A stretch of 64,000 nt of DNA from an uncultured Flavobacteriales bacterium (GCA_943846635.1 OX044359.1:529689-593688); one strand, 5' to 3'; numbered from the stretch's first letter, positions 1-64,000 are shown. Notes: generated by a model from the sequence alone, not told the origin. A program made the numbers and translations.

Positions 1-683
1 TTGACTTAATTCGAAAAGTGAATGAGTCACATGAAGTTAATTTTATCAATCATGATAATGAAATGTATCCGCTTCACGGAGAAAGAAAGAAGAAAGAAAT
101 TGCTATCATATATCCAACTAGGTATTCTAAGATGGCCGATTTTCATACAGACTCAGCACTTTTTGCAACTTTCTCTTCCCCTGGTTTTTATAACAGAAAG
201 GATCCTAGAACAACAGAATTAGGGCGTTTTTATAGTTTGGAAAATGTTGAATATAGGAAAACTATTGGGACCGAATCAAAAATACACGATGAATTAAAAT
301 TGGTTTTCTCTAGAGAGAATGGCGAAGAGACACAATTCATTTTTGGAGGAATGGACTTTTCAAAGCTTCCAAAGTTAACCACTGAAGAATGTAACTCTGG
401 AAACCCCTACCCAATGGGGATAGGAAATCATCCTTTTTATGAGGATTGCGAATCCCACGAAAAGTTGTGTAGCCTAGACAACCCTTATTTTGGCGTATTA
501 TTAAACAAAGACGGAAATTGGCTGGATAGTCACAAAATTGGAATTGACGGGCCATTGTTGCACTTGGACAAAGAGAACCCTAATGTCATACACGTTTGGT
601 TACTTTCCTTCGAAAGACATGCCTTAGTGGGTCATTATGAAATTAACTTAGCCAAAGCGTCAGAAAAAACTGCGACTCTTTAA
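1..683 (+). CDS. hypothetical protein; the 5' end may lie outside the window
   Basis: The track ORF 18..683 starts at GTG, but the same frame stays open to base 3 (DLIRK upstream). No family motif recognised. Confidence 0.5.
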   Translation, partial: DLIRKVNESHEVNFINHDNEMYPLHGERKKKEIAIIYPTRYSKMADFHTDSALFATFSSPGFYNRKDPRTTELGRFYSLENVEYRKTIGTESKIHDELKLVFSRENGEETQFIFGGMDFSKLPKLTTEECNSGNPYPMGIGNHPFYEDCESHEKLCSLDNPYFGVLLNKDGNWLDSHKIGIDGPLLHLDKENPNVIHVWLLSFERHALVGHYEINLAKASEKTATL

Positions 684-713
684 AAATTTCAGGATAGATT
701 GAGTTAGATGAAA

Positions 714-1682
714 TTATATCTCGCGATCCATTAGGTAGCTAGCCAATTCCAATAACTTTCGTTTGTTGTTTTCTGGAACTTCTATTTCACTTAAGTTTTC
801 TTTGGCTTGCGAATAATAAGATTGCATTCTTTCTTTGCATGACTCTTTGACCTTCAATTGGTCAAACAACTGACGTGTGCGTTTAATTTTCAACTCAATG
901 TTCTTTTCATTATCAAGCTGCTTAAGAATCTCTCTTTGTTCTTTAGTTGCATCCGTTAATGCCGTTAAATAAAGTATTGTTTTTTTATTCGCAATCACAT
1001 CGCCACCTACTTGCTTTCCAAATTTAAGTGGGTCGGCGTACAAATCTAAAATATCATCTTGTATTTGAAATGCTATTCCGATGTTTTGACCAAAAGCATA
1101 AATATTCTTTTTGTCTTTTTCTGAAGCGTTGGCAACAATCGCCCCTATTGATAAAGCTGCTCCCAAAAGAACAGATGTTTTTAAACGAATCATTTCAACA
1201 TATTCAGCAATCGTCACGTCATGCCTAGATTCAAAATCCATATCCATCTGCTGACCTTCACACACCTCAACCGCGGTTTTACTAAAAACTTCTAAAGCTT
1301 CAGGTAATTTTTCCGCACTAATTTGACAGAGTAATTGATACGCCTTAATGATCATCACATCTCCAGACAGAATACCAACATTTGTATTCCATTTTTGATG
1401 AATTGTTGCTTGATTCCTTCTTAACGGAGCTTCATCCATAATATCATCATGCACCAATGTGAAATTGTGAAATACTTCTATAGACAACGCTTGTGAAATG
1501 GCTGATCCCTTATCACATCCGAATAATTCTGCGCCTAAAAGAGTAAGTATTGGACGAATTCGTTTCCCTCCAATATTCAAAAAATAACGAATAGGATCGT
1601 AAAGCTCTGAAGGCTTAGAAGGAAAATTAAGTTCGTTTAAACTCTTATCAATGTATGCGGTGTAATCTTTTAATTCAGTCAT
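714..1682 (-). CDS. polyprenyl diphosphate synthase (trans-isoprenyl diphosphate synthase family)
   Basis: Two Asp-rich motifs, LVHDDIMDE and FQIQDDILD. 322 aa is typical for this family. Confidence 0.9.
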   Translation of the reverse strand: MTELKDYTAYIDKSLNELNFPSKPSELYDPIRYFLNIGGKRIRPILTLLGAELFGCDKGSAISQALSIEVFHNFTLVHDDIMDEAPLRRNQATIHQKWNTNVGILSGDVMIIKAYQLLCQISAEKLPEALEVFSKTAVEVCEGQQMDMDFESRHDVTIAEYVEMIRLKTSVLLGAALSIGAIVANASEKDKKNIYAFGQNIGIAFQIQDDILDLYADPLKFGKQVGGDVIANKKTILYLTALTDATKEQREILKQLDNEKNIELKIKRTRQLFDQLKVKESCKERMQSYYSQAKENLSEIEVPENNKRKLLELASYLMDREI

Positions 1683-1715
1683 TATTAATCAATAATGTTT
1701 AGGCCTTTATTATAT

Positions 1716-4367
1716 TTAAACTTCATCAGATTCTGGAAGAATGGTTGTTTTCACTTCTAAAGTGCCCCAATCTAAATCTGATTCTTCTGCATATGCATCA
1801 AAATATGGCTCTTCAAACGACCTTGTTGTTAATCGCCTTTCTAGTGAAAGAAGTAACGTCGGTAAAATCACCAGGTTTGTAATCATTGCAACCAATAAGG
1901 TTAATGAAACTAGCATTCCTAAAGCCTGAGTTCCTCCAAACTGAGAAAATGAAAATGTTGAAAATCCACAAAAAAGAACAATAGAAGTATAAAACATCCC
2001 CAATCCTGCTTCACGAATTGCCATGATAACACATTCTTTCAAGTCCCACTGTTTCGTTTTTAGCTCTTGTCTGTATTTAGCAAGATAATGAATGGTGTCA
2101 TCCACAGATATTCCGAATGCAATACTAAATACCAATAATGTTGATGGTTTCAATGGGATTCCAAACCACCCCATAACTCCAGCTGTAAACAAAAGAGGGA
2201 TGAAATTTGGCACTAAAGAAACCAGTACCATTCTCCATGATCGAAACAAAATTGCCATTAGTATAGAAATCGCCAAAATGGCAAACAACAAACTAGTAAA
2301 GAGGTTTATCACCATGTACTTCGTACCATTAGATGCTACAATTGAAGTTCCTGTTAATGTTAAATCAAAATACTCATTATTGATTGCTTCCCTAACATTC
2401 TCAATAAAACCGGCCTTGCTATAGTATGATTTAATCAAATCTGGATCGGAATCTATCTCGAATTGAAGATCTTCATTGCCCGAGCTAAGAATTTTTGACA
2501 ATGAATTAAAAACCGCTGAGTTCTCATAAATAATTGTATCCAAATACTCAGTATTGTTTGAAGTCAAAAAAGAAGAATACAAAGCTTCTAATTTCGTTTT
2601 GTTGGGATTAAGGATTGAATCAATTTCAAGTTGCATGATATCCGCTTTATCCGAAATCTCATACGAACCAATATCTTTCATCTGCGACCGAACTCTAAGA
2701 ACATAGTTTGATGTATCAACCAATTCATTGATCGCAATCCCAGAACCTCCAGAATTAACCTCAATCGAATTGTCAAGGTACTTTTTAAGTTTACTTAAAT
2801 CTCTTGACCTTGTAACCAATCTAAATTTTGTAGAGTCATTATCATGATAAGCCATGTTCACAGCTTTCAAGAAATCTACATAAGAAATGAACTTTGCAAA
2901 TAAGGTGTCTTTTTCATAATGTTTTTGAATCGCTTCAATTTTACGGAGAGTCGTTGGTTTTGCTAATCGACTCTTTTCCTTATAATTGATCATAATTTCA
3001 AAAGGAATTGAACCTCCAAAATTATCTTGAATAAAATGAAAATCCTTAGAAATCTGATGGTCTTTCGGTAAATCTCCCGTTAAGTTTCCTGTTGCTTTAA
3101 TGCGCGTCATCCCAATGATACTCATCACCACCAAAGAAATTGTAGCAACATAAACCCATTTTCTATGGTTCAATGTAATTTCAACAAGGCTATTCAAAAG
3201 GCCGACCGCTAAATTTCTTTCTAAATGTTTTAAATGTTTCTTTTTCGGTTCTCCAGATAATGAAATAAAAATTGGAAGAACAGATATTGATATAACAAAA
3301 ACAAGAATGATATTGATCGCAGCGCATATACCGAACTGCATTAATTTAGGAGAATTCGTTGTAACAAAAGTCAAAAACCCAAGGGCAGTTGTTAGGTTCG
3401 TTAAGAATGTTGCTGTTCCAATTTTCTTGATCACACGTGTCAATGCTTTCACTTTATTTCCGTGTTCCAAAATTTCTTGGTGAAATTTGGTGATCAGAAA
3501 AATACAATTGGGTATGCCTATTACAATCATCAATGGCGGGATCAAAGCCATTATTATTGTGATATTGAAATTCAATGCGCCAATTGTTCCCATAGACCAT
3601 ATTACGGCTATACTGACAATTAACATGCATATAAAGACGACTCTGAGCGATCTAAAAAACAAATAAATGAGCAATGAAGTGATCACTATTAGTAGCCCAA
3701 TAAAGACATACATTTCTTTCAAAATTTGTTTTCCAATAACGACTCTTAAATGAGGAAGTCCAGCATATTTAGGGGCGCCAAAATAAGAACTATACGATTC
3801 TGCGACCGCTTCAACATCTAGGACTACTCTAGACTTTTTTTGATGCGAAATAAATTCTTCGTTAACAGAAATCATCATTAGTGAAATCTTCTCATCAGAA
3901 TTATAAAGCAAGCCTTCTAACAGAGGATTATTCTTAATTTCTCTCCTGATTGAGTCTATTGATTTGTCTTGAAATCGGGTGTCCGAAAAAACAGGATGAG
4001 CGTCAAATTTTTTCTCTTCCCGATTATTAGTAATACCGTATAAAGTAGCTTCAGAAATTACAGATTCGACACCGTCATATTGTAGAATTGAATCACCCAA
4101 TTCTTGCCATTTTAAAAAACGTTCTTCAGTATACAGAGAATCTGTTTGAATAGCAATAACGAGCGTTCCACCATCTTCACCAAACATAGATTTAAACCGA
4201 TCGTAATCAAGTTTAGCTTCTGCATTTTTAGGAAGAAGAATTCCATATTTATTGTCCAACTTTAAACCAGTTGCCGCATGATATGCAAAGAAAACAGTCA
4301 ACAGCGCGATTATTCCAATGATGGTAAACCTATTTCGTAAAATCAAATTCGCTAATGACTGCCACAT
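1716..4367 (-). CDS. MMPL/RND-superfamily exporter
   Basis: 883 aa with an N-terminal TM helix and two hydrophobic multi-helix blocks, each preceded by a large soluble domain. This is the architecture of the RND-superfamily exporters found beside aryl-polyene and flexirubin clusters. Confidence 0.75.
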   Translation of the reverse strand: MWQSLANLILRNRFTIIGIIALLTVFFAYHAATGLKLDNKYGILLPKNAEAKLDYDRFKSMFGEDGGTLVIAIQTDSLYTEERFLKWQELGDSILQYDGVESVISEATLYGITNNREEKKFDAHPVFSDTRFQDKSIDSIRREIKNNPLLEGLLYNSDEKISLMMISVNEEFISHQKKSRVVLDVEAVAESYSSYFGAPKYAGLPHLRVVIGKQILKEMYVFIGLLIVITSLLIYLFFRSLRVVFICMLIVSIAVIWSMGTIGALNFNITIIMALIPPLMIVIGIPNCIFLITKFHQEILEHGNKVKALTRVIKKIGTATFLTNLTTALGFLTFVTTNSPKLMQFGICAAINIILVFVISISVLPIFISLSGEPKKKHLKHLERNLAVGLLNSLVEITLNHRKWVYVATISLVVMSIIGMTRIKATGNLTGDLPKDHQISKDFHFIQDNFGGSIPFEIMINYKEKSRLAKPTTLRKIEAIQKHYEKDTLFAKFISYVDFLKAVNMAYHDNDSTKFRLVTRSRDLSKLKKYLDNSIEVNSGGSGIAINELVDTSNYVLRVRSQMKDIGSYEISDKADIMQLEIDSILNPNKTKLEALYSSFLTSNNTEYLDTIIYENSAVFNSLSKILSSGNEDLQFEIDSDPDLIKSYYSKAGFIENVREAINNEYFDLTLTGTSIVASNGTKYMVINLFTSLLFAILAISILMAILFRSWRMVLVSLVPNFIPLLFTAGVMGWFGIPLKPSTLLVFSIAFGISVDDTIHYLAKYRQELKTKQWDLKECVIMAIREAGLGMFYTSIVLFCGFSTFSFSQFGGTQALGMLVSLTLLVAMITNLVILPTLLLSLERRLTTRSFEEPYFDAYAEESDLDWGTLEVKTTILPESDEV

Positions 4368-4475
4368 GGACTTTTCAATTCTTTATTTAAGAGACAAAAA
4401 TACATTTAATTCATGAGAACAAAAACTGATTTTATATTAAGTTAAGCGAACCTATAGGAATCATTAATCAAGTCA

Positions 4476-4504
4476 CAAAAACAGAGTGTAACACGCTCTG
4501 TTTC
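4476..4504 (-). terminator. candidate rho-independent terminator downstream of the MFS gene
   Basis: 8-bp stem aaacagag / ctctgttt (4479-4486 and 4496-4503) with a 9-nt loop. It runs into a T-tract on the minus strand, about 55 nt after the stop at 4559. Confidence 0.45.
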
Positions 4505-4558
4505 AGAATTAAAATTTTCGTCCTTAGAGCACATACCTTACCACATTTCGGTGTTTTA

Positions 4559-5824
4559 CTATTCTGTAAAATCTAAATCTTTATTGTGTGTTTCTTCGAT
4601 AGTTACTGTAGAATAAAATGCAAGGGAGAAGACAATCAAACCTACTACTAGTGCCGCTGTAATTACACCATCACTAGACTGAGTGAAAAAATCTTCTTTA
4701 ATATAATTGTAAAGAATCACCATTAATGGCAGACTTCCACGCACCATATTTGGAATCGTAGTTGCTGCGGTAGCTCTTATATTTGTTCCAAACTGTTCTG
4801 CCCCCATTGTTGCAAACATTGCCCAATAACCTGTTCCTAATCCCAACCAAGCCATGAAAAAGTAATATCCATTGACTGTTTTAGCAAAACCTAACAACAA
4901 AAGAATGACCCCCAACAATGTAAATATTAACATCCAAAAAATTGCCTTCTTCCTTGAATTTAAAAGGTGACTAATAAATCCACTGGCAAAATCACCAGCT
5001 GAAATACCAATATATGCCCACATGATACAACTCCCAGGGTCTATTTCTCCATCTATACCCAACGGCACAGCAAACTGATTTCCAAAAAACGCAAAGATTC
5101 CAATACAAAACCATGTTGGCAGACCTATTGCAATGCATTTTATATACTTTATGAATCTCTCTTTATTTTGAAAAAAGGAAAGGAAATTTCCTTTTTTTAC
5201 TGAATCATCTTGCTTAATGTGATTGAACATTCCTGACTCAACAACTCCTAGTCGAAGCAATAATAAGGCTAAACCAAGCCCTCCTCCAATAAAATAAGTA
5301 ACTGTCCAATCTCCAGAAAAGCCTACCGTTAATTTTGCTACAACTGCTCCCAAAAGACCAAATCCAGCAACAAGAGAGGTTCCAATAGCACGTAATTCTT
5401 TGGGTAAAGACTCGGAAACCAATGTTATCCCGGCGCCTAATTCTCCTGCCAATCCAACTCCTGCAACGAATCTAAGAATGCAATAAAGCGTTGTTTGATC
5501 CATAAATGTGAGTTGAGGCATAAATCCACACGCTATATTTGCTAGAGAATAAACCAAAATTGATCCAAACAAAACCGTAAGCCTACCTTTTTTATCTCCA
5601 AGAACCCCCCATAGAATACCTCCTATTAGCAATCCAAACATTTGCCAATTCAAAATTAAGGACCCCACTTTCTCAGTATCCAATCCAAGTGCTTTTAGAC
5701 TTTCAACGCGAACGATACCGAAAAGTGTTAGATCATAAATATCAACGAAATAACCAAGTGCGGCAACAATTACGGGAAGGCTAAACAAGTATTTAAACTT
5801 TTGAGATATTGTGAATGAGTTCAT
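4559..5824 (-). CDS. MFS transporter
   Basis: 421 aa and about 12 hydrophobic helices. MFS loop 2-3 signature GDKKGRL. Confidence 0.85.
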   Translation of the reverse strand: MNSFTISQKFKYLFSLPVIVAALGYFVDIYDLTLFGIVRVESLKALGLDTEKVGSLILNWQMFGLLIGGILWGVLGDKKGRLTVLFGSILVYSLANIACGFMPQLTFMDQTTLYCILRFVAGVGLAGELGAGITLVSESLPKELRAIGTSLVAGFGLLGAVVAKLTVGFSGDWTVTYFIGGGLGLALLLLRLGVVESGMFNHIKQDDSVKKGNFLSFFQNKERFIKYIKCIAIGLPTWFCIGIFAFFGNQFAVPLGIDGEIDPGSCIMWAYIGISAGDFASGFISHLLNSRKKAIFWMLIFTLLGVILLLLGFAKTVNGYYFFMAWLGLGTGYWAMFATMGAEQFGTNIRATAATTIPNMVRGSLPLMVILYNYIKEDFFTQSSDGVITAALVVGLIVFSLAFYSTVTIEETHNKDLDFTE

Positions 5825-5866
5825 TCTGTAAATGTAATAAAAGAAGAATGAAAATTATTTAAAGCC

Positions 5867-6913
5867 CTATTTTTTGATGAGTACCAGGCTGTTTTCATTG
5901 CGATTGTATTGATTAAAAATCAAGACAGTATCTATTTTTTTATTGGCATCTCGCAATGGCTCCCTATAAGGGCTCATCCCTTTCTGCAGCATTGTCGCAT
6001 ACCAAAAGCCCATAGAAATTACTGAAGGATGCTCCCCAAATAGCTCTTTAAATGTAAACACATTTGACTCTGGAATTAATGCATCCTTAGCATAGTCATA
6101 CATTTCCCTATTGGAAACATCACCATTATAACCCAACATTAAAGTGTCAATTTCTTTAGGTTCAATTTTATTCTCTGAAAGAAAACCGTTTATAAATTTC
6201 TTTATTTGATTAGGTTCGGCGGAAAGGAGTGTCGCAGCATCAATTATCTCTATGCCGTCTTCATTATTACTCAGACCAAAAAATGCTGCACCTTCCCCAC
6301 AAATTGTTCCTTTGGTATTACTAGAAATGAGGTCCAACGAATTTATCTTTTCAGTTTTATAATCTCCCCTTAGTTCGTTGATTCGATAGTTATAATCCGA
6401 TATTTCTTCAACAGACCCTAATAATATTTTTGCCTCCGGTTGATCATTAATAAAGAACCCAGCATCTCTCAAGCCATCTGCAAAAGAAAACGAACCATTC
6501 ACATGAGTCATATTATACGCTTGATTACTTGTTGCCATAGCTATATTACCTGCAATAGCATTTGGTGTAGACTGCACAAAATTCGTTGGGGTCAAAGCTC
6601 CCTCTCCAAAAAAAACAATCTGCTTTAAGAACTTGATACAATCCTCAAGTCCTCCATTTGATGTTGTCAAAATAATAGCGTCAGAATTTTCAAACTTAGG
6701 GTGCTTTTTAATTAGTTTCAATCCAGCCCCTGTGCCTATTCGAACTGCCTTACCCATTCTCCTCAATTGATTCATTGGAATATAATCACGCCAAGACGGT
6801 TCAATCACCTCCAATGAATTCGTACTGCAGTTCCTTAGCTCAATTTCCTTATTTTCAACATCATCAATATGAGTTTCTTGCGGCGACACAATATAAGATG
6901 CAACTACTTTCAT
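5867..6913 (-). CDS. beta-ketoacyl synthase-like protein without the catalytic Cys (chain-length-factor-like)
   Basis: Thiolase-fold-like sequence. The segment FVQSTPNAIAG sits where the neighbouring KS has TACSSSANAI. Its start overlaps the KS stop by 4 nt. Confidence 0.7.
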   Translation of the reverse strand: MKVVASYIVSPQETHIDDVENKEIELRNCSTNSLEVIEPSWRDYIPMNQLRRMGKAVRIGTGAGLKLIKKHPKFENSDAIILTTSNGGLEDCIKFLKQIVFFGEGALTPTNFVQSTPNAIAGNIAMATSNQAYNMTHVNGSFSFADGLRDAGFFINDQPEAKILLGSVEEISDYNYRINELRGDYKTEKINSLDLISSNTKGTICGEGAAFFGLSNNEDGIEIIDAATLLSAEPNQIKKFINGFLSENKIEPKEIDTLMLGYNGDVSNREMYDYAKDALIPESNVFTFKELFGEHPSVISMGFWYATMLQKGMSPYREPLRDANKKIDTVLIFNQYNRNENSLVLIKK

Positions 6914-8109
6914 TCTTTTTTAGCGATTATTAATGAAGTACAATTGCCATTAAATCCAAAAGAATTAGACAAAGCGTATTTAACATCTTTGCTTTCCAAT
7001 AAAACTTGATTCACTTGCAAGGATTTAACCTTAAGTGGCTTCTCAACATTCAGGCTAGGATATACTTGACCTTTGTTTAAACCGATCAATGAAAAAACAC
7101 ATTCTATTGCTCCTGCAGCTCCAAGTGTATGTCCCGTATATGATTTTGAAGAATAGATAGGAGTTCCAGGCTTGAATAATTTTGAAACCGCAGTTAATTC
7201 TGCCAAATCATTATTAACGGTTCCTGTTCCATGTGCATTAATGAACCCAATGTCATCTGTACTAATTTTCGCAATTTGTATGGCTTTATTAATACAATTC
7301 ATTATACCTGATCCATCTTCATTGAGCGCTGAACTATGGAATGAATCATTAGTATTTGCCCAACCAACAATAGAACCATATTTATTTTGAGAACGAGATT
7401 GAGTTGATTTCCTCAATACTAAATATGAGGCTGCCTCTCCTAGATTAAGTCCCTCTCGATTAATATCGAAGGGTTTGCATCGATTCTTGGTAAGAATTCC
7501 TAGCGCATCAAATCCACGAATTGTAAAGCGTGAGATACAATCTACCCCTCCAACGATGGCAATGTCAACTTTGTCCTGTTCCAACATCTTTGCCCCCAAC
7601 ATAATAGCATTCGCAGAGGAAGAACAAGCCGTGTTGATCACTGAAGTGGGGCCAGTCATATTATAATAATTCACAATTTTATGAAGATGAACACTTGCAG
7701 AATAAGAATTAATAAACTCACTTGGAATATCATTTGTTGTAGCATCTTCATATAACTCCATGGTCCTGCTCATTCCTCCCACGGTACTAGCAGAAATAAA
7801 AGCCGTTCTTGGGCTTTTAAGTTCACTTGCGGTCAGCCCAGCATCTCTTATGGCATCTTGAAACGCAACTTTCGATAAAGCATCAGTTCTTGTCGTTCCA
7901 GTAGGATCATAACCTTCGCATTGAGCAATCAACTCTTCATTTGTAAGGTCAATTTTACCCAGTGGAAACTGAATGGTTTTATCGTTTTGATTTTTTGCAG
8001 CTCGATTAATTATACCTGTTTTACCATTTTCTAATGCATGTATATTCTCAGCAATTGTATTACCTATAGCTGTTATGACACCAATTCCAGAAACAACAAT
8101 ACTATTCAC
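6910..8109 (-). CDS. beta-ketoacyl-ACP synthase (KAS I/II type)
   Basis: Cys-His-His triad motifs: NTACSSSANAI, NAHGTGT, YTGHTLGAAG. Confidence 0.9.
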   Translation of the reverse strand: MNSIVVSGIGVITAIGNTIAENIHALENGKTGIINRAAKNQNDKTIQFPLGKIDLTNEELIAQCEGYDPTGTTRTDALSKVAFQDAIRDAGLTASELKSPRTAFISASTVGGMSRTMELYEDATTNDIPSEFINSYSASVHLHKIVNYYNMTGPTSVINTACSSSANAIMLGAKMLEQDKVDIAIVGGVDCISRFTIRGFDALGILTKNRCKPFDINREGLNLGEAASYLVLRKSTQSRSQNKYGSIVGWANTNDSFHSSALNEDGSGIMNCINKAIQIAKISTDDIGFINAHGTGTVNNDLAELTAVSKLFKPGTPIYSSKSYTGHTLGAAGAIECVFSLIGLNKGQVYPSLNVEKPLKVKSLQVNQVLLESKDVKYALSNSFGFNGNCTSLIIAKKE

Positions 8110-8115
8110 CTCAGC

Positions 8116-8379
8116 TTATACTTTTCCCTTTTCGAGAATATAATCTGCCATATGATTTATGTCGACTAAAACTTTTCGACCTTCTGCAGGGTTTTCTATT
8201 TTAATACTGTATTCTCGCTCGAGCAATACAACTAATTCCAAAGAATCAATAGAGTCTAGACCTAATTCAGAACCAAAAAATTCAGTGTCATCGGCAAAAT
8301 CTTCAGGAGTAACATCCATAAGATTTAAATAACTTATAATTTGCTCTTTCAGTTGGATTTTTAATTCTTCTTTTGTCAT
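8116..8379 (-). CDS. acyl carrier protein
   Basis: 87 aa, acidic. Phosphopantetheine attachment motif LGLDSIDSLEL. Confidence 0.85.
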   Translation of the reverse strand: MTKEELKIQLKEQIISYLNLMDVTPEDFADDTEFFGSELGLDSIDSLELVVLLEREYSIKIENPAEGRKVLVDINHMADYILEKGKV

Positions 8380-9656
8380 TTTGATAAAATATTAAGTTTA
8401 CGAAGTTTAAGGTATACTAATAAAAAGAACACTACGTTCATCCCAATTAACACAAGCGATGGAGATATTAAATTAGCGAATGTGCCACCTTTTAAAAATA
8501 CTGAATAGAACAATTCAATACACCAATGAAGGGGAGAAATGTTGGATAAAAGCTTAAGTAAAGGAGGCATTACAAAACTCGGAACCCAAATGCCACCGAT
8601 AGCTGCAAAAATAACAACACTAATTGCTCCGAAACCAGTTGCTTGCTCAACTGTCTTACTATAAACCCCAATCAGCAGAGAATATGAAACTGCTGTAGCA
8701 CCAGTAAGTAAAATAATCCATCCGAAAATCAATAAATTATCTGGAAAATAAAGAGTTGGTAACCCAATAAACTGAAAAAGAAATCGACTAATTGTAAAAA
8801 TTAATATTACTTGAAAAAGAGAAACAATCCAAAATAAAATCGCTTTTGACCCTATTAAATACCATACACTACTTGGCATAGTCAAAACTCGATCAAAACT
8901 TCCATTCACTTTTTCTTTAACAAAGTTTCCTGCAAGAGAAACCACCATAAAAAATACAGCAAAAATAGACCACGCCGGAACATTATGCTGACTAGCATTA
9001 GGAAAAGAACTCTCTACCTTATCCACTGATGCTTTTTGCATCAACAAATTAGATTGCTCTAGCTGTTGGTCAATATTCAAAGAGCTTGGATCAATTTCAA
9101 GTAGTTCAGAAAGTTCACTAAGAAATAAATTCGTGCTAAGCTTTTTACTTAGTGTAAATACCATCTTCTCTATCGATTGTGCATAATTACTTTGAATAAT
9201 AGGACTGTAAATCAAAGTAAGCGTAATTTTATTATCAATGACATTCTTTTTTCCGCTAGATTCTTCTAACCCCATGGACTCAAGAATACTATTTGTCTTT
9301 ATTTGGTTTTCTTCAATAATTGTAGCTGAAAAATTTTCAGATATGTGCAATCCAAATGGTGTGTCAGATCCGTTGATAGCATTGTTAAGTTCATCTATAG
9401 AAAAATCTTCTTCAACAATATTAAAAAGCTGACTTTGCTTCAAAGAAGCTACATAATCTTTACTCAATGCTTGTTTATCCTGATTCGATAAAATCAATTC
9501 TATTTGATTATTATTAACCAAGTTTAATGCGCTATTTTGTATGGTTGTAATTATTACTACCAATAATATTGGTAAAAAAACCATCATGCCTAACCCCACC
9601 TTATCATTTAATAATAAGAGAAATTCTTTGGCTATACCTGCTTTTAATTTCCTCAT
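8376..9656 (-). CDS. ABC-2 type transporter permease
   Basis: N-terminal TM helix, a large extracytoplasmic loop, then a C-terminal cluster of about 5 TM helices. The start overlaps the stop of the upstream ATPase gene by 1 nt. Confidence 0.8.
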   Translation of the reverse strand: MRKLKAGIAKEFLLLLNDKVGLGMMVFLPILLVVIITTIQNSALNLVNNNQIELILSNQDKQALSKDYVASLKQSQLFNIVEEDFSIDELNNAINGSDTPFGLHISENFSATIIEENQIKTNSILESMGLEESSGKKNVIDNKITLTLIYSPIIQSNYAQSIEKMVFTLSKKLSTNLFLSELSELLEIDPSSLNIDQQLEQSNLLMQKASVDKVESSFPNASQHNVPAWSIFAVFFMVVSLAGNFVKEKVNGSFDRVLTMPSSVWYLIGSKAILFWIVSLFQVILIFTISRFLFQFIGLPTLYFPDNLLIFGWIILLTGATAVSYSLLIGVYSKTVEQATGFGAISVVIFAAIGGIWVPSFVMPPLLKLLSNISPLHWCIELFYSVFLKGGTFANLISPSLVLIGMNVVFFLLVYLKLRKLNILSK

Positions 9657-10378
9657 TATTGATCCAGTAAAATTGATTCTAGGTTTCTTTTATTCTGATG
9701 CAGCAACACTTCTTCTAAATTGCCTGTTATTATGTTCTTCCCATCATTTAAGAGTGTGAAATTTTCACAAAAACTCTGACTTTCATTCATTTGATGTGAA
9801 GTATAAATAATTGTCTTACCCATTTGATGAAGTTCATTCAAATAGTTTAAAATATCATTTTTACTATGCACATCTATACCAACAATAGGCTCGTCAAGAA
9901 TAATTATTTCGGGTTTATGGAGCAAGCCTAAAATCAAATTCACCTTTCTTTTCATGCCCCCAGAAAAGGAACTAATTTTTTTCTTCTGATCATTTTTTAA
10001 ACCAAAAACTGAAACTAAAGAATCGTACTGTTCTTGTATCTCTATATCCGTTAGATTAAACATGGTCCCAAAGTATTTTGCGTTTTGCAACAGCGTCAAC
10101 TCTTCATAAAATGCAAAATCTTGTGGGACATAGCCAATACTCTGTTTCACCTCCACTACGTCATTCAAAGAATCATCTTTTTTATTAAAAACAACCGTTC
10201 CCGAAGTAGGCGATATCACATTACAAATGATTTTTATTAAAGTTGATTTACCTGCACCATTGGAGCCAAAAATTCCATGCTTTGTTCCAGATTTAATTTT
10301 TAAAGAGAGCTCATTTATGCTTAAACGTTCAGCTCCTTTATAAGTATGAGATATGTTTTCAACGGAAATATTCATCAA
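9656..10378 (-). CDS. ABC transporter ATP-binding protein
   Basis: Walker A GSNGAGKST, signature FSGGMKRK, Walker B IIILDEP. Confidence 0.9.
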   Translation of the reverse strand: MMNISVENISHTYKGAERLSINELSLKIKSGTKHGIFGSNGAGKSTLIKIICNVISPTSGTVVFNKKDDSLNDVVEVKQSIGYVPQDFAFYEELTLLQNAKYFGTMFNLTDIEIQEQYDSLVSVFGLKNDQKKKISSFSGGMKRKVNLILGLLHKPEIIILDEPIVGIDVHSKNDILNYLNELHQMGKTIIYTSHQMNESQSFCENFTLLNDGKNIITGNLEEVLLHQNKRNLESILLDQ

Positions 10379-11382
10379 TCAAATTTTATAGACTTTAGTT
10401 TATTTAAGGCCATTAGTTCCTGTTGCTCTATTATGCGCATTCCCTCAGCAATATGATCAAAGTCTGATTGCTCGGTAGCTCGACCTTTTAGCGTTTGCGC
10501 CATGGTCATCGCAGAATTCCTCCACATATCACCTGCCTTCGTGAAATCATTCGATATTTCTAAAAGCTGGTCATTCATAATATACTTATAAGCTTCTTCT
10601 AAAAATGCTGCATAGATATATCTAAATCCACCTCCACCAGTACCAATTTCTTCTTGCATTCTAATTATTTGACCTAAATAAAGACTAGCTTTTCTTACGC
10701 CGAGTTGGTCTCTCCATTTAGAAACTCTATTTGCCGTGTATCCAATTCCAGAAACTCCAGCTGGTTTACCTGGTATTTTTAACATATCACGGCAATTCCT
10801 TTTGATTCCCGCTTTAATGGCTTTTGGAAAATCAAGATTAGTTGTCTTTACTAATTCAGGAGAATATAAATGTCCTTTAGGGGCAAGAACTCCTTTTGCA
10901 AACCTTACAATTCTCAGGTCTTCCTCGCTGATCAAAGTCGTTTCTTCCATTGTCGGATCACTAACCAAATATTCATTTCCTTGTTTGCCGTATATGATAA
11001 TATTATGTGCGTTGAAGTGAAACCTATATTCTTTTGGAAAATAAGGTAAATTGTAGACGCCTACTTGACATCCCGTTATTTTTCCTTGATCTAATTGTCT
11101 ATCCAAATATTCCATGGCCTTATCCTCAGAATTGAATTTCTTATGTGTAATGGGAATATCTAAAGCTTTACACGTTCTACTGAAAATAGCCCCGGGAAAG
11201 GTGCGAAATGAAATACTTGGCCCTCCATTGACTTTCATGAATGGAATATGAATATAAAAAAGACCTGAACCAATCCCAAAAGCCATTGGCTCTGAAACTC
11301 CTTCTATACCATTGTGGTGCAGAAGACTTGATGTCACACCATTTTCACAATGAGCACTTTGAATATGTTCAAACTCTTTCAA
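10375..11382 (-). CDS. BtrH N-terminal domain / DUF4872-like protein
   Basis: N-terminal HCENGVTSSLL motif and about 335 aa match my recollection of the BtrH-like family. The family call was not verified by HMM. Confidence 0.55.
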   Translation of the reverse strand: MKEFEHIQSAHCENGVTSSLLHHNGIEGVSEPMAFGIGSGLFYIHIPFMKVNGGPSISFRTFPGAIFSRTCKALDIPITHKKFNSEDKAMEYLDRQLDQGKITGCQVGVYNLPYFPKEYRFHFNAHNIIIYGKQGNEYLVSDPTMEETTLISEEDLRIVRFAKGVLAPKGHLYSPELVKTTNLDFPKAIKAGIKRNCRDMLKIPGKPAGVSGIGYTANRVSKWRDQLGVRKASLYLGQIIRMQEEIGTGGGGFRYIYAAFLEEAYKYIMNDQLLEISNDFTKAGDMWRNSAMTMAQTLKGRATEQSDFDHIAEGMRIIEQQELMALNKLKSIKFD

Positions 11383-11777
11383 ATTTTTATTTCTTTAAGA
11401 TCTTGAATACTTATTTTAAATAAGTCTGCATAAACTTTTAACTTATTATCTTTCAATTTGTTAAAAACAGCAGGTTTCATATGTCTATTGATAGTGAATT
11501 TCCAATAACCTGAATACTGCGCTAGTAAAGAAGTGTCCATAAGGTTATTCAGCATATGAAAATACAAAGGGCTTTTTACTCCTTTATTAAACGCAATGAT
11601 TGCTTTTTCTTTCTGAATCTCAATATCGTCCCAGGCTGCATCAAGGGCATCTTTTTTTACATCCCAACCTTTACTCAATACCGTCTCATAATTCCCATCA
11701 GAATTTTTTGCATAACAAACCTCTTTTGTGAAGTTTTTCAAAGCACTTTCGTCCTGTGGTATTTCGTTGGTTTTCAT
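11379..11777 (-). CDS. hypothetical protein (132 aa) inside the biosynthetic operon
   Basis: Overlaps the downstream BtrH-like gene by 4 nt and starts 3 nt after the upstream darB stop. No recognisable motif. Confidence 0.6.
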   Translation of the reverse strand: MKTNEIPQDESALKNFTKEVCYAKNSDGNYETVLSKGWDVKKDALDAAWDDIEIQKEKAIIAFNKGVKSPLYFHMLNNLMDTSLLAQYSGYWKFTINRHMKPAVFNKLKDNKLKVYADLFKISIQDLKEIKI

Positions 11778-11780
11778 ATG

Positions 11781-12938
11781 TTAAACAACTGTTAATAAGC
11801 AAAAAACGTACGAAAATCTTGAGCTCTCTGGAACAGCTAACAATATAGTTTCACCTTTCGATAACTTGTCTGATTTAAACAATTCATCTACCATGAGGTA
11901 AATAGAGCCTGAACCAACATTGCCTTTGGTTGCTAAATTAGTAAACCACTTTTCATTAGGAATAATTATGTTATTACTTCTAAGTACCTCATCTATTTTA
12001 TCTTCAAAAAAATAGCTAGAAAGATGTGGGAGAAAATGATCCACAGTTGATGGGTCATAATTGTGCTTTTTACAAATGTCCGCGAGTTTATCGAAGCCTA
12101 ATCGTACAATTTTTTCACCCAAAACTTTGGTGTCTTGTTTTATGCTAAAAATCGACTTTTTAATGAGGTCTTCTTGGCTATAATCTTTATAACTCAATAA
12201 TTTCCCATGCTCATCAAAATCTGACCCCATATACATGCATACAGGCTGTTCGTCAGCATAAGAGATTGCTTCCATCCACTCTATTCGCAATGAATGTGAA
12301 TCTTTATTCGGGGTATTATTCAGTAAAAAAGCCCCAGCACCATCAGAAAGCATCCATCTCAGAAAGTCTTTTTCAAATGCCAAAATTGGTTTCTCTTCTA
12401 CCTTCGTGATTGCTTCCAATTCTTCTTGGTAGTTTTCGCTTCTTAAAGTCTTCGCAAGTCTTTCTGAACCAGTTGAAATTGCTGTCTTTTTATCTCCTGT
12501 TTTAATAGACAAGAAACTATATTTTAACGCATGCATCCCAGAGCAACAAACTCCAGAAGGTGATACCACCTCGATTGAGCCTAATTCTGGCAACTCTCCA
12601 TGCACCATAACACCATGACTTGGCATTAGTTGATCGGGACTAGAAGTGCCACAAGCAAGTAGCTCAATAGGATCAATATTATTCTCTAGAAGTTTCCGAA
12701 TAGCAAGACTCACCATCTCGGCATTTGAATGCGTAGAATTACCATCTTTGTCAATAGCGTAATAGCGTTCTTTTATTTTGTTATTCCTAAGAATTAAGTT
12801 TTTAGTTCTTGAAACAGTTCCATTAATAAACCCCATATACTCTTCAATAACATCATTCGTTATTGCCGTATTTGGTAAGAACGAACTTGTATTAATGATA
12901 TAAACCTCTTCCATCTCGTCTTTCTTACTTTGCATCAA
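11781..12938 (-). CDS. darB: beta-ketoacyl-ACP synthase III-like condensing enzyme (DarB-type)
   Basis: KAS III Cys-His-Asn motifs: GVCCSGMHALKY, DHFLPHLSS, TKGNVGSGSIY. Overlaps the DarA-like gene by 14 nt. Confidence 0.75.
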   Translation of the reverse strand: MMQSKKDEMEEVYIINTSSFLPNTAITNDVIEEYMGFINGTVSRTKNLILRNNKIKERYYAIDKDGNSTHSNAEMVSLAIRKLLENNIDPIELLACGTSSPDQLMPSHGVMVHGELPELGSIEVVSPSGVCCSGMHALKYSFLSIKTGDKKTAISTGSERLAKTLRSENYQEELEAITKVEEKPILAFEKDFLRWMLSDGAGAFLLNNTPNKDSHSLRIEWMEAISYADEQPVCMYMGSDFDEHGKLLSYKDYSQEDLIKKSIFSIKQDTKVLGEKIVRLGFDKLADICKKHNYDPSTVDHFLPHLSSYFFEDKIDEVLRSNNIIIPNEKWFTNLATKGNVGSGSIYLMVDELFKSDKLSKGETILLAVPESSRFSYVFCLLTVV

Positions 12939-13833
12939 TTAGCAAAATTAATCTTTTTTCTTGTCTTTCTGTCTTTAAAACAAATGGTCTTACAAGTATT
13001 GCGTATAAGGTTAAGATGATTGGGGAAACAATAAACAATGCAAATATTAGATAAAACCTAAAAAAGAGCAACCAGCTTTTCCTTTTTTGTGGAGTTGTTC
13101 CTTTTTTAACAATGATGTTTGCCCAAATTTTAAATAATCTCTTCGCCTTTTTTTCAATAAAAATAATTGTCCAATGAAGATCAATCTTACCCAAAGATAG
13201 AATAGAATCTTGCAAGTTTTGTTCACCATTTTCAAAGTGATTTTTTATCACCTCACCAAACTCACCCGCCTCTCCAATGTCTTTATCAGAAATTCCTGGT
13301 TTCGGAAATATTCCCCATTTTTTTTCTTTTGTCCCTTTGAACATCCAATGCATTATGCTTACTGCACTTAATAAATTAGGTTTTCGATCAATTAAAGGAA
13401 TATTACCGATGTGGATTGCACCCAGCTCTTCTATTCGAGAAGAAACTTCTTTATGAGCATTAATCCACATATTTCTTGCACCAACAACAGTAATTACCGG
13501 TGTATTTTTTATTATGCTCTGAAACTTTGCATCATTCAAAATTCCATGAGTTGGAATACTGGGACTTAAAAACCATGGTTGATAACCAAAAATGACCAAA
13601 TCATATTTATCGTATTTTAAGTTAAAAGTTTCTATTGCACAACCTTTACTCAATACGCAATCAGGCATGGCTTCAAAGAAGTTAGATTTACTCCAAGGAA
13701 ACGGAAAATTCGGATCTGGATAAAACCGAACGTGATCTATTGTATGATCAGTGTTTAAAAAAGGTCGTGCAAAATTTTTTAAAACCTCGGTAAGCTGACC
13801 CGTTTGAGAATAATGAATAACAAGAATTCTCAT
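12925..13833 (-). CDS. darA: dialkylresorcinol condensing/aromatising enzyme DarA-like (flavodoxin-like fold)
   Basis: The N-terminus MRILVIHYSQTGQL, FPFPW, YQPWFLSPS and RNMW motifs match the DarA family as I recall it. C-terminal TM segment. Adjacent to the KAS III gene. Confidence 0.7.
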   Translation of the reverse strand: MRILVIHYSQTGQLTEVLKNFARPFLNTDHTIDHVRFYPDPNFPFPWSKSNFFEAMPDCVLSKGCAIETFNLKYDKYDLVIFGYQPWFLSPSIPTHGILNDAKFQSIIKNTPVITVVGARNMWINAHKEVSSRIEELGAIHIGNIPLIDRKPNLLSAVSIMHWMFKGTKEKKWGIFPKPGISDKDIGEAGEFGEVIKNHFENGEQNLQDSILSLGKIDLHWTIIFIEKKAKRLFKIWANIIVKKGTTPQKRKSWLLFFRFYLIFALFIVSPIILTLYAILVRPFVLKTERQEKRLILLIDAK

Positions 13834-14297
13834 AGGTTAATTTTATATTCTGGCTGATCAATATTAAAATCCTGAATAATCTTATATAGTGACTTCCTAA
13901 TCGTTTTATTTTGTGATTCTAAAAAATATTTGTCCTTATCTATTTTATCCTTATACCTAGTTATTTTTGGCGAATTACATTGGATTACATATCTTAAAAA
14001 AATCAATTCGACGTTTTTTGAGTCCAATGCTATCGCTTTTTCAATGTTACCTGCTCCTGCTTTAAACTCTTGAACTTTTTCCTTTGGGGTAGTTAAATAG
14101 GATGACTTTTTCGCCTTTAAAGCTCCAACATAGCATAATGCCAAATTCGATTTTTTTATTTTGCCTTCCAATAAATTTATTTTATTTGTTAATTGGACAG
14201 CCGTTCCTTCTTTAAGTAAAGAATATATTTCCGCATCCATTTGAGCGATGGAAAACAGCGCGTATAATTGAAAAAGAAATAGGAGATGAAATTTCAT
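13830..14297 (-). CDS. hypothetical secreted protein (155 aa)
   Basis: Signal-peptide-like N-terminus MKFHLLFLFQLYALFSIAQ. Overlaps both neighbouring genes. Confidence 0.6.
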   Translation of the reverse strand: MKFHLLFLFQLYALFSIAQMDAEIYSLLKEGTAVQLTNKINLLEGKIKKSNLALCYVGALKAKKSSYLTTPKEKVQEFKAGAGNIEKAIALDSKNVELIFLRYVIQCNSPKITRYKDKIDKDKYFLESQNKTIRKSLYKIIQDFNIDQPEYKINL

Positions 14298-15346
14298 TAA
14301 ACTAGACTACATTCAAGGATTGTATGATAACTGTCACCAATTAAAGGATATTCTTTGTCAACTTTGAAACCGGCATTTTTCAATATATATTCAAACGATG
14401 ATTTTGAATACATTTTACTATTGCCGTTTGCTATTGCTGTAAAATAAAGAGAAGTTGCCACCAAACTGAATTTAGCTGCTGGATAGTCCTGATTATCAAT
14501 AAAAGTCTCCATTATAAACACTTTTGATTCTTTCTTAGCATTTTTCTTTATTTTGAGTAAAATACTCTCGATTTCACTTTCACTAAAGCAATCCAAAAAT
14601 TGACTCATCCAATATACATCAGCTCCTCCTGGAATTTCTGTTTCAGGCTTTAAAATATCAATAGGATGATACGAAATTCTATCTTTAAATGTTGTCGTAT
14701 TCTCAATGTTCTTTTTCGCTAACTCAACCTGTCCGGGCAAATCAACAATTTTAACTTCAACATCCGAACTATTATTACACGACGCAATAGCCCACTTCCC
14801 AGTGTTTCCACCAATGTCAAATATTAAATTAGGATTATTATTAAATATAATTTTCAAAGCATCATCAAATGCGTCATCACTATAATAGTGATCAAACTCC
14901 AACCATGATTTTCTTAATTCTGGACTCAACTGAGACAAACCTTCGTAAATTGTTTTCCAAGGACCATACTCTTTAAGTCCTTCTGCTTTTCCGTTTTTTA
15001 TAGAATCAGTAAGATTAAACAATCCTTTATAACAGTTATCATTTGTAAAACGCAGATTAACATTAGTCATCATATCGGAATGCAGATAAAAACCAATCTT
15101 CGTTAAATCAATTTGACCTTCTTCATTTAATGTTAACACCTCAGCAGCAACTGCCATTTCCACCAGAACAAGCACGCCATAATCAGAAACCCCAGTATCT
15201 TGGGATAAACTTGCAAGTGTTGCTTTCCCTCTAGCTTTTCGAATAGCTGCCATTATTCCCAAATCTTTCATCGCTATGCAAGTTTGGAAAACAAAAGGTC
15301 CAAATGCAATTTTTTGTGCTTCGTATTTTGCTTCTAACGCTTTCAT
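14297..15346 (-). CDS. SAM-dependent O-methyltransferase
   Basis: SAM-binding motif I, LIFDIGGNTGKW, preceded by a helical dimerisation-like N-terminal domain. 349 aa. Confidence 0.85.
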   Translation of the reverse strand: MKALEAKYEAQKIAFGPFVFQTCIAMKDLGIMAAIRKARGKATLASLSQDTGVSDYGVLVLVEMAVAAEVLTLNEEGQIDLTKIGFYLHSDMMTNVNLRFTNDNCYKGLFNLTDSIKNGKAEGLKEYGPWKTIYEGLSQLSPELRKSWLEFDHYYSDDAFDDALKIIFNNNPNLIFDIGGNTGKWAIASCNNSSDVEVKIVDLPGQVELAKKNIENTTTFKDRISYHPIDILKPETEIPGGADVYWMSQFLDCFSESEIESILLKIKKNAKKESKVFIMETFIDNQDYPAAKFSLVATSLYFTAIANGNSKMYSKSSFEYILKNAGFKVDKEYPLIGDSYHTILECSLV

Positions 15347-15412
15347 CTAATTCTATTTTTCATTTTCAAGTATTCCAATTTTTCAATTCTGACATTTACA
15401 TATCAAGGCTTA

Positions 15413-15420
15413 CAAAAATA
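15413..15420 (-). promoter_or_regulatory. candidate Bacteroidota -7 box (TATTTTTG) for the biosynthetic operon
   Basis: Matches the TAnnTTTG consensus on the minus strand, 67 nt upstream of the methyltransferase start. No clear -33 TTG. Confidence 0.3.
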
Positions 15421-15507
15421 TCATAAAATGGCGATTCTACGATTTTCTTTTACACTTATCCATTCAATTATCTGACCAAATTGTAAAAAAACGAATTATC
15501 TTCGTGT

Positions 15508-16536
15508 ATGCAATCAAGTGAACGTTTCATGAAGCGATGCATCCAGCTAGCAAAATTGGGTGATGGAAAGGTGGCGCCGAACCCTTTAGTTGGTGCTGTA
15601 ATAGTTCATGAAGGTAAAATTATTGGAGAGGGTTATCATCAAAAGTTTGGTGGGCCGCACGCTGAAGTTAATGCGATCAATAGCGTTCATGACCAATCAA
15701 TTCTTTCAAAATCTACAATTTATGTTTCACTTGAGCCATGCGCACATATTGGAAAAACGCCCCCTTGTGCTAACTTATTAGTGAAACATAGATTTCAAAA
15801 AGTAGTAATTGGCAGTCTTGATTCGCATTCAAAAGTAGATGGTAAAGGCATACAATTATTAAAAAATGCAGGGATAGAAGTTAAACTAGGGGTTTTAGAA
15901 GATGAATGCCGTGAACTCAATAAGCATTTTTTTACATTTCATGTAAAACGAAGGCCTTATATTTTATTAAAATGGGCTGAGACGAAAAATGGGTTAATTG
16001 ATTCAGGAAGTAACAATGGAGAAATCAACTGGATCTCTTCAAAAGAAACTCAATCCTATGTTCATCAGTTAAGAGCGACTTATCAATCTATTTTGGTTGG
16101 AGCCAATACAGTGGAAAATGACAATCCTTCTTTAACGGTTCGAATGGTGGAAGGTAAAAATCCAATTCGCGTAATAATTGACCCGCATTTAAGACTAGAC
16201 CATTCAAACCAAGTATTTAATCAGGATGCCAAAACAATAATAATTAATCGATCTAAAAATAAGATTGAACAAAACGTTGAATGGGTAAAGGTTGTAGAAT
16301 TGACCCCAAAAAACATCCTCAATGAACTTTATAAACGAATGATTAATTCCGTATTAATTGAAGGTGGAAAAATGACCTTACAATCATTTATTGACTCTAA
16401 TTTATGGGATGAGACAAATCGAATTATTGGTCAATCAACATTTGAAACTGGAACATCCGCACCAATAATAAATACAGAACCAACAAATAAAGATTCTTTT
16501 TTTAAAGACGTAATTCTAACATACCACAATAAATGA
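15508..16536 (+). CDS. ribD: bifunctional riboflavin biosynthesis deaminase/reductase
   Basis: Zn-deaminase motifs HAEVNAI and PCAHIGKTPPC, followed by a C-terminal reductase domain. 342 aa. Confidence 0.92.
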   Translation: MQSSERFMKRCIQLAKLGDGKVAPNPLVGAVIVHEGKIIGEGYHQKFGGPHAEVNAINSVHDQSILSKSTIYVSLEPCAHIGKTPPCANLLVKHRFQKVVIGSLDSHSKVDGKGIQLLKNAGIEVKLGVLEDECRELNKHFFTFHVKRRPYILLKWAETKNGLIDSGSNNGEINWISSKETQSYVHQLRATYQSILVGANTVENDNPSLTVRMVEGKNPIRVIIDPHLRLDHSNQVFNQDAKTIIINRSKNKIEQNVEWVKVVELTPKNILNELYKRMINSVLIEGGKMTLQSFIDSNLWDETNRIIGQSTFETGTSAPIINTEPTNKDSFFKDVILTYHNK

Positions 16537-17402
16537 TTCCTCTCATACTATCCATTCTTTCAAGCACCATCATTTTTATCATTTTTAGAATGTTTAAGAG
16601 GTTTGAAGTTGACACTTTCCAGGCAATTGTTTTCAATTACTTTACTGCAGCTGGAATCGGATTCACACTCTATGGCCACACTTGGAATCCCGAAGCTTGG
16701 GTGCAAAATAGCTGGATGATTTATTCTTTAATCACAAGCTTCTTGTTCATTTCGTTGTTCTTTCTTATGGGTTTAAGCTCACAAAATAATGGTGTCGCCT
16801 CGACGTCAATAGCCGTTAAAATGAGCATGGCAATTTCATTAACTCTTTTCGTTTTTTACTATAAAGAATCGCCATCTCTACTTAAAATTACCGGAATACT
16901 ACTTGCATTTATTAGTGTAATCCTTGTCTCACTGCCTAATAAGAAAAATAGATCTATCAGTAATCACAAATGGATGCTCATTGTTCTTTTCTTTGGTGGA
17001 GGAGCGCTTGACTTCGTGCTAAACTATGTTCAAGAAAGCCAATTGAATGTTTTAGAGCCTTCTTTATTTTCTGCAATTAGCTTTGGATTAGCAGGATGCA
17101 TTGGAGTTCTAATCCTTAGTTTTAAATTAATGAAAGGCAGTTCTAAATTGGCCATTAAAAATATAATCGGTGGAATTACTTTGGGAATCCCAAACTTTTT
17201 TTCAATCTACTTTCTGCTACTAGCATACACAACAACAGGCTGGACAGACACAACTGTTTTGGCACTCACCAACGTTTCTGTTGTTATAGGAACTGTAATT
17301 ATTGGACTAATCATTTTCAAAGAATCCAAAACTTCAAAAAAAATGATCGGATTGGCAATTGCCCTTCTGGCCATAATTACTTTGTATATTGCAGAACAAT
17401 AA
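16533..17402 (+). CDS. DMT-superfamily (EamA-like) membrane protein
   Basis: About 10 TM helices arranged as two 5-TM halves. The start overlaps the ribD stop (ATGA). Confidence 0.6.
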   Translation: MIPLILSILSSTIIFIIFRMFKRFEVDTFQAIVFNYFTAAGIGFTLYGHTWNPEAWVQNSWMIYSLITSFLFISLFFLMGLSSQNNGVASTSIAVKMSMAISLTLFVFYYKESPSLLKITGILLAFISVILVSLPNKKNRSISNHKWMLIVLFFGGGALDFVLNYVQESQLNVLEPSLFSAISFGLAGCIGVLILSFKLMKGSSKLAIKNIIGGITLGIPNFFSIYFLLLAYTTTGWTDTTVLALTNVSVVIGTVIIGLIIFKESKTSKKMIGLAIALLAIITLYIAEQ

Positions 17403-17408
17403 ATAAAA

Positions 17409-18263
17409 ATGAAAATACATCCATTAAATACCGGAAATTTTAAATTAGATGGGGGCGCTATGTTTGGTGTGGTTCCAAAATCACTGTGGCAAAGAACTAA
17501 TCCAGCAGACAACAACAATTTGTGTGATTGGTCTATGCGCACAATGTTAATTGAAGATGGAAATAAGCTTATTTTAGTGGACACTGGTATTGGTGATAAG
17601 CAATCAGAAAAATTTTTCTCTCATTATCACCTTTCTGATGAAAACAGCCTCGTTCCTAATTTAAATAAGCTAGGGTACGGATTGGATGAAGTCACAGATG
17701 TGTTTTTAACTCATTTACATTTTGACCATTGTGGAGGTGCTGTTAAATGGAACAAAGATCGAACTGGACTCGACACGGTTTTTAAAAACGCACATTATTG
17801 GAGTACAGATAATCATTGGAAATGGGCAACGGAGCCAAACGCTCGGGAAAAAGCATCTTTCCTCAAGGAAAACATTATGCCTATTCAAGAAAGTGGACAA
17901 CTTAAATTTATTGAAAGAAATGGCGACTATACAAAAAATGCTTTTAATAATTTCGATGTGTTATTTGTAGATGGCCATACAGAAAGCATGATGATTCCTC
18001 ATGTTAAATATAAAGGAAAAACTATTGTCTTTATGGCTGATTTACTGCCCAGTATCGGCCATATACCATTGCCTTACGTGATGGGTTATGACACAAGACC
18101 TTTGCTTACCTTAAGTGAAAAAGAGAAGTTCTTAAAAATTGCGGCAAAAGAAGAATTTATTCTATTTTTAGAGCATGACTTTCACAACGAATGCTGTACA
18201 CTGCAAGAAACAGATAGAGGTGTTAGAGTAAAGGAAACATTTTCTTTTAACGAGTTATTTTAA
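17409..18263 (+). CDS. MBL-fold metallo-hydrolase
   Basis: HxHxDH motif LTHLHFDHCGG. Confidence 0.8.
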   Translation: MKIHPLNTGNFKLDGGAMFGVVPKSLWQRTNPADNNNLCDWSMRTMLIEDGNKLILVDTGIGDKQSEKFFSHYHLSDENSLVPNLNKLGYGLDEVTDVFLTHLHFDHCGGAVKWNKDRTGLDTVFKNAHYWSTDNHWKWATEPNAREKASFLKENIMPIQESGQLKFIERNGDYTKNAFNNFDVLFVDGHTESMMIPHVKYKGKTIVFMADLLPSIGHIPLPYVMGYDTRPLLTLSEKEKFLKIAAKEEFILFLEHDFHNECCTLQETDRGVRVKETFSFNELF

Positions 18264-18277
18264 CAAAACAGGAACAA

Positions 18278-19351
18278 ATGGATAAGTATCTTTTAGAAAT
18301 TCTCAAACTAGTCAATACTATTATCATTCCTAATTTAGGAGCATTAACAATTACGGATTCAGATTCTGGTGATATTATGTTTATGTCATACTTAAAGCAT
18401 GATGACGGGAAATTAGCTGCACATATTGCTAAAAAAGAAGGATGGGAAGAAAACGATGCTAAGAATCTCATTTCGAAATACGTCCGCGAGATACTATCTG
18501 ACCTTGATAAAGGCGAAGAATATGTGATGTATGAATTCGGTACCTTTTATAAAGATGGAGAGGATATCCAATTTAAAAACTGGAACACAAAAAAACACAC
18601 GATCGTAACTCCGGAAGTTAAGGAAGTTAAGGAAGTTAAGGAAGTTAAGGAAGTTAAGGAAGTTAAGGAAGTTAAGGAAGTTAAGGAAAAAACGAAAATT
18701 GTTCCGATTGTAAAACCTGAAAAAGATTTAAATATTGTTGAAAAAGAAGCTAAGGCTGCTACAATTGAAAAACTAAATCAGCTTAAGAAAGACAAGGAGG
18801 AAAACGAAAAAGACAAGAAAAAAGGAGCTGGATTCTGGGTAGGAATAGCACTGCTAGTCGTTTTACTTGGCGGAGGTATTCTAGCTGCTTTGAACTTTGA
18901 TTACTTAAAACAAACATTACCATTTTTAGCTGACAACAATGACGTTACCTCTAAAAAGGATAATTCTGACAATTATCAAGCAGAGAGCGAATCAACCAAC
19001 TTGAATGTAGAACTAGAAGAGTCGGTTATCGATGAAACTGAAGAACAGGCTATTGAGGAAGAGAACTTTTCAGAACCCGAAGTGATAGATATCGTTAATG
19101 AAGAGCCAATAATAGAGTCATCTATTGACACACCAAAGCCATACAACATTATTGCTGGTGCTTTTTCTTCAGAGGATAATGCCATCAAATTAGTTGACAA
19201 ATTAAAATCATTAGGCCATCCCGCAACCTTTAAAAAGAAGAATGGAATGCATATCGTTAGCGCCAAGTCTTTTGCAACTAAAGAAGAAGCACGAGCTGAA
19301 CTAAGCGAGATAAAAAATGATGTTCCAGCAGGTTGGATTAGTAAATGGTAA
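18278..19351 (+). CDS. SPOR-domain protein with an HU-like N-terminal domain, an EVK repeat and one TM helix
   Basis: C-terminal SPOR-like segment YNIIAGAFSSEDNAIKLVDKLKSLGH. Central TM helix FWVGIALLVVLLGGGILAAL. Acidic linker. Confidence 0.7.
   Translation: MDKYLLEILKLVNTIIIPNLGALTITDSDSGDIMFMSYLKHDDGKLAAHIAKKEGWEENDAKNLISKYVREILSDLDKGEEYVMYEFGTFYKDGEDIQFKNWNTKKHTIVTPEVKEVKEVKEVKEVKEVKEVKEVKEKTKIVPIVKPEKDLNIVEKEAKAATIEKLNQLKKDKEENEKDKKKGAGFWVGIALLVVLLGGGILAALNFDYLKQTLPFLADNNDVTSKKDNSDNYQAESESTNLNVELEESVIDETEEQAIEEENFSEPEVIDIVNEEPIIESSIDTPKPYNIIAGAFSSEDNAIKLVDKLKSLGHPATFKKKNGMHIVSAKSFATKEEARAELSEIKNDVPAGWISKW
18614..18685 (+). repeat. perfect 9-bp tandem repeat (gaagttaag) x8, encoding (EVK)8
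   Basis: Counted directly in the sequence: eight identical in-frame copies. Confidence 0.95.
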
Positions 19352-19374
19352 TGCAGTCGCTATCGCATTCTCAA

Positions 19375-20364
19375 TTACATTCTTTTAACGAGGTCAATTA
19401 AGCGGTTTGAATAACCTGCTTCGTTATCATACCAAGCGACGACTTTAACCATTTTACCTATAACGCTTGTCAATCTAGAATCAAACACGCAACTAAAAGG
19501 TTCGCCTATTATATCTGAAGAAACTATCGGATCTTCCGTATAAGCTAATATACCCTTCATATCTCCATTTGACGCGGATCTCATCGCCTCATTAATTTTT
19601 TCAACTGTAGGTGGGGTTTTCACAACAAAAGTCAAATCAGTCATTGAGCCATCTGGAACAGGAACACGTATTCCACATCCACCAATACTACCATCCAACT
19701 CTGGAAAGATCTTAGATAATGCTTTTGCCGCTCCAGTGGTTGTTGGAACAATTGACTCTGCCGCTGCCCTAGCTCTTCTTAAATCGGTATGGGGTGCATC
19801 ATGCAACCTTTGATCAGATGTATAACTATGAATGGTGCTAATATAGATGCTTTCAACATCGCAAAGTTCTTTCATGATTTTAACAACAGGAGCAGCTGAA
19901 TTTGTTGTGCACGAAGCATTTGAAACAATTAAGTCAGAGTCCAACAATTTATAGTCATTAACCCCAAGTACAACCGTTCTAGTTTCATTGTCCTTGGCTG
20001 TCGCAGAAAGAATAACTTTCTGCGCACCACCCACAAAATGTTTTTTTGCCAATTCTGACGTTCTAAAAATACCTGTTGACTCTAAAACGATTTCTACCCC
20101 ATAATCTACCCACTTGATATTTTCTGGATTCCGTTCGGAAACAAAAACAATTTCCTTCCCGTTTTCAAAAACAAGTTTATTTCCCTCAACAACAAACTGA
20201 TGCTTTAATTTTCGATGAACGCTATCATATTTAAAAAGGTGAGCTAGGGTATTGATGTCAGCTAAATCATTAACAACTGCTACGTCAACATTATTATATT
20301 CTAAACTCATTCTAGTAAAATACCGACCAATTCTCCCAAAACCATTTACGCCAATCTTTTTCAT
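19375..20364 (-). CDS. gap: type I glyceraldehyde-3-phosphate dehydrogenase
   Basis: N-terminal NGFGRIGR and the active-site motif SNASCTTNS. Confidence 0.92.
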   Translation of the reverse strand: MKKIGVNGFGRIGRYFTRMSLEYNNVDVAVVNDLADINTLAHLFKYDSVHRKLKHQFVVEGNKLVFENGKEIVFVSERNPENIKWVDYGVEIVLESTGIFRTSELAKKHFVGGAQKVILSATAKDNETRTVVLGVNDYKLLDSDLIVSNASCTTNSAAPVVKIMKELCDVESIYISTIHSYTSDQRLHDAPHTDLRRARAAAESIVPTTTGAAKALSKIFPELDGSIGGCGIRVPVPDGSMTDLTFVVKTPPTVEKINEAMRSASNGDMKGILAYTEDPIVSSDIIGEPFSCVFDSRLTSVIGKMVKVVAWYDNEAGYSNRLIDLVKRM

Positions 20365-20404
20365 ATGCTATTATTCTTAATCTATTAAAATACAATTAAA
20401 CATT

Positions 20405-20434
20405 AAAAAAGGGCAATCTAAAAGACTGCCCTTT
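20405..20434 (-). terminator. rho-independent terminator
   Basis: 8-bp stem aaagggca / tgcccttt (20408-20415 and 20427-20434) with an 11-nt loop, followed by a T-run on the minus strand. It lies 19 nt after the stop at 20453. Confidence 0.65.
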
Positions 20435-20452
20435 AAAATTAAATTCTTTGTA

Positions 20453-22783
20453 TTATTTCACCACTTGAATGAAACCATGTTTCTCAACATCAACACCTCC
20501 ATCTGTAACTGCATTTACACGATAGAAATAAACACCATGCTCTACTTGATTCCCTGAGAGTGTTGTTCCGTCCCATTGACAAGCTTGTGCAGAATCTGAA
20601 CATTCATAAACTACATTACCCCATCTATTCGTAATTACTATGTTAATTTCTGACAGACCTTGACCATCAACATACCAAAGTGGGTTTTCAGACCCTTCTG
20701 CCAATGAAATAACGTTTGGCGCTTCTACACTACATTGCTTAAATGACAATTCGACATCTGCAGTATTTGTGTGACAAATATTCTCCATTGTTAATGTATA
20801 GGTCCCGGCTTCTGTTAAATCAACAACCTCCCCAGTTAATCCATTACTCCATGTATAGGTTGTTGGGTGTACATTCTCATTTAAAGCGACCAAATTATAT
20901 GTTGTTCCTTCACACAATACTGTATCAACTATCCAAGTACCAGGGTACTCTGGGAAATCAATAATCGCACTTAATGAAATATCACATGCGTTATCGGTAT
21001 AAGTTACCGTATACACACCTGGAATAGTATCTGTATAAATCTGAGGATTATCAACGTTTATATCACTAAACTGAACATCAGGATTAGATGACGACCAAAC
21101 ACCACCAGAAGCAGATGCAGTACCAGTGACAAACAATCCAAAGTTACAAGCAACAGTATCGGGGAAGATTGAAGGCCCAGGAGTCAATACAACTGTAAAC
21201 GTAGTATCAGCAGAACATAACCCAGAAGAATCTTGTGCAGAAACCGTATAGGTCCCTGAAGCCAGTGTATTTGAAAATAACGAATCTAAACCTGGATCTG
21301 CCAATCCCCATGAAACATTAGACATTAATAAAGAGTCTGCTATCTCCACAAAAATTGTCGTATCCGAACCACAAGCCGTAAAGTTATCTCCTAAATTAAA
21401 ATAAGGAGCTTGAGCTATAAAAATTTCATCATCAACGCGGACATAACATCCATTTAAACTAACTGTTACTCCATATGAACCAGAGGCCGTAGCAACTGAA
21501 GTAGCATCAGTTGAAAAATCATCCCAAAGATAACTATCATACGGGCCATTTAACGCTCCGACCACAACAGAATCACATCCAGATAGTGGTGTTAGAATAG
21601 GATTAATTGCGCCTGCCTGAGAGTCATCAATTACAATAACAAATGTAATGGTTGTGACACCTGCTGGCACAAAATCATCTGTCGCTGTAACTGTAATTGT
21701 ATAAGTACCCGCATTTACTATATCTCCAATAATTCTTAAGACTAAAGCCGATGTATTACCTGGCACATTAGAAATCTCCTCCAAAGTAGTTAAACCTCCG
21801 TTATCAAAAGTAACTGAAGTTGTTTGTCCAATCTCAGGCGACAAGAAGTTAATTGAAATATCCGCGGTATCGCCGTAAGAACAAACTTTAAAAGTATCAC
21901 ATAAAGATATTCCTTCTGGAATTGGAGGAGTGTTATCGTCACTACACACATCAAAGAAAAAACTCTTATCATCTAACCAGCTTATCCCATCAGGATTACC
22001 AAGAGCACCATCGAAATCTGCCCCTGCATGATCAAATCTCGAGATTAGGAAATATGCTAAATTGTCTCCCTTATTTGCTCCTGCTGTTGCTGGTGTTCCG
22101 CCAAATCCAGCTGTACCTCCAGATGCAGAACCTGTTGTCCATTGCATATCTTGATAACAAAAAGCTACATTTCCGCCTTCCACAACTGGATCAACACCGT
22201 CAGTTAAGATCAATTGAAAAGTATTTCTTTTATCCCCCTGAGCGTTAAAATAACCAACATCTTCCCAATTGATATAAACTGCTGTAGGTGTAATTTTATA
22301 AACTACTTGACCTAATGGCGTTATCGCATCCCCGGTATCAACATCACCCCAAAATGGCGCTATAATTTTATTACCTGTAGACGGAAACGCTGTAGCACTG
22401 AACGTTGACAATGCACTCTCAAAGGTTATGTTACCGTTGTTATTTATAAAGAAACTGTTGTATGTCTGTCCATAAAAACAGATATCAAATGGTACAAATA
22501 TCTCTGCACTTGACCCATCATCATTTGGAGCTAATGCTAAAGTATATGTGCCATCTGGCTCAACATAACAATCACAACCAGAAGCTTTAGTTGAATTTGG
22601 TGTGCTCACTACAATATTCTCTTCAGTTGAAAAAACAGAAGGGTTAAAAACTAAATCAACACCTTCTAACTGGTTTGTTGCTTTTAAATTCTTGTATTCT
22701 TCAGAACCCACTAATACACTTTGTCCAAATGCTGAATAGAAACTAAAAATGATTAGGCTAAGAACTAATAAATAAGATTTCAT
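20453..22783 (-). CDS. secreted protein with a NIDO-like domain, repeated beta-sandwich modules and a T9SS type-B C-terminal sorting domain
   Basis: Signal peptide. NIDO-like motif FYGQTYNSFFINNNGNITFE...IIAPFWGDVDT. Five GxYTVT-type modules. C-terminal ITNRWGNVVYE...WDG...GVYFYRV, typical of the gliding-motility C-terminal domain. Confidence 0.75.
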   Translation of the reverse strand: MKSYLLVLSLIIFSFYSAFGQSVLVGSEEYKNLKATNQLEGVDLVFNPSVFSTEENIVVSTPNSTKASGCDCYVEPDGTYTLALAPNDDGSSAEIFVPFDICFYGQTYNSFFINNNGNITFESALSTFSATAFPSTGNKIIAPFWGDVDTGDAITPLGQVVYKITPTAVYINWEDVGYFNAQGDKRNTFQLILTDGVDPVVEGGNVAFCYQDMQWTTGSASGGTAGFGGTPATAGANKGDNLAYFLISRFDHAGADFDGALGNPDGISWLDDKSFFFDVCSDDNTPPIPEGISLCDTFKVCSYGDTADISINFLSPEIGQTTSVTFDNGGLTTLEEISNVPGNTSALVLRIIGDIVNAGTYTITVTATDDFVPAGVTTITFVIVIDDSQAGAINPILTPLSGCDSVVVGALNGPYDSYLWDDFSTDATSVATASGSYGVTVSLNGCYVRVDDEIFIAQAPYFNLGDNFTACGSDTTIFVEIADSLLMSNVSWGLADPGLDSLFSNTLASGTYTVSAQDSSGLCSADTTFTVVLTPGPSIFPDTVACNFGLFVTGTASASGGVWSSSNPDVQFSDINVDNPQIYTDTIPGVYTVTYTDNACDISLSAIIDFPEYPGTWIVDTVLCEGTTYNLVALNENVHPTTYTWSNGLTGEVVDLTEAGTYTLTMENICHTNTADVELSFKQCSVEAPNVISLAEGSENPLWYVDGQGLSEINIVITNRWGNVVYECSDSAQACQWDGTTLSGNQVEHGVYFYRVNAVTDGGVDVEKHGFIQVVK

Positions 22784-22892
22784 TCGTTGTTTTTTATATA
22801 TGTTTCAAATCAAAGACTCACATTGTTTATAAATAGTTGCATAATGCTGATAAAAGAGTCTCTATTCTAAAAACAAACTTAAGAATTAAAAT

Positions 22893-22900
22893 TAATTTTG
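22893..22900 (+). promoter_or_regulatory. candidate -7 box (TAATTTTG)
   Basis: TAnnTTTG match 33 nt upstream of the transketolase subunit start. Confidence 0.3.
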
Positions 22901-22932
22901 TTATTAAATTTTGACACCATAAATCCTTTAGA

Positions 22933-23775
22933 ATGGAAACCCAAGAATTAAATAAAATTGCATCACAAGTAAGAAGAGATATCGTAAGAATGGTTTGCGA
23001 ATGTAACTCAGGTCATCCGGGAGGTTCTCTCGGTTGCACGGACTTTTTAACAACGTTGTATTTTCATGAAATGAAGCATAACCCTGCAAATTTCAGTATG
23101 AATGCAACAAACGAAGATGTGTTTTACCTTTCAAACGGACATATTTCTCCAGTGTGGTATAGCGTATTAGCTAGGTCAGGATATTTTCCAGTTTCAGAAC
23201 TGAGCGGGTTCAGGAAATTGGGGTCAAGACTTCAAGGACATCCATCAACTGACAAGAATTTACCGGGCATAAGAATGGCTTCTGGATCATTGGGTCAAGG
23301 AATGTCGTGTGCAATTGGTACTGCATTAACAAAAAAACTAAACAACGACGATTCTATTGTCTATTCACTTCACGGTGATGGCGAATTACAAGAAGGTCAA
23401 ATCTGGGAAGCCGCTTTATACGCTGCCGGAAATAAAGTTGACAATTTAATTTCTACAATAGATTATAATGGCCGTCAAATAGACGGAGATCTTGACGATG
23501 TGCTTCCAATGGGTAATCTTGTCCAAAAATGGCAGGCTTTTGGTTGGAAAGTACTTGAAATGGATGGTCATAACATAGATGAAATCAAAGCTACATTAGC
23601 GAAAGCAAAAAGTTTTGTTGGTAACGGAAAGCCTATCATGATCGTTATGACTACAGAAATGGGACAAGGTGTTGACTATATGATGGGGACTCATAAATGG
23701 CATGGAACTACGCCAAATGAAGAACAACTAGCTGATGCACTTGGCCAATTAGAAGAAACTTTAGGAGATTATTAA
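22933..23775 (+). CDS. transketolase, N-terminal (TPP-binding) subunit
   Basis: Motifs GHPGGSLG and GDGELQEGQIWEA. 280 aa is the size of a split-type subunit. Confidence 0.9.
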   Translation: METQELNKIASQVRRDIVRMVCECNSGHPGGSLGCTDFLTTLYFHEMKHNPANFSMNATNEDVFYLSNGHISPVWYSVLARSGYFPVSELSGFRKLGSRLQGHPSTDKNLPGIRMASGSLGQGMSCAIGTALTKKLNNDDSIVYSLHGDGELQEGQIWEAALYAAGNKVDNLISTIDYNGRQIDGDLDDVLPMGNLVQKWQAFGWKVLEMDGHNIDEIKATLAKAKSFVGNGKPIMIVMTTEMGQGVDYMMGTHKWHGTTPNEEQLADALGQLEETLGDY

Positions 23776-25128
23776 TTGAAAAAAACGTTATTCATATTAT
23801 TTGTATTTCTCGCGTCGTATAACTATGCGCAAGATCCACTGACGAGAATATTATTTATTCTAGATGCATCTAATAGTATGAATACTAAATGGGGGGATCA
23901 AACCAGAATAGAAGCTGCCAAAGAATTATTAGCGAAAACGGTGGATGGACTTATTGATGTTCCTAATTTAGAAATTGGACTGCGTGTCTATGGACATCAA
24001 TCTCCTATTACGGCAACTTATCAAGATTGTAATGACACAAAATTAGAAGTGCCTTTTGCTACTGATAATTTTGGAGAAGTAAAATCTAGAATACGATCTA
24101 TTTATGCAAAAGGAACAACGCCAATTGCAAGATCACTGGAAGCTGCTGCTGGAGATTTTCCAGATAGAAATTCTCGAAATATTATCATACTCATAACTGA
24201 CGGACTTGAAGCCTGTGACAACGACCCTTGCGTAATAGCGAAAAAACTGCACGATAAAGGAGTGAAAGTAACACCTTTTGTAATTGGTTTAGGTATGGAT
24301 CTTTCTTATTTAGAGAAATTTAAATGTATTGGAGAATATGCCGATGCAGAAACAAAAGGAGCATTTGAAAAAGTTTTAGAAAATGTAGTGTCAAAAGCAC
24401 TTCTTAACACCACTTCTCAAATTAACCTAAACGATATCAGTGGACTACCTTCTGAAACAGACGTTACGACCTTCTTATATGAAGCAGGAACTAACAATCT
24501 GAAATACACCTTTACACACACGATCAACAAATACGGTAATCCAGATACATTAATACTCGACCCTAAATTCAAATATGATATTGAAGTCAACACAACACCT
24601 AAAGTCATCAAAGAGAATGTCGAAATATTTAAAAATATTCATAACACTATTAAGATAGACTGTCCCCAAGGTTATATCAAAGCTCGTTATACCAATGCAA
24701 GTAAATCTTACTTAACGGACCTAAGAATTGTACAAACGGGAGAAAGAAAAACATTAAACCATCAAAAGGTAGGGGTCAGTGACAAATACCTTGTTGGCAC
24801 CTACGATGTTGAAATACTAACCTTGCCAAGAATTTATGTGACTTTGAAAGTCAATCAAAGTTCAACATCGTATATTGACATTAAAGCACCTGGAACATTC
24901 AAATACTCTTCTGTAAACAATCTTGTTGGACAAATTTTCACCGAAAACAGCAACGGTCGATGGGACTGGGTATGTAACATTAAAGAAAAATCTCGCTCAG
25001 GTTCATGGAACCTGCAACCTGGTTCTTACAAAGTGATTTATAGACATCAAAAATTAAAATCTTCCACCTACACAATGGAAAAATTATTCAGAATAAATTC
25101 AAATAAATCGATATCGTTAAAGTTATGA
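23776..25128 (+). CDS. secreted von Willebrand factor A domain protein
   Basis: TTG start immediately after the upstream stop. Signal peptide [23 protein letters not shown] motif DASNSM plus ILITDG. The C-terminal half is an unknown beta-rich region. Confidence 0.8.
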
Positions 25129-26087
25129 TTGAAACAGCAGAAATTGAAGTATTAGGAAACAAAGACACACGTTCAGGATTTGGCGAAGGGCTTCTTGAGG
25201 CAGGTAAGCAAAATGAAAATGTTGTTGCACTTTGTGCAGATTTAACAGGTTCATTGAAAATGAATGCCTTTCAAGATGAATTCAGCAATCGTTTTTTTCA
25301 AGTGGGAATCGCAGAAGCAAACATGATGAGTATGGCTGCTGGAATGACTATTGGTGGTAAGATTCCATTCACTGGAACTTTTGCCAATTTTTCTACCGCT
25401 CGTGTATATGATCAGATTAGACAATCGATTGCTTATTCGAAGAAAAATGTTAAAATATGTGCATCTCATGCTGGGTTGACATTAGGAGAAGATGGTGCAA
25501 CACATCAAACTTTAGAAGATATCGGAATGATGAAAATGCTTCCGAACATGACAGTTATTGTTCCGGCTGATTTCAATCAAACAAAACAAGCTACAATAGC
25601 AATCGCAAAACATGAAGGACCCGTTTATCTCCGTTTCGGAAGACCAAAAGTTCCAATATTTGTTCAACCTGACGCAAATTTCCAAATTGGAAAGGCGGAT
25701 ACAATACTTAAGGGTACAGATGTAACAATCGTCGCTTGTGGTCATTTGGTATGGAAATCAATAGAAGCAGCAAAAGAATTAGCGAAGCAGGGAATCTCTG
25801 CAGAAGTAATTAATATGCATACAATTAAACCTTTGGATGCTCAAGCTGTCATAGATTCTGTAGCGAAAACAGGATGTATTGTTACTGCGGAAGAACATAT
25901 GATTAACGGCGGATTGGGAGAATCAATCGCACAAGTTCTTTCTAGAAACACGCCAACTCCTCAAGAATTTGTCGCAGTAAACGATACGTTCGGAGAAAGT
26001 GGAACTCCTGATGAGTTATTAACGAAATATAACATTGATACACCTGATGTTGTTAAAGCAGCATTGGGCGTAATTAAACGAAAATAG
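25125..26087 (+). CDS. transketolase, C-terminal (pyrimidine-binding) subunit
   Basis: Motifs [16 protein letters not shown] and EDGATHQ. The start overlaps the VWA stop by 4 nt. Confidence 0.9.
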
Positions 26088-26090
26088 CAT

Positions 26091-26654
26091 ATGGCAAATC
26101 CCCTTGATGATAAAACAATAATTGAATTGTTCAATCAAGGGGGTGCGAATGCCGATCATGCTTTCAAAGCTATTGTCAACCAATACGGGGAACAGTTGTA
26201 TGGTCAAATTCGTGGAATCGCTCGAAATCACGAATTAACCAATGACATTTTACAGAATGTCCTTATAAAAGTTTATCAAAACCTTTCAAAATTTAAAGGA
26301 GACTCTGCATTATACACATGGATGTATCGAATCACACGCAATGAGTCTATTAATTTCCTGAAAAAAGAAAAGCTGAGAACCGGAGTTGACATAGACGCGC
26401 CAATACTAGAAATTATAGCCGGACATGATGTATTAGATGGAACTACTTCAGAAATGATTTCCAATTTACTTCAAGAAGCCATTTTAACTCTACCAGAAAA
26501 GCAAGCAATTGTTTTTCATCTGAAATATTTTGAGGAAATGAAATACAAAGATATTTCACAGAAATTAAACGTGAGCGAAGGTGGGTTAAAAGCAAACTTC
26601 CATCACGCCAAGCAAAAAATTCAAGAATATATTCTATCACAGTTAAACCAATAA
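26091..26654 (+). CDS. ECF-type RNA polymerase sigma-70 factor
   Basis: Region 2 YTWMYRITRNESINFLKK and region 4 HTH YKDISQKLNVSEGGLKANFHHAKQKI. Confidence 0.85.
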   Translation: MANPLDDKTIIELFNQGGANADHAFKAIVNQYGEQLYGQIRGIARNHELTNDILQNVLIKVYQNLSKFKGDSALYTWMYRITRNESINFLKKEKLRTGVDIDAPILEIIAGHDVLDGTTSEMISNLLQEAILTLPEKQAIVFHLKYFEEMKYKDISQKLNVSEGGLKANFHHAKQKIQEYILSQLNQ

Positions 26655-26678
26655 TGGGTTAAGCAATCTAAATAAAAG

Positions 26679-27185
26679 ATGAAAGAACAAAAAGACATAT
26701 TCAACTACTTCAACAAAAAGGATTCTGACAATCCCGACGCTTCTTATTTTGAGCATATGGCGAACAATATCATCGAAAAAGAAACGAAAAAAAAGACCGT
26801 GACTCCTTTATATAAAAAACCTTCATTTTGGATCATCGCAGCGGCAGCTTCATTAGCTTTTATTTTAGTTTTAAATCTTCCAACATCTCAAGAAGACAAT
26901 TTTCTAGTTGCCTTAAATGACTTCTCATCAAATGAGATCGCAGGGTATATATCTCAGAACATTACGGATTTTGATTCAGATTTGATTACAGAATATATTT
27001 CTGAGAACGATATTGAAGAACCTGTATTAGCACCAATAGAAGATTTAGAAATTATTGAAGAATCAGAATCCAATATAAGACTAGAAAACATTGACTCTCA
27101 GGAAATACTTGATTATTTCGACTCTGAAGAAATTGATATTTACGAAGAGGACTTCCAATTAGACTATGACGAATTATACATTTAA
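26679..27185 (+). CDS. putative anti-sigma factor / single-pass membrane protein
   Basis: One TM helix (FWIIAAAASLAFILVLNL) and an acidic C-terminus. The call rests mainly on its position after the ECF sigma gene. Confidence 0.4.
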   Translation: MKEQKDIFNYFNKKDSDNPDASYFEHMANNIIEKETKKKTVTPLYKKPSFWIIAAAASLAFILVLNLPTSQEDNFLVALNDFSSNEIAGYISQNITDFDSDLITEYISENDIEEPVLAPIEDLEIIEESESNIRLENIDSQEILDYFDSEEIDIYEEDFQLDYDELYI

Positions 27186-27702
27186 AATAAATAATATGAA
27201 AAAATCAATCACACTCAAACAATTAGGATTTACCCTAATTTCTTTGTTCATAACCACTCAGCTTTTCGCTCAACCAGGAAACAAACCTGGTAATAGTTCA
27301 AGCCAAGATAGACACGAGAAAATAGAACAACTGAAGATTACATTTATCACCCGCGAACTAAATTTAACATCATCAGAGGCACAGCAATTTTGGCCAGTTT
27401 ACAATGAAATGAGCGACCAACTAAAAATCGAGAAAAAGAAACAGCGCGTCATTATTAAATCTCTAAAAACAAATTACGATTCATACTCTGAATTGGAATT
27501 TAAAACTGAACTTGATAAGCTATATGAAAGTCAAGCAAATGAAATTTCACATAAAAAAGAGTATAATGACAAAATAGCTGCTATTATTAGTTACAAAAAA
27601 GCAGCAAAACTGTTAAGTTTGGAACAGCGATTCAAAAGAGAATTGCTAAACAAAGTGAAAAGCAGACCTGCGGGTCAAAAAGGAGGAAGAAAACCTCAAT
27701 AA
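27166..27702 (+). CDS. periplasmic Spy/CpxP-like helical protein linked to the ECF sigma
   Basis: Signal peptide; the real start is likely MKKSITL near 27196. Helical Lys/Glu-rich sequence with a LNLTSSEAQQFWPVY motif. Confidence 0.5.
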   Translation: MTNYTFKINNMKKSITLKQLGFTLISLFITTQLFAQPGNKPGNSSSQDRHEKIEQLKITFITRELNLTSSEAQQFWPVYNEMSDQLKIEKKKQRVIIKSLKTNYDSYSELEFKTELDKLYESQANEISHKKEYNDKIAAIISYKKAAKLLSLEQRFKRELLNKVKSRPAGQKGGRKPQ

Positions 27703-27706
27703 ACGA

Positions 27707-28897
27707 ATGGCAGAAGCAACCGATTTTTTAAATTCTCAAGGACAAACAAGTCCAACTCCGTATCTAATCGAAGTAGATCGCGCTGAGGGTATATATATTT
27801 ACGATAAAAGCAACAAGTCCTATATGGATATGATTGCTGGTGTTGCGGTTAACAACATTGGTCACGGTCATCCCAAAGTTGTATCTGCCCTAAAAAACCA
27901 AATTGACAAGCATCTTCACGTCATGGTATATGGCGAGTTTATACAAGATTCTCAACTTGCTTTTAGCCAAAAATTAGCTTCTCTTTTACCACCTACTCTC
28001 AATAGTGTTTACACCGTTAATTCAGGAACAGAAGCCAACGAAGCAGCTTTAAAATTAGCAAAGAGAGTTACTGGAAGATCAGAATTGATTGCGTTTCGTG
28101 GTTCTTATCATGGTAGCACGCATGGTTCTTTGAGTGTTTCTGGAAATGAAACGAAAAAACAAGCCTTTCGCCCTTTAATTCCAGATGTCCAATTTTTAGA
28201 TTTTAATGCTGCAGCAGACTTACATTTAATCACGTCAAAGACAGCCTGTGTAATAATAGAACCTATCCAAGGTGATGCGGGAGTTCGAATCCCCTCAACT
28301 TCATTCATGAAAGCATTAAGAGCAAAATGCAGTGAAGTTGGTGCATTATTGATATTTGATGAAATCCAATGCGGAATTGGGAGAACAGGGAAGTTATTTG
28401 CATTTGAACATTTCGACGTTGTTCCAGATATTCTCACTTTAGGAAAAGCATTGGGTGGAGGAATGCCAATTGGAGCTCTCGTTTCTTCGAAAGAGAATCT
28501 AGATCAATTCACATACAATCCTATGCTCGGTCACATCACTACATTTGGAGGTCATCCGGTAATCTGCGCTGCGGCAAATGCCTGTTTGGAAGTAATGAAA
28601 TCCGAAATAGATTACAAAGAAGTAGAACGATTAGGTGCATTATTAGAAGAGACATTAATGAAAAGTGAAGAAATCACTGACGTGAGACGTATCGGAATGA
28701 TGTATGCTTTTGACATGGTATCATTTGAACGGGTTGAAAAAGTGGTGAAAAAATGTCTTGAGAAGGGATTGATTTCCTTTTGGTTTCTCTCTCATCCAAA
28801 CAGTTTTAGATTGTCACCTCCGCTAACTATTTCTGAAGTAGAAATTAATAAAGCTGGACGCATTATTCTCGAAGCAATTGCAGAAACAGCAGGCTAA
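27707..28897 (+). CDS. class-III (aspartate aminotransferase family) PLP aminotransferase
   Basis: Motifs FDEIQCGIGRTGKLFAFEH and TLGKALGGG (PLP Lys). Confidence 0.85.
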   Translation: MAEATDFLNSQGQTSPTPYLIEVDRAEGIYIYDKSNKSYMDMIAGVAVNNIGHGHPKVVSALKNQIDKHLHVMVYGEFIQDSQLAFSQKLASLLPPTLNSVYTVNSGTEANEAALKLAKRVTGRSELIAFRGSYHGSTHGSLSVSGNETKKQAFRPLIPDVQFLDFNAAADLHLITSKTACVIIEPIQGDAGVRIPSTSFMKALRAKCSEVGALLIFDEIQCGIGRTGKLFAFEHFDVVPDILTLGKALGGGMPIGALVSSKENLDQFTYNPMLGHITTFGGHPVICAAANACLEVMKSEIDYKEVERLGALLEETLMKSEEITDVRRIGMMYAFDMVSFERVEKVVKKCLEKGLISFWFLSHPNSFRLSPPLTISEVEINKAGRIILEAIAETAG

Positions 28898-30723
28898 TTT
28901 TTTCCTTCTTTCAAGAAATTTAATACTTCCCTAGTAATTTTTTGATGGTCTTGATGCGCTATACAATAAGGAGGGTTCACAAAAATTACATTCCCCAAAG
29001 GTCGCAATAATACACCTTTCTCTAAAAAGTAATCATATGCCTCGGTCTTCACATCAGAGAAATAAGTGTTACCCTCCCCTGTTTTCACTTCGAAAGCAAT
29101 GATTGTTCCTTGTTGCCTTATTTTCTCAACACAATCTAAAGTCGATAACTCTTTTGCAAAATCTTCATTCCATCCTTCAATAGCATCAATGTTTTCCCAT
29201 GTACTTCTTTTTTCAAATAAATCAAGATTCGCGCATGCGACAGCGCATGCGATTGGATTAGCTGTAAAAGAATGCCCGTGCAATAATGCTTTACCGACAT
29301 TTTCAGAGAGAAAAGCATCATATATTTTATCGGATGCAACTGTCAAGCCTAAGGCCATCACGCCAGCCGTTAATCCTTTTGATAAGGCAACAATATCCGG
29401 TTTATTTTCACAATGATCCATTGAGAATAACTTCCCTGTTCTGCCGAACCCAGTCATCACCTCATCAAAGATTACCAAAACGCCATATTGATGTGCTAAA
29501 GCTGTTAATTGATCCAAAAACTTCGCTGAATACATTCTCATACCTGCTGCTCCTTGCACTAAAGGCTCCACAATAACACCTGCAAAATTTCCTGATTCAA
29601 AAAGCGATTTAACGTGCTTTAAAATATCTTCTTCATTCTCCTGTGTTGGGAAATCAATGTAATCCACATCAAAGAAATACTGCTCGAAGGGTTTGTTGAA
29701 ATAACCTCTCTGACCTAAAGACATTGCACCAAAGGTATCTCCGTGATACGAACCTTGCATGGCCAAAAAGCGATTTTTATTTTCATCTCTATTGTAAAAG
29801 TATTGAATGACCATTTTGATGGCAATCTCCACTGCTGTAGAACCGTTATCTGAGAAGAAAACCTTCTGTAAATGATCTGGAAGAACATTTGTTATCCGTT
29901 CTGCTAATTCTACGGCTTTTGGATGTGTTACACCCGCAAAGACAATATGATCAATCTTTGAAAACTGCTCAGATATTGCTTTCCCAATATGAGGATGACC
30001 ATGACCATGTGTATTCACCCACCAAGATGAATTGGCATCAATGTATTTCTTCCCAGAAGCATCATATAAATTTACTCCTTCCGCCTTTACAATCTCCAAA
30101 TGATCTTTTGCCGAATGATGTTGTGTAAATGGGTGCCAAACATGATCCTTGTCCTTTTGAACGGTATCTTGTTTTGGCCTAATGTTTCTTTCTGTCCTTA
30201 AGATGGCATATTCATAGTTATCAGTCCATCCTTTTCGCAATGGAAGAATCTCTCTACAAATACCCTCTCTTATCATTCCAACTTTTTCAAGTACTCGAAT
30301 AGAACCAAGATTATCAATAGCACAACCTGCAGTAATTCTATGCAATTCAACCTGCTCAAAGCCAAAATCAAGGACTAAATTCAATGCTTCAGTGGCATAT
30401 CCTTTTGACCAAAGTTTCGGAAGAATTTTATACCAAACTTCTCCTCTTTGCTGTTTAAGAGAACCTTGATTGAGAGCAATAAGCCCAATAAAATTACCCT
30501 CCAAAGATTCAACGGTAAAAATATGATTGGTTACTTTCTTTACGCGCATCAAATCCAACCAATTTCTAAGAATTATTTTAGTTTCATTGATGTTTTTTGG
30601 AATACCAAGTGTATTAAACTCATCGGTCTCTGGAAAAGAATGTAATTCATGAATCTGCTCTAAGTCAGTTTTTGAAATTGGTCTTAGACGTATTCGATCT
30701 GATATTAATTCAATGCTTCCCAT
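28894..30723 (-). CDS. bioA: fusion protein: N-terminal RimJ/RimL-type GNAT acetyltransferase plus adenosylmethionine-8-amino-7-oxononanoate aminotransferase
   Basis: Residues 1 to about 185 are GNAT-like (IRLRPISKTDLEQIHELH ... GYATEALNLVLDFGF ... HRITAGC). The remaining roughly 425 aa are BioA-like (WHPFTQ, DEVMTGFGRTGKLFSMDH, LSKGLTAG). Sits next to bioD. Confidence 0.8.
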   Translation of the reverse strand: MGSIELISDRIRLRPISKTDLEQIHELHSFPETDEFNTLGIPKNINETKIILRNWLDLMRVKKVTNHIFTVESLEGNFIGLIALNQGSLKQQRGEVWYKILPKLWSKGYATEALNLVLDFGFEQVELHRITAGCAIDNLGSIRVLEKVGMIREGICREILPLRKGWTDNYEYAILRTERNIRPKQDTVQKDKDHVWHPFTQHHSAKDHLEIVKAEGVNLYDASGKKYIDANSSWWVNTHGHGHPHIGKAISEQFSKIDHIVFAGVTHPKAVELAERITNVLPDHLQKVFFSDNGSTAVEIAIKMVIQYFYNRDENKNRFLAMQGSYHGDTFGAMSLGQRGYFNKPFEQYFFDVDYIDFPTQENEEDILKHVKSLFESGNFAGVIVEPLVQGAAGMRMYSAKFLDQLTALAHQYGVLVIFDEVMTGFGRTGKLFSMDHCENKPDIVALSKGLTAGVMALGLTVASDKIYDAFLSENVGKALLHGHSFTANPIACAVACANLDLFEKRSTWENIDAIEGWNEDFAKELSTLDCVEKIRQQGTIIAFEVKTGEGNTYFSDVKTEAYDYFLEKGVLLRPLGNVIFVNPPYCIAHQDHQKITREVLNFLKEGKN

Positions 30724-31369
30724 AAACCAATGTTCTATTCAAAAGTTCCGCTTGTTCCTTAATAAAAACTTTATCTATAATGTCGACTTCTGGAATTCTA
30801 GCTAGAAATTTTAGCTCCGTTATGGACAAAATAACATCCTCTGTTGCTTTATTTTCATCACCTACGAAGATAATACCTTCAATTGTAATGTTTCTATTCT
30901 TCAGAACCTCCACTGAAAGTAAAGTGTGATTTATACTTCCTAAATAGTGCCTCGAAACAAGAATTACAGGTAAACGAAACTCCTTCATTAAATCTACAAG
31001 TAATAACCCGTTAGAATTAATAGGAACCATCATCCCACCAGCTCCTTCAACTATTAAGTTACCATTTACATTTGGTAAACGAAAATCACCAATCGTAATT
31101 TCTACTTTATCAATTTTTGCAGCAGCATGCGGCGACATTGGTTGTGAAAGTTTAACGCCCTCATCCAAGACAGACACATTATCCGTCAAGTTCTTGATTT
31201 TTATTGAGTCAGAATTATCTAAATCTCCAGCTTGAATTGGTTTCCAATAAGAAGCCTGAAGTGCTTCAGATACAATTGCGCTGACAACCGTTTTACCGAC
31301 ATCTGTGCCTATCCCGGTGATGAAATAGTGATGACTCTTTATCGAATTCTTTGCAAATTTATTCATCAT
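30710..31369 (-). CDS. bioD: dethiobiotin synthase
   Basis: P-loop ITGIGTDVGKT. 219 aa. Overlaps the bioA fusion start. Confidence 0.85.
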   Translation of the reverse strand: MMNKFAKNSIKSHHYFITGIGTDVGKTVVSAIVSEALQASYWKPIQAGDLDNSDSIKIKNLTDNVSVLDEGVKLSQPMSPHAAAKIDKVEITIGDFRLPNVNGNLIVEGAGGMMVPINSNGLLLVDLMKEFRLPVILVSRHYLGSINHTLLSVEVLKNRNITIEGIIFVGDENKATEDVILSITELKFLARIPEVDIIDKVFIKEQAELLNRTLVYGKH

Positions 31370-31392
31370 CCTTGATTATAAACACCTGAACA

Positions 31393-33831
31393 CTAGCGTA
31401 ACTCGGCTCCTAATTTTGTTTCCAAAGAAGCACGGATTTTATCCATAATGGTATCGACTTGTTGATCCTTTAAAGTTTTCTCCGCATCTTGGAACTTAAA
31501 TGAAACCGCATAAGATTTCTTTCCTTCCGCTAAGTTTTTCCCTTCGTAGACATCGAACAAGCCAACTTCCTTTAATATTTTCTTATCACAAGCTTTTGCC
31601 AATTCTTCAATCTCTCCAAACGTAATTTTAGAATCTAACAATAACGAGAAATCTCTACGAACTGCAAATGTTTTCGGCAACTCTGTGTATTTCACTTTTG
31701 AGAATTTTAAGCTATCCAATATTTTATCCCAATCTAAATCTGCTATAAAAACGTCATCCTTAATACCGAAATGCTTTTTCATTTTTGGAGAAGCCCATCC
31801 AATTTCTCCTACTTTATTCTTCAAAACAAATAATTGAACACCATCTTGAAGCAATGAATTCTTTAAAGCTTTTTCCTTCAACATATCAGATACGCCCAAT
31901 CTCGCAAGCACTGTTTTAGCAATGCCTTTGATTGTATAATAGGTCATTGAATCGTTTGAAGAATTCCAACTTTCTTTTTCTTTCTTCCCAGAAATTGCAA
32001 TCATCAATCGTTTGTTCTCTGAATATCCAGAATCAAATTTATGGTACGTTTTACCGAACTCATACAATTTCAAATCAGCATTTTGTCTGTTCTGATTATG
32101 AGCGATCATCTCCATCGCATTGAAAATCATTGATTGACGCATCACGTCCAAATCAATACTCAATGGATTTAGCATTTCTACATTACGCTCAGGGTTGATT
32201 ACATCACCACCTAATTTCTTAGAATAATCTGATTTTGTCAATGAATTATTCAACGTTTCAACGAATCCTTGCCCAACTAACATTTCTGAAACTACCGTTT
32301 GAACTTTTTCAATGTCAGGTTTTACGAAATAAGAAACCGTTGAATTTAACTTCGCAGGTATTGGCACATTATTGAAACCGTATATTCTTAAAATTTCTTC
32401 AATGACATCCGCTTCTCGCGTCACATCTACTCGGTACGCTGGAATTTTTAATGTTAAGTCTTTTCCTTTCTTTTCTAGAGTATCAATGTCCAAGTTCTTC
32501 AGGATAGCATCCACCATTTCTTCAGAAATTGTATGACCTATTAGGCGATTAGATCTTTCATAGTTGAAATCTATCGTCCAATCTGCGATTGGCTTTTTGT
32601 TCGTATCGACAATATCCATTGCAATTTTTCCGCCTGCCACTTCTTGAATTAGCAAAGCCGCGCGCTTTAGAGCGTAATCTGTTAAATTAGGATCTACTCC
32701 TCTTTCAAATCGGAAAGAAGCATCTGTATTCAAGGCATGCATTTTAGCTGTCTTACGAACAGACACTGCATTAAAATAAGCCGATTCTAAAAACACATTC
32801 GTTGAAGTATTACTAATCCCAGAATTTAATCCTCCTAAAACACCTGCAATACACAAGTTATCATCTCCGTTTGTAATCATCAAATTCTCCGAAGATAATT
32901 CTCTTTCTACCCCGTCTAGTGTAGTGAACTTCTCTTTATTCTTAGCCGTTTTAACCACTAATTTACCGTTCAATTTATCTGCATCAAACGCATGTAGAGG
33001 CGTTCCTAGTTCGTGCATTACGAAATTGGTAACATCAACTACATTATTTATAGGCGATAACCCTATTGAGCGCAATCTTTTCTGCAACCAAGCTGGAGAA
33101 GGGCCAACTTTAACTCCTTGAATTGAAGTCCCCATATAACGCGGGCATAATTCATTGTCCTCTACAGAAACTGTAATTTGAAGATCATTGTTATCAACTT
33201 TAAACGCCTCCACAGAAGGAAAATTCAATGCAAGATTTCCATTCTCATGTACATTTAAATAGGCAACCAAATCCCTAGCTACGCCAACATGCCCCATAGC
33301 GTCTGATCGATTTGGTGTCAGCCCAATTTCTATTTCGTAGTCATCTTCTAATTGAAAATAAGTTGCTGCTTTAGTTCCGACCGGGACATCGTCCTCTAGG
33401 ACTAAAATTCCGTCGTGAGAAGTTCCTAATCCTAATTCATCTTCTGCGCAAATCATTCCAAAAGATTCAACACCTCTAATTTTTGATTTCTTTATTTTGA
33501 AAGGTTCTTCTGGAGTCGGATAAAGTGTGCAGCCCACTGTTGCTACAATTACTTTTTGACCAACAGCCAAGTTTTCTGCTCCACAAACAATTTGCAGTGG
33601 CTCCATTTCCAAATTCACAGAAACCGAAGCGACATTCAAACGGTCAGCATCTGGGTGTTTCTCTTTTGTTAAAACTTCTCCAACAAAAACACCACTCAAA
33701 CCACCTTTTACACCTTCCTTTTTATGTAAGCCCTCTACCTCAAGACCTGTATCAGTTAGTATTTCGGAAGCTCGTTCGGCTTTTAAGTCAATGTTCACGT
33801 ATTGTTTGATCCAGCTATATGAAACCTTCAT
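31393..33831 (-). CDS. pheT: phenylalanine--tRNA ligase beta subunit
   Basis: 812 aa. N-terminal tRNA-binding domain (HPDADRLNV), then B3/4, B5 and a C-terminal FDX-ACB-like region. Confidence 0.95.
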   Translation of the reverse strand: MKVSYSWIKQYVNIDLKAERASEILTDTGLEVEGLHKKEGVKGGLSGVFVGEVLTKEKHPDADRLNVASVSVNLEMEPLQIVCGAENLAVGQKVIVATVGCTLYPTPEEPFKIKKSKIRGVESFGMICAEDELGLGTSHDGILVLEDDVPVGTKAATYFQLEDDYEIEIGLTPNRSDAMGHVGVARDLVAYLNVHENGNLALNFPSVEAFKVDNNDLQITVSVEDNELCPRYMGTSIQGVKVGPSPAWLQKRLRSIGLSPINNVVDVTNFVMHELGTPLHAFDADKLNGKLVVKTAKNKEKFTTLDGVERELSSENLMITNGDDNLCIAGVLGGLNSGISNTSTNVFLESAYFNAVSVRKTAKMHALNTDASFRFERGVDPNLTDYALKRAALLIQEVAGGKIAMDIVDTNKKPIADWTIDFNYERSNRLIGHTISEEMVDAILKNLDIDTLEKKGKDLTLKIPAYRVDVTREADVIEEILRIYGFNNVPIPAKLNSTVSYFVKPDIEKVQTVVSEMLVGQGFVETLNNSLTKSDYSKKLGGDVINPERNVEMLNPLSIDLDVMRQSMIFNAMEMIAHNQNRQNADLKLYEFGKTYHKFDSGYSENKRLMIAISGKKEKESWNSSNDSMTYYTIKGIAKTVLARLGVSDMLKEKALKNSLLQDGVQLFVLKNKVGEIGWASPKMKKHFGIKDDVFIADLDWDKILDSLKFSKVKYTELPKTFAVRRDFSLLLDSKITFGEIEELAKACDKKILKEVGLFDVYEGKNLAEGKKSYAVSFKFQDAEKTLKDQQVDTIMDKIRASLETKLGAELR

Positions 33832-33889
33832 AATTATCTTTTAAATATTCAAATGAAATCAATGTTATTCCATTATTTTCAAAACAATA

Positions 33890-33897
33890 CAAAGTTA
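33890..33897 (-). promoter_or_regulatory. candidate -7 box (TAACTTTG) upstream of pheT
   Basis: TAnnTTTG match on the minus strand, 59 nt upstream of the pheT start. Confidence 0.3.
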
Positions 33898-34054
33898 GGA
33901 AAATATCCAATTTAATTAGGGGATTGCTAATCATAATATCAGCTTCAGTAGAATGAAATTCTTTGAGTAAGAAAAGAGCTATTCCGAAGACCTTTTAACA
34001 TTCATTTCTTGATGCAACCAACTATTTTCCCGTTTTTTGTAGAAACTATATTTT

Positions 34055-36451
34055 GTGAAATTATTTTACTCTATACTATTTCTACTACTATGCCTTAGCG
34101 CTTCTGCTCAAGACAATTATACATTAAGTGGGTACGTCACAAATGCTCAAGATGGAGAAACGATGATCGGTGTTAAAGTTTTTATCCCTTCCATCCAAAA
34201 AGGAGCCATTACCAATAACTATGGATTCTATTCATTAACAGTGCCCAAAGGAGTTTATTTTGTAGAATTTAGAGTTGGTGGTCAAGAAACCGAAACAAAA
34301 GAGTTGGACATTAGTAAGGACTTGCGATTTGATTTTGAAATAGGCTCTAATTTTCAGAACATTGAAGAAGTTGTTGTGGACGGGAAAGCAGAAGACAATG
34401 TTAAAAGCACAAAATTAGGACAAATAGAATTAGACATAGATGATGTTAAAAAGCTACCCGCTTTTATGGGAGAAGTTGACATTATAAAAACAATCCAACT
34501 TTTACCTGGAGTTTCTTCCGCGGCAGAAGGTGGGCAAGGATTCTATGTTCGCGGTGGTGGGCCAGATCAAAACTTGGTGTTACTGGATGAGGCTGTGGTA
34601 TACAATGCAGCGCATTTGTTTGGGTTCTTCTCTGTCTTCAATGCGGATGCTGTAAAAAGTGTCAACCTCATAAAAGGAGGAATGCCTGCTAATTTTGGAG
34701 GAAGAATGTCATCAGTATTAGAGGTCAATATGAATGAAGGAAATAAGAAACGATTGGCTGTGAAAGGTGGTATTGGAGCTATTTCCTCAAGACTAACTGT
34801 AGAAGGCCCCTTGAAAAAGGACAAAGGCTCATTCATTGTTTCTGCAAGAAGAACTTACATCGATGTGATTATGAAAGCCGCAATTCCGGAAAGTTCCCCC
34901 TTCTCTGGATCAAGTTACTTTTTCTATGATATGAATGCCAAGCTAAATTATACATTGGGAAAAAAAGACAAAATTTTCTTAAGTGGCTATTACGGTAAAG
35001 ATGAATTCAGCTTTGGAAATACTGACGACAACTTTCAGGTTGACATGCCCTGGGGAAATGGTATTGCCGCATTGCGATGGAATCACATTTTCAATAGTAA
35101 ATTATTCATGAATGTAACTTCCACTGTTACAGACTATCAATTCAGCTTCATTTCTGCTCAAGATGAATTTCGTTTCATCTTGAATTCAGGAATTAGAGAT
35201 TTTGGAGGAAAAATTGATTTCACTTACTTTCCAAACACCAGACACAAGGTCAAATTCGGGTTGGATTATATCAACCACACTTTCACACCAGTGAGTGTTT
35301 CTGCAGAAAATGATGAAACAGTTTTTGATACAGGGACTGCTCAGAAACTGAAAAGTCACGAGTCGGCTGCTTATGTCTTGGATGAATTTGATTTAACAGA
35401 GAATATTCGATTTAACGCTGGATTGCGCTATAGCATGTTTCAACATGTGGGCCCTTTTACGAGATTCATTCCAGGGGATATCAGTACACCGGACAGTTCA
35501 ATCACTTATAACAAAGGTGACATCATTCAATTTTATCATGGTATAGAACCTCGTATTTCTATGCGTTGGTCACTCCCAGATAACAGTTCGATTAAAGCGG
35601 GTTACTCGTTTAATTATCAATACGTTCACTTGACATCATTAAGCGCTGTTTCATTGCCTACAGATATATGGTACCCAACGACAAATCTTGCAAAACCTCA
35701 GCGAGGATGGCAGACTTCTTTAGGATATTTCAAAAACTTCTTAAATAATAAACTAGAGACATCCGTTGAAGTATATTATAAAGGAATGGACAACCTGATT
35801 GAATATAAAGAGGGAGCACTTCCTGGAGACAACATCAATAATAATACGGACAATTTACTTGTTTTTGGTAAAGGATGGAGTTATGGTATTGAATTTTTCA
35901 TCAAGAAAACCGCAGGTAAATTTACAGGATGGGCTGGATATACTTTAAGCAAAACAGATCGTTTGTTCGCTGACATAAATGATGGGAATCCTTACCCGGC
36001 GAAATACGACAGACGCCATGACCTTTCTATTGTTGGAATGTATACCTTAAACAAACGTTGGGTATTCAGTGCTGCTTTCATTTACGCAACGGGAAACACT
36101 TTGACTTTGCCAACTTCATGGTATGTCCAAAATCAAGATTTACTGTTTAATTACGGAGCAAGAAACTCCACAAGAATGGCTCCTTATCATCGTTTAGATA
36201 TTTCAGCGACATGGTATGGAAAAGAATATAAGGATAAAACAGATTTGGAAACAGGAGAAATTATTCAAGTAAAGAAGAAACTAAAAACGAACATTGCTTT
36301 CTCAATTTACAATGTTTATAATAGGTCTAACCCTTATTTCTTATATGTAGATAATGATGGCGATTTTTTAGCCGGTGACTTTGAAATTAAAGTTAAACAA
36401 GTGACTTTATTCCCAATCATTCCTAGTGTAACGTGGAACTTTGAATTTTAG
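34055..36451 (+). CDS. TonB-dependent receptor with a carboxypeptidase-regulatory-like N-terminal domain
   Basis: GTG start and signal peptide. CarboxypepD_reg-like YTLSGYVTNAQDGETMIGVKVF. Plug motif DIIKTIQLLPGV. Terminal aromatic residue (NFEF). Confidence 0.85.
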   Translation: MKLFYSILFLLLCLSASAQDNYTLSGYVTNAQDGETMIGVKVFIPSIQKGAITNNYGFYSLTVPKGVYFVEFRVGGQETETKELDISKDLRFDFEIGSNFQNIEEVVVDGKAEDNVKSTKLGQIELDIDDVKKLPAFMGEVDIIKTIQLLPGVSSAAEGGQGFYVRGGGPDQNLVLLDEAVVYNAAHLFGFFSVFNADAVKSVNLIKGGMPANFGGRMSSVLEVNMNEGNKKRLAVKGGIGAISSRLTVEGPLKKDKGSFIVSARRTYIDVIMKAAIPESSPFSGSSYFFYDMNAKLNYTLGKKDKIFLSGYYGKDEFSFGNTDDNFQVDMPWGNGIAALRWNHIFNSKLFMNVTSTVTDYQFSFISAQDEFRFILNSGIRDFGGKIDFTYFPNTRHKVKFGLDYINHTFTPVSVSAENDETVFDTGTAQKLKSHESAAYVLDEFDLTENIRFNAGLRYSMFQHVGPFTRFIPGDISTPDSSITYNKGDIIQFYHGIEPRISMRWSLPDNSSIKAGYSFNYQYVHLTSLSAVSLPTDIWYPTTNLAKPQRGWQTSLGYFKNFLNNKLETSVEVYYKGMDNLIEYKEGALPGDNINNNTDNLLVFGKGWSYGIEFFIKKTAGKFTGWAGYTLSKTDRLFADINDGNPYPAKYDRRHDLSIVGMYTLNKRWVFSAAFIYATGNTLTLPTSWYVQNQDLLFNYGARNSTRMAPYHRLDISATWYGKEYKDKTDLETGEIIQVKKKLKTNIAFSIYNVYNRSNPYFLYVDNDGDFLAGDFEIKVKQVTLFPIIPSVTWNFEF

Positions 36452-37403
36452 ATTTATGAAAAATACATTTATACTTTTTTGTGCTATTCTAATTACTTTT
36501 TCTTGTACCAAAGAAGTCGTGATAGATATTCCTGGATTTGAAGATCAGTTGGTCATTGATGGAAGCATAGAAACAGGGCAACCCCCATTTGTTTTGATTT
36601 CAAGATCAAAGGATATTTATGCTCCTACTGACTTACAAGCATTTTTTAATTCTTTTGTCTCCGGCGCCCAATTGACAGTTTCTGATGGCACAACGACATT
36701 TGACTTGATTGAAGTTTGTTCGAATAATTTACCTCCAGGGTCGGAAGCAACGGTCGCAGCATTATTGGGTGTTTCTGTTGCTGAATTAGCGAATATTCAA
36801 ATTTGTGGGTACACTTCGTTAGATCCATTAATATTTGGGCAAATTGGTAAGACCTATACATTAACTGTAACGAATGAGGGAGAAACATATACTGGAGTTA
36901 CGGAAATTGTCGAGCCTACCCCATTGTCAAACCTATACTGGAAACCTGATGGCGATCTTACTACACATGGTTATGCTTGGGCAACTTTATCTGACCCTGC
37001 CAATCAGTTTGATGGTTACAAATGGGAAGCTCAACGCATCAATACCGATATAAATGGGGACTTATTGGATGTCAGCTTTATTGAGCCCTTCAGCCCCGTT
37101 TTTGACGATCAATTTTTTGATGGACTAACCTTTGATTTCTTTTATGACAACCCTCAAGGATACGAGGATGGTGTATTGGAAGATGAGGCTGGTCTATACG
37201 CTTTAGGCGACACAGTAGTAATTAAGTTCTCCAAAATGGACAGGAACCTATATGAATTTATGGAGAAAAAATACACTCAATTGTCAACTGCCGGAAATCC
37301 ATTTGCAACACCAACGAACATACCAAACAACCTATCTGGAGGAGCTTTGGGAGTTTGGGCCGGTTACTCTCCAAGTATTGATACTTTAATTTGTCAACCC
37401 TAG
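36441..37403 (+). CDS. DUF4249-like lipoprotein, partner of the TonB-dependent receptor
   Basis: Lipobox ILITFSC; the real start is probably MKNTF at 36456. Sits immediately downstream of, and overlapping, the receptor gene. Confidence 0.6.
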   Translation: MNFRFMKNTFILFCAILITFSCTKEVVIDIPGFEDQLVIDGSIETGQPPFVLISRSKDIYAPTDLQAFFNSFVSGAQLTVSDGTTTFDLIEVCSNNLPPGSEATVAALLGVSVAELANIQICGYTSLDPLIFGQIGKTYTLTVTNEGETYTGVTEIVEPTPLSNLYWKPDGDLTTHGYAWATLSDPANQFDGYKWEAQRINTDINGDLLDVSFIEPFSPVFDDQFFDGLTFDFFYDNPQGYEDGVLEDEAGLYALGDTVVIKFSKMDRNLYEFMEKKYTQLSTAGNPFATPTNIPNNLSGGALGVWAGYSPSIDTLICQP

Positions 37404-37439
37404 ACTGTAAGCTAATATCTTTTAACTCGTCCTAGACTA

Positions 37440-37928
37440 ATGAAATTAACACTGCTCGTTTTCACTCTATTTTTTATCTCAATCTCTTTTGGTCAATCAA
37501 AAGAATACACAAAAATGCTGTCCAAATATTATAACGATTTCCCGACAGTAACAATCAAAGAAGCGTCTAAAATTCTTGAAACAAACGGCGCTATTTTTCT
37601 TGATATTCGTGAAGAAAGTGAATTCAATGTAAGTCATATCAAATATGCTCGCAGAATGAATCCAGATGGATCAGGAATTAAATCTTTAAAGGGAATTGAC
37701 AAGTCTACAAAAATTATTGTCTATTGTAGTATTGGAGCTAGAAGCCAATCCTACGGAGAAATGCTGGTTAAAAAAGGTTATACCAATGTACACAATATGT
37801 ACGGTGGAATATTTCATTGGGCAAACTCAAATTTACCAGTCGTTGACATGTATAATCAATCAACAAAGAAAGTCCATGGCTATAATGCCGATTGGGGGAA
37901 ATGGCTGAATAAAAACGCTGTTTACTAA
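37440..37928 (+). CDS. rhodanese-domain sulfurtransferase (secreted)
   Basis: Signal peptide. Active-site loop YCSIGARS. Confidence 0.8.
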   Translation: MKLTLLVFTLFFISISFGQSKEYTKMLSKYYNDFPTVTIKEASKILETNGAIFLDIREESEFNVSHIKYARRMNPDGSGIKSLKGIDKSTKIIVYCSIGARSQSYGEMLVKKGYTNVHNMYGGIFHWANSNLPVVDMYNQSTKKVHGYNADWGKWLNKNAVY

Positions 37929-37937
37929 ACGAAATCC

Positions 37938-38549
37938 ATGTCTAAAAATCTATTGATCGTATTCGCCAAGAATATTAAACTTGGAAAAGTTAAAACTCGA
38001 TTAGCAAAAACTGTTGGTGATGATGCAGCATTCGATGTATATAAACACCTCGTGGAACTTACAGAAAAGCAGACAGAAAAATTAGAAAATTGTGATATTC
38101 ACATCCATTTTTCTGATGCTATTATTAGCAATAAATGGGTTAACAAAGAGAAGTTTGTTCAAAGGGGTAGTGATTTAGGAGAAAGGATGCGAAATGCTTT
38201 TATGGATAGTTTTGACAAAGACTATGAGAAAATAATTGGAGTGGGTACTGATTTACCTGATCTAAATGCAGAAATAATGCAAGCCGGATTAAACGCTTTA
38301 AAAAACAATGACTGTGTGTTTGGGCCCGCCGAGGATGGCGGTTATTATCTAATCGGAATGACTAAAATGATTCCATGCATATTTGAAGATAAGCCATGGA
38401 GTCAAGATGGGCTATTGGACATCACAATTGCTCAACTTCTTCAAAAAGGATACACGGTAAAGACGCTAACCGAACTCAACGACATTGATAACATTAATGA
38501 TTTGAGGGCATCAAGTATCGCAGAAAATTTTGCTCACCTGTTAAAGTGA
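37938..38549 (+). CDS. DUF2064 / TIGR04282-family glycosyltransferase-like protein
   Basis: Motifs LLIVFAKNIKLGKVKTRL and GPAEDGGYYLIGM match this family as I recall it. Confidence 0.65.
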   Translation: MSKNLLIVFAKNIKLGKVKTRLAKTVGDDAAFDVYKHLVELTEKQTEKLENCDIHIHFSDAIISNKWVNKEKFVQRGSDLGERMRNAFMDSFDKDYEKIIGVGTDLPDLNAEIMQAGLNALKNNDCVFGPAEDGGYYLIGMTKMIPCIFEDKPWSQDGLLDITIAQLLQKGYTVKTLTELNDIDNINDLRASSIAENFAHLLK

Positions 38550-38564
38550 TTTCTATTTTTCTGC

Positions 38565-39530
38565 TTAGTAATACTCTTCTTTACTCAAGTAGTTGGTGAC
38601 GTAATCAGCAACACCTTCCTCCAAAGTATGAAATCCTTTATCAAAACCAGAATCAATCAACTTCGTCATATCTGCCTCCGTGAAGTATTGATACTTATCT
38701 CGAATATCCGCTGGAGTATCAATAAATGAGATATTCTCCTTAACCCCCATTGCTTTAAACGTATTCTTCACTAAGTCTAAAAATGTTCTGGAAGTTCCTG
38801 TTCCAAGGTTATAAATTCCAGATTCTGGTGAAGAATCCATTAGATAATGACAAACTTCAACAACATCCTTTACGTAAACAAAATCTCTTAATTGTCCTCC
38901 ATCCGTATATTCTGGATTGTGAGAACGGAATAACTTCATCCCTTCGGTCTCACGAATTTGTTTAAAAGCATGAAAAATGACAGAAGCCATCCTTCCTTTA
39001 TGAAATTCATTTGGTCCATATACATTGAAGAATTTCAATCCAGCCCAGAAAGGAGGGAATTCTGTTTGTGTCAGCACCCATTTATCAAAGTCATTCTTTG
39101 AGTCTCCATAGGGATTCAATGGAACTAATTTATCAATGACAGCGTGATCATCTTTGTACCCGTGCTCTCCCAATCCGTATGTTGCAGCAGAACTAGCATA
39201 CACCAATGGGATTTTATATTGAACACATAAATTCCAAACATCCTTGGAATAATTTAGATTCAACTTATTAAAAATCTCAACATCAAACTCAGTCGTATCA
39301 GTTCTAGCGCCTATGTGATAAACGAATTCTACTTCTTCACCGAATTCACTCAGCCATTGCACAAAATCTTCCCTTCCAACCTTTGCAATTAATGTTTTGT
39401 CGAATAAGTTGTCATCTTTCTCTGTTTTTGAAAAATCATCTACGACTACGATATTATTATATCCCGCTTTATTCAAACGACTTACTAGGCAACTACCAAT
39501 AAAGCCTGCTGCACCTGTAACTACTATCAT
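38565..39530 (-). CDS. NAD-dependent epimerase/dehydratase (HldD/RfaD-like)
   Basis: Rossmann motif VTGAAGFIGS, SSAATYG and YGDSK (YxxxK). 321 aa. Confidence 0.8.
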   Translation of the reverse strand: MIVVTGAAGFIGSCLVSRLNKAGYNNIVVVDDFSKTEKDDNLFDKTLIAKVGREDFVQWLSEFGEEVEFVYHIGARTDTTEFDVEIFNKLNLNYSKDVWNLCVQYKIPLVYASSAATYGLGEHGYKDDHAVIDKLVPLNPYGDSKNDFDKWVLTQTEFPPFWAGLKFFNVYGPNEFHKGRMASVIFHAFKQIRETEGMKLFRSHNPEYTDGGQLRDFVYVKDVVEVCHYLMDSSPESGIYNLGTGTSRTFLDLVKNTFKAMGVKENISFIDTPADIRDKYQYFTEADMTKLIDSGFDKGFHTLEEGVADYVTNYLSKEEYY

Positions 39531-39545
39531 TAAGTTCTTTTTAAT

Positions 39546-40160
39546 TTAGAATAATCCGTTGATCTCAGCATCAATTGCATTGATGATCTTCCCTAAATCT
39601 TCTTGATCATTTGGGAAGTTGTTATTGTCTACATCAATAACCAACAATTTACCTTTATCATACGTAGAAATCCAAGCTTCATAGCGCTCGTTCAATCGCT
39701 TCAAGTAGTCTAAACGAATACTTTCTTCATAATCACGACCTCTTTTTTGAATTTGGTTAACCAAGGTAGGAACACTAGCTCTCAAATAAATCAACAAATC
39801 TGGAGAAGAAACAAAAGAATCCATCAAGTTGAAAAGAGAGAAATAATTTTCAAAATCTCTAGTTGTCATTAAGCCCATAGAATGAAGATTTGGAGCAAAA
39901 ATAAATGCATCCTCATAAATTGTTCTATCCTGAATAACTGTATTTTCAGTTTTTTGAATTTCTTGAATCTGTGTGAATCTGCTATTCAGATAATAGATTT
40001 GCAGATTAAACGACCAACGCTGCATGTCTTCATAAAAGTCATTCAAATATGGATTTTGCTCAACGTCTTCAAAATGGGTGTCCCATCCAAAATGTTTGGC
40101 TAACATACGTGTTAATGTTGTTTTTCCTGATCCTATATTTCCTGCTATTGCAATATGCAT
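39546..40160 (-). CDS. deoxynucleoside kinase
   Basis: P-loop AGNIGSGKTT and a DRTIYED motif. 204 aa. Confidence 0.85.
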   Translation of the reverse strand: MHIAIAGNIGSGKTTLTRMLAKHFGWDTHFEDVEQNPYLNDFYEDMQRWSFNLQIYYLNSRFTQIQEIQKTENTVIQDRTIYEDAFIFAPNLHSMGLMTTRDFENYFSLFNLMDSFVSSPDLLIYLRASVPTLVNQIQKRGRDYEESIRLDYLKRLNERYEAWISTYDKGKLLVIDVDNNNFPNDQEDLGKIINAIDAEINGLF

Positions 40161-40218
40161 TGTTCGATTGTTTTTGGTCTGACTAAATTACAAACTTTGC
40201 GAAAAGAACCAAGGTTTT

Positions 40219-41034
40219 TTAATGGAATACTAGCTCAAATTTATGAACAGTGTTTTTTGCTCTCAAATAAAAGTTTCCATTCTGAATTTGAAAATCAAAA
40301 ACCTTATCAATTGGGAGTTTGACACTTATTTTTTCTTCTGTATCTATTGATCTGATTTTCAGCGCCCCTTCTATTAATGTGTATAAAGTGGATCCTACAA
40401 CTGCGAATTGTTGAATACTTTTCCCTGGAATAAAGTCAAGAAGTGATCCGTAAAGGTCAAAAACATAAATTCCTTGTGTTTCATCTAATAAATACAACCG
40501 ACTTCCATGCTCCTTGATGTCAGAAATGTTTTCAATGTTCAATGTTCCCTTTAGATTACTGATTTGTTGTTCTTGAATTAATTTATCTAACGAAAACAGA
40601 CTTAGCGTTGAATTAAGGTTATCCAGCACCCAAATTTTATTCGGCTGGCTTGATCCAGATACTAACGAAGCATTAATCACACCTTCATCTGAGAGTTCAA
40701 CACAATCATCCATTTCAGACAAGGTATTATCAAAATAACATAATGTTTGTTGCTCCTCTGAAAAATGGATCAGTTTCATTGTGTTCACCAAAACCAGTTG
40801 TGACATTCTACCCAAACGCTTAATGCTTTGGGAGAATTGTAGGTTAGCATCTTGATCGAATTTCTTGATCGAATTTCCATTTGAAGCATAAACATTTTCG
40901 AAGGCATCCACTTCCCAAAGAGCACTTTCTGCAATCTGAAACTCTCCTTTTTTTTTCCATTCATAAGCGATAGAATCTTGCCCAAAACTGGTCCAAGAAA
41001 GAGTCGACAAAAAGAAAAATAAAACTGTTTTCAT
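40219..41034 (-). CDS. hypothetical secreted protein (271 aa)
   Basis: Signal peptide MKTVLFFFLSTLSWTSFGQ. The start overlaps the GH3 gene stop by 4 nt. Confidence 0.6.
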   Translation of the reverse strand: MKTVLFFFLSTLSWTSFGQDSIAYEWKKKGEFQIAESALWEVDAFENVYASNGNSIKKFDQDANLQFSQSIKRLGRMSQLVLVNTMKLIHFSEEQQTLCYFDNTLSEMDDCVELSDEGVINASLVSGSSQPNKIWVLDNLNSTLSLFSLDKLIQEQQISNLKGTLNIENISDIKEHGSRLYLLDETQGIYVFDLYGSLLDFIPGKSIQQFAVVGSTLYTLIEGALKIRSIDTEEKISVKLPIDKVFDFQIQNGNFYLRAKNTVHKFELVFH

Positions 41035-42557
41035 TTTTTTAATGATTTCATCCCATCAATTTGCAATAGTTGTTCCAAAAGAGATCTATCGTTGCGCAAT
41101 CTCGGTATTTTATTTTGACCACCCAATTTTTTATTATCATTGAGCCACATATCAAAAGTTCCTCGAGCAGCTATTCTAACAACGGGTAATTTAAGCACCA
41201 TATTGTTAGTGCGTTTTGCTTCGTAATCAGAATTAAGCTTACAAAGAGCTTGATCCAAAACTGATGTAAACGTCTCCAAAGAATCTGGTTCGGTTGTAAA
41301 TTCAATCAACCATTCATGACTTCCTTTATTAGTGCCATCCATAAATATAGGTGCCACAGAGTATTCTTTAATTTGCGCACCTGTGGACTTTGACGCTTCG
41401 GCAATTGCTACATCAGAATTTTCGACAATCAACTCTTCTCCAAAACAATTGATAAAACTACCTACTCTTCCGGTTATTTTAAATCGAAAAGGAAGCAATG
41501 AAGTAAATTTTATAGTATCTCCAAGAATATATCTCCAAAGACCTGCATTGGTCGTAATCACCAAAGCATAATTCACGCCGAGTTCAACCTCTCTTAAGTT
41601 CAAAACTCTTTTAGAATTCACACCGTCAAAATCATCCATTGGAATGAATTCATAAAAAATACCGTAATCCAACATCAATAACATCTCGTCTGAATCCTTT
41701 TGATCTTGAATGCCAAAAAATCCTTCTGAAGCATTATAGGTTTGAACATAGTTCATTTCTGGGTCGGGAATCAACCGTTTGAATTCTTCACGATATGGCT
41801 CAAAACTGACCCCTCCATGCATAAACAACTCAAGATTAGGCCAAACTTCTTTTAGGTTTTTCTTTCCAGTTATTTCTAACACTTTATTTGCAAGAACCAT
41901 TGTCCAACTGGGAACTCCTGCAATAATACAGACATCTTCTTTAATAGTCGATTCTGCCATTTTCTCTATTTTCTCTTCCCAGTTGGTCATCAACGCAATC
42001 TCACGAGAAGGTGTTCTTCTTCGTTCGATATACCAAGGCAAATTCTTAACAATAATTGCAGATAAATCACCAAAATAAGAATCTTCAGACAGTTGATTAA
42101 TCTCGGCACTACCCCCAATAATTAAATGCTTACTATTATATAGTTTGCGATTGGGATGAAGATCATAATACATTGCCAAAAGGTCTTTACCTCCTTTATA
42201 ATGACAATCCTCTAAAGCTTCTTTTGTAACTGGAATAAACTTACTCTTACTAGTTGTTCCGGATGACTTTGCAAACCATTTTGTTTCTTCTGGCCAAAGT
42301 AAACTTTTCTCTCCTTCCATAGCCCGGTCAATCCATAACTTGGCATTATCATACGTCTGAAGTGGAATGTTTTTCCGGTAATCTTCGTAAGAATTGACCA
42401 TTCCAAAATCATTTATTGCACCATAGGTCGTAGTAATTGATTTACGAATCAAATTCCCAAATAATTCTTCTTGCACTTGGTGAGGATACTTCCGAAAAAG
42501 ATCAATTTGATGAATTCTTTTCTTCATCATCCAAGTAAAAATAGAATTAAAAGGCAT
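41031..42557 (-). CDS. GH3 (auxin-responsive promoter) family adenylate-forming enzyme
   Basis: 508 aa. Adenylation motif AKSSGTTSKSKFIPVT. The N-terminus is typical of bacterial GH3 proteins. Confidence 0.8.
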   Translation of the reverse strand: MPFNSIFTWMMKKRIHQIDLFRKYPHQVQEELFGNLIRKSITTTYGAINDFGMVNSYEDYRKNIPLQTYDNAKLWIDRAMEGEKSLLWPEETKWFAKSSGTTSKSKFIPVTKEALEDCHYKGGKDLLAMYYDLHPNRKLYNSKHLIIGGSAEINQLSEDSYFGDLSAIIVKNLPWYIERRRTPSREIALMTNWEEKIEKMAESTIKEDVCIIAGVPSWTMVLANKVLEITGKKNLKEVWPNLELFMHGGVSFEPYREEFKRLIPDPEMNYVQTYNASEGFFGIQDQKDSDEMLLMLDYGIFYEFIPMDDFDGVNSKRVLNLREVELGVNYALVITTNAGLWRYILGDTIKFTSLLPFRFKITGRVGSFINCFGEELIVENSDVAIAEASKSTGAQIKEYSVAPIFMDGTNKGSHEWLIEFTTEPDSLETFTSVLDQALCKLNSDYEAKRTNNMVLKLPVVRIAARGTFDMWLNDNKKLGGQNKIPRLRNDRSLLEQLLQIDGMKSLKK

Positions 42558-42631
42558 TAAAATGATTTGGGTTTAAACAAAAAAATCCCATTCGTCAATG
42601 ACGGACAGGACTTAAAATATAATTCTTCTTT

Positions 42632-42730
42632 CTAACCGAAAGCGATAATAGAACTGATGATTGCAATTAACGCAATTGTAACAATTGTACCTAAAGCTAC
42701 TGTTGATCTTTCGAAATGTGTATTTGACAT
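42632..42730 (-). CDS. possible 32-aa hydrophobic micro-protein (MSNTHFERSTVALGTIVTIALIAIISSIIAFG)
   Basis: ATG-initiated ORF below the track size cutoff, encoding one TM-like helix. Co-directional with its neighbours. No homology information. Confidence 0.3.
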   Translation of the reverse strand: MSNTHFERSTVALGTIVTIALIAIISSIIAFG

Positions 42731-42771
42731 GATGTTCTTTTTTTCAAATTTATGAAACTTTCTTTAAATAT

Positions 42772-43485
42772 TTAATCTCTTCCTCCAATAATATTCAATA
42801 ATGACATGAAAAGATTGATAAAGAGAATGTACAATTGCAATCCACCGACTAAAGCTAATTTGCTTCTATCTATTCCCGAAAGCGACGTATCCGAAGCAAT
42901 TCCTTTCAGTTTTTGCATATAGTAAGCCGTTAAACCCGTAAAAACAAAGACACCAATTATCGAAATAACATACCCTAAAAAATCACTTCCAATCCACATG
43001 TTTGCAATTCCAGCAATAAAAATACCGATGAACCCCATATACATTAGACTTCCAAACTTGGTTAAATCCGTTTGAGTTGTATAACCCAATATTGCCATTC
43101 CACCAAAAGCACCTGCAGTAACAAAAAATGTCACCGCTACATCTTGTCCTGAATATACCAAAAGCACAGTGCTTAAACTCAAGCCCATTAGACCTGAGAA
43201 AACAGCAAAAAGTAGTAGCAATAAGCCAAATGACAACCTTTGATACATCATCTGAATCAGCAAACCTAATCCAACCGGTGCGAAGGAGACAACATAAAAA
43301 AGAGGAGATATCCCTGTTCCATCTGCTTTTAGGAAATGTTCTGCGAAAAATTCAGGAGTACCATACGTATAGGCTATCAATCCTGAAATCATTAACCCCC
43401 CGAACATATAACCGTAAACATTCTTAAAAAAGTCTCGTGTAATTTCTTTCGAGTATGCCTGATCTTGGTCTAATATTGTATTCAT
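42772..43485 (-). CDS. Bax inhibitor-1 / YccA family membrane protein
   Basis: 237 aa with 7 hydrophobic helices and the N-terminal FFKNVYGYM motif typical of the family. Confidence 0.85.
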   Translation of the reverse strand: MNTILDQDQAYSKEITRDFFKNVYGYMFGGLMISGLIAYTYGTPEFFAEHFLKADGTGISPLFYVVSFAPVGLGLLIQMMYQRLSFGLLLLLFAVFSGLMGLSLSTVLLVYSGQDVAVTFFVTAGAFGGMAILGYTTQTDLTKFGSLMYMGFIGIFIAGIANMWIGSDFLGYVISIIGVFVFTGLTAYYMQKLKGIASDTSLSGIDRSKLALVGGLQLYILFINLFMSLLNIIGGRD

Positions 43486-43486
43486 C

Positions 43487-44083
43487 TTAATGTAATTTTG
43501 CTTGAATCAAATTAATAAATTCCTTTCGTGTTGAGTCATTTGTCATGAACAACCCTGTAAAGGCGCTTGAAGTGGTAACAGAATTTTGCTTTTGAACACC
43601 CCTCATCTGCATGCACATATGGGATGCTTCGATTACAACGGCGACACCTTTTGGATTCAGTACCCGCTGAATTGCATCCCTAATTTCTAACGTTAATCTT
43701 TCTTGCACTTGCAATCTTCTTGAATATGCATCAACAACGCGAGGGATTTTACTTAACCCAACTATTTTACCATCTGGAATATAAGCAACGTGTGCTTTAC
43801 CAAAAAAAGGCAGCATATGATGTTCGCATAGAGAATAAACTTCAATATCTTTAACAATCACCATTTCAGAATACTCTTCATGAAAAATTGCTTGATTTAA
43901 AATCTCATCAGCATCCAAATCATAGCCATGCGTTAAAAACTGCATTGCTTTTGATGCCCTTTCTGGAGTTTTAAGCAAACCTTCACGGCTTGAATCTTCT
44001 CCTAATTTGTCGATGACAGTTTTGAAACTCTTCGAAAGAGTCTCTGTTACCTCATCATCATATATATGTTCTGTTAATTTCAT
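43487..44083 (-). CDS. folE: GTP cyclohydrolase I
   Basis: Motif [12 protein letters not shown] and a C-terminal HMCMQMRGV. Confidence 0.92.
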
Positions 44084-44092
44084 CTTTCTCTA

Positions 44093-44524
44093 TTAATATG
44101 GCATTTCACCACCAAAGTATTCCACGTAATTATTTTCCGTTTCTACCAGTTTTATTTTTGCTAATTCACCACCCGCATCTTCAATTGGCTGTTTAATTCG
44201 CTCCCAAACTTGAATGACAACGTTTTCTGTTGAGACCAGCAGTCCCTTCAAAAACGGAACGTCAAGATTAAGATTTTTATGATCTAGAGGCTCTATAACC
44301 TCCTGCTTGATAATCTCACTCAAATCTTTAAGGTTGATGACAAATCCAGTTTCCGGATTAGGTACACCTTTTACAGTAACATAAATTGTAAAATTATGTC
44401 CATGCCAATTATGATTACTGCATTTCCCAAACACCTCATCATTCTTCTTCTCAGACCACTCTTCTCTATAAAGCTTGTGCGCCGCGTTAAAGGATTCCCT
44501 TCTTGTTATGTATACTGCTTTCAC
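44093..44524 (-). CDS. queD: 6-carboxytetrahydropterin / 6-pyruvoyl-tetrahydropterin synthase
   Basis: Motifs FNAAHKL and CSNHNWHGHNF. 143 aa. Confidence 0.8.
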   Translation of the reverse strand: MKAVYITRRESFNAAHKLYREEWSEKKNDEVFGKCSNHNWHGHNFTIYVTVKGVPNPETGFVINLKDLSEIIKQEVIEPLDHKNLNLDVPFLKGLLVSTENVVIQVWERIKQPIEDAGGELAKIKLVETENNYVEYFGGEMPY

Positions 44525-44651
44525 TTTCTTAAATTAAAGTACAAATATAGTGAAATTCAATGGTGCATTAAATCTGTAGATTGACAATTATACATGAAAA
44601 ACAGTTTTATTTTTTTTCTAATTAAGAATGATTCAAAATAAGAGGTTTTCG

Positions 44652-44659
44652 TATCTTTG
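44652..44659 (+). promoter_or_regulatory. candidate -7 box (TATCTTTG) abutting the sufS start
   Basis: TAnnTTTG match ending 5 nt before the ATG at 44665. Confidence 0.3.
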
Positions 44660-44664
44660 TACCT

Positions 44665-45903
44665 ATGATTGTAGAAAACGAAAAAATTCCTTTTGACATT
44701 AATGCAATTCGTGCAGAATTTCCTGTTTTGAAGCAGAAAATTTATGGAAAGGATTTAATCTATTTTGACAATGGGGCAACTTCACAAAAGCCTCAGGTTG
44801 TCTTGGATGCAATTAATAAATATTATAGCCAAGAAAACTCAAATATTCACAGAGGTGTTCATCATTTAAGTCAAGTTGCTACTTCGCATTATGAAGAAGC
44901 TAGAACAATTATTCAAAAATATATCAATGCACCTTTACAAGAGGAAGTATTGTTTAATTCTGGCACTACCGCTGGTATAAATATGGTTGCCTTTTGTTTT
45001 GGAGAATTATTGACTGAAGGTGATGAAATTGTGATTTCTGCGATGGAGCACCATTCGAACATCGTTCCATGGCAAATGCTTTGTGAACGTAAAAAATGTA
45101 TTTTAAAGGTAATCCCAATGACCAAAAAGGGAGAACTTGAAATGGATGTTTTCGATAATTTATTGAGTAACAAAACGAAATTGGTTGCTGTTTCTCACAT
45201 ATCTAATTCTTTAGGAACAATAAATCCAATAGAAGAAATCATTGAAAAAGCACATGACATTGGTGCAAAGGTTTTAATCGATGGCGCGCAAAGTATTCAG
45301 CACATGAAAGTGGATGTACAAGCATTAGATTGTGATTTTTACGCTTTTTCCGGACACAAAGTTTTCGGCCCAACAGGAGTTGGTGTGTTGTATGGTAAAA
45401 AAGAAATTCTAGATTCAATGCCTCCTTATCAAGGTGGTGGTGATATGATTTCTAAGGTTACTTTTGAAAAGACAACATACAATACCCTTCCACATAAATT
45501 TGAGGCCGGGACTCCACACATTGCTGGAGGAATTTGCCTTGGGACAGCTATTGAATATTTATCAAAACTTGATATTGATGCCATTCAAAAACATGAGTAT
45601 GAATTAGCTCAATACGCAGAACAAGAATTACTTAATATTGATGGGTTACGCATAATCGGAACTGCAAAAAATAAAACAAGCGTTGTTTCTTTCGTTATTG
45701 AAGGGATTCATCCTTTTGATATAGGAACACTGTTAGATAAGCAAGGTATAGCAGTCAGAACTGGTCATCATTGCACACAGCCGGTAATGTCATTTTTTGA
45801 AATACCAGGAACCATAAGAGCTTCTTTTGCTTTCTATAACACGAAGAACGAAATAGACATTTTCATTAAGGCGGTGAATAGAAGTCTAGAAATGCTGAGA
45901 TAA
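44665..45903 (+). CDS. sufS: cysteine desulfurase (SufS type)
   Basis: PLP-Lys motif FSGHKVFGPTGVGVLYG and catalytic Cys loop RTGHHCTQP. Confidence 0.92.
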   Translation: MIVENEKIPFDINAIRAEFPVLKQKIYGKDLIYFDNGATSQKPQVVLDAINKYYSQENSNIHRGVHHLSQVATSHYEEARTIIQKYINAPLQEEVLFNSGTTAGINMVAFCFGELLTEGDEIVISAMEHHSNIVPWQMLCERKKCILKVIPMTKKGELEMDVFDNLLSNKTKLVAVSHISNSLGTINPIEEIIEKAHDIGAKVLIDGAQSIQHMKVDVQALDCDFYAFSGHKVFGPTGVGVLYGKKEILDSMPPYQGGGDMISKVTFEKTTYNTLPHKFEAGTPHIAGGICLGTAIEYLSKLDIDAIQKHEYELAQYAEQELLNIDGLRIIGTAKNKTSVVSFVIEGIHPFDIGTLLDKQGIAVRTGHHCTQPVMSFFEIPGTIRASFAFYNTKNEIDIFIKAVNRSLEMLR

Positions 45904-45912
45904 AAAGACGGA

Positions 45913-46323
45913 ATGACTTTAGAAGAAAAACAAATACAAATAGTTGAGGAATTCGGCATCTTTGATGATTGGATGGACAAGTATGAGTATATAATTGAGC
46001 TAGGGAAAGAATTGCCTATAATTGAAGAAGCAGATAAATCAGATGATAAGCTAATAGAAGGTTGTCAATCTCGTGTTTGGCTTGACTCTTCAATGGAGGG
46101 GGATAAAATGAAATTTGTAGCTGATTCCGACGCAATAATAACAAAAGGAATCATCGGTTTATTAATTAGAGTAATGAACAATGAGACACCGAAAACAATC
46201 GCTACGGCAGATTTACACTTTATAGCTGACATTGGATTACAAGAGCACCTTTCCCCTACTCGCGCAAACGGGTTAGCAAGCATGGTGCAAAAATTAAAAA
46301 TGAGTGCTTTAAAAGCCATTTAA
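45913..46323 (+). CDS. sufE: SufE-like sulfur acceptor
   Basis: Motif EGCQSRVW. 136 aa. Confidence 0.85.
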   Translation: MTLEEKQIQIVEEFGIFDDWMDKYEYIIELGKELPIIEEADKSDDKLIEGCQSRVWLDSSMEGDKMKFVADSDAIITKGIIGLLIRVMNNETPKTIATADLHFIADIGLQEHLSPTRANGLASMVQKLKMSALKAI

Positions 46324-46333
46324 GAAGAAATAA

Positions 46334-46639
46334 ATGAACGATTTAGAAAATAAAGTAGTAGAGATCTTAAAGACAATTTACGATCCGGAAATTCCTGTTG
46401 ATGTATTTGAGCTTGGTTTAATCTACGAAGTCAAAATCGATAAAGAAACAAATGTTGCAATCGAAATGACTTTGACTTCACCAAACTGTCCAGTTGCTGA
46501 ATCTATGCCAAAAGAAATTGAAGATAAAGTAGCGGCAGATGATGCTTTTAAATCCGCAAAAGTTAACATCGTCTTTGATCCACCTTGGGATAAAGATATG
46601 ATGAGTGAAGAAGCACAATTAGAGTTAGGATTTCTATAG
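46334..46639 (+). CDS. DUF59 (SufT-like) Fe-S assembly protein
   Basis: Motifs DPEIPVDVFELGLIY and LTSPNCPVAE. Confidence 0.8.
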   Translation: MNDLENKVVEILKTIYDPEIPVDVFELGLIYEVKIDKETNVAIEMTLTSPNCPVAESMPKEIEDKVAADDAFKSAKVNIVFDPPWDKDMMSEEAQLELGFL

Positions 46640-46649
46640 ATAAAATATT

Positions 46650-47897
46650 ATGAGAAGAGTTGTTGTAACTGGAATGGGTGCTTTGACCCCTATCGGAAAT
46701 ACTTTGGAAGATTTTTGGAAAAACCTCCAAGATGGTATCAGTGGAGCTGGAACAATCACAAAATTTAACACTGAAAAATTTAGATCAAAAATAGCTTGCG
46801 AAGTAAAAGACTTCGACCCTAAAGATCATTTTCATGTGAAAGAAATCAGAAAATATGATCCGTTCTCTCAATATGCCTTATATGCGGTTGATCAAGCTTT
46901 AACAAATGGTCATATTGATTTCGAAGGTTTAAACAAAGATAGAATAGGTGTTATTTGGGGGTCTGGAAACGGAGGTATTCAATCCTTCCAAGACCAAATG
47001 AAAGAATATTGTGAGGGAGACGGAACACCTCGATTCACACCGTTTTTTATACCCAGAATATTAGTTGATATCGCATCAGGTATTATTTCTATCAAATACG
47101 GATTAAGAGGCGTTAATTTCTGTCCAGTATCTGCTTGTGCAACTTCAAATACGGCATTAATTGAAGCTTTTAACTACATCAAGTGGGACAAAGCGGACAT
47201 GATTGTATCTGGTGGTTCAGAAGCCGCAATAACAGAGTCAGCAATGGGAGGATTCGCATCAGCTCGTGCATTATCAATGAGAAATGATGACCCAAAAACA
47301 GCCTCACGTCCATTTGATGTGAACAGAGATGGTTTTGTCATGGGAGAAGGCGCAGGCGCTATAATTCTTGAAGAATATGAACATGCGAAAAAACGTGGAG
47401 CGACTATTTATGGGGAAGTAGTTGGTGGAGGTCAAGCAGCAGATGCATATCACTTAACAGGAACTCATCCTGATGGTGATGGAGCAGTTTTAGGAATGAA
47501 AGAAGCGATGCGTGAAGCCGGATTAAAAGCAGAAGACATCGACTATGTCAACATGCATGCAACGTCTACACCACAAGGTGATAATAGTGAATTAAAAGCG
47601 GTTGAACGAATTTTTGGAACAGATTCAAAAGTTTCTGTTTCTGGAACTAAGTCGATGACTGGACATTTACTTGGCGCTGCAGGTGCCATTGAAGGTATCG
47701 CAAGCGTAATGGCTTTAAAAGATGGTGTGGTTCCTCCAACAATTAACACAGAAGAAATAGAACCTGAATTTAAGAATAAGTTCGATTTCCCTCTAGGAAA
47801 AGGAAAAAAGAAAGAAATGATGTATGCTATGAGCAACACTTTTGGTTTTGGAGGACATATTGCCTCTATTATTTTTAAAAAATATACAGAGAATTAA
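46650..47897 (+). CDS. fabF: beta-ketoacyl-ACP synthase II
   Basis: Motifs SACATSNTA, HATSTPQGD and TGHLLGAAG. Confidence 0.92.
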   Translation: MRRVVVTGMGALTPIGNTLEDFWKNLQDGISGAGTITKFNTEKFRSKIACEVKDFDPKDHFHVKEIRKYDPFSQYALYAVDQALTNGHIDFEGLNKDRIGVIWGSGNGGIQSFQDQMKEYCEGDGTPRFTPFFIPRILVDIASGIISIKYGLRGVNFCPVSACATSNTALIEAFNYIKWDKADMIVSGGSEAAITESAMGGFASARALSMRNDDPKTASRPFDVNRDGFVMGEGAGAIILEEYEHAKKRGATIYGEVVGGGQAADAYHLTGTHPDGDGAVLGMKEAMREAGLKAEDIDYVNMHATSTPQGDNSELKAVERIFGTDSKVSVSGTKSMTGHLLGAAGAIEGIASVMALKDGVVPPTINTEEIEPEFKNKFDFPLGKGKKKEMMYAMSNTFGFGGHIASIIFKKYTEN

Positions 47898-49243
47898 ACC
47901 TCTTTTTTGCGAAAAGTTAGTTCATAAACAGCTCCATTATCGTTGTAGAATTTAACCTGCCCTTCTATTTGCTCTACCAAACTCTTGATTAACCTAAGAC
48001 CGAGTGAGCTTACTGTTTCTATATCTGTTCTCTCCGGAAAACCAGGTCCATTATCTTTAAAACGAAAGTTAAAAGAACCATTTTTATTTGCTCTTACTTT
48101 TATCTTAAAGTGACTATTCTCATCTCCCGGAAAACATGCATATTTAAAAAAGTTTGTCACGACCTCATTAATAATTAAGCCAAGCGGAATTGCTGTTTCT
48201 AGATCGATCGTAAGACTCCTTTCAACCTCAATAAAATTTTGATGAGTTTTATGCAAATACAAATCTTGAATGTTATCAACTAGTTGAGCAATGTACTCAT
48301 CCAACCCAATTTCTGTAAAGTTAGAAGCTTGATACATTTTTTGGTGAACCAAAGCCATTGAAAGAACTCTATTTTGAGTTTCACTTAAGGCTTCTTCGAT
48401 ATCTTTATCTTCAAATTTTGTTCGCTGTAAATTGATTAAACTTATAATGATTTGAAGATTGTTTTTCACCCTATGATGCACTTCTTGCAATAAAACTTCT
48501 TTCTCATTATTTTGTATTTCTAGGACATTTCTTTGACTTGATATTCTTGATGTCCTTTTCATTATGGTCTCTTCTAATTTTTGCCTATTCTCAATTAGAT
48601 CATTGGTTGTTGCGGTTAGTTTTCTCAGCAGAATTTCATTTCCCTCTAACGTGGAAGACAACTCCCTTTCGGTTTTAAGATTCAACTTTATGATGAAAAT
48701 AATGAAAATGAAATTTATGCACGTAAAACTTAAAATATTGGTAATTCTTGAAACTTGAATGAAAGGGTGGCTTGAAAAATCTGGAGCATTGAATAATCCA
48801 AATTCACCGATAAAAAGACTAAACATTGTTAATCCTAGACCTAAAAAAATCGCGATTTTTTCTTTCTTTAAATCAAAAACAATTAGACTAAATAAAAATA
48901 TTGTAATTGCTCCAACATGAAAATATCCTGCACCACCAAGATAAGTTGTCATAAAAGCTCCAAACAAATAAATAAAGAACAGCGAAACCGTCTTTGTGAT
49001 CTGAAAATAGCCTTTTGACGAAAAGTAAATACAAATTCCAATCACTGCTGTGATACTGAGATACGATAGAGAAAAAGCCCCAATAAATGGCCAGACAAAG
49101 AAAATTTGAGAAATTGTTGCAAAAAAACCAATAATCATAGCTTGATTGTAAAAAATGATTTGCTTTTTCTCAATTGAAGAAATGTTCATTCCTTTTGGAA
49201 TTCCAAAACTTGATATTTTAACTAAAATCCCTTTAAATGTCAT
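47894..49243 (-). CDS. membrane sensor histidine kinase (HisKA_2 type)
   Basis: About 6 N-terminal TM helices, a coiled coil, the H-box EVHHRVKNNLQIIISLINLQ and an HATPase_c tail (DNGPGFP). Confidence 0.8.
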   Translation of the reverse strand: MTFKGILVKISSFGIPKGMNISSIEKKQIIFYNQAMIIGFFATISQIFFVWPFIGAFSLSYLSITAVIGICIYFSSKGYFQITKTVSLFFIYLFGAFMTTYLGGAGYFHVGAITIFLFSLIVFDLKKEKIAIFLGLGLTMFSLFIGEFGLFNAPDFSSHPFIQVSRITNILSFTCINFIFIIFIIKLNLKTERELSSTLEGNEILLRKLTATTNDLIENRQKLEETIMKRTSRISSQRNVLEIQNNEKEVLLQEVHHRVKNNLQIIISLINLQRTKFEDKDIEEALSETQNRVLSMALVHQKMYQASNFTEIGLDEYIAQLVDNIQDLYLHKTHQNFIEVERSLTIDLETAIPLGLIINEVVTNFFKYACFPGDENSHFKIKVRANKNGSFNFRFKDNGPGFPERTDIETVSSLGLRLIKSLVEQIEGQVKFYNDNGAVYELTFRKKEV

Positions 49244-49268
49244 ACTTCTTTAAATTCATTTAGTTCAT

Positions 49269-50612
49269 TTATAAATTAAAATTCAATTCATATTTCGCCC
49301 CGGCGTTATTGGAAATTTTAAACTCTCCATCTAGTTGCTCAGTCAGACTTTCAATCAGCTCTATACCAAACGATTCTGACTTGCCTACCAATACTTTTTC
49401 TGGGAAACCTGCTCCATTATCTTCAACTGTTAATTGGACCAATATATCCGAGTCAATTATTAATCTAATGTGCAAATGTAATTCATCATTAGAAGATATC
49501 GCATACTTGAAAAAATTGGTCATAATTTCATTGAGAATTAATCCGAAAGGAATCGCCTTTTCAACATCCAAGTATATAGAATCATTGATTTCAATGGATG
49601 ATGTGAAAGATTTAGTTTTACCCAAGTGTTTTATGTTTTCCATTAATTGAGAACAATAATCCAATAGATAAATCTCAGAAAAATTTGCAGATTGATACAT
49701 CTTCTTATGAACCAACGACATCGACATAACACGGTTTTGAGTCTCAATCAACGCGCCCTCTACTTTTTTACTATCAAACTTAGAGATTTCCAAATTAATC
49801 AGACTTATAATAATTTGAAGATTGTTTTTTACTCGATGATGGACCTCTTTCAATAACATTTCTTTCTCAGAATTCTGTGCTTCAAGGATCCTATTTTGAT
49901 CTTGAATTTTCTCAGTACGTGTTTTAATCGTATCTTCTAATTCAATATTATTGCTTTTTAACTCTTGTGTTTTATTATTAATACTCTTTATGAGTTGTTC
50001 TTTATCATTTACAAGTTCTAAAAGACCAATTTCACTGCGGCTGTTCAGCCTAATAATGAAAAAGACAAATATTGACGTTAGAATAATTATACTAAATAAC
50101 GACATAAATCTAGCCATAGCGAGATCAGGGTGGGTAGTAAAATCAGGTGGGGATCCGACTCTTAATTCTGCAATAATGATACCCAAAACAGTGAGAAGAA
50201 CACAAAGTACTAAATCAATTTTATCTCTTTTGAGATCAAAAATAACAAAGGCAAAAGCACAAACATTTATTGCTCCAAAATGAAATAAAGTATCCGGGCC
50301 AATTATGGTGTTTACAAAAATACCGACCAACATAACACCATAATAAACGACTCTTTTAGCCATTCCAAAATAACCTTGGGCATGAGCAAAGAATCCAATG
50401 ATTATTGATAAATTCATTAATAACACCCAATAACCAATAGGTCCAATGAATGGAATTGAAGAAAATGTGCTGGATAACGCCCCGAAGAAACCAACGAAAA
50501 TGGCTTGGTTAAAAAATATTTCTTTCTTTTCTTCTAGCGTTTTTGCCACATCTTTTTGGTTAACACCAATATGAGAAATAAAAATCCAGCTATTTTTTAA
50601 TGTCTTTAGCAT
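49269..50612 (-). CDS. membrane sensor histidine kinase (HisKA_2 type), paralog of 47894..49243
   Basis: Same architecture as its neighbour. H-box EVHHRVKNNLQIIISLINLE and DNGAGFP. Confidence 0.8.
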   Translation of the reverse strand: MLKTLKNSWIFISHIGVNQKDVAKTLEEKKEIFFNQAIFVGFFGALSSTFSSIPFIGPIGYWVLLMNLSIIIGFFAHAQGYFGMAKRVVYYGVMLVGIFVNTIIGPDTLFHFGAINVCAFAFVIFDLKRDKIDLVLCVLLTVLGIIIAELRVGSPPDFTTHPDLAMARFMSLFSIIILTSIFVFFIIRLNSRSEIGLLELVNDKEQLIKSINNKTQELKSNNIELEDTIKTRTEKIQDQNRILEAQNSEKEMLLKEVHHRVKNNLQIIISLINLEISKFDSKKVEGALIETQNRVMSMSLVHKKMYQSANFSEIYLLDYCSQLMENIKHLGKTKSFTSSIEINDSIYLDVEKAIPFGLILNEIMTNFFKYAISSNDELHLHIRLIIDSDILVQLTVEDNGAGFPEKVLVGKSESFGIELIESLTEQLDGEFKISNNAGAKYELNFNL

Positions 50613-50756
50613 TCAGTGAAAAAGGGTTGAGGCTTACCAATAATAAGAACTATTCTTCACATATACCTAAATTACAGGATATTTTGAATTCCCAATAAAT
50701 CAAAAAAATGTAACACTTCACAAAGTATTTCATAGTTTTAGGTAAATGCAAAATTC

Positions 50757-50933
50757 ATGAATAAAATTCTTTATCTATTTTTTTTAGTTATTTTATCAGA
50801 CGCTTGTGCGCAAGATGCAGGTTCTGCTGCAAATACACTCCCTTTAGAAGTGCAATTAGCAGCAAGCTACTCCGCTATTAATGAAAAGGGAACAACTGTA
50901 AATCAAGATTTCAAAGTCCTTGGTATTCAATAA
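50757..50933 (+). CDS. possible 58-aa secreted peptide, or the remnant of a larger gene
   Basis: ATG ORF below the track cutoff: MNKILYLFFLVILSDACAQ signal-like N-terminus plus 39 aa. Lies in an otherwise empty 420-nt gap. Confidence 0.3.
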   Translation: MNKILYLFFLVILSDACAQDAGSAANTLPLEVQLAASYSAINEKGTTVNQDFKVLGIQ

Positions 50934-51034
50934 ACAAAAATGGAATTCTCTGCACCCCAGAGCGGGAATTTTATACCGATTATCAAAAGAAGTTTTTAGA
51001 CTATTAAATTAGTAATTTAGGGGAAATATTAAAA

Positions 51035-53281
51035 ATGGCAAGGATTCATAATGTGTTGTTTATAGGGCTGCTCACTTTTTGTTTTGGGAGTAACTATCTT
51101 TATAGTCAGCGCCATTCAGTTATTCCTAAGCCTAAAAAAATTAAATTAGCTAAAGAACATCTTTATTTTCAAGATACCATAACATATTCATGTGAGAATG
51201 AAGATCCAGCTATTGAATTTCTTAAGTCGTATTTAGCCACACACTTTTCCATTGCTTTTGAGAAAACATCAAAGAATGCAGATGTGGAATTCAAAAGAAC
51301 CAACTCTGGTAAAAGAAATCAACATCACCTTTCCATTAATAAAAAAGGAATACAACTCAACTATAACTCTGAAGAAGCCGCTTTTCACGCATGTATTACT
51401 TTAGTTCAGCTGACTGAGTCAACAGAAAATGGTGTTCGTTTCTCACACGCACTCATCAAAGATTATCCAGACTTTGAATGGAGAGGTTTACATCTAGATT
51501 GTTCAAGACATTTTTTTGAGGTATATGAAATTAAGCGTTTCATTGACGCAATGGCATTTTATAAATACAATCGATTTCATTGGCACTTAACGGACGACCA
51601 GGGATGGCGAATTGAAATCAAGAAATACCCAAAATTAACGGAAGTTGGAGGTTGGCGAAACAAAACTGTTGAAGGACATTACTCAAAAACACCTAGAACA
51701 TGGAACAATGAAAGATACGGTGGGTTTTACACTCAAAATGATGTCAAAGAAATTGTTAAATACGCCGCTAACAAAAGTATTATTGTTGTCCCTGAGATAG
51801 AATTGCCAGGTCATTCAATGGCTGCATTGGCTGCCTATCCAGAACTAGGGTGTTTAGATACTACCTATGAGGTTCCTGGTCTCTGGGGTGTCTTCGATGA
51901 TATTTATTCCCCAAAAGAATCAACCTTTCAATTTTTAGAGAATGTTTTAGATGAGGTAATTCCATTATTTCCTTCCGAATTTATTCATATTGGTGGTGAT
52001 GAAGCTCCAAAAAAGAGATGGAAAGAAGACCCTTTCTGTCAGAAATTAATTGATTCTTTAAACTTAAAAGATGAACATGGTTTACAAAGTTATTTTATAC
52101 AGAGACTAGAAAAATATCTTAATTCAAAAGGAAAGCAAATTATAGGTTGGGATGAAATTCTCGAAGGCGGATTGGCTCCGAATGCTGCAGTAATGTCGTG
52201 GCGCGGTGAAAGCGGCGGAATTCAGGCTGCAAAGCAAAAGCACAAAGTAGTAATGACTCCAACTTCTCATTGTTATTTTGATTATTATCAGTCCAGTCAT
52301 GCCCGAGAACCAATCGCAATTGGTGGTTTTTTGCCTTTGGAAAAAGTCTATCAATATTCTCCTATACCGGCAAATTTGCCGAGAAGTAAACGGAAATATA
52401 TTCTTGGAGCACAAGCTAATCTTTGGACAGAATATATGCCTAAAATGGATCACGTTCTTTACATGACCTACCCGAGGGCATTGGCACTAATTGAAAAGAC
52501 TTGGTCGCGAAAGGCTCCTTTATATAAAGAATTTGAAAGAAAATTGTATTCTAAGCATTTTCAATGGATGGAAAGTTGGTCAATTCCATTCTCAAAAGCT
52601 TCCCTTGATGTAAAAATTAATGCTTTACCCACCACACTTGGGACAGTAAATATTGAATGTCAATCACCAGATTCCACTTCAAAAATATTTTATTCTATCG
52701 GTGAAAATATTGAAATTTACAACGCGCCATTTGATTTAAATGCTGGAAATAATGACTCCACAATTTTTATTAAGTCATGGGCAGAAGGTATTCAAGGAAA
52801 ATCTCGTATAACTGATAAAAAAATACTCCTTCATCAAAGTATTGGTTCAAAAATCACTGCCATAACTACTCCTCATAACAAATTTTCAGTTGGTGGCTCA
52901 ATGACTTTAGTTGACGGTGTGATAGGAGAGAGACCTTGGAAAGGAGATCAATGGCTAGGGTATTCAGGAGATACTATATTGATCCATTTCAATTTTGAAG
53001 AAAAGAAAAAGCTAACTAATTTTAAAATTGGTTTTTTAGAGGATAATGGCTCTTGGATATACCTCCCACAAAACATTCATTTAGAGAAAAAAATTGAAGA
53101 AAAATGGGTCGTCTTTGTTAATTCCCATGTCAGTGCTGAGCAAAACTCACTTAAAATCAATGAGAATATTGATGAAATAAGAATTAAAATCCTTCCCAAT
53201 GACAAAATCGAAGATGGCAAACCAGGAGGTGGTCATGACCCATGGATATTTATTGATGAAATTAGATTCGAATGGAAATAG
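51035..53281 (+). CDS. beta-N-acetylhexosaminidase (GH20) with a C-terminal accessory domain
   Basis: Signal peptide. Motifs HWHLTDDQGWR and HIGGDEA. Confidence 0.9.
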   Translation: MARIHNVLFIGLLTFCFGSNYLYSQRHSVIPKPKKIKLAKEHLYFQDTITYSCENEDPAIEFLKSYLATHFSIAFEKTSKNADVEFKRTNSGKRNQHHLSINKKGIQLNYNSEEAAFHACITLVQLTESTENGVRFSHALIKDYPDFEWRGLHLDCSRHFFEVYEIKRFIDAMAFYKYNRFHWHLTDDQGWRIEIKKYPKLTEVGGWRNKTVEGHYSKTPRTWNNERYGGFYTQNDVKEIVKYAANKSIIVVPEIELPGHSMAALAAYPELGCLDTTYEVPGLWGVFDDIYSPKESTFQFLENVLDEVIPLFPSEFIHIGGDEAPKKRWKEDPFCQKLIDSLNLKDEHGLQSYFIQRLEKYLNSKGKQIIGWDEILEGGLAPNAAVMSWRGESGGIQAAKQKHKVVMTPTSHCYFDYYQSSHAREPIAIGGFLPLEKVYQYSPIPANLPRSKRKYILGAQANLWTEYMPKMDHVLYMTYPRALALIEKTWSRKAPLYKEFERKLYSKHFQWMESWSIPFSKASLDVKINALPTTLGTVNIECQSPDSTSKIFYSIGENIEIYNAPFDLNAGNNDSTIFIKSWAEGIQGKSRITDKKILLHQSIGSKITAITTPHNKFSVGGSMTLVDGVIGERPWKGDQWLGYSGDTILIHFNFEEKKKLTNFKIGFLEDNGSWIYLPQNIHLEKKIEEKWVVFVNSHVSAEQNSLKINENIDEIRIKILPNDKIEDGKPGGGHDPWIFIDEIRFEWK

Positions 53282-53976
53282 AAATCTGCGCAAACAGCAT
53301 AGAATCGGCAATTGTCGCGAATGAAATAGGTGCAAAACGCGTTGAGTTGTGTGTCAATTTGGAACAAGGCGGTACAACACCTCCGATGGGATTAATCAAA
53401 AGTGTTAATTCACTGAATAACATCGAAAATCACGTTTTAATTCGATGCAGGCCCGGAGATTTTGTGTACTCGGAAATAGAAATTCAAATGATGTGTGAAT
53501 CTATTTCTTGGTGCAAAGAACAGAAAGTTGATGGTGTTGTCATTGGAGCATTACTCAAAAACAATGAGCTAGACATAAGAGCTTTAAAAAGAATGATTAA
53601 AGCAGGTGAAGGATTGACCATCACTTTCCACAGAGCCATTGATGAAACAAAAGATTGGAAAAAGGCAATGAATCAATTGATAGAATTGAAATTTGAGCGT
53701 ATTCTTACTTCTGGTCAAGCCAAAAATGTTGTTTTAGGGAAAGGTATACTCTCTGAAATGATTGATTATGCCAACAAACGAATTCAAATAATGATTGGCG
53801 GTGGTGTTAAAGCTGAGAATATCAAATCAATTCTACAAGAAATAACACCAAACTCTGTTCATTTCTCAGCAACTAAAGCACATTTCTCAGGTTATGAGAG
53901 TTCATTGTTCAGAGAAAAATTACTGCGGACAGACGAAGAAATTGCACGGGAAATAATTAATAATATTAAAAATTAA
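53272..53976 (+). CDS. cutC: copper homeostasis protein CutC family
   Basis: N-terminal EICANSIESA and FHRAID motifs. 234 aa. Confidence 0.85.
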   Translation: MEIEICANSIESAIVANEIGAKRVELCVNLEQGGTTPPMGLIKSVNSLNNIENHVLIRCRPGDFVYSEIEIQMMCESISWCKEQKVDGVVIGALLKNNELDIRALKRMIKAGEGLTITFHRAIDETKDWKKAMNQLIELKFERILTSGQAKNVVLGKGILSEMIDYANKRIQIMIGGGVKAENIKSILQEITPNSVHFSATKAHFSGYESSLFREKLLRTDEEIAREIINNIKN

Positions 53977-54104
53977 TCTCTTTTAGATCTTCTGTATACT
54001 AGTTTTTCCATTAATCACATTACGCATTTTTCATTAAAAAAATCATTCGAATTAAACCTTTCTCATCGCTGAAGGTCAAAGAGTGGAACTGTAAAACAAA
54101 CAAA

Positions 54105-54728
54105 ATGAAAAATTTAAAAGTAGTAGCCTTTGGATTAGTGTTAATTGGAAACACATTGGTATTTGCCCAAAGCAAACCTAAAATGTCGGTAGAGCAAAAG
54201 TCCGAAAAAACAACAAAACGATTAACCGAACAACTAGACCTATCTGCAAGTCAAGCTTCACAAGTAAGTGCTATGAGTGCTGATTATTTTACTGAAGTTC
54301 GGGAATTAAAATCAAACACTTCACTCTCAAAAGAAGAACAGAAAAAATTAATTCAAGCAGCTCAAAAAAGAAAAAAAGAAAAGTTAGCTAGTATTCTTTC
54401 AAAAGAGCAGCTGGAAAAAATTAAAACTTTGAAAAAAGACAAAAAAGGAGAAAAAAAGAAAATGTCTCCGGCTGAAAAGGCTGATAAAATGTCTGCCAAA
54501 TTAGACGAGAAAGTTTCGTTGAATTCAAGCCAAAAAGTTGAGGTGAAAAAAATCAATCTTCAGTCTATCATAGAAACGAATAAAATTAAAGACAACGTCG
54601 TTCTTTCTGAAGAGGCAAAAAAAGGAGCTATAAAAAAAGTTCGCAAGCAAAAGAAAGAAAAGATAAAGAGGATTCTAACTAAAGAGCAATTAGAGATATT
54701 AAAAGCCGATAAAAAACCTAAAAAATAA
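54105..54728 (+). CDS. secreted Lys-rich helical protein with an internal duplication (Spy/CpxP-like)
   Basis: Signal peptide, then two units of about 90 aa. Each starts MS.EQK / MSPAEK and ends LSKEQLEKIKTLKKDKK / LTKEQLEILKADKKPKK. Confidence 0.6.
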   Translation: MKNLKVVAFGLVLIGNTLVFAQSKPKMSVEQKSEKTTKRLTEQLDLSASQASQVSAMSADYFTEVRELKSNTSLSKEEQKKLIQAAQKRKKEKLASILSKEQLEKIKTLKKDKKGEKKKMSPAEKADKMSAKLDEKVSLNSSQKVEVKKINLQSIIETNKIKDNVVLSEEAKKGAIKKVRKQKKEKIKRILTKEQLEILKADKKPKK

Positions 54729-54750
54729 CTTATGCACCAGCTATAATTAA

Positions 54751-54777
54751 AAAAGGTGACTATAATGGTCACCTTTT
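54751..54777. terminator. bidirectional rho-independent terminator between convergent genes
   Basis: 10-bp stem aaaaggtgac / gtcacctttt with a 7-nt loop. An A-run lies upstream and a T-run downstream, so it has a U-tail on both strands. Confidence 0.8.
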
Positions 54778-54788
54778 TTACGAAAATA

Positions 54789-57596
54789 CTATTGATCTAA
54801 TTCGGCTTTCAAATATTTCGCAGTAAAGGAAGTTTTTTGATATTTCTTAACGATTTGTTCAGGTGATCCAGCACAAGCGATTTCTCCACCAAACTTACCT
54901 CCATCAGGACCTATATCAACGACGTGGTCTGCCACTTTTACAATGTCCAAATTATGCTCTATTACCAAAACAGTATTACCACCCTCCACCAAGCGCTTAA
55001 GAACCTCCAAAAGCATTTTGATATCCTCAAAATGGAGCCCTGTTGAAGGCTCATCCAAAATATACATGGTATTACCAGTTCCCTTCTTTGATAGCTCAGC
55101 AGATAACTTGATACGCTGTGCTTCTCCTCCCGACAATGTTGTGGATGGCTGACCTAGTTTAACATATCCCAATCCAACAGAAACCAACGTTGATAATATT
55201 CTTTGAACTTTAGGTATATTTTCAAAAAATGGAGCAGCAGCACTAATGTTCATTTCTAAAACATCACTGATCGATTTACCTTTATAGCGAACTTCTAAAG
55301 TCTCCCTATTGTAGCGCTTTCCATTGCAGGTTTCACATTCTACTAGTACATCGGGCAAGAAGTTCATTTCTACAACTTTCATCCCTCCCCCTTTGCATGT
55401 CTCACATCTTCCTCCGACAACATTAAATGAAAATCTTCCTGGTTTGTACCCTCGAATTTGAGATTCTGGTAAATTGGCAAAAATACTTCTGATTTCATCA
55501 AACAACTTGGTATAGGTTGCAGGATTAGAACGAGGTGTTCTTCCAATTGGACTTTGATCTATTTCAATCACTTTATCCAGATTCTCTATCCCTGAAATAG
55601 ACTTATACGGCAGTGGTTTTTTTACTCCTTGATAAATTTCTTTCAGCAGAATTGGATAAAGAGTTTGATTAATTAAAGATGATTTTCCACTTCCAGAAAC
55701 TCCCGTTACACAAGTCATAGTTCCCAATGGAATGGTCAAGTTAACATTTTGTAAATTCCGTCCTGTGGCACCTTTTAAAATTAATTTTTTACCATTTCCT
55801 TTTCTTCGAGTTTTAGGAACTTCTATTTTACGAACACCTGTCAAATATTGGTTCGTTAAAGAATCTTTATTTTGTAATTTTCCAATTGGAGAAGCATTAA
55901 CTATTTCTCCCCCATTTTCACCTGCCCCAGGCCCAAGATCAACTACAAAATCTGCAGCTTCAATCATTTCTTTGTCATGCTCTACTACGATTACAGAATT
56001 ACCTGTATCTCTTAATCTTTTTAGAGAATTAATTAGACGTGTATTATCCCTTTGATGCAAACCAATTGATGGCTCATCTAAAATATAGAGAACGTTCATT
56101 AATTCACTTCCAATTTGCGTTGCCAAACGAATACGTTGTGCCTCACCACCGGACAGTGTCTTAGCTGATCGATGAATTGACAAATAAGTCAATCCTACCT
56201 CAACGATAAACCCAAGACGGGCATTTATTTCTTTAAGGATTTCAACTGCAATGATTTTCTCTTTCGCTGAAAATGTTTCTCCAACTGACTCAAACCATAT
56301 GGCTAACTCAGAGATATCCATTTGAGCTAATTCCCCTATGTTTTTTCCATTAATTTTAAAGAAATGAGCTTCTTTTTTAATCCTCGTTCCTTTGCAAGTT
56401 GGACAAACATTTTTATTCATAAAACTTTGTGCCCATCTTTGAATAGCAGCTGAACTGTCTTCAGAATGTCTTGAAATAAATGGAATTACTCCTTCAAAAA
56501 CAAATTCTTTGCTTTTCCTGGACCTTTCAACGCCTTCATTCCCATTCAGCACAACATTTAGCACCTCTTCAGGTAAATCTTTAATTGCTGTATTTAAACT
56601 AAATTTTTGTTCTGTCAAGTAAGAATCTATTTGGTCAAAAATCCACTTTCTCTTATATTCTCCGAGAGGAGCTAACCCACCTTTTTTTATCGATTTGGAT
56701 GCGTCTGGAACAATTTTATCCATGTCAACTTCTGACACTTCACCTAATCCATTGCATGTCTTACAAGACCCGTAAGGTGAATTAAAAGAAAATAAATTTG
56801 GTTCAGGCTCAGGATAACTAATTCCAGTTGAAGGACACATCAAAGAACGACTAAAGTGTCGAACTTCATTTGAATCAAAATCCATAATCATCATGGATTT
56901 ATCTCCATGTTTCATTGCCTCTACTACATCATCGTAGATTCTTTTTCTATCCTTCTTGGAGATTGTAAGTCTATCAATTACAATTTCAATGTCATGAATT
57001 TTATATCGATCCGTTTTTAGACCTTTCACAATGTCGGTTAGCTCTCCATCAATTCGAACTTTTGTGAATCCCATTTTAAGAATCTGTTCAAACAATTCTC
57101 TATAATGACCTTTACGTCCTTTAATTTTTGGAGAAAGTACAATTACCTTTTTACCTTGATAGTTTTCAAGAATAAGATCAACAATCTGCTCATCAGAGTA
57201 TTTGACCATCGCCTCATCTGTATTATATGAATAAGCAGTCCCCACTCTTGCGAACAGCAATCTCATAAAGTCGTATATCTCAGTGATTGTTCCAACCGTT
57301 GATCTCGGAGATCGAGATACCGTTTTTTGTTCAATTGAAATAACAGGACTCAACCCATCAATCTTATCAACATCTGGTCTTTCAAGACCTCCAAGAAATT
57401 GTCTCGCGTAAGCGGAAAAAGTTTCAATATATCTTCTTTGTCCTTCCGCAAAAATGGTGTCAAACGCCAAAGAAGACTTCCCACTTCCACTTAATCCCGT
57501 GAAAACAACCAATTCATTTCTCGGGATTTTAAGGTCAACATTTTTTAAGTTATGAACTCTCGCGCCATAAACTTCTATGTATTTTTTTTTTGCCAT
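54789..57596 (-). CDS. uvrA: excinuclease ABC subunit A
   Basis: 935 aa. Two ABC modules (GLSGSGKSSL, GVSGSGKSSL) and Zn fingers (CKTCNGLG, CETCKGGG). Confidence 0.97.
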   Translation of the reverse strand: MAKKKYIEVYGARVHNLKNVDLKIPRNELVVFTGLSGSGKSSLAFDTIFAEGQRRYIETFSAYARQFLGGLERPDVDKIDGLSPVISIEQKTVSRSPRSTVGTITEIYDFMRLLFARVGTAYSYNTDEAMVKYSDEQIVDLILENYQGKKVIVLSPKIKGRKGHYRELFEQILKMGFTKVRIDGELTDIVKGLKTDRYKIHDIEIVIDRLTISKKDRKRIYDDVVEAMKHGDKSMMIMDFDSNEVRHFSRSLMCPSTGISYPEPEPNLFSFNSPYGSCKTCNGLGEVSEVDMDKIVPDASKSIKKGGLAPLGEYKRKWIFDQIDSYLTEQKFSLNTAIKDLPEEVLNVVLNGNEGVERSRKSKEFVFEGVIPFISRHSEDSSAAIQRWAQSFMNKNVCPTCKGTRIKKEAHFFKINGKNIGELAQMDISELAIWFESVGETFSAKEKIIAVEILKEINARLGFIVEVGLTYLSIHRSAKTLSGGEAQRIRLATQIGSELMNVLYILDEPSIGLHQRDNTRLINSLKRLRDTGNSVIVVEHDKEMIEAADFVVDLGPGAGENGGEIVNASPIGKLQNKDSLTNQYLTGVRKIEVPKTRRKGNGKKLILKGATGRNLQNVNLTIPLGTMTCVTGVSGSGKSSLINQTLYPILLKEIYQGVKKPLPYKSISGIENLDKVIEIDQSPIGRTPRSNPATYTKLFDEIRSIFANLPESQIRGYKPGRFSFNVVGGRCETCKGGGMKVVEMNFLPDVLVECETCNGKRYNRETLEVRYKGKSISDVLEMNISAAAPFFENIPKVQRILSTLVSVGLGYVKLGQPSTTLSGGEAQRIKLSAELSKKGTGNTMYILDEPSTGLHFEDIKMLLEVLKRLVEGGNTVLVIEHNLDIVKVADHVVDIGPDGGKFGGEIACAGSPEQIVKKYQKTSFTAKYLKAELDQ

Positions 57597-58498
57597 TATA
57601 CAGGTAAGAGTAGTTTATATTGCTTTGATTTTATCGTCAATTTATTTCTGAGAACCCATGGATTAAGTAGCTTTACAATTCTATAAGTCGTTCCGTGTTC
57701 TATAGCCCAAATGGCCAAATTCGGTATTGATTCAGTAATTAGAATCGTCCTTGTTTCAATCGGCTTATAGAGTTCAGACTTTTCCAATGAAAAACCAAAA
57801 TTACTTGGATTCTCCATTACAATTTTCAATGCCAGAATTCGAAACACGTACCGACTAGTTTCTTCCGTTAAATGTAAATCAAAATAATTGTTTACGTGTT
57901 GATTTTCGATATCTCGTTCGATACCCCCCTGACCTCGATTATATGCAGCAGCCGTTAAAAACCAATCATCAAATTTAGCATGCGCATTTTTCAAATAGGC
58001 ACATGCGGCATCTGTGCTATTTTCGATATTCATTCGCTCATCAACTTCTTCATTTATGGTCAAGCCAAATTCCTTCGCTGTTGACGGCATAAATTGCCAA
58101 AAGCCTTTTGCTCCAGAGCGACTTGTAGCCTGTGTCAATCCACTCTCAGCGACACATAAATATTTCATATCTTCAGGAATACCATTTTCAAGCAATTGTT
58201 TCTCAATAGCAGAGAAAAATCGATTTGCGCGTTTTAAATATTGAATCGTTGCACTATGCCTATATGTATTTACAATCAATTCTTTATCCAATCGCTCTCT
58301 AACATCAAAATTATCCAAGGAAACTGTCTTGCCGCAAAAAGTAACTGATGGAGGCAAAGACATCTTCTTATTTTCTAACAAAGAGCTTTGAATTGGTTTT
58401 CTCTCACTTATCAATTGCTCCGAGTTATGAGTGCAGGAAGAAAAACTTAAATAAAGTAAAATGGATAAATGAACATAAATAATTGTTTTGAACTGCAT
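57596..58498 (-). CDS. lytic transglycosylase (SLT domain) protein
   Basis: Signal/lipoprotein-like N-terminus. Catalytic motif VAESGLTQATSRSGAKGFWQFM and AAYNRG. Confidence 0.8.
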   Translation of the reverse strand: MQFKTIIYVHLSILLYLSFSSCTHNSEQLISERKPIQSSLLENKKMSLPPSVTFCGKTVSLDNFDVRERLDKELIVNTYRHSATIQYLKRANRFFSAIEKQLLENGIPEDMKYLCVAESGLTQATSRSGAKGFWQFMPSTAKEFGLTINEEVDERMNIENSTDAACAYLKNAHAKFDDWFLTAAAYNRGQGGIERDIENQHVNNYFDLHLTEETSRYVFRILALKIVMENPSNFGFSLEKSELYKPIETRTILITESIPNLAIWAIEHGTTYRIVKLLNPWVLRNKLTIKSKQYKLLLPV

Positions 58499-58527
58499 TG
58501 CACGAAAATACGAAAATGCTCAAGTTA

Positions 58528-59616
58528 TTATAAATTCGGAGCAGGATACTTTATTGTGTTTTTGTAGAGTGCCCAGAATATTAAAATAGGGTAAAAAATA
58601 AAAAAAGCAATCGGCAAATATGACTCTAAAGAAATCAAATTGACCATTGCTAGAGTAAACAAAGTTGAAATAAGTCCTATTATTAGGAAAACAAACCAAA
58701 CTTTTTTCTCACTAAGTCCCGCGTAAACCAAATGGTGTGTGGTATGATCTTTTCCTCCTACCATAGGAGACTGACCTTTTTTTAATCTGTTAATTACGAC
58801 AGTTAAAGTATCTACCGCAGCAGGTGTAAAAGCAACGAGTACGACGCATGCACCAAGCCAAGATGGATGAATAGTACCTGGATGAATGGATCCAATATTC
58901 CATAAAAACTTAATACTTACAAATGAGATAAACAATCCTATAAATTGTGAGCCAGCATCCCCCATAAATAGCTTTGAAGGAGGTTTATTCATTATTAAAA
59001 AGCCAATAACTGAACCCAAGATAGCCGCTAAAATTAGTATCCATATATTGATGTTAAACGGAAGTAAAATCCAGCCTGAGAAGATACAAGAAAGAATAAT
59101 CCAAAACGTAGTTATTCCGGTTATTCCATCCATGTTGTCTAACATGTTTAGTGAATTCATAATTATTACAACCCAAAGAATGGTGAGTATCGCATCAAAA
59201 GACCAAACATGGAAGAAATCTATCAATGTATCTGTCCAAACAAAAACTACTCCGCAAAATATTTGGACAAGCAATTTAATTAAAGGTCGGGTGTCATATG
59301 CATCGTCTGCCAGTCCCATAGCAAAAGCTAATGAACCTGATAAAAACAAGCCGATGTATTCTATGTTCTGAAATATATTGGGTGCATCCCTAAAAATGAT
59401 CGAGTAGGCAAAGGCAGAGAATATAAAGACAACAAAAAAACTAACCCCTCCAAGAGATGGTTTCGATTCGTTACTCCATCGAACGACAACATTGTTTTTA
59501 TTACGAATACCTAAAGATCTTGAAAATCTCAGTAGTAAAACATTGATAGCATAAGCGCAAATTGCACCTCCGGCTATGAAGCCTGACAGTTGTAGTAATT
59601 TAAATAGCACGTTCAA
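58528..59616 (-). CDS. glycosyltransferase family 4 polyprenyl-phosphate sugar-1-phosphate transferase (MraY/WecA-like)
   Basis: About 10 TM helices. Motifs DDAYD, NMLDNMDG and MGDAGSQF. Confidence 0.8.
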   Translation of the reverse strand: MNVLFKLLQLSGFIAGGAICAYAINVLLLRFSRSLGIRNKNNVVVRWSNESKPSLGGVSFFVVFIFSAFAYSIIFRDAPNIFQNIEYIGLFLSGSLAFAMGLADDAYDTRPLIKLLVQIFCGVVFVWTDTLIDFFHVWSFDAILTILWVVIIMNSLNMLDNMDGITGITTFWIILSCIFSGWILLPFNINIWILILAAILGSVIGFLIMNKPPSKLFMGDAGSQFIGLFISFVSIKFLWNIGSIHPGTIHPSWLGACVVLVAFTPAAVDTLTVVINRLKKGQSPMVGGKDHTTHHLVYAGLSEKKVWFVFLIIGLISTLFTLAMVNLISLESYLPIAFFIFYPILIFWALYKNTIKYPAPNL

Positions 59617-59769
59617 TAATTAAATACAAGATGCAAACTTACAAAATTCTTCAACGATTTTCTAAATTAATTAATTTCGGATGATATAATCGATTAAGGA
59701 TTTTAATACAATTGACTTAAGTTACGAGCTTAATATTCTCTAGGAGGTGAAAGAAGATATATGCAAATG

Positions 59770-61917
59770 TTATTTCTTGAACAATTTACGGTACCACTTA
59801 TTCTCTTTTGCTTCTTTTTTAAACTTATCATCTTCTTCCTCCATATAGCCATAACCATAGCCATAACCGTACATATTACCTGCACTTTTACTTCTTTGAA
59901 CTCCATTCAATATGACATTCAAACTTTTAAGTTTTTGCATTTCAAAAAGTTCTTTAACTATGTTGGTGAAGTTTCGCTTAGAATAATGAGACTTAAATAC
60001 ATAAATTGGAATATCAGAATCTGTCATAGCTTTAACACCATCTGATACTAAACCAACGGGTGGGTTGTCCATTACAATTACATCGTATTCATTCTTTAAT
60101 TTTTCAATTATCTCCTTAAAGCGATTGCTCAACAATAGCTCGGAAGGGTTTGGAGGAACTGCTCCAGCCGTAATGAAATCTAAATTATCCAATTCCGTTG
60201 ATTTAATGCACTCTTCCATAGAATAATGACCAACAATCATAGAACTCATACCTTTAGAATTATCTGCGTCTAAGCCTAAATGTATTTTTGGTTTTCGTAA
60301 ATCTAAATCAAGTAGAATTGTTTTTTTCCCTGACATTGCTATAATCCCAGCTAAATTCAGTGCGATAAATGTTTTTCCCTCTCCGGAAATAGAAGAAGTT
60401 ATTGCAATCGTTTTGTAGTTTGGATGGATATAACTTAAATTGGTCCTAATCTTCCTCATAGACTCCGCCATTAAGGCTTTTGGAGCATCCGAAACAACTA
60501 ATCTTGAATACTCTAGACTATATTTAAGTTGAGGAACACCGCCAAGCATTGAAGCTCGTAATGGCAATAAATTTTCCAAATCTTCAACAAGGTTGATTTC
60601 ATTAAATCTTAGGTATTTTAACGCCAAAACGCCTAATCCAATTATGAAACCAAAGAAAATGAAAGAGCCATAAATAATTGATTTACCTGGTTCAATCGGA
60701 ATAGTTGGTACTTTAGCGGAACTTAAAACTCTGATTGATGAAGCGTATCCCGCATCAGAAATTCCATACATCACCTTTTTTTCTGTTAAAAGGGTAAAAT
60801 ATTTATTATTTAAATTCTCAATTTTCTTTAAACGTCCATATTCCATCAGCTTCTCAGGTAGCTCATAAATGGTGCTTTGATGTTTGGAAAGTTCATTTAT
60901 TATAACACTTCTATTGGCCTTCATCCGATTTTCAATGGCTGTAATACTTCTTTGAATCGTTGATATTTTGGATTCAATTTTTTGATCCAACAAACGAACC
61001 TCTGAATTTTTTTCAGTTACCCGATACAATAAATCTTCCTTTCTTTCCAGTAATCCGTGTAATTCATTGATATAGCCTGACAAGGAGGCATCATAACTCT
61101 TTCCAAACATCTCAGGAAGAATTTTATATACCTCTAGGCGATTGGGCGAATTCTTTAATTTTTGTTCTATCCCCATTAGGAAAGTTAATTCCTGTTCATT
61201 TATAAATAAGCGCTCTTGATACTTATTCAACTTGCTAAGTTCACGTTGTTTAGACGATTCTGGTGAAGGCAGGTCTTCCGTTCTTTGAAAATAAATGAGA
61301 CTGTCCCTTGAAGAATTCAATTCAGCTGAAAGTGAATCTAATTGCACATCAATGAAATCCATGACATTTTCTGAGCTTCTACTCTTATTATTCTTCTCGA
61401 AACTCATATATGAATTTGACAGTGAGGCAACGACGTCTCTGCACAAAACTGGACTATGACCTTTGTAAGAAATTGAAATTGTATTCGCATGCACATCCAA
61501 AGGTTCAATGGTCAATCCGCCTCTTAATTTGTCGGAGATTGATTGCACCGAGTTGAAAATGAAAAACAACTCATTAGAACTAGAAGACTCATCAAAAATT
61601 TCTTGGGATAAAGACTTTACAACAATATCAAAATCATTGTTTTTTAAATGATTATTGAGCGGTCCTTCTATCTGCTTTTTTTGACCATTTTTAGTGTATG
61701 ATAATTTTACATTCTCACCCGATTTTTTTATTAGTATTTCCTGATTCACTAATGTTGAATCATATAATTCATAAGGTTGAATATAAAAACCTCCTGAACC
61801 ATATCTCTCTTCGGTAAGAAACTCTCCTCGTGAATACAAACTGACATTCAATGCCATTTTTTCAACGGCCTGAGAAAAAATTAACTCAGAACGCAATAAT
61901 TCAATAATCCCAGACAA
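59770..61917 (-). CDS. polysaccharide tyrosine autokinase (Wzc-like), main body lacking its N-terminal TM segment
   Basis: TTG-initiated ORF. Walker A SSISGEGKTF, A' ILLDLDLRKP, Walker B DVIVMDNPP, C-terminal Tyr cluster YGYGYGYGY. The N-terminus is encoded in another frame (61929..62156). Confidence 0.8.
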   Translation of the reverse strand: MSGIIELLRSELIFSQAVEKMALNVSLYSRGEFLTEERYGSGGFYIQPYELYDSTLVNQEILIKKSGENVKLSYTKNGQKKQIEGPLNNHLKNNDFDIVVKSLSQEIFDESSSSNELFFIFNSVQSISDKLRGGLTIEPLDVHANTISISYKGHSPVLCRDVVASLSNSYMSFEKNNKSRSSENVMDFIDVQLDSLSAELNSSRDSLIYFQRTEDLPSPESSKQRELSKLNKYQERLFINEQELTFLMGIEQKLKNSPNRLEVYKILPEMFGKSYDASLSGYINELHGLLERKEDLLYRVTEKNSEVRLLDQKIESKISTIQRSITAIENRMKANRSVIINELSKHQSTIYELPEKLMEYGRLKKIENLNNKYFTLLTEKKVMYGISDAGYASSIRVLSSAKVPTIPIEPGKSIIYGSFIFFGFIIGLGVLALKYLRFNEINLVEDLENLLPLRASMLGGVPQLKYSLEYSRLVVSDAPKALMAESMRKIRTNLSYIHPNYKTIAITSSISGEGKTFIALNLAGIIAMSGKKTILLDLDLRKPKIHLGLDADNSKGMSSMIVGHYSMEECIKSTELDNLDFITAGAVPPNPSELLLSNRFKEIIEKLKNEYDVIVMDNPPVGLVSDGVKAMTDSDIPIYVFKSHYSKRNFTNIVKELFEMQKLKSLNVILNGVQRSKSAGNMYGYGYGYGYMEEEDDKFKKEAKENKWYRKLFKK

Positions 61918-61928
61918 CTGGTCTCCTG

Positions 61929-62156
61929 CTAGAATTTAAATTTTTGCATATCAAGTATAACTCTCGCGTCGTCCTTATTTGACAATTGAAGAACTAACGA
62001 AGATTCGTAAACTGGTTTTGTATATCTCAAATATGTATAGGCTAACGCACCTAGCGTAATAATGAAAACTAGAGGCCACCACCAATATCTCTTAAGAATT
62101 GTCCTTAAAATTAATGGGTCAAATGTTTTGTTGACTATGAAACTATTGTTACTCAA
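61929..62156 (-). CDS. N-terminal fragment (Wzz-type TM1 region) of the Wzc-like kinase, separated by a frame disruption
   Basis: Motif LKRYWWWPLVFIITLGALAYTYLRYTKPVYESS, typical of BY-kinase N-termini. Ends at a TAG 11 nt before the start of the downstream ORF (59770..61917), which is in a different frame. Confidence 0.7.
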   Translation of the reverse strand: MSNNSFIVNKTFDPLILRTILKRYWWWPLVFIITLGALAYTYLRYTKPVYESSLVLQLSNKDDARVILDMQKFKF

Positions 62157-62157
62157 A

Positions 62158-62882
62158 CTATTTCAATAAATTAATTGTAGAAAAAAGAAAAAGTGCCGTT
62201 GATATTAAAGAAACGATAGGGGCAAGTTCACGAATAATACCACTTGCAATTTCCGCAGTTGGTTCAATATAAATATAATCATTGGCTTGAACCAGCATAT
62301 CTGCATACTTCAAGCCTTCAATAGTTGATAAGTCCATAATGTAGATTTCGCGTTTACCATCAACGACCCTCATAAGTTTAACGGTATTTGCTTTTCCCCT
62401 ACCCGCAATTCCTCCGGCCATTGCGATCGACTCCATCAGCGTTGTGTTCGGGTTGGTTAATTGCAAGCACCTTAGCACTTGACCCATTCCCTGGAAATAC
62501 AATGATCCGATGATTTGTTATACCGTCACTTGAACAAACGGCTCTTTATATTGAACTGAAAATAAATCAACCAATTTATCTTCACACTCTTCGATGGTTA
62601 AGCCTGCGACTTCCACTTTACCCAAAACAGGTAATTCCACAAAACCATTTGAACGGACTAAATAAGACCAAGCTTCCCAGCTCCACCGCCTCTTGATAAC
62701 CCCAGCTATTCCCTCAATTAATTTGGCGCCATTGTTTGTTGCTAGAGAAAATGATATCTTATCATCTGGAGAAATTTTGGATATGCCTCATCGGCTCTCA
62801 TTGGAATTTTTTGAGAATTCTCTTTCACCCTTTGGCCTGTTTAAACATGATAGTTCGTGTTTATTCCACAACTTTGTAACAT
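62158..62882 (-). pseudogene. decayed polysaccharide export protein gene (Wza-like: Poly_export plus SLBB)
   Basis: The Poly_export segment SNGFVELPVLGKVEVAGLTIEECEDKL is read at 62521-62787. In-frame TGA at 62788-62790 and TAA at 62518-62520. The conserved ITNHRIIVFPGNGSSAKVL stretch is in another frame. The SLBB part is intact only from 62502. The 5' limit is uncertain. Confidence 0.7.
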
Positions 62883-62920
62883 AATTACCCTAAGGCCAAC
62901 AAAAACATACTAAATGTTTA

Positions 62921-64000
62921 CTAAAACTCAATTTCATCTTTCTTTTTTTCTAATAATTCCAAATACAAATTGGTCGTGTTTTTAACCAAAGTACCATAAT
63001 GGAATTTTTCTTCTACGTGGTTCCATCCATTTTGTGACATTTTTTCACGTTTATTTTCATCATTTGCTATTTCTAGCACTCGATTTGCAAACATTTCTTT
63101 GTTTTCGAGAGGTACAACAAACCCCGTATCTCCCTCCAGAACAATATCTTTTACACCGCCTACATCTGTTGTTACAACAGGTATTCCAGAAGCTTGAGCT
63201 TCAATTAAACTAACAGGTGTCCCTTCATTTAAAGATGTCAAACACATCACATCCACGGCTGAATTAAAAGTTGCCACATCCGTTATCCAAGACGTTAAAA
63301 TGATAGAATTGTTGTGTTTTTCGTTAATTTTCTTTACCCGGACTTCGATGTTCTCTTTCTCAGGACCATCACCAACAATGAAAAATTTAATAGAAGTATC
63401 CGATTTTGCCAAAACCATTTCTGCAATATCTAAGAAATAGGAATGGTTTTTTATCGGTGCTAAACGGCCAACAATTGCAATGGCAACATCATCATTATGC
63501 AGATTAAGCTTCTGACGTTCTTCGCGTCTCATTGAAACCTTTTTTTCTTTGAATGGTAGCAAGTCAAAACCAAGAGGTATAACCACCGCTTTTTCTTTCG
63601 AGCAAATTTTATGAATTTCTGTTATTTCCTTCTTTTGCAGATTAGAAATTGCAACAATAGCATCTGATTTTATGGCGAGACGTCTTTCTATCATTTTAAA
63701 AATTGAGGTCTTAACTCTTCCAAAATAAGAGTGAAATACATGCCCATGAAATGTATGGACTATAATTGGAACATTACAAGACTGTGCTGCCCTTCTGCCC
63801 AGCGCACCTGCCTTGGATGCATGTGTGTGAACAATGTCTGGTTTAAATTCTTCTATTATCGATTTTAATTTTTTAAACGCCTCTCTATCACTTTTGATAT
63901 TTGGAAGGCGAACCATTTCTTTGATCAATTCTGGCTTTACGTTATATTTTTCTAAAATATACAATGAATCGGCCTCGCCAATATCTGGCAGTCCACCGAC
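62921..64000 (-). CDS. glycosyltransferase family 4 (GT-B, EX7E type), N-terminus beyond the window
   Basis: Motif EGTPVSLIEAQASGIPVVTTDVGG. The frame stays open from 63964 to the window edge. Confidence 0.85.
   Translation of the reverse strand, partial: VGGLPDIGEADSLYILEKYNVKPELIKEMVRLPNIKSDREAFKKLKSIIEEFKPDIVHTHASKAGALGRRAAQSCNVPIIVHTFHGHVFHSYFGRVKTSIFKMIERRLAIKSDAIVAISNLQKKEITEIHKICSKEKAVVIPLGFDLLPFKEKKVSMRREERQKLNLHNDDVAIAIVGRLAPIKNHSYFLDIAEMVLAKSDTSIKFFIVGDGPEKENIEVRVKKINEKHNNSIILTSWITDVATFNSAVDVMCLTSLNEGTPVSLIEAQASGIPVVTTDVGGVKDIVLEGDTGFVVPLENKEMFANRVLEIANDENKREKMSQNGWNHVEEKFHYGTLVKNTTNLYLELLEKKKDEIEF

What the first reader, a model, noticed from the sequence alone, without database searches (positions are those of the whole stretch)
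5867..15346. Compact 11-gene DarA/DarB (dialkylresorcinol-type) biosynthetic operon without the polyene half of flexirubin clusters
All 11 minus-strand genes are joined by overlaps or by gaps of 6 nt or less, so this looks like one transcription unit. In order they are: O-methyltransferase, secreted 155-aa unknown, DarA-like, DarB-like KAS III, 132-aa unknown, BtrH-like, ABC ATPase, ABC-2 permease, ACP, KS and CLF-like KS. DarA and DarB are the established enzymes that build 2,5-dialkylresorcinols and cyclohexanediones. Those products form the lipid half of flexirubin pigments in Bacteroidota and act as signalling molecules in Photorhabdus. Classical flexirubin clusters also encode a tyrosine ammonia-lyase, an aryl-CoA ligase, KR/DH/thioesterase enzymes, LolA-like proteins and acyltransferases. 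None of these is in the window. The operon is bounded by ribD on one side and by transporters plus a housekeeping prenyl synthase on the other. It may therefore make a free, O-methylated dialkylresorcinol-type lipid that is actively exported, rather than a pigment.
Basis: partly seen in the sequence, partly recalled or inferred. Interest (0 to 1): 0.7.

Follow-up and report, generated by a model that had tools for sequence, protein, structure and literature searches.

The report
Stand-alone dialkylresorcinol (dar) gene module
This is a real 11-gene operon for making a dialkylresorcinol lipid, but it is the same conserved "dar" module already described in Chitinophaga and Azoarcus, where the matching pigment genes sit elsewhere in the genome, so it is a fairly ordinary new example of a known kind.

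Summary
Eleven minus-strand ORFs (5867-15346) are joined by overlaps or gaps of 6 nt or less. No flexirubin polyene gene lies in the 64-kb window or in the 9.3 kb left of base 1.

The architecture is not new. The gene order matches the published Chitinophaga pinensis dar cluster Cpin_6852-6843 gene for gene. That genome keeps its polyene cluster about 5,000 genes away. The window differs by one extra 155-aa gene and a different methyltransferase family. Azoarcus BH72 carries the same module, and Reichenbachiella has separate resorcinol and arylpolyene clusters.

- **Family placement:** DarB, DarG and DarH pass curated NCBIfam cut-offs. DarA has no HMM but is supported by homology, synteny and a flavodoxin-like fold.
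- **Close relatives:** In relatives with 56-60% identical DarA, the same block is flanked by flexirubin genes.
- **Metagenomes:** 7 of 25 fully flanked DarA loci have no flexirubin gene nearby.
- **Methyltransferase:** It is FlxJ-like, so O-methylation is not shown.

Whether this ~2.9-Mb marine Flavobacteriales genome has polyene genes elsewhere could not be settled. Indirect searches found none, but they were weak. Verdict: new member of a known kind, with low to moderate interest.

The parts
15413..15420 (-). Possible Bacteroidota-type -7 promoter box (TATTTTTG) in the 161-nt divergent intergenic region shared with ribD
   Evidence: Sequence read. The TAnnTTTG motif is not enriched in the window (82 found against 88.9 expected), so this is only consistent with a promoter, not evidence for one.
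14297..15346 (-). FlxJ-like SAM-dependent methyltransferase (position of darF in C. pinensis, but a different MTase family)
   Evidence: PF00891 plus PF21212. NF053543 FlxJ_fam 430.6 bits, below the cut-off of 560. It is 49-72% identical to MTases inside flexirubin clusters L008, L012, L013 and L017. Best solved relative is 3dp7, E 5.7e-91.
13830..14297 (-). 155-aa protein with an N-terminal hydrophobic helix and a TPR-like all-helical fold; a conserved, unnamed companion of DarA
   Evidence: No Pfam or NCBIfam hit. 1034 representative clusters at E<=1e-3. AF2 model with pLDDT 94.2 and seven helices. Only weak TPR/14-3-3-like fold matches, E>0.1. A homologue lies directly upstream of DarA in 54 of 68 metagenomic loci.
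12925..13833 (-). DarA (aromatase that turns the carboxy-cyclohexanedione into the resorcinol); flavodoxin-like domain plus a C-terminal hydrophobic helix
   Evidence: No HMM hit in Pfam or NCBIfam. 2597 homologues; 49-53% identical to proteins that UniRef names DarA in Fluviicola and Reichenbachiella. It sits next to DarB in all the named reference loci (L007, L008, L009, L012, L020) and in most metagenomic loci long enough to show it; three loci lack DarB. It is 30.7% identical to the DarA-position gene of a minimal darA-KASIII-ACP cluster on a B. pseudomallei plasmid. AF2 pLDDT 88.1; the N-terminal domain matches flavodoxins and WrbA at E 1e-5 to 1e-4.
11781..12935 (-). DarB (StlD/DarB-type ketosynthase that joins two fatty-acyl thioesters head to head)
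   Evidence: NF053539 577.7 bits against a cut-off of 550, and NF005293 550.7 against 450. Full-length match to StlD 5gk0, E 5e-102, with C, H and N aligned in the SGxC, PHxSS and KGN motifs.
11379..11777 (-). DarG (small protein of unknown role, specific to pigment-type dar modules)
   Evidence: NF053536 DarG_fam 168 bits against a cut-off of 70. The flexirubin_DarG equivalog scores 159.3 against 170, just below. No solved relative.
10375..11382 (-). DarH (BtrH-related acyltransferase)
   Evidence: NF053550 450.1 bits against a cut-off of 300. BtrH_N plus DUF4872. N-terminal HCENG cysteine present.
9656..10375 (-). DarI-position ABC transporter ATPase
   Evidence: PF00005, 112.5 bits. Same position as darI in C. 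pinensis. 40-66% identical in L007, L008, L009, L012, L017 and L021.
8376..9656 (-). DarJ-position ABC-2 permease
   Evidence: PF12698 and PF01061. Same position as darJ.
8116..8379 (-). DarC-position acyl carrier protein
   Evidence: PF00550. GLDSID serine motif present. 83% identical in L012.
6910..8109 (-). DarD-position ketosynthase (KAS I/II type, active-site motifs intact)
   Evidence: PF00109 plus PF02801. TACSSS, HGTGT and GHTLGAAG motifs present.
5867..6913 (-). DarE-position CLF-like partner of the KS (no active-site cysteine motif)
   Evidence: PF13723 Ketoacyl-synt_2. Only a marginal FabF match. The sequence lacks the C/H/H motifs.
4559..5824 (-). MFS transporter, probably a 12th cistron of the same transcript; specific to this lineage
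   Evidence: 42-nt gap after the CLF-like gene with no hairpin. Present in the 80% relative but not next to dar blocks in other lineages.
4478..4504 (-). Terminator-like hairpin followed by a U-run, downstream of the MFS gene
   Evidence: Sequence. Fold -11.7 kcal/mol, z -2.58 against shuffles. Not picked up by the consensus scan.
1716..4367 (-). MMPL/HAE3-type RND transporter; a neighbour and probably a separate transcription unit. Membership of the system is not shown
   Evidence: TIGR00921 220.6 bits, below the cut-off of 351.9. 191-nt gap containing the hairpin above. Conserved in the 80% relative only.

Best explanation
The region is a stand-alone copy of the conserved 'dar module' known from Chitinophaga pinensis (darF-A-B-G-H-I-J-C-D-E) and Azoarcus BH72. 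It builds a 2,5-dialkylresorcinol (DAR) lipid at the cytoplasmic membrane.

**Steps taken from characterised homologues**
- DarB condenses a beta-ketoacyl thioester with an alpha,beta-unsaturated acyl thioester into a carboxy-cyclohexanedione, by a Michael addition and a Claisen condensation.
- DarA, a flavodoxin-like protein with a C-terminal hydrophobic helix, oxidises and decarboxylates that product to the resorcinol.

**Steps inferred here**
- The KS/CLF-like pair and the dedicated ACP carry out one non-reduced elongation. This supplies the beta-ketoacyl-ACP partner for DarB; the operon has no KR or DH.
- DarH, a BtrH-type acyltransferase, moves an ACP-bound acyl group onto the resorcinol hydroxyl.
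- The FlxJ-like methyltransferase methylates a phenolic ring.
- The ABC-2 transporter, and in this lineage the MFS protein, move the product outward.
- The TPR-like 155-aa protein and DarG act as accessory or scaffold proteins.

**Fate of the DAR**
- (a) As in C. pinensis, it is esterified to an aryl-polyene made by genes elsewhere in the ~2.9-Mb genome, giving a flexirubin-type pigment. Probability about 0.5.
- (b) The genome lacks those genes and the DAR, or a DarH-acylated DAR, is itself the end product. Probability about 0.4.
For: **Family calls.** DarB, DarG and DarH pass curated cut-offs. DarB aligns over its full length with StlD, with the catalytic residues conserved. DarA is supported by homology, synteny and fold.

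**Gene order.** It is identical to the published C. pinensis cluster and equivalent to the Azoarcus cluster.

**Conservation of the block**
- The 11-gene block is colinear at 57-83% identity in L012, apart from the fast-evolving 155-aa gene (37%), and at 34-62% in L007, where the contig ends inside the ABC-2 permease gene.
- Nine of its genes are colinear in Fluviicola taffensis.
- All ORFs are intact in an 80% relative and in eight contigs that are 99.8-99.98% identical.

**Mechanism of DarB and DarA.** Taken from the review PMC6836626.

**For fate (a)**
- In the nearest relatives, the same block is flanked by FlxW, FlxY, FlxV, FlxK and FlxU homologues.
- Orthologues of the MTase lie inside the polyene parts of clusters L008, L013 and L017.
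- C. pinensis and Reichenbachiella ABC2-5 type split layouts are documented: C. pinensis and Reichenbachiella ABR2-5.
- Free-DAR clusters are the minimal darABC type without DarG, DarH, KS, CLF or ABC genes.
Against: - No experiment exists for this organism.
- DarA has no curated HMM.
- The roles given to DarC/D/E, DarG, DarH, the MTase, the 155-aa protein and the transporters are inferences. In E. coli, darA and darB alone sufficed for DAR production.

**Against fate (a)**
- 73 kb of sequence holds no polyene gene.
- None of 240 FlxW-like or FlxY-like cluster representatives lies on the 2,915,770-bp contig that carries this DarA. The same is true of the members of 29 such clusters that I inspected.
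- Kumagai et al. 2018 report that the darA and darB orthologue groups showed no bias between proteorhodopsin-positive and -negative marine Flavobacteriia genomes. The aryl-polyene genes were exclusive to the negative ones. This implies some genomes have darA/darB without aryl-polyene genes.
Confidence: 0.8

Rival explanations
1. The organism has no polyene pathway, and the operon makes a free, O-methylated dialkylresorcinol-type lipid that is actively exported as a non-pigment end product, for example a signal, antioxidant or membrane lipid.
For: - No polyene gene lies from -9.3 kb to +64 kb.
- The same bare context is kept in an 80% relative.
- A lineage-specific MFS gene appears to be co-transcribed.
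- No FlxW or FlxY homologue could be traced to the 2,915,770-bp contig.
- The darA/darB orthologue groups are not biased against genomes that lack aryl-polyene genes.
- Decorated, exported DARs without a polyene exist in cyanobacteria.
Against: - The same stand-alone module in C. pinensis serves flexirubin.
- The module carries DarG, DarH, KS, CLF and ABC genes, which the minimal free-DAR darABC cluster examined here lacks.
- The MTase is FlxJ-like and its orthologues sit among polyene genes. O-methylation, as opposed to C-methylation, is untested.
- The absence test is weak. Only the best 120 of about 8000 hits were listed, and orthologues from other orders are already at 51-54% identity.
Confidence: 0.4
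2. The operon is self-contained. The KS/CLF-like pair and ACP build their own short polyketide or polyene chain using housekeeping KR and DH enzymes. DarH then esterifies that chain to the DAR, giving a small hybrid lipid without the classical flx genes.
For: - KS/CLF pairs of the same Pfam types drive polyene elongation in the adjacent flexirubin genes of relatives. A second KS/CLF pair, 31-39% identical, lies in L009 and L017.
- DarH is an ACP-dependent acyltransferase type.
- The operon has its own ACP.
Against: - The operon has no starter-unit enzymes (TAL or ligase), KR, DH or thioesterase.
- The DarC/D/E trio is present in full clusters in addition to the polyene KS/CLF pair, so it is not a substitute for that pair.
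Confidence: 0.07
3. The block is a decaying remnant of a flexirubin cluster that lost its polyene half and no longer has a function.
For: Close relatives have flx genes immediately on both sides of the same block. A loss or rearrangement event is therefore plausible.
Against: - All 11 ORFs are intact, with translational-coupling overlaps.
- Catalytic motifs are kept.
- The same intact set, with near-identical lengths, is present in relatives whose DarA is 80% identical and in many environmental strains.
Confidence: 0.03

Closest known systems
Chitinophaga pinensis DSM 2588 DAR gene cluster, Cpin_6843-6852 (darE, D, C, J, I, H, G, B, A, F; Schoener et al. 2014, PMC3992019)
   Same: The ten gene functions are in the same order: MTase, DarA, DarB, DarG, DarH, ABC ATPase, ABC permease, ACP, KS and CLF-like KS. 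It also stands alone, away from the polyene genes. darA plus darB from this cluster were shown to make a DAR.
   Different: The window has an extra 155-aa TPR-like gene between the MTase and darA. Its MTase is FlxJ-like (PF00891) rather than the 'type 11' DarF. It also has an MFS gene appended. No sequence of the C. pinensis proteins was available here for direct alignment, so the comparison rests on the published table.
Azoarcus sp. BH72 dar cluster, azo0283-0293 (arcuflavin pathway; PMC3949708)
   Same: It holds DarA, DarB, a conserved hypothetical protein in the DarG position, a BtrH-like protein, ABC ATPase and permease, ACP, KS and a hypothetical protein. It is separate from the aryl-polyene (arc) genes.
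   Different: It is from a betaproteobacterium. A toxin-antitoxin pair is inserted, and no MTase or 155-aa gene is listed. The polyene cluster lies only about 20 genes away.
Contiguous flexirubin clusters: Flavobacterium johnsoniae Fjoh_1075-1110, Fluviicola taffensis (L009), a Vicingus contig (L017), L101
   Same: They contain the same DarA to CLF block. Fluviicola shares 41-59% identity over nine colinear genes.
   Different: In those clusters the block is fused to TAL, ligase, KS/CLF, ApeP, ApeI, thioesterase, LolA, deacetylase, GT2-DUF2062 and FlxU genes. None of these is present in 73 kb here.
Minimal free-DAR clusters: Pseudomonas aurantiaca darABC, Photorhabdus stlCDE, and a B. pseudomallei plasmid darA-KASIII-ACP cluster (NZ_CP009155)
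   Same: They share the DarA/DarB/ACP core chemistry.
   Different: They have three genes only, with no DarG, DarH, KS/CLF, ABC transporter or MTase. The window operon is not of this architecture.

Membership tests
DarB/StlD ketosynthase family | Scores above the curated cut-off of the NCBIfam DarB model | tested here: met
   NF053539 577.7 bits against 550; NF005293 550.7 against 450.
DarB/StlD ketosynthase family | KAS III-type Cys-His-Asn catalytic residues in register with a solved member | tested here: met
   Full-length alignment to StlD 5gk0 (E 5e-102) with C, H and N conserved in the SGxC, PHxSS and KGN motifs. The identity of these as the catalytic residues is from general knowledge of KAS III enzymes.
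DarA aromatase family | Match to a curated family model | tested here: inconclusive
   No Pfam-A or NCBIfam model matched at E<=1. L007's orthologue also matched none. The libraries appear to hold no DarA model.
DarA aromatase family | Homology to proteins called DarA, and a conserved position directly upstream of DarB | tested here: met
   49-53% identity to UniRef-named DarA of Fluviicola and Reichenbachiella. Adjacent to DarB in L007, L008, L009, L012, L020 and most of the 80 metagenomic loci. 30.7% identity to the darA-position gene of a minimal Burkholderia cluster.
DarA aromatase family | Redox-capable fold consistent with oxidative aromatisation | tested here: met
   AF2 model with pLDDT 88.1. 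The N-terminal domain matches flavodoxin, WrbA and FMN proteins. Cofactor binding itself was not tested.
Pigment-type dar module (C. pinensis darA-J) | Presence of DarG and DarH | tested here: met
   NF053536 168 bits against 70; NF053550 450.1 against 300.
Pigment-type dar module (C. pinensis darA-J) | Gene content and order MTase-A-B-G-H-I-J-C-D-E | tested here: met
   Window order compared with Table S4 of PMC3992019. One extra gene (the 155-aa protein) and a different MTase family.
Complete flexirubin biosynthetic gene cluster | Tyrosine ammonia-lyase FlxA and aryl-CoA ligase FlxY | tested here: not met
   None found from -9.3 kb to +64 kb. For comparison, L008's FlxA scores 891 bits against 700.
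Complete flexirubin biosynthetic gene cluster | Polyene elongation and export set (ApeP/ApeI dehydratases, thioesterase, LolA, deacetylase, GT2-DUF2062, FlxU) | tested here: not met
   Absent from the window and its left flank. Present next to the block in L009, L017, L020 and L101.
Flexirubin-type pigment producer (organism level) | Polyene genes anywhere in the genome, or a KOH colour shift | not testable with these tools
   The genome is known only as a 2,915,770-bp contig length. Indirect FlxW and FlxY searches found no link.
FlxJ family methyltransferase (NF053543) | Score above the curated cut-off | tested here: not met
   430.6 bits against 560. L007's orthologue scores 433.8. It is a FlxJ-like sister group, not a called member.
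Minimal free-DAR darABC cluster | Three-gene darA-darB-ACP unit without pigment-module genes | tested here: not met
   The window operon carries eight further genes. Contrast with the Burkholderia plasmid locus.

The most novel reading that the evidence does not exclude
This abundant, uncultured marine Flavobacteriales lineage has a genome of about 2.9 Mb. It may have kept the whole pigment-type dar module (with DarG, DarH, KS/CLF and ABC genes) while lacking any aryl-polyene pathway. The module would then make a different end product, such as a methylated DAR or a DAR that DarH acylates with a fatty acyl group, exported by the ABC and MFS transporters. That would give the 'pigment' module a second, polyene-independent role.
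Probability: 0.4. Interest if true: 0.45.

Novelty: new member of a known kind. Interest (0 to 1): 0.25.

Why it matters
If the genome does hold polyene genes elsewhere, this is one more split flexirubin cluster and matters little.

If it does not, it would be a concrete, sequence-defined case of the 'dar without aryl-polyene' genotype. Kumagai et al. 2018 noted that pattern only as a distribution, and here it would sit in an environmentally abundant lineage. It would give a handle on what DarG, DarH, DarC/D/E and the ABC exporter do independently of the pigment.

A by-product of this work is that the 155-aa TPR-like protein is a widespread, unnamed member of dar modules. It lies directly upstream of DarA in 54 of 68 loci.

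Tried and rejected
- **Exact look-up of the longest DarB ORF** failed, because the TTG start is not the called start.
- **Consensus sigma-70 promoter and terminator scans** were at chance level. The Bacteroidota -7 motif is not enriched in the window.
- **The genome-contig scan with DarA** returned only two relatives and not the source genome.
- **Linking polyene genes to the source genome:**
  - I searched with FlxW and FlxY of the closest flx-bearing relative, L012.
  - Candidate contigs came from other samples, belonged to other organisms, or could not be linked to the source genome.
  - The 57% FlxW group is a single species. One of its members has the same longest-contig length as DarA hit P0087, which suggests it belongs to that organism.
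  - Contig-length fingerprinting of 29 candidate FlxW/FlxY clusters found none on the 2,915,770-bp contig.
  - This is suggestive, but only the top 120 hits of each search were visible.
- **Calibrating the expected FlxW/FlxY identity from DarA identity** proved unreliable. Other DarA lineages that are equally distant from L012 also have no hit at 60-70%.
- **Tetranucleotide composition** did not discriminate between organisms.
- **The supplements of PMC5932025** do not hold the darA/darB distribution table.
- **DarA, DarG and DarH** have no solved sequence relatives.
- **The MMPL transporter as an FlxU-type exporter:** rejected as unsupported. It is a plain two-MMPL-domain protein of 883 aa without an acyltransferase or MTase domain, and it is not conserved next to dar blocks outside this lineage.

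Full report
**Observation**

I used the start codons that independent gene callers chose on identical metagenome contigs. With those starts, the junctions in nt are -1, -4, -11, +3, -4, -1, -1, -4, +6 and -4. This is a translationally coupled operon. A further MFS gene follows after 42 nt with no hairpin. A terminator-like hairpin lies after that gene (4478-4504, -11.7 kcal/mol, z -2.6). The MMPL transporter and the prenyl synthase come next, after a 191-nt gap. Generic promoter and terminator scans were uninformative.

**What the genes are**

- **DarB (11781-12935).** It passes the curated NCBIfam cut-off (577.7 bits against 550). It aligns end to end with the solved Photorhabdus enzyme StlD (E 5e-102), with the Cys, His and Asn positions conserved.
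- **The 132-aa 'unknown'.** This is DarG (168 bits against 70).
- **The BtrH-like protein.** This is DarH (450 bits against 300).
- **The methyltransferase.** It has the PF00891 fold. Its nearest curated family is FlxJ, the methyltransferase of the C. pinensis polyene cluster, but it scores below the cut-off (430.6 against 560).
- **The KS and its partner.** The KS keeps the C/H/H motifs and the CLF-like partner (PF13723) lacks them. The ACP has its serine motif.
- **DarA (12925-13833).** Other evidence supports the assignment:
  - It has 2597 homologues and is 49-53% identical to proteins that UniRef names DarA.
  - It sits directly upstream of DarB in every named reference locus and in most metagenomic loci; three loci lack DarB.
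  - It is 30.7% identical to the darA-position gene of a minimal darA-KASIII-ACP cluster on a Burkholderia plasmid.
  - Its AlphaFold model (pLDDT 88) has a flavodoxin/WrbA-like N-terminal domain and long C-terminal helices, one of them hydrophobic in sequence. That suits an oxidative aromatase.
- **The 155-aa protein.** It has an N-terminal hydrophobic helix and a confident TPR-like helical fold (pLDDT 94), with no significant solved match. It belongs to a family of more than 1000 representative clusters.

**Surroundings**

Pfam/NCBIfam scans of the remaining ORFs found no ammonia-lyase, aryl-CoA ligase, KR, DH, thioesterase, LolA, deacetylase or lipid acyltransferase. Precomputed calls for 19-24 kb found none either. 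The only other KS is FabF. A contig 99.9% identical to the window extends 9.3 kb left of base 1 and also holds none. The statement 'no polyene half in cis' therefore holds over 73 kb.

**Comparison with what is known**

Table S4 of Schoener et al. 2014 lists the C. pinensis DAR cluster in this order:

| Locus tag | Gene | Product |
|---|---|---|
| Cpin_6843 | darE | CLF-like |
| Cpin_6844 | darD | KS |
| Cpin_6845 | darC | ACP |
| Cpin_6846 | darJ | ABC permease |
| Cpin_6847 | darI | ABC ATPase |
| Cpin_6848 | darH | BtrH-like |
| Cpin_6849 | darG | small protein |
| Cpin_6850 | darB | ketosynthase |
| Cpin_6851 | darA | aromatase |
| Cpin_6852 | darF | methyltransferase |

Read in the direction of transcription, this is the window's order gene for gene. 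The window adds the 155-aa gene and uses a different methyltransferase family. C. pinensis makes normal flexirubin, and its polyene cluster (Cpin_1853-1877) lies elsewhere.

Azoarcus BH72 has the same module beside, but separate from, its aryl-polyene genes. Reichenbachiella ABR2-5 has separate 'Resorcinol' and 'Arylpolyene' regions. The clusters known to give free DARs are the three-gene darABC type. The architecture is therefore the published pigment-type dar module in its published stand-alone layout.

**Relatives**

- The source organism is an uncultured marine Flavobacteriales. Its exact DarA occurs on 14 contigs, the longest of 2,915,770 bp. A cluster-mate is labelled 'MAG: Flavobacteriales bacterium'.
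- Eight metagenome contigs are 99.8-99.98% identical to the window. An 80% relative has the same bare context and intact genes.
- In the nearest lineages that carry flx genes, the same block is embedded in flexirubin genes.
  - L012 (DarA 60% identical; block genes 57-83% apart from the 155-aa gene at 37%) has FlxW-like and FlxY-like genes upstream, and FlxV-like and halogenase genes downstream.
  - L007 (DarA 56%) has an acyltransferase, an FlxV-like gene and a halogenase upstream.
- Fluviicola, a Vicingus contig and L101 have fully contiguous clusters.
- In a survey of 80 JGI metagenome loci, 7 of the 25 with at least 9 kb on both sides had no flx marker. One of these is L021, a close relative with DarB 71% identical. 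Stand-alone blocks are therefore common.
- The 155-aa homologue lies directly upstream of DarA in 54 of 68 loci. The methyltransferase does so in 11 of 55.

**Is there a polyene half elsewhere?**

This could not be settled. I searched with FlxW and FlxY from L012. The candidates that I followed up came from other samples or other organisms, or could not be linked to the source genome. None of the 240 representatives lies on a 2,915,770-bp contig. Nor do the members of the 29 candidate clusters that I inspected.

This counts weakly against FlxW and FlxY being in the genome. However, only the best 120 of about 8000 hits were visible in each search, and cross-order orthologues are already at 51-54% identity.

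Kumagai et al. 2018 report that the darA and darB orthologue groups showed no bias between proteorhodopsin-positive and -negative marine Flavobacteriia. The aryl-polyene genes were exclusive to the negative genomes. Some genomes therefore appear to carry darA/darB without aryl-polyene genes. Against that, all characterised stand-alone modules of this full architecture feed a pigment. I put the split-cluster reading at about 0.5 and the dar-only reading at about 0.4.

**Mechanism**

Established for homologues:
- DarB joins a beta-ketoacyl and a 2-enoyl thioester to a carboxy-cyclohexanedione.
- DarA aromatises that product with decarboxylation.

Inferred here:
- The KS/CLF-like pair and the ACP supply the beta-ketoacyl-ACP by one non-reduced elongation.
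- DarH transfers an ACP-bound acyl group to the resorcinol.
- The FlxJ-like enzyme methylates a phenolic ring. Whether this is C- or O-methylation is unknown. Its weaker solved relatives include SibL and the BchU/CrtF-related methyltransferase, which I recall to be C-methyltransferases.
- The ABC-2 transporter and the MFS protein export the product.

**Verdict**

The layout is already described, so this is a new member of a known kind with modest interest. The open and testable question is whether this lineage is truly dar-only.

Noticed in passing
window 13830-14297 (-); L021-L100: The 155-aa TPR-like protein is not in the published dar gene lists. A homologue lies directly upstream of DarA in 54 of 68 metagenomic loci, and the family has more than 1000 representative clusters. 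It looks like a conserved, unnamed member of dar modules.
   Followed up: partly
L065, L069, L087 (about 9530-12400 in each): Three metagenomic loci have 155-aa homologue, DarA, DarG and DarH in a row. No DarB, ABC, ACP, KS or CLF gene is detectable within 10 kb on either side. This is a DarB-less variant of the module.
   Followed up: partly
window 40219-42557 (-): A GH3-family protein resembles the lyso-ornithine lipid synthetase OlsH (397 bits, below the cut-off of 620). It overlaps by 4 nt an uncharacterised 271-aa ORF just downstream. This may be a variant aminolipid pathway.
   Followed up: no
window 17409-18263 (+): An MBL-fold protein most similar to YtnP-type quorum-quenching lactonases (178 bits, below the cut-off of 425). 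It lies two genes from the dar operon, in the divergent ribD-EamA unit, and is conserved there in relatives.
   Followed up: no
window 28894-31369 (-): A 609-aa fusion of a GNAT acetyltransferase domain with a class-III aminotransferase, followed by a 219-aa protein with a PF13500 (AAA_26) domain. This is an unusual domain combination.
   Followed up: no
window 47894-50612 (-): Two tandem paralogous HisKA_2 histidine kinases (449 and 447 aa). The region has the lowest GC of the window (0.308 for 48-50 kb).
   Followed up: no
L004 19467-20909 (equivalent to window about 2926-4367): In one 99.9% identical metagenome contig, the MMPL gene is called as two pieces (423 aa plus a following fragment). 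This is either a frameshift variant or an assembly error.
   Followed up: no
L013 3260-4324: In a marine FlxW-FlxY-MTase-halogenase locus, the FlxJ-like methyltransferase is split into a 66-aa piece and a 280-aa piece. The orthologous contig of P0125 has an intact 354-aa gene.
   Followed up: no
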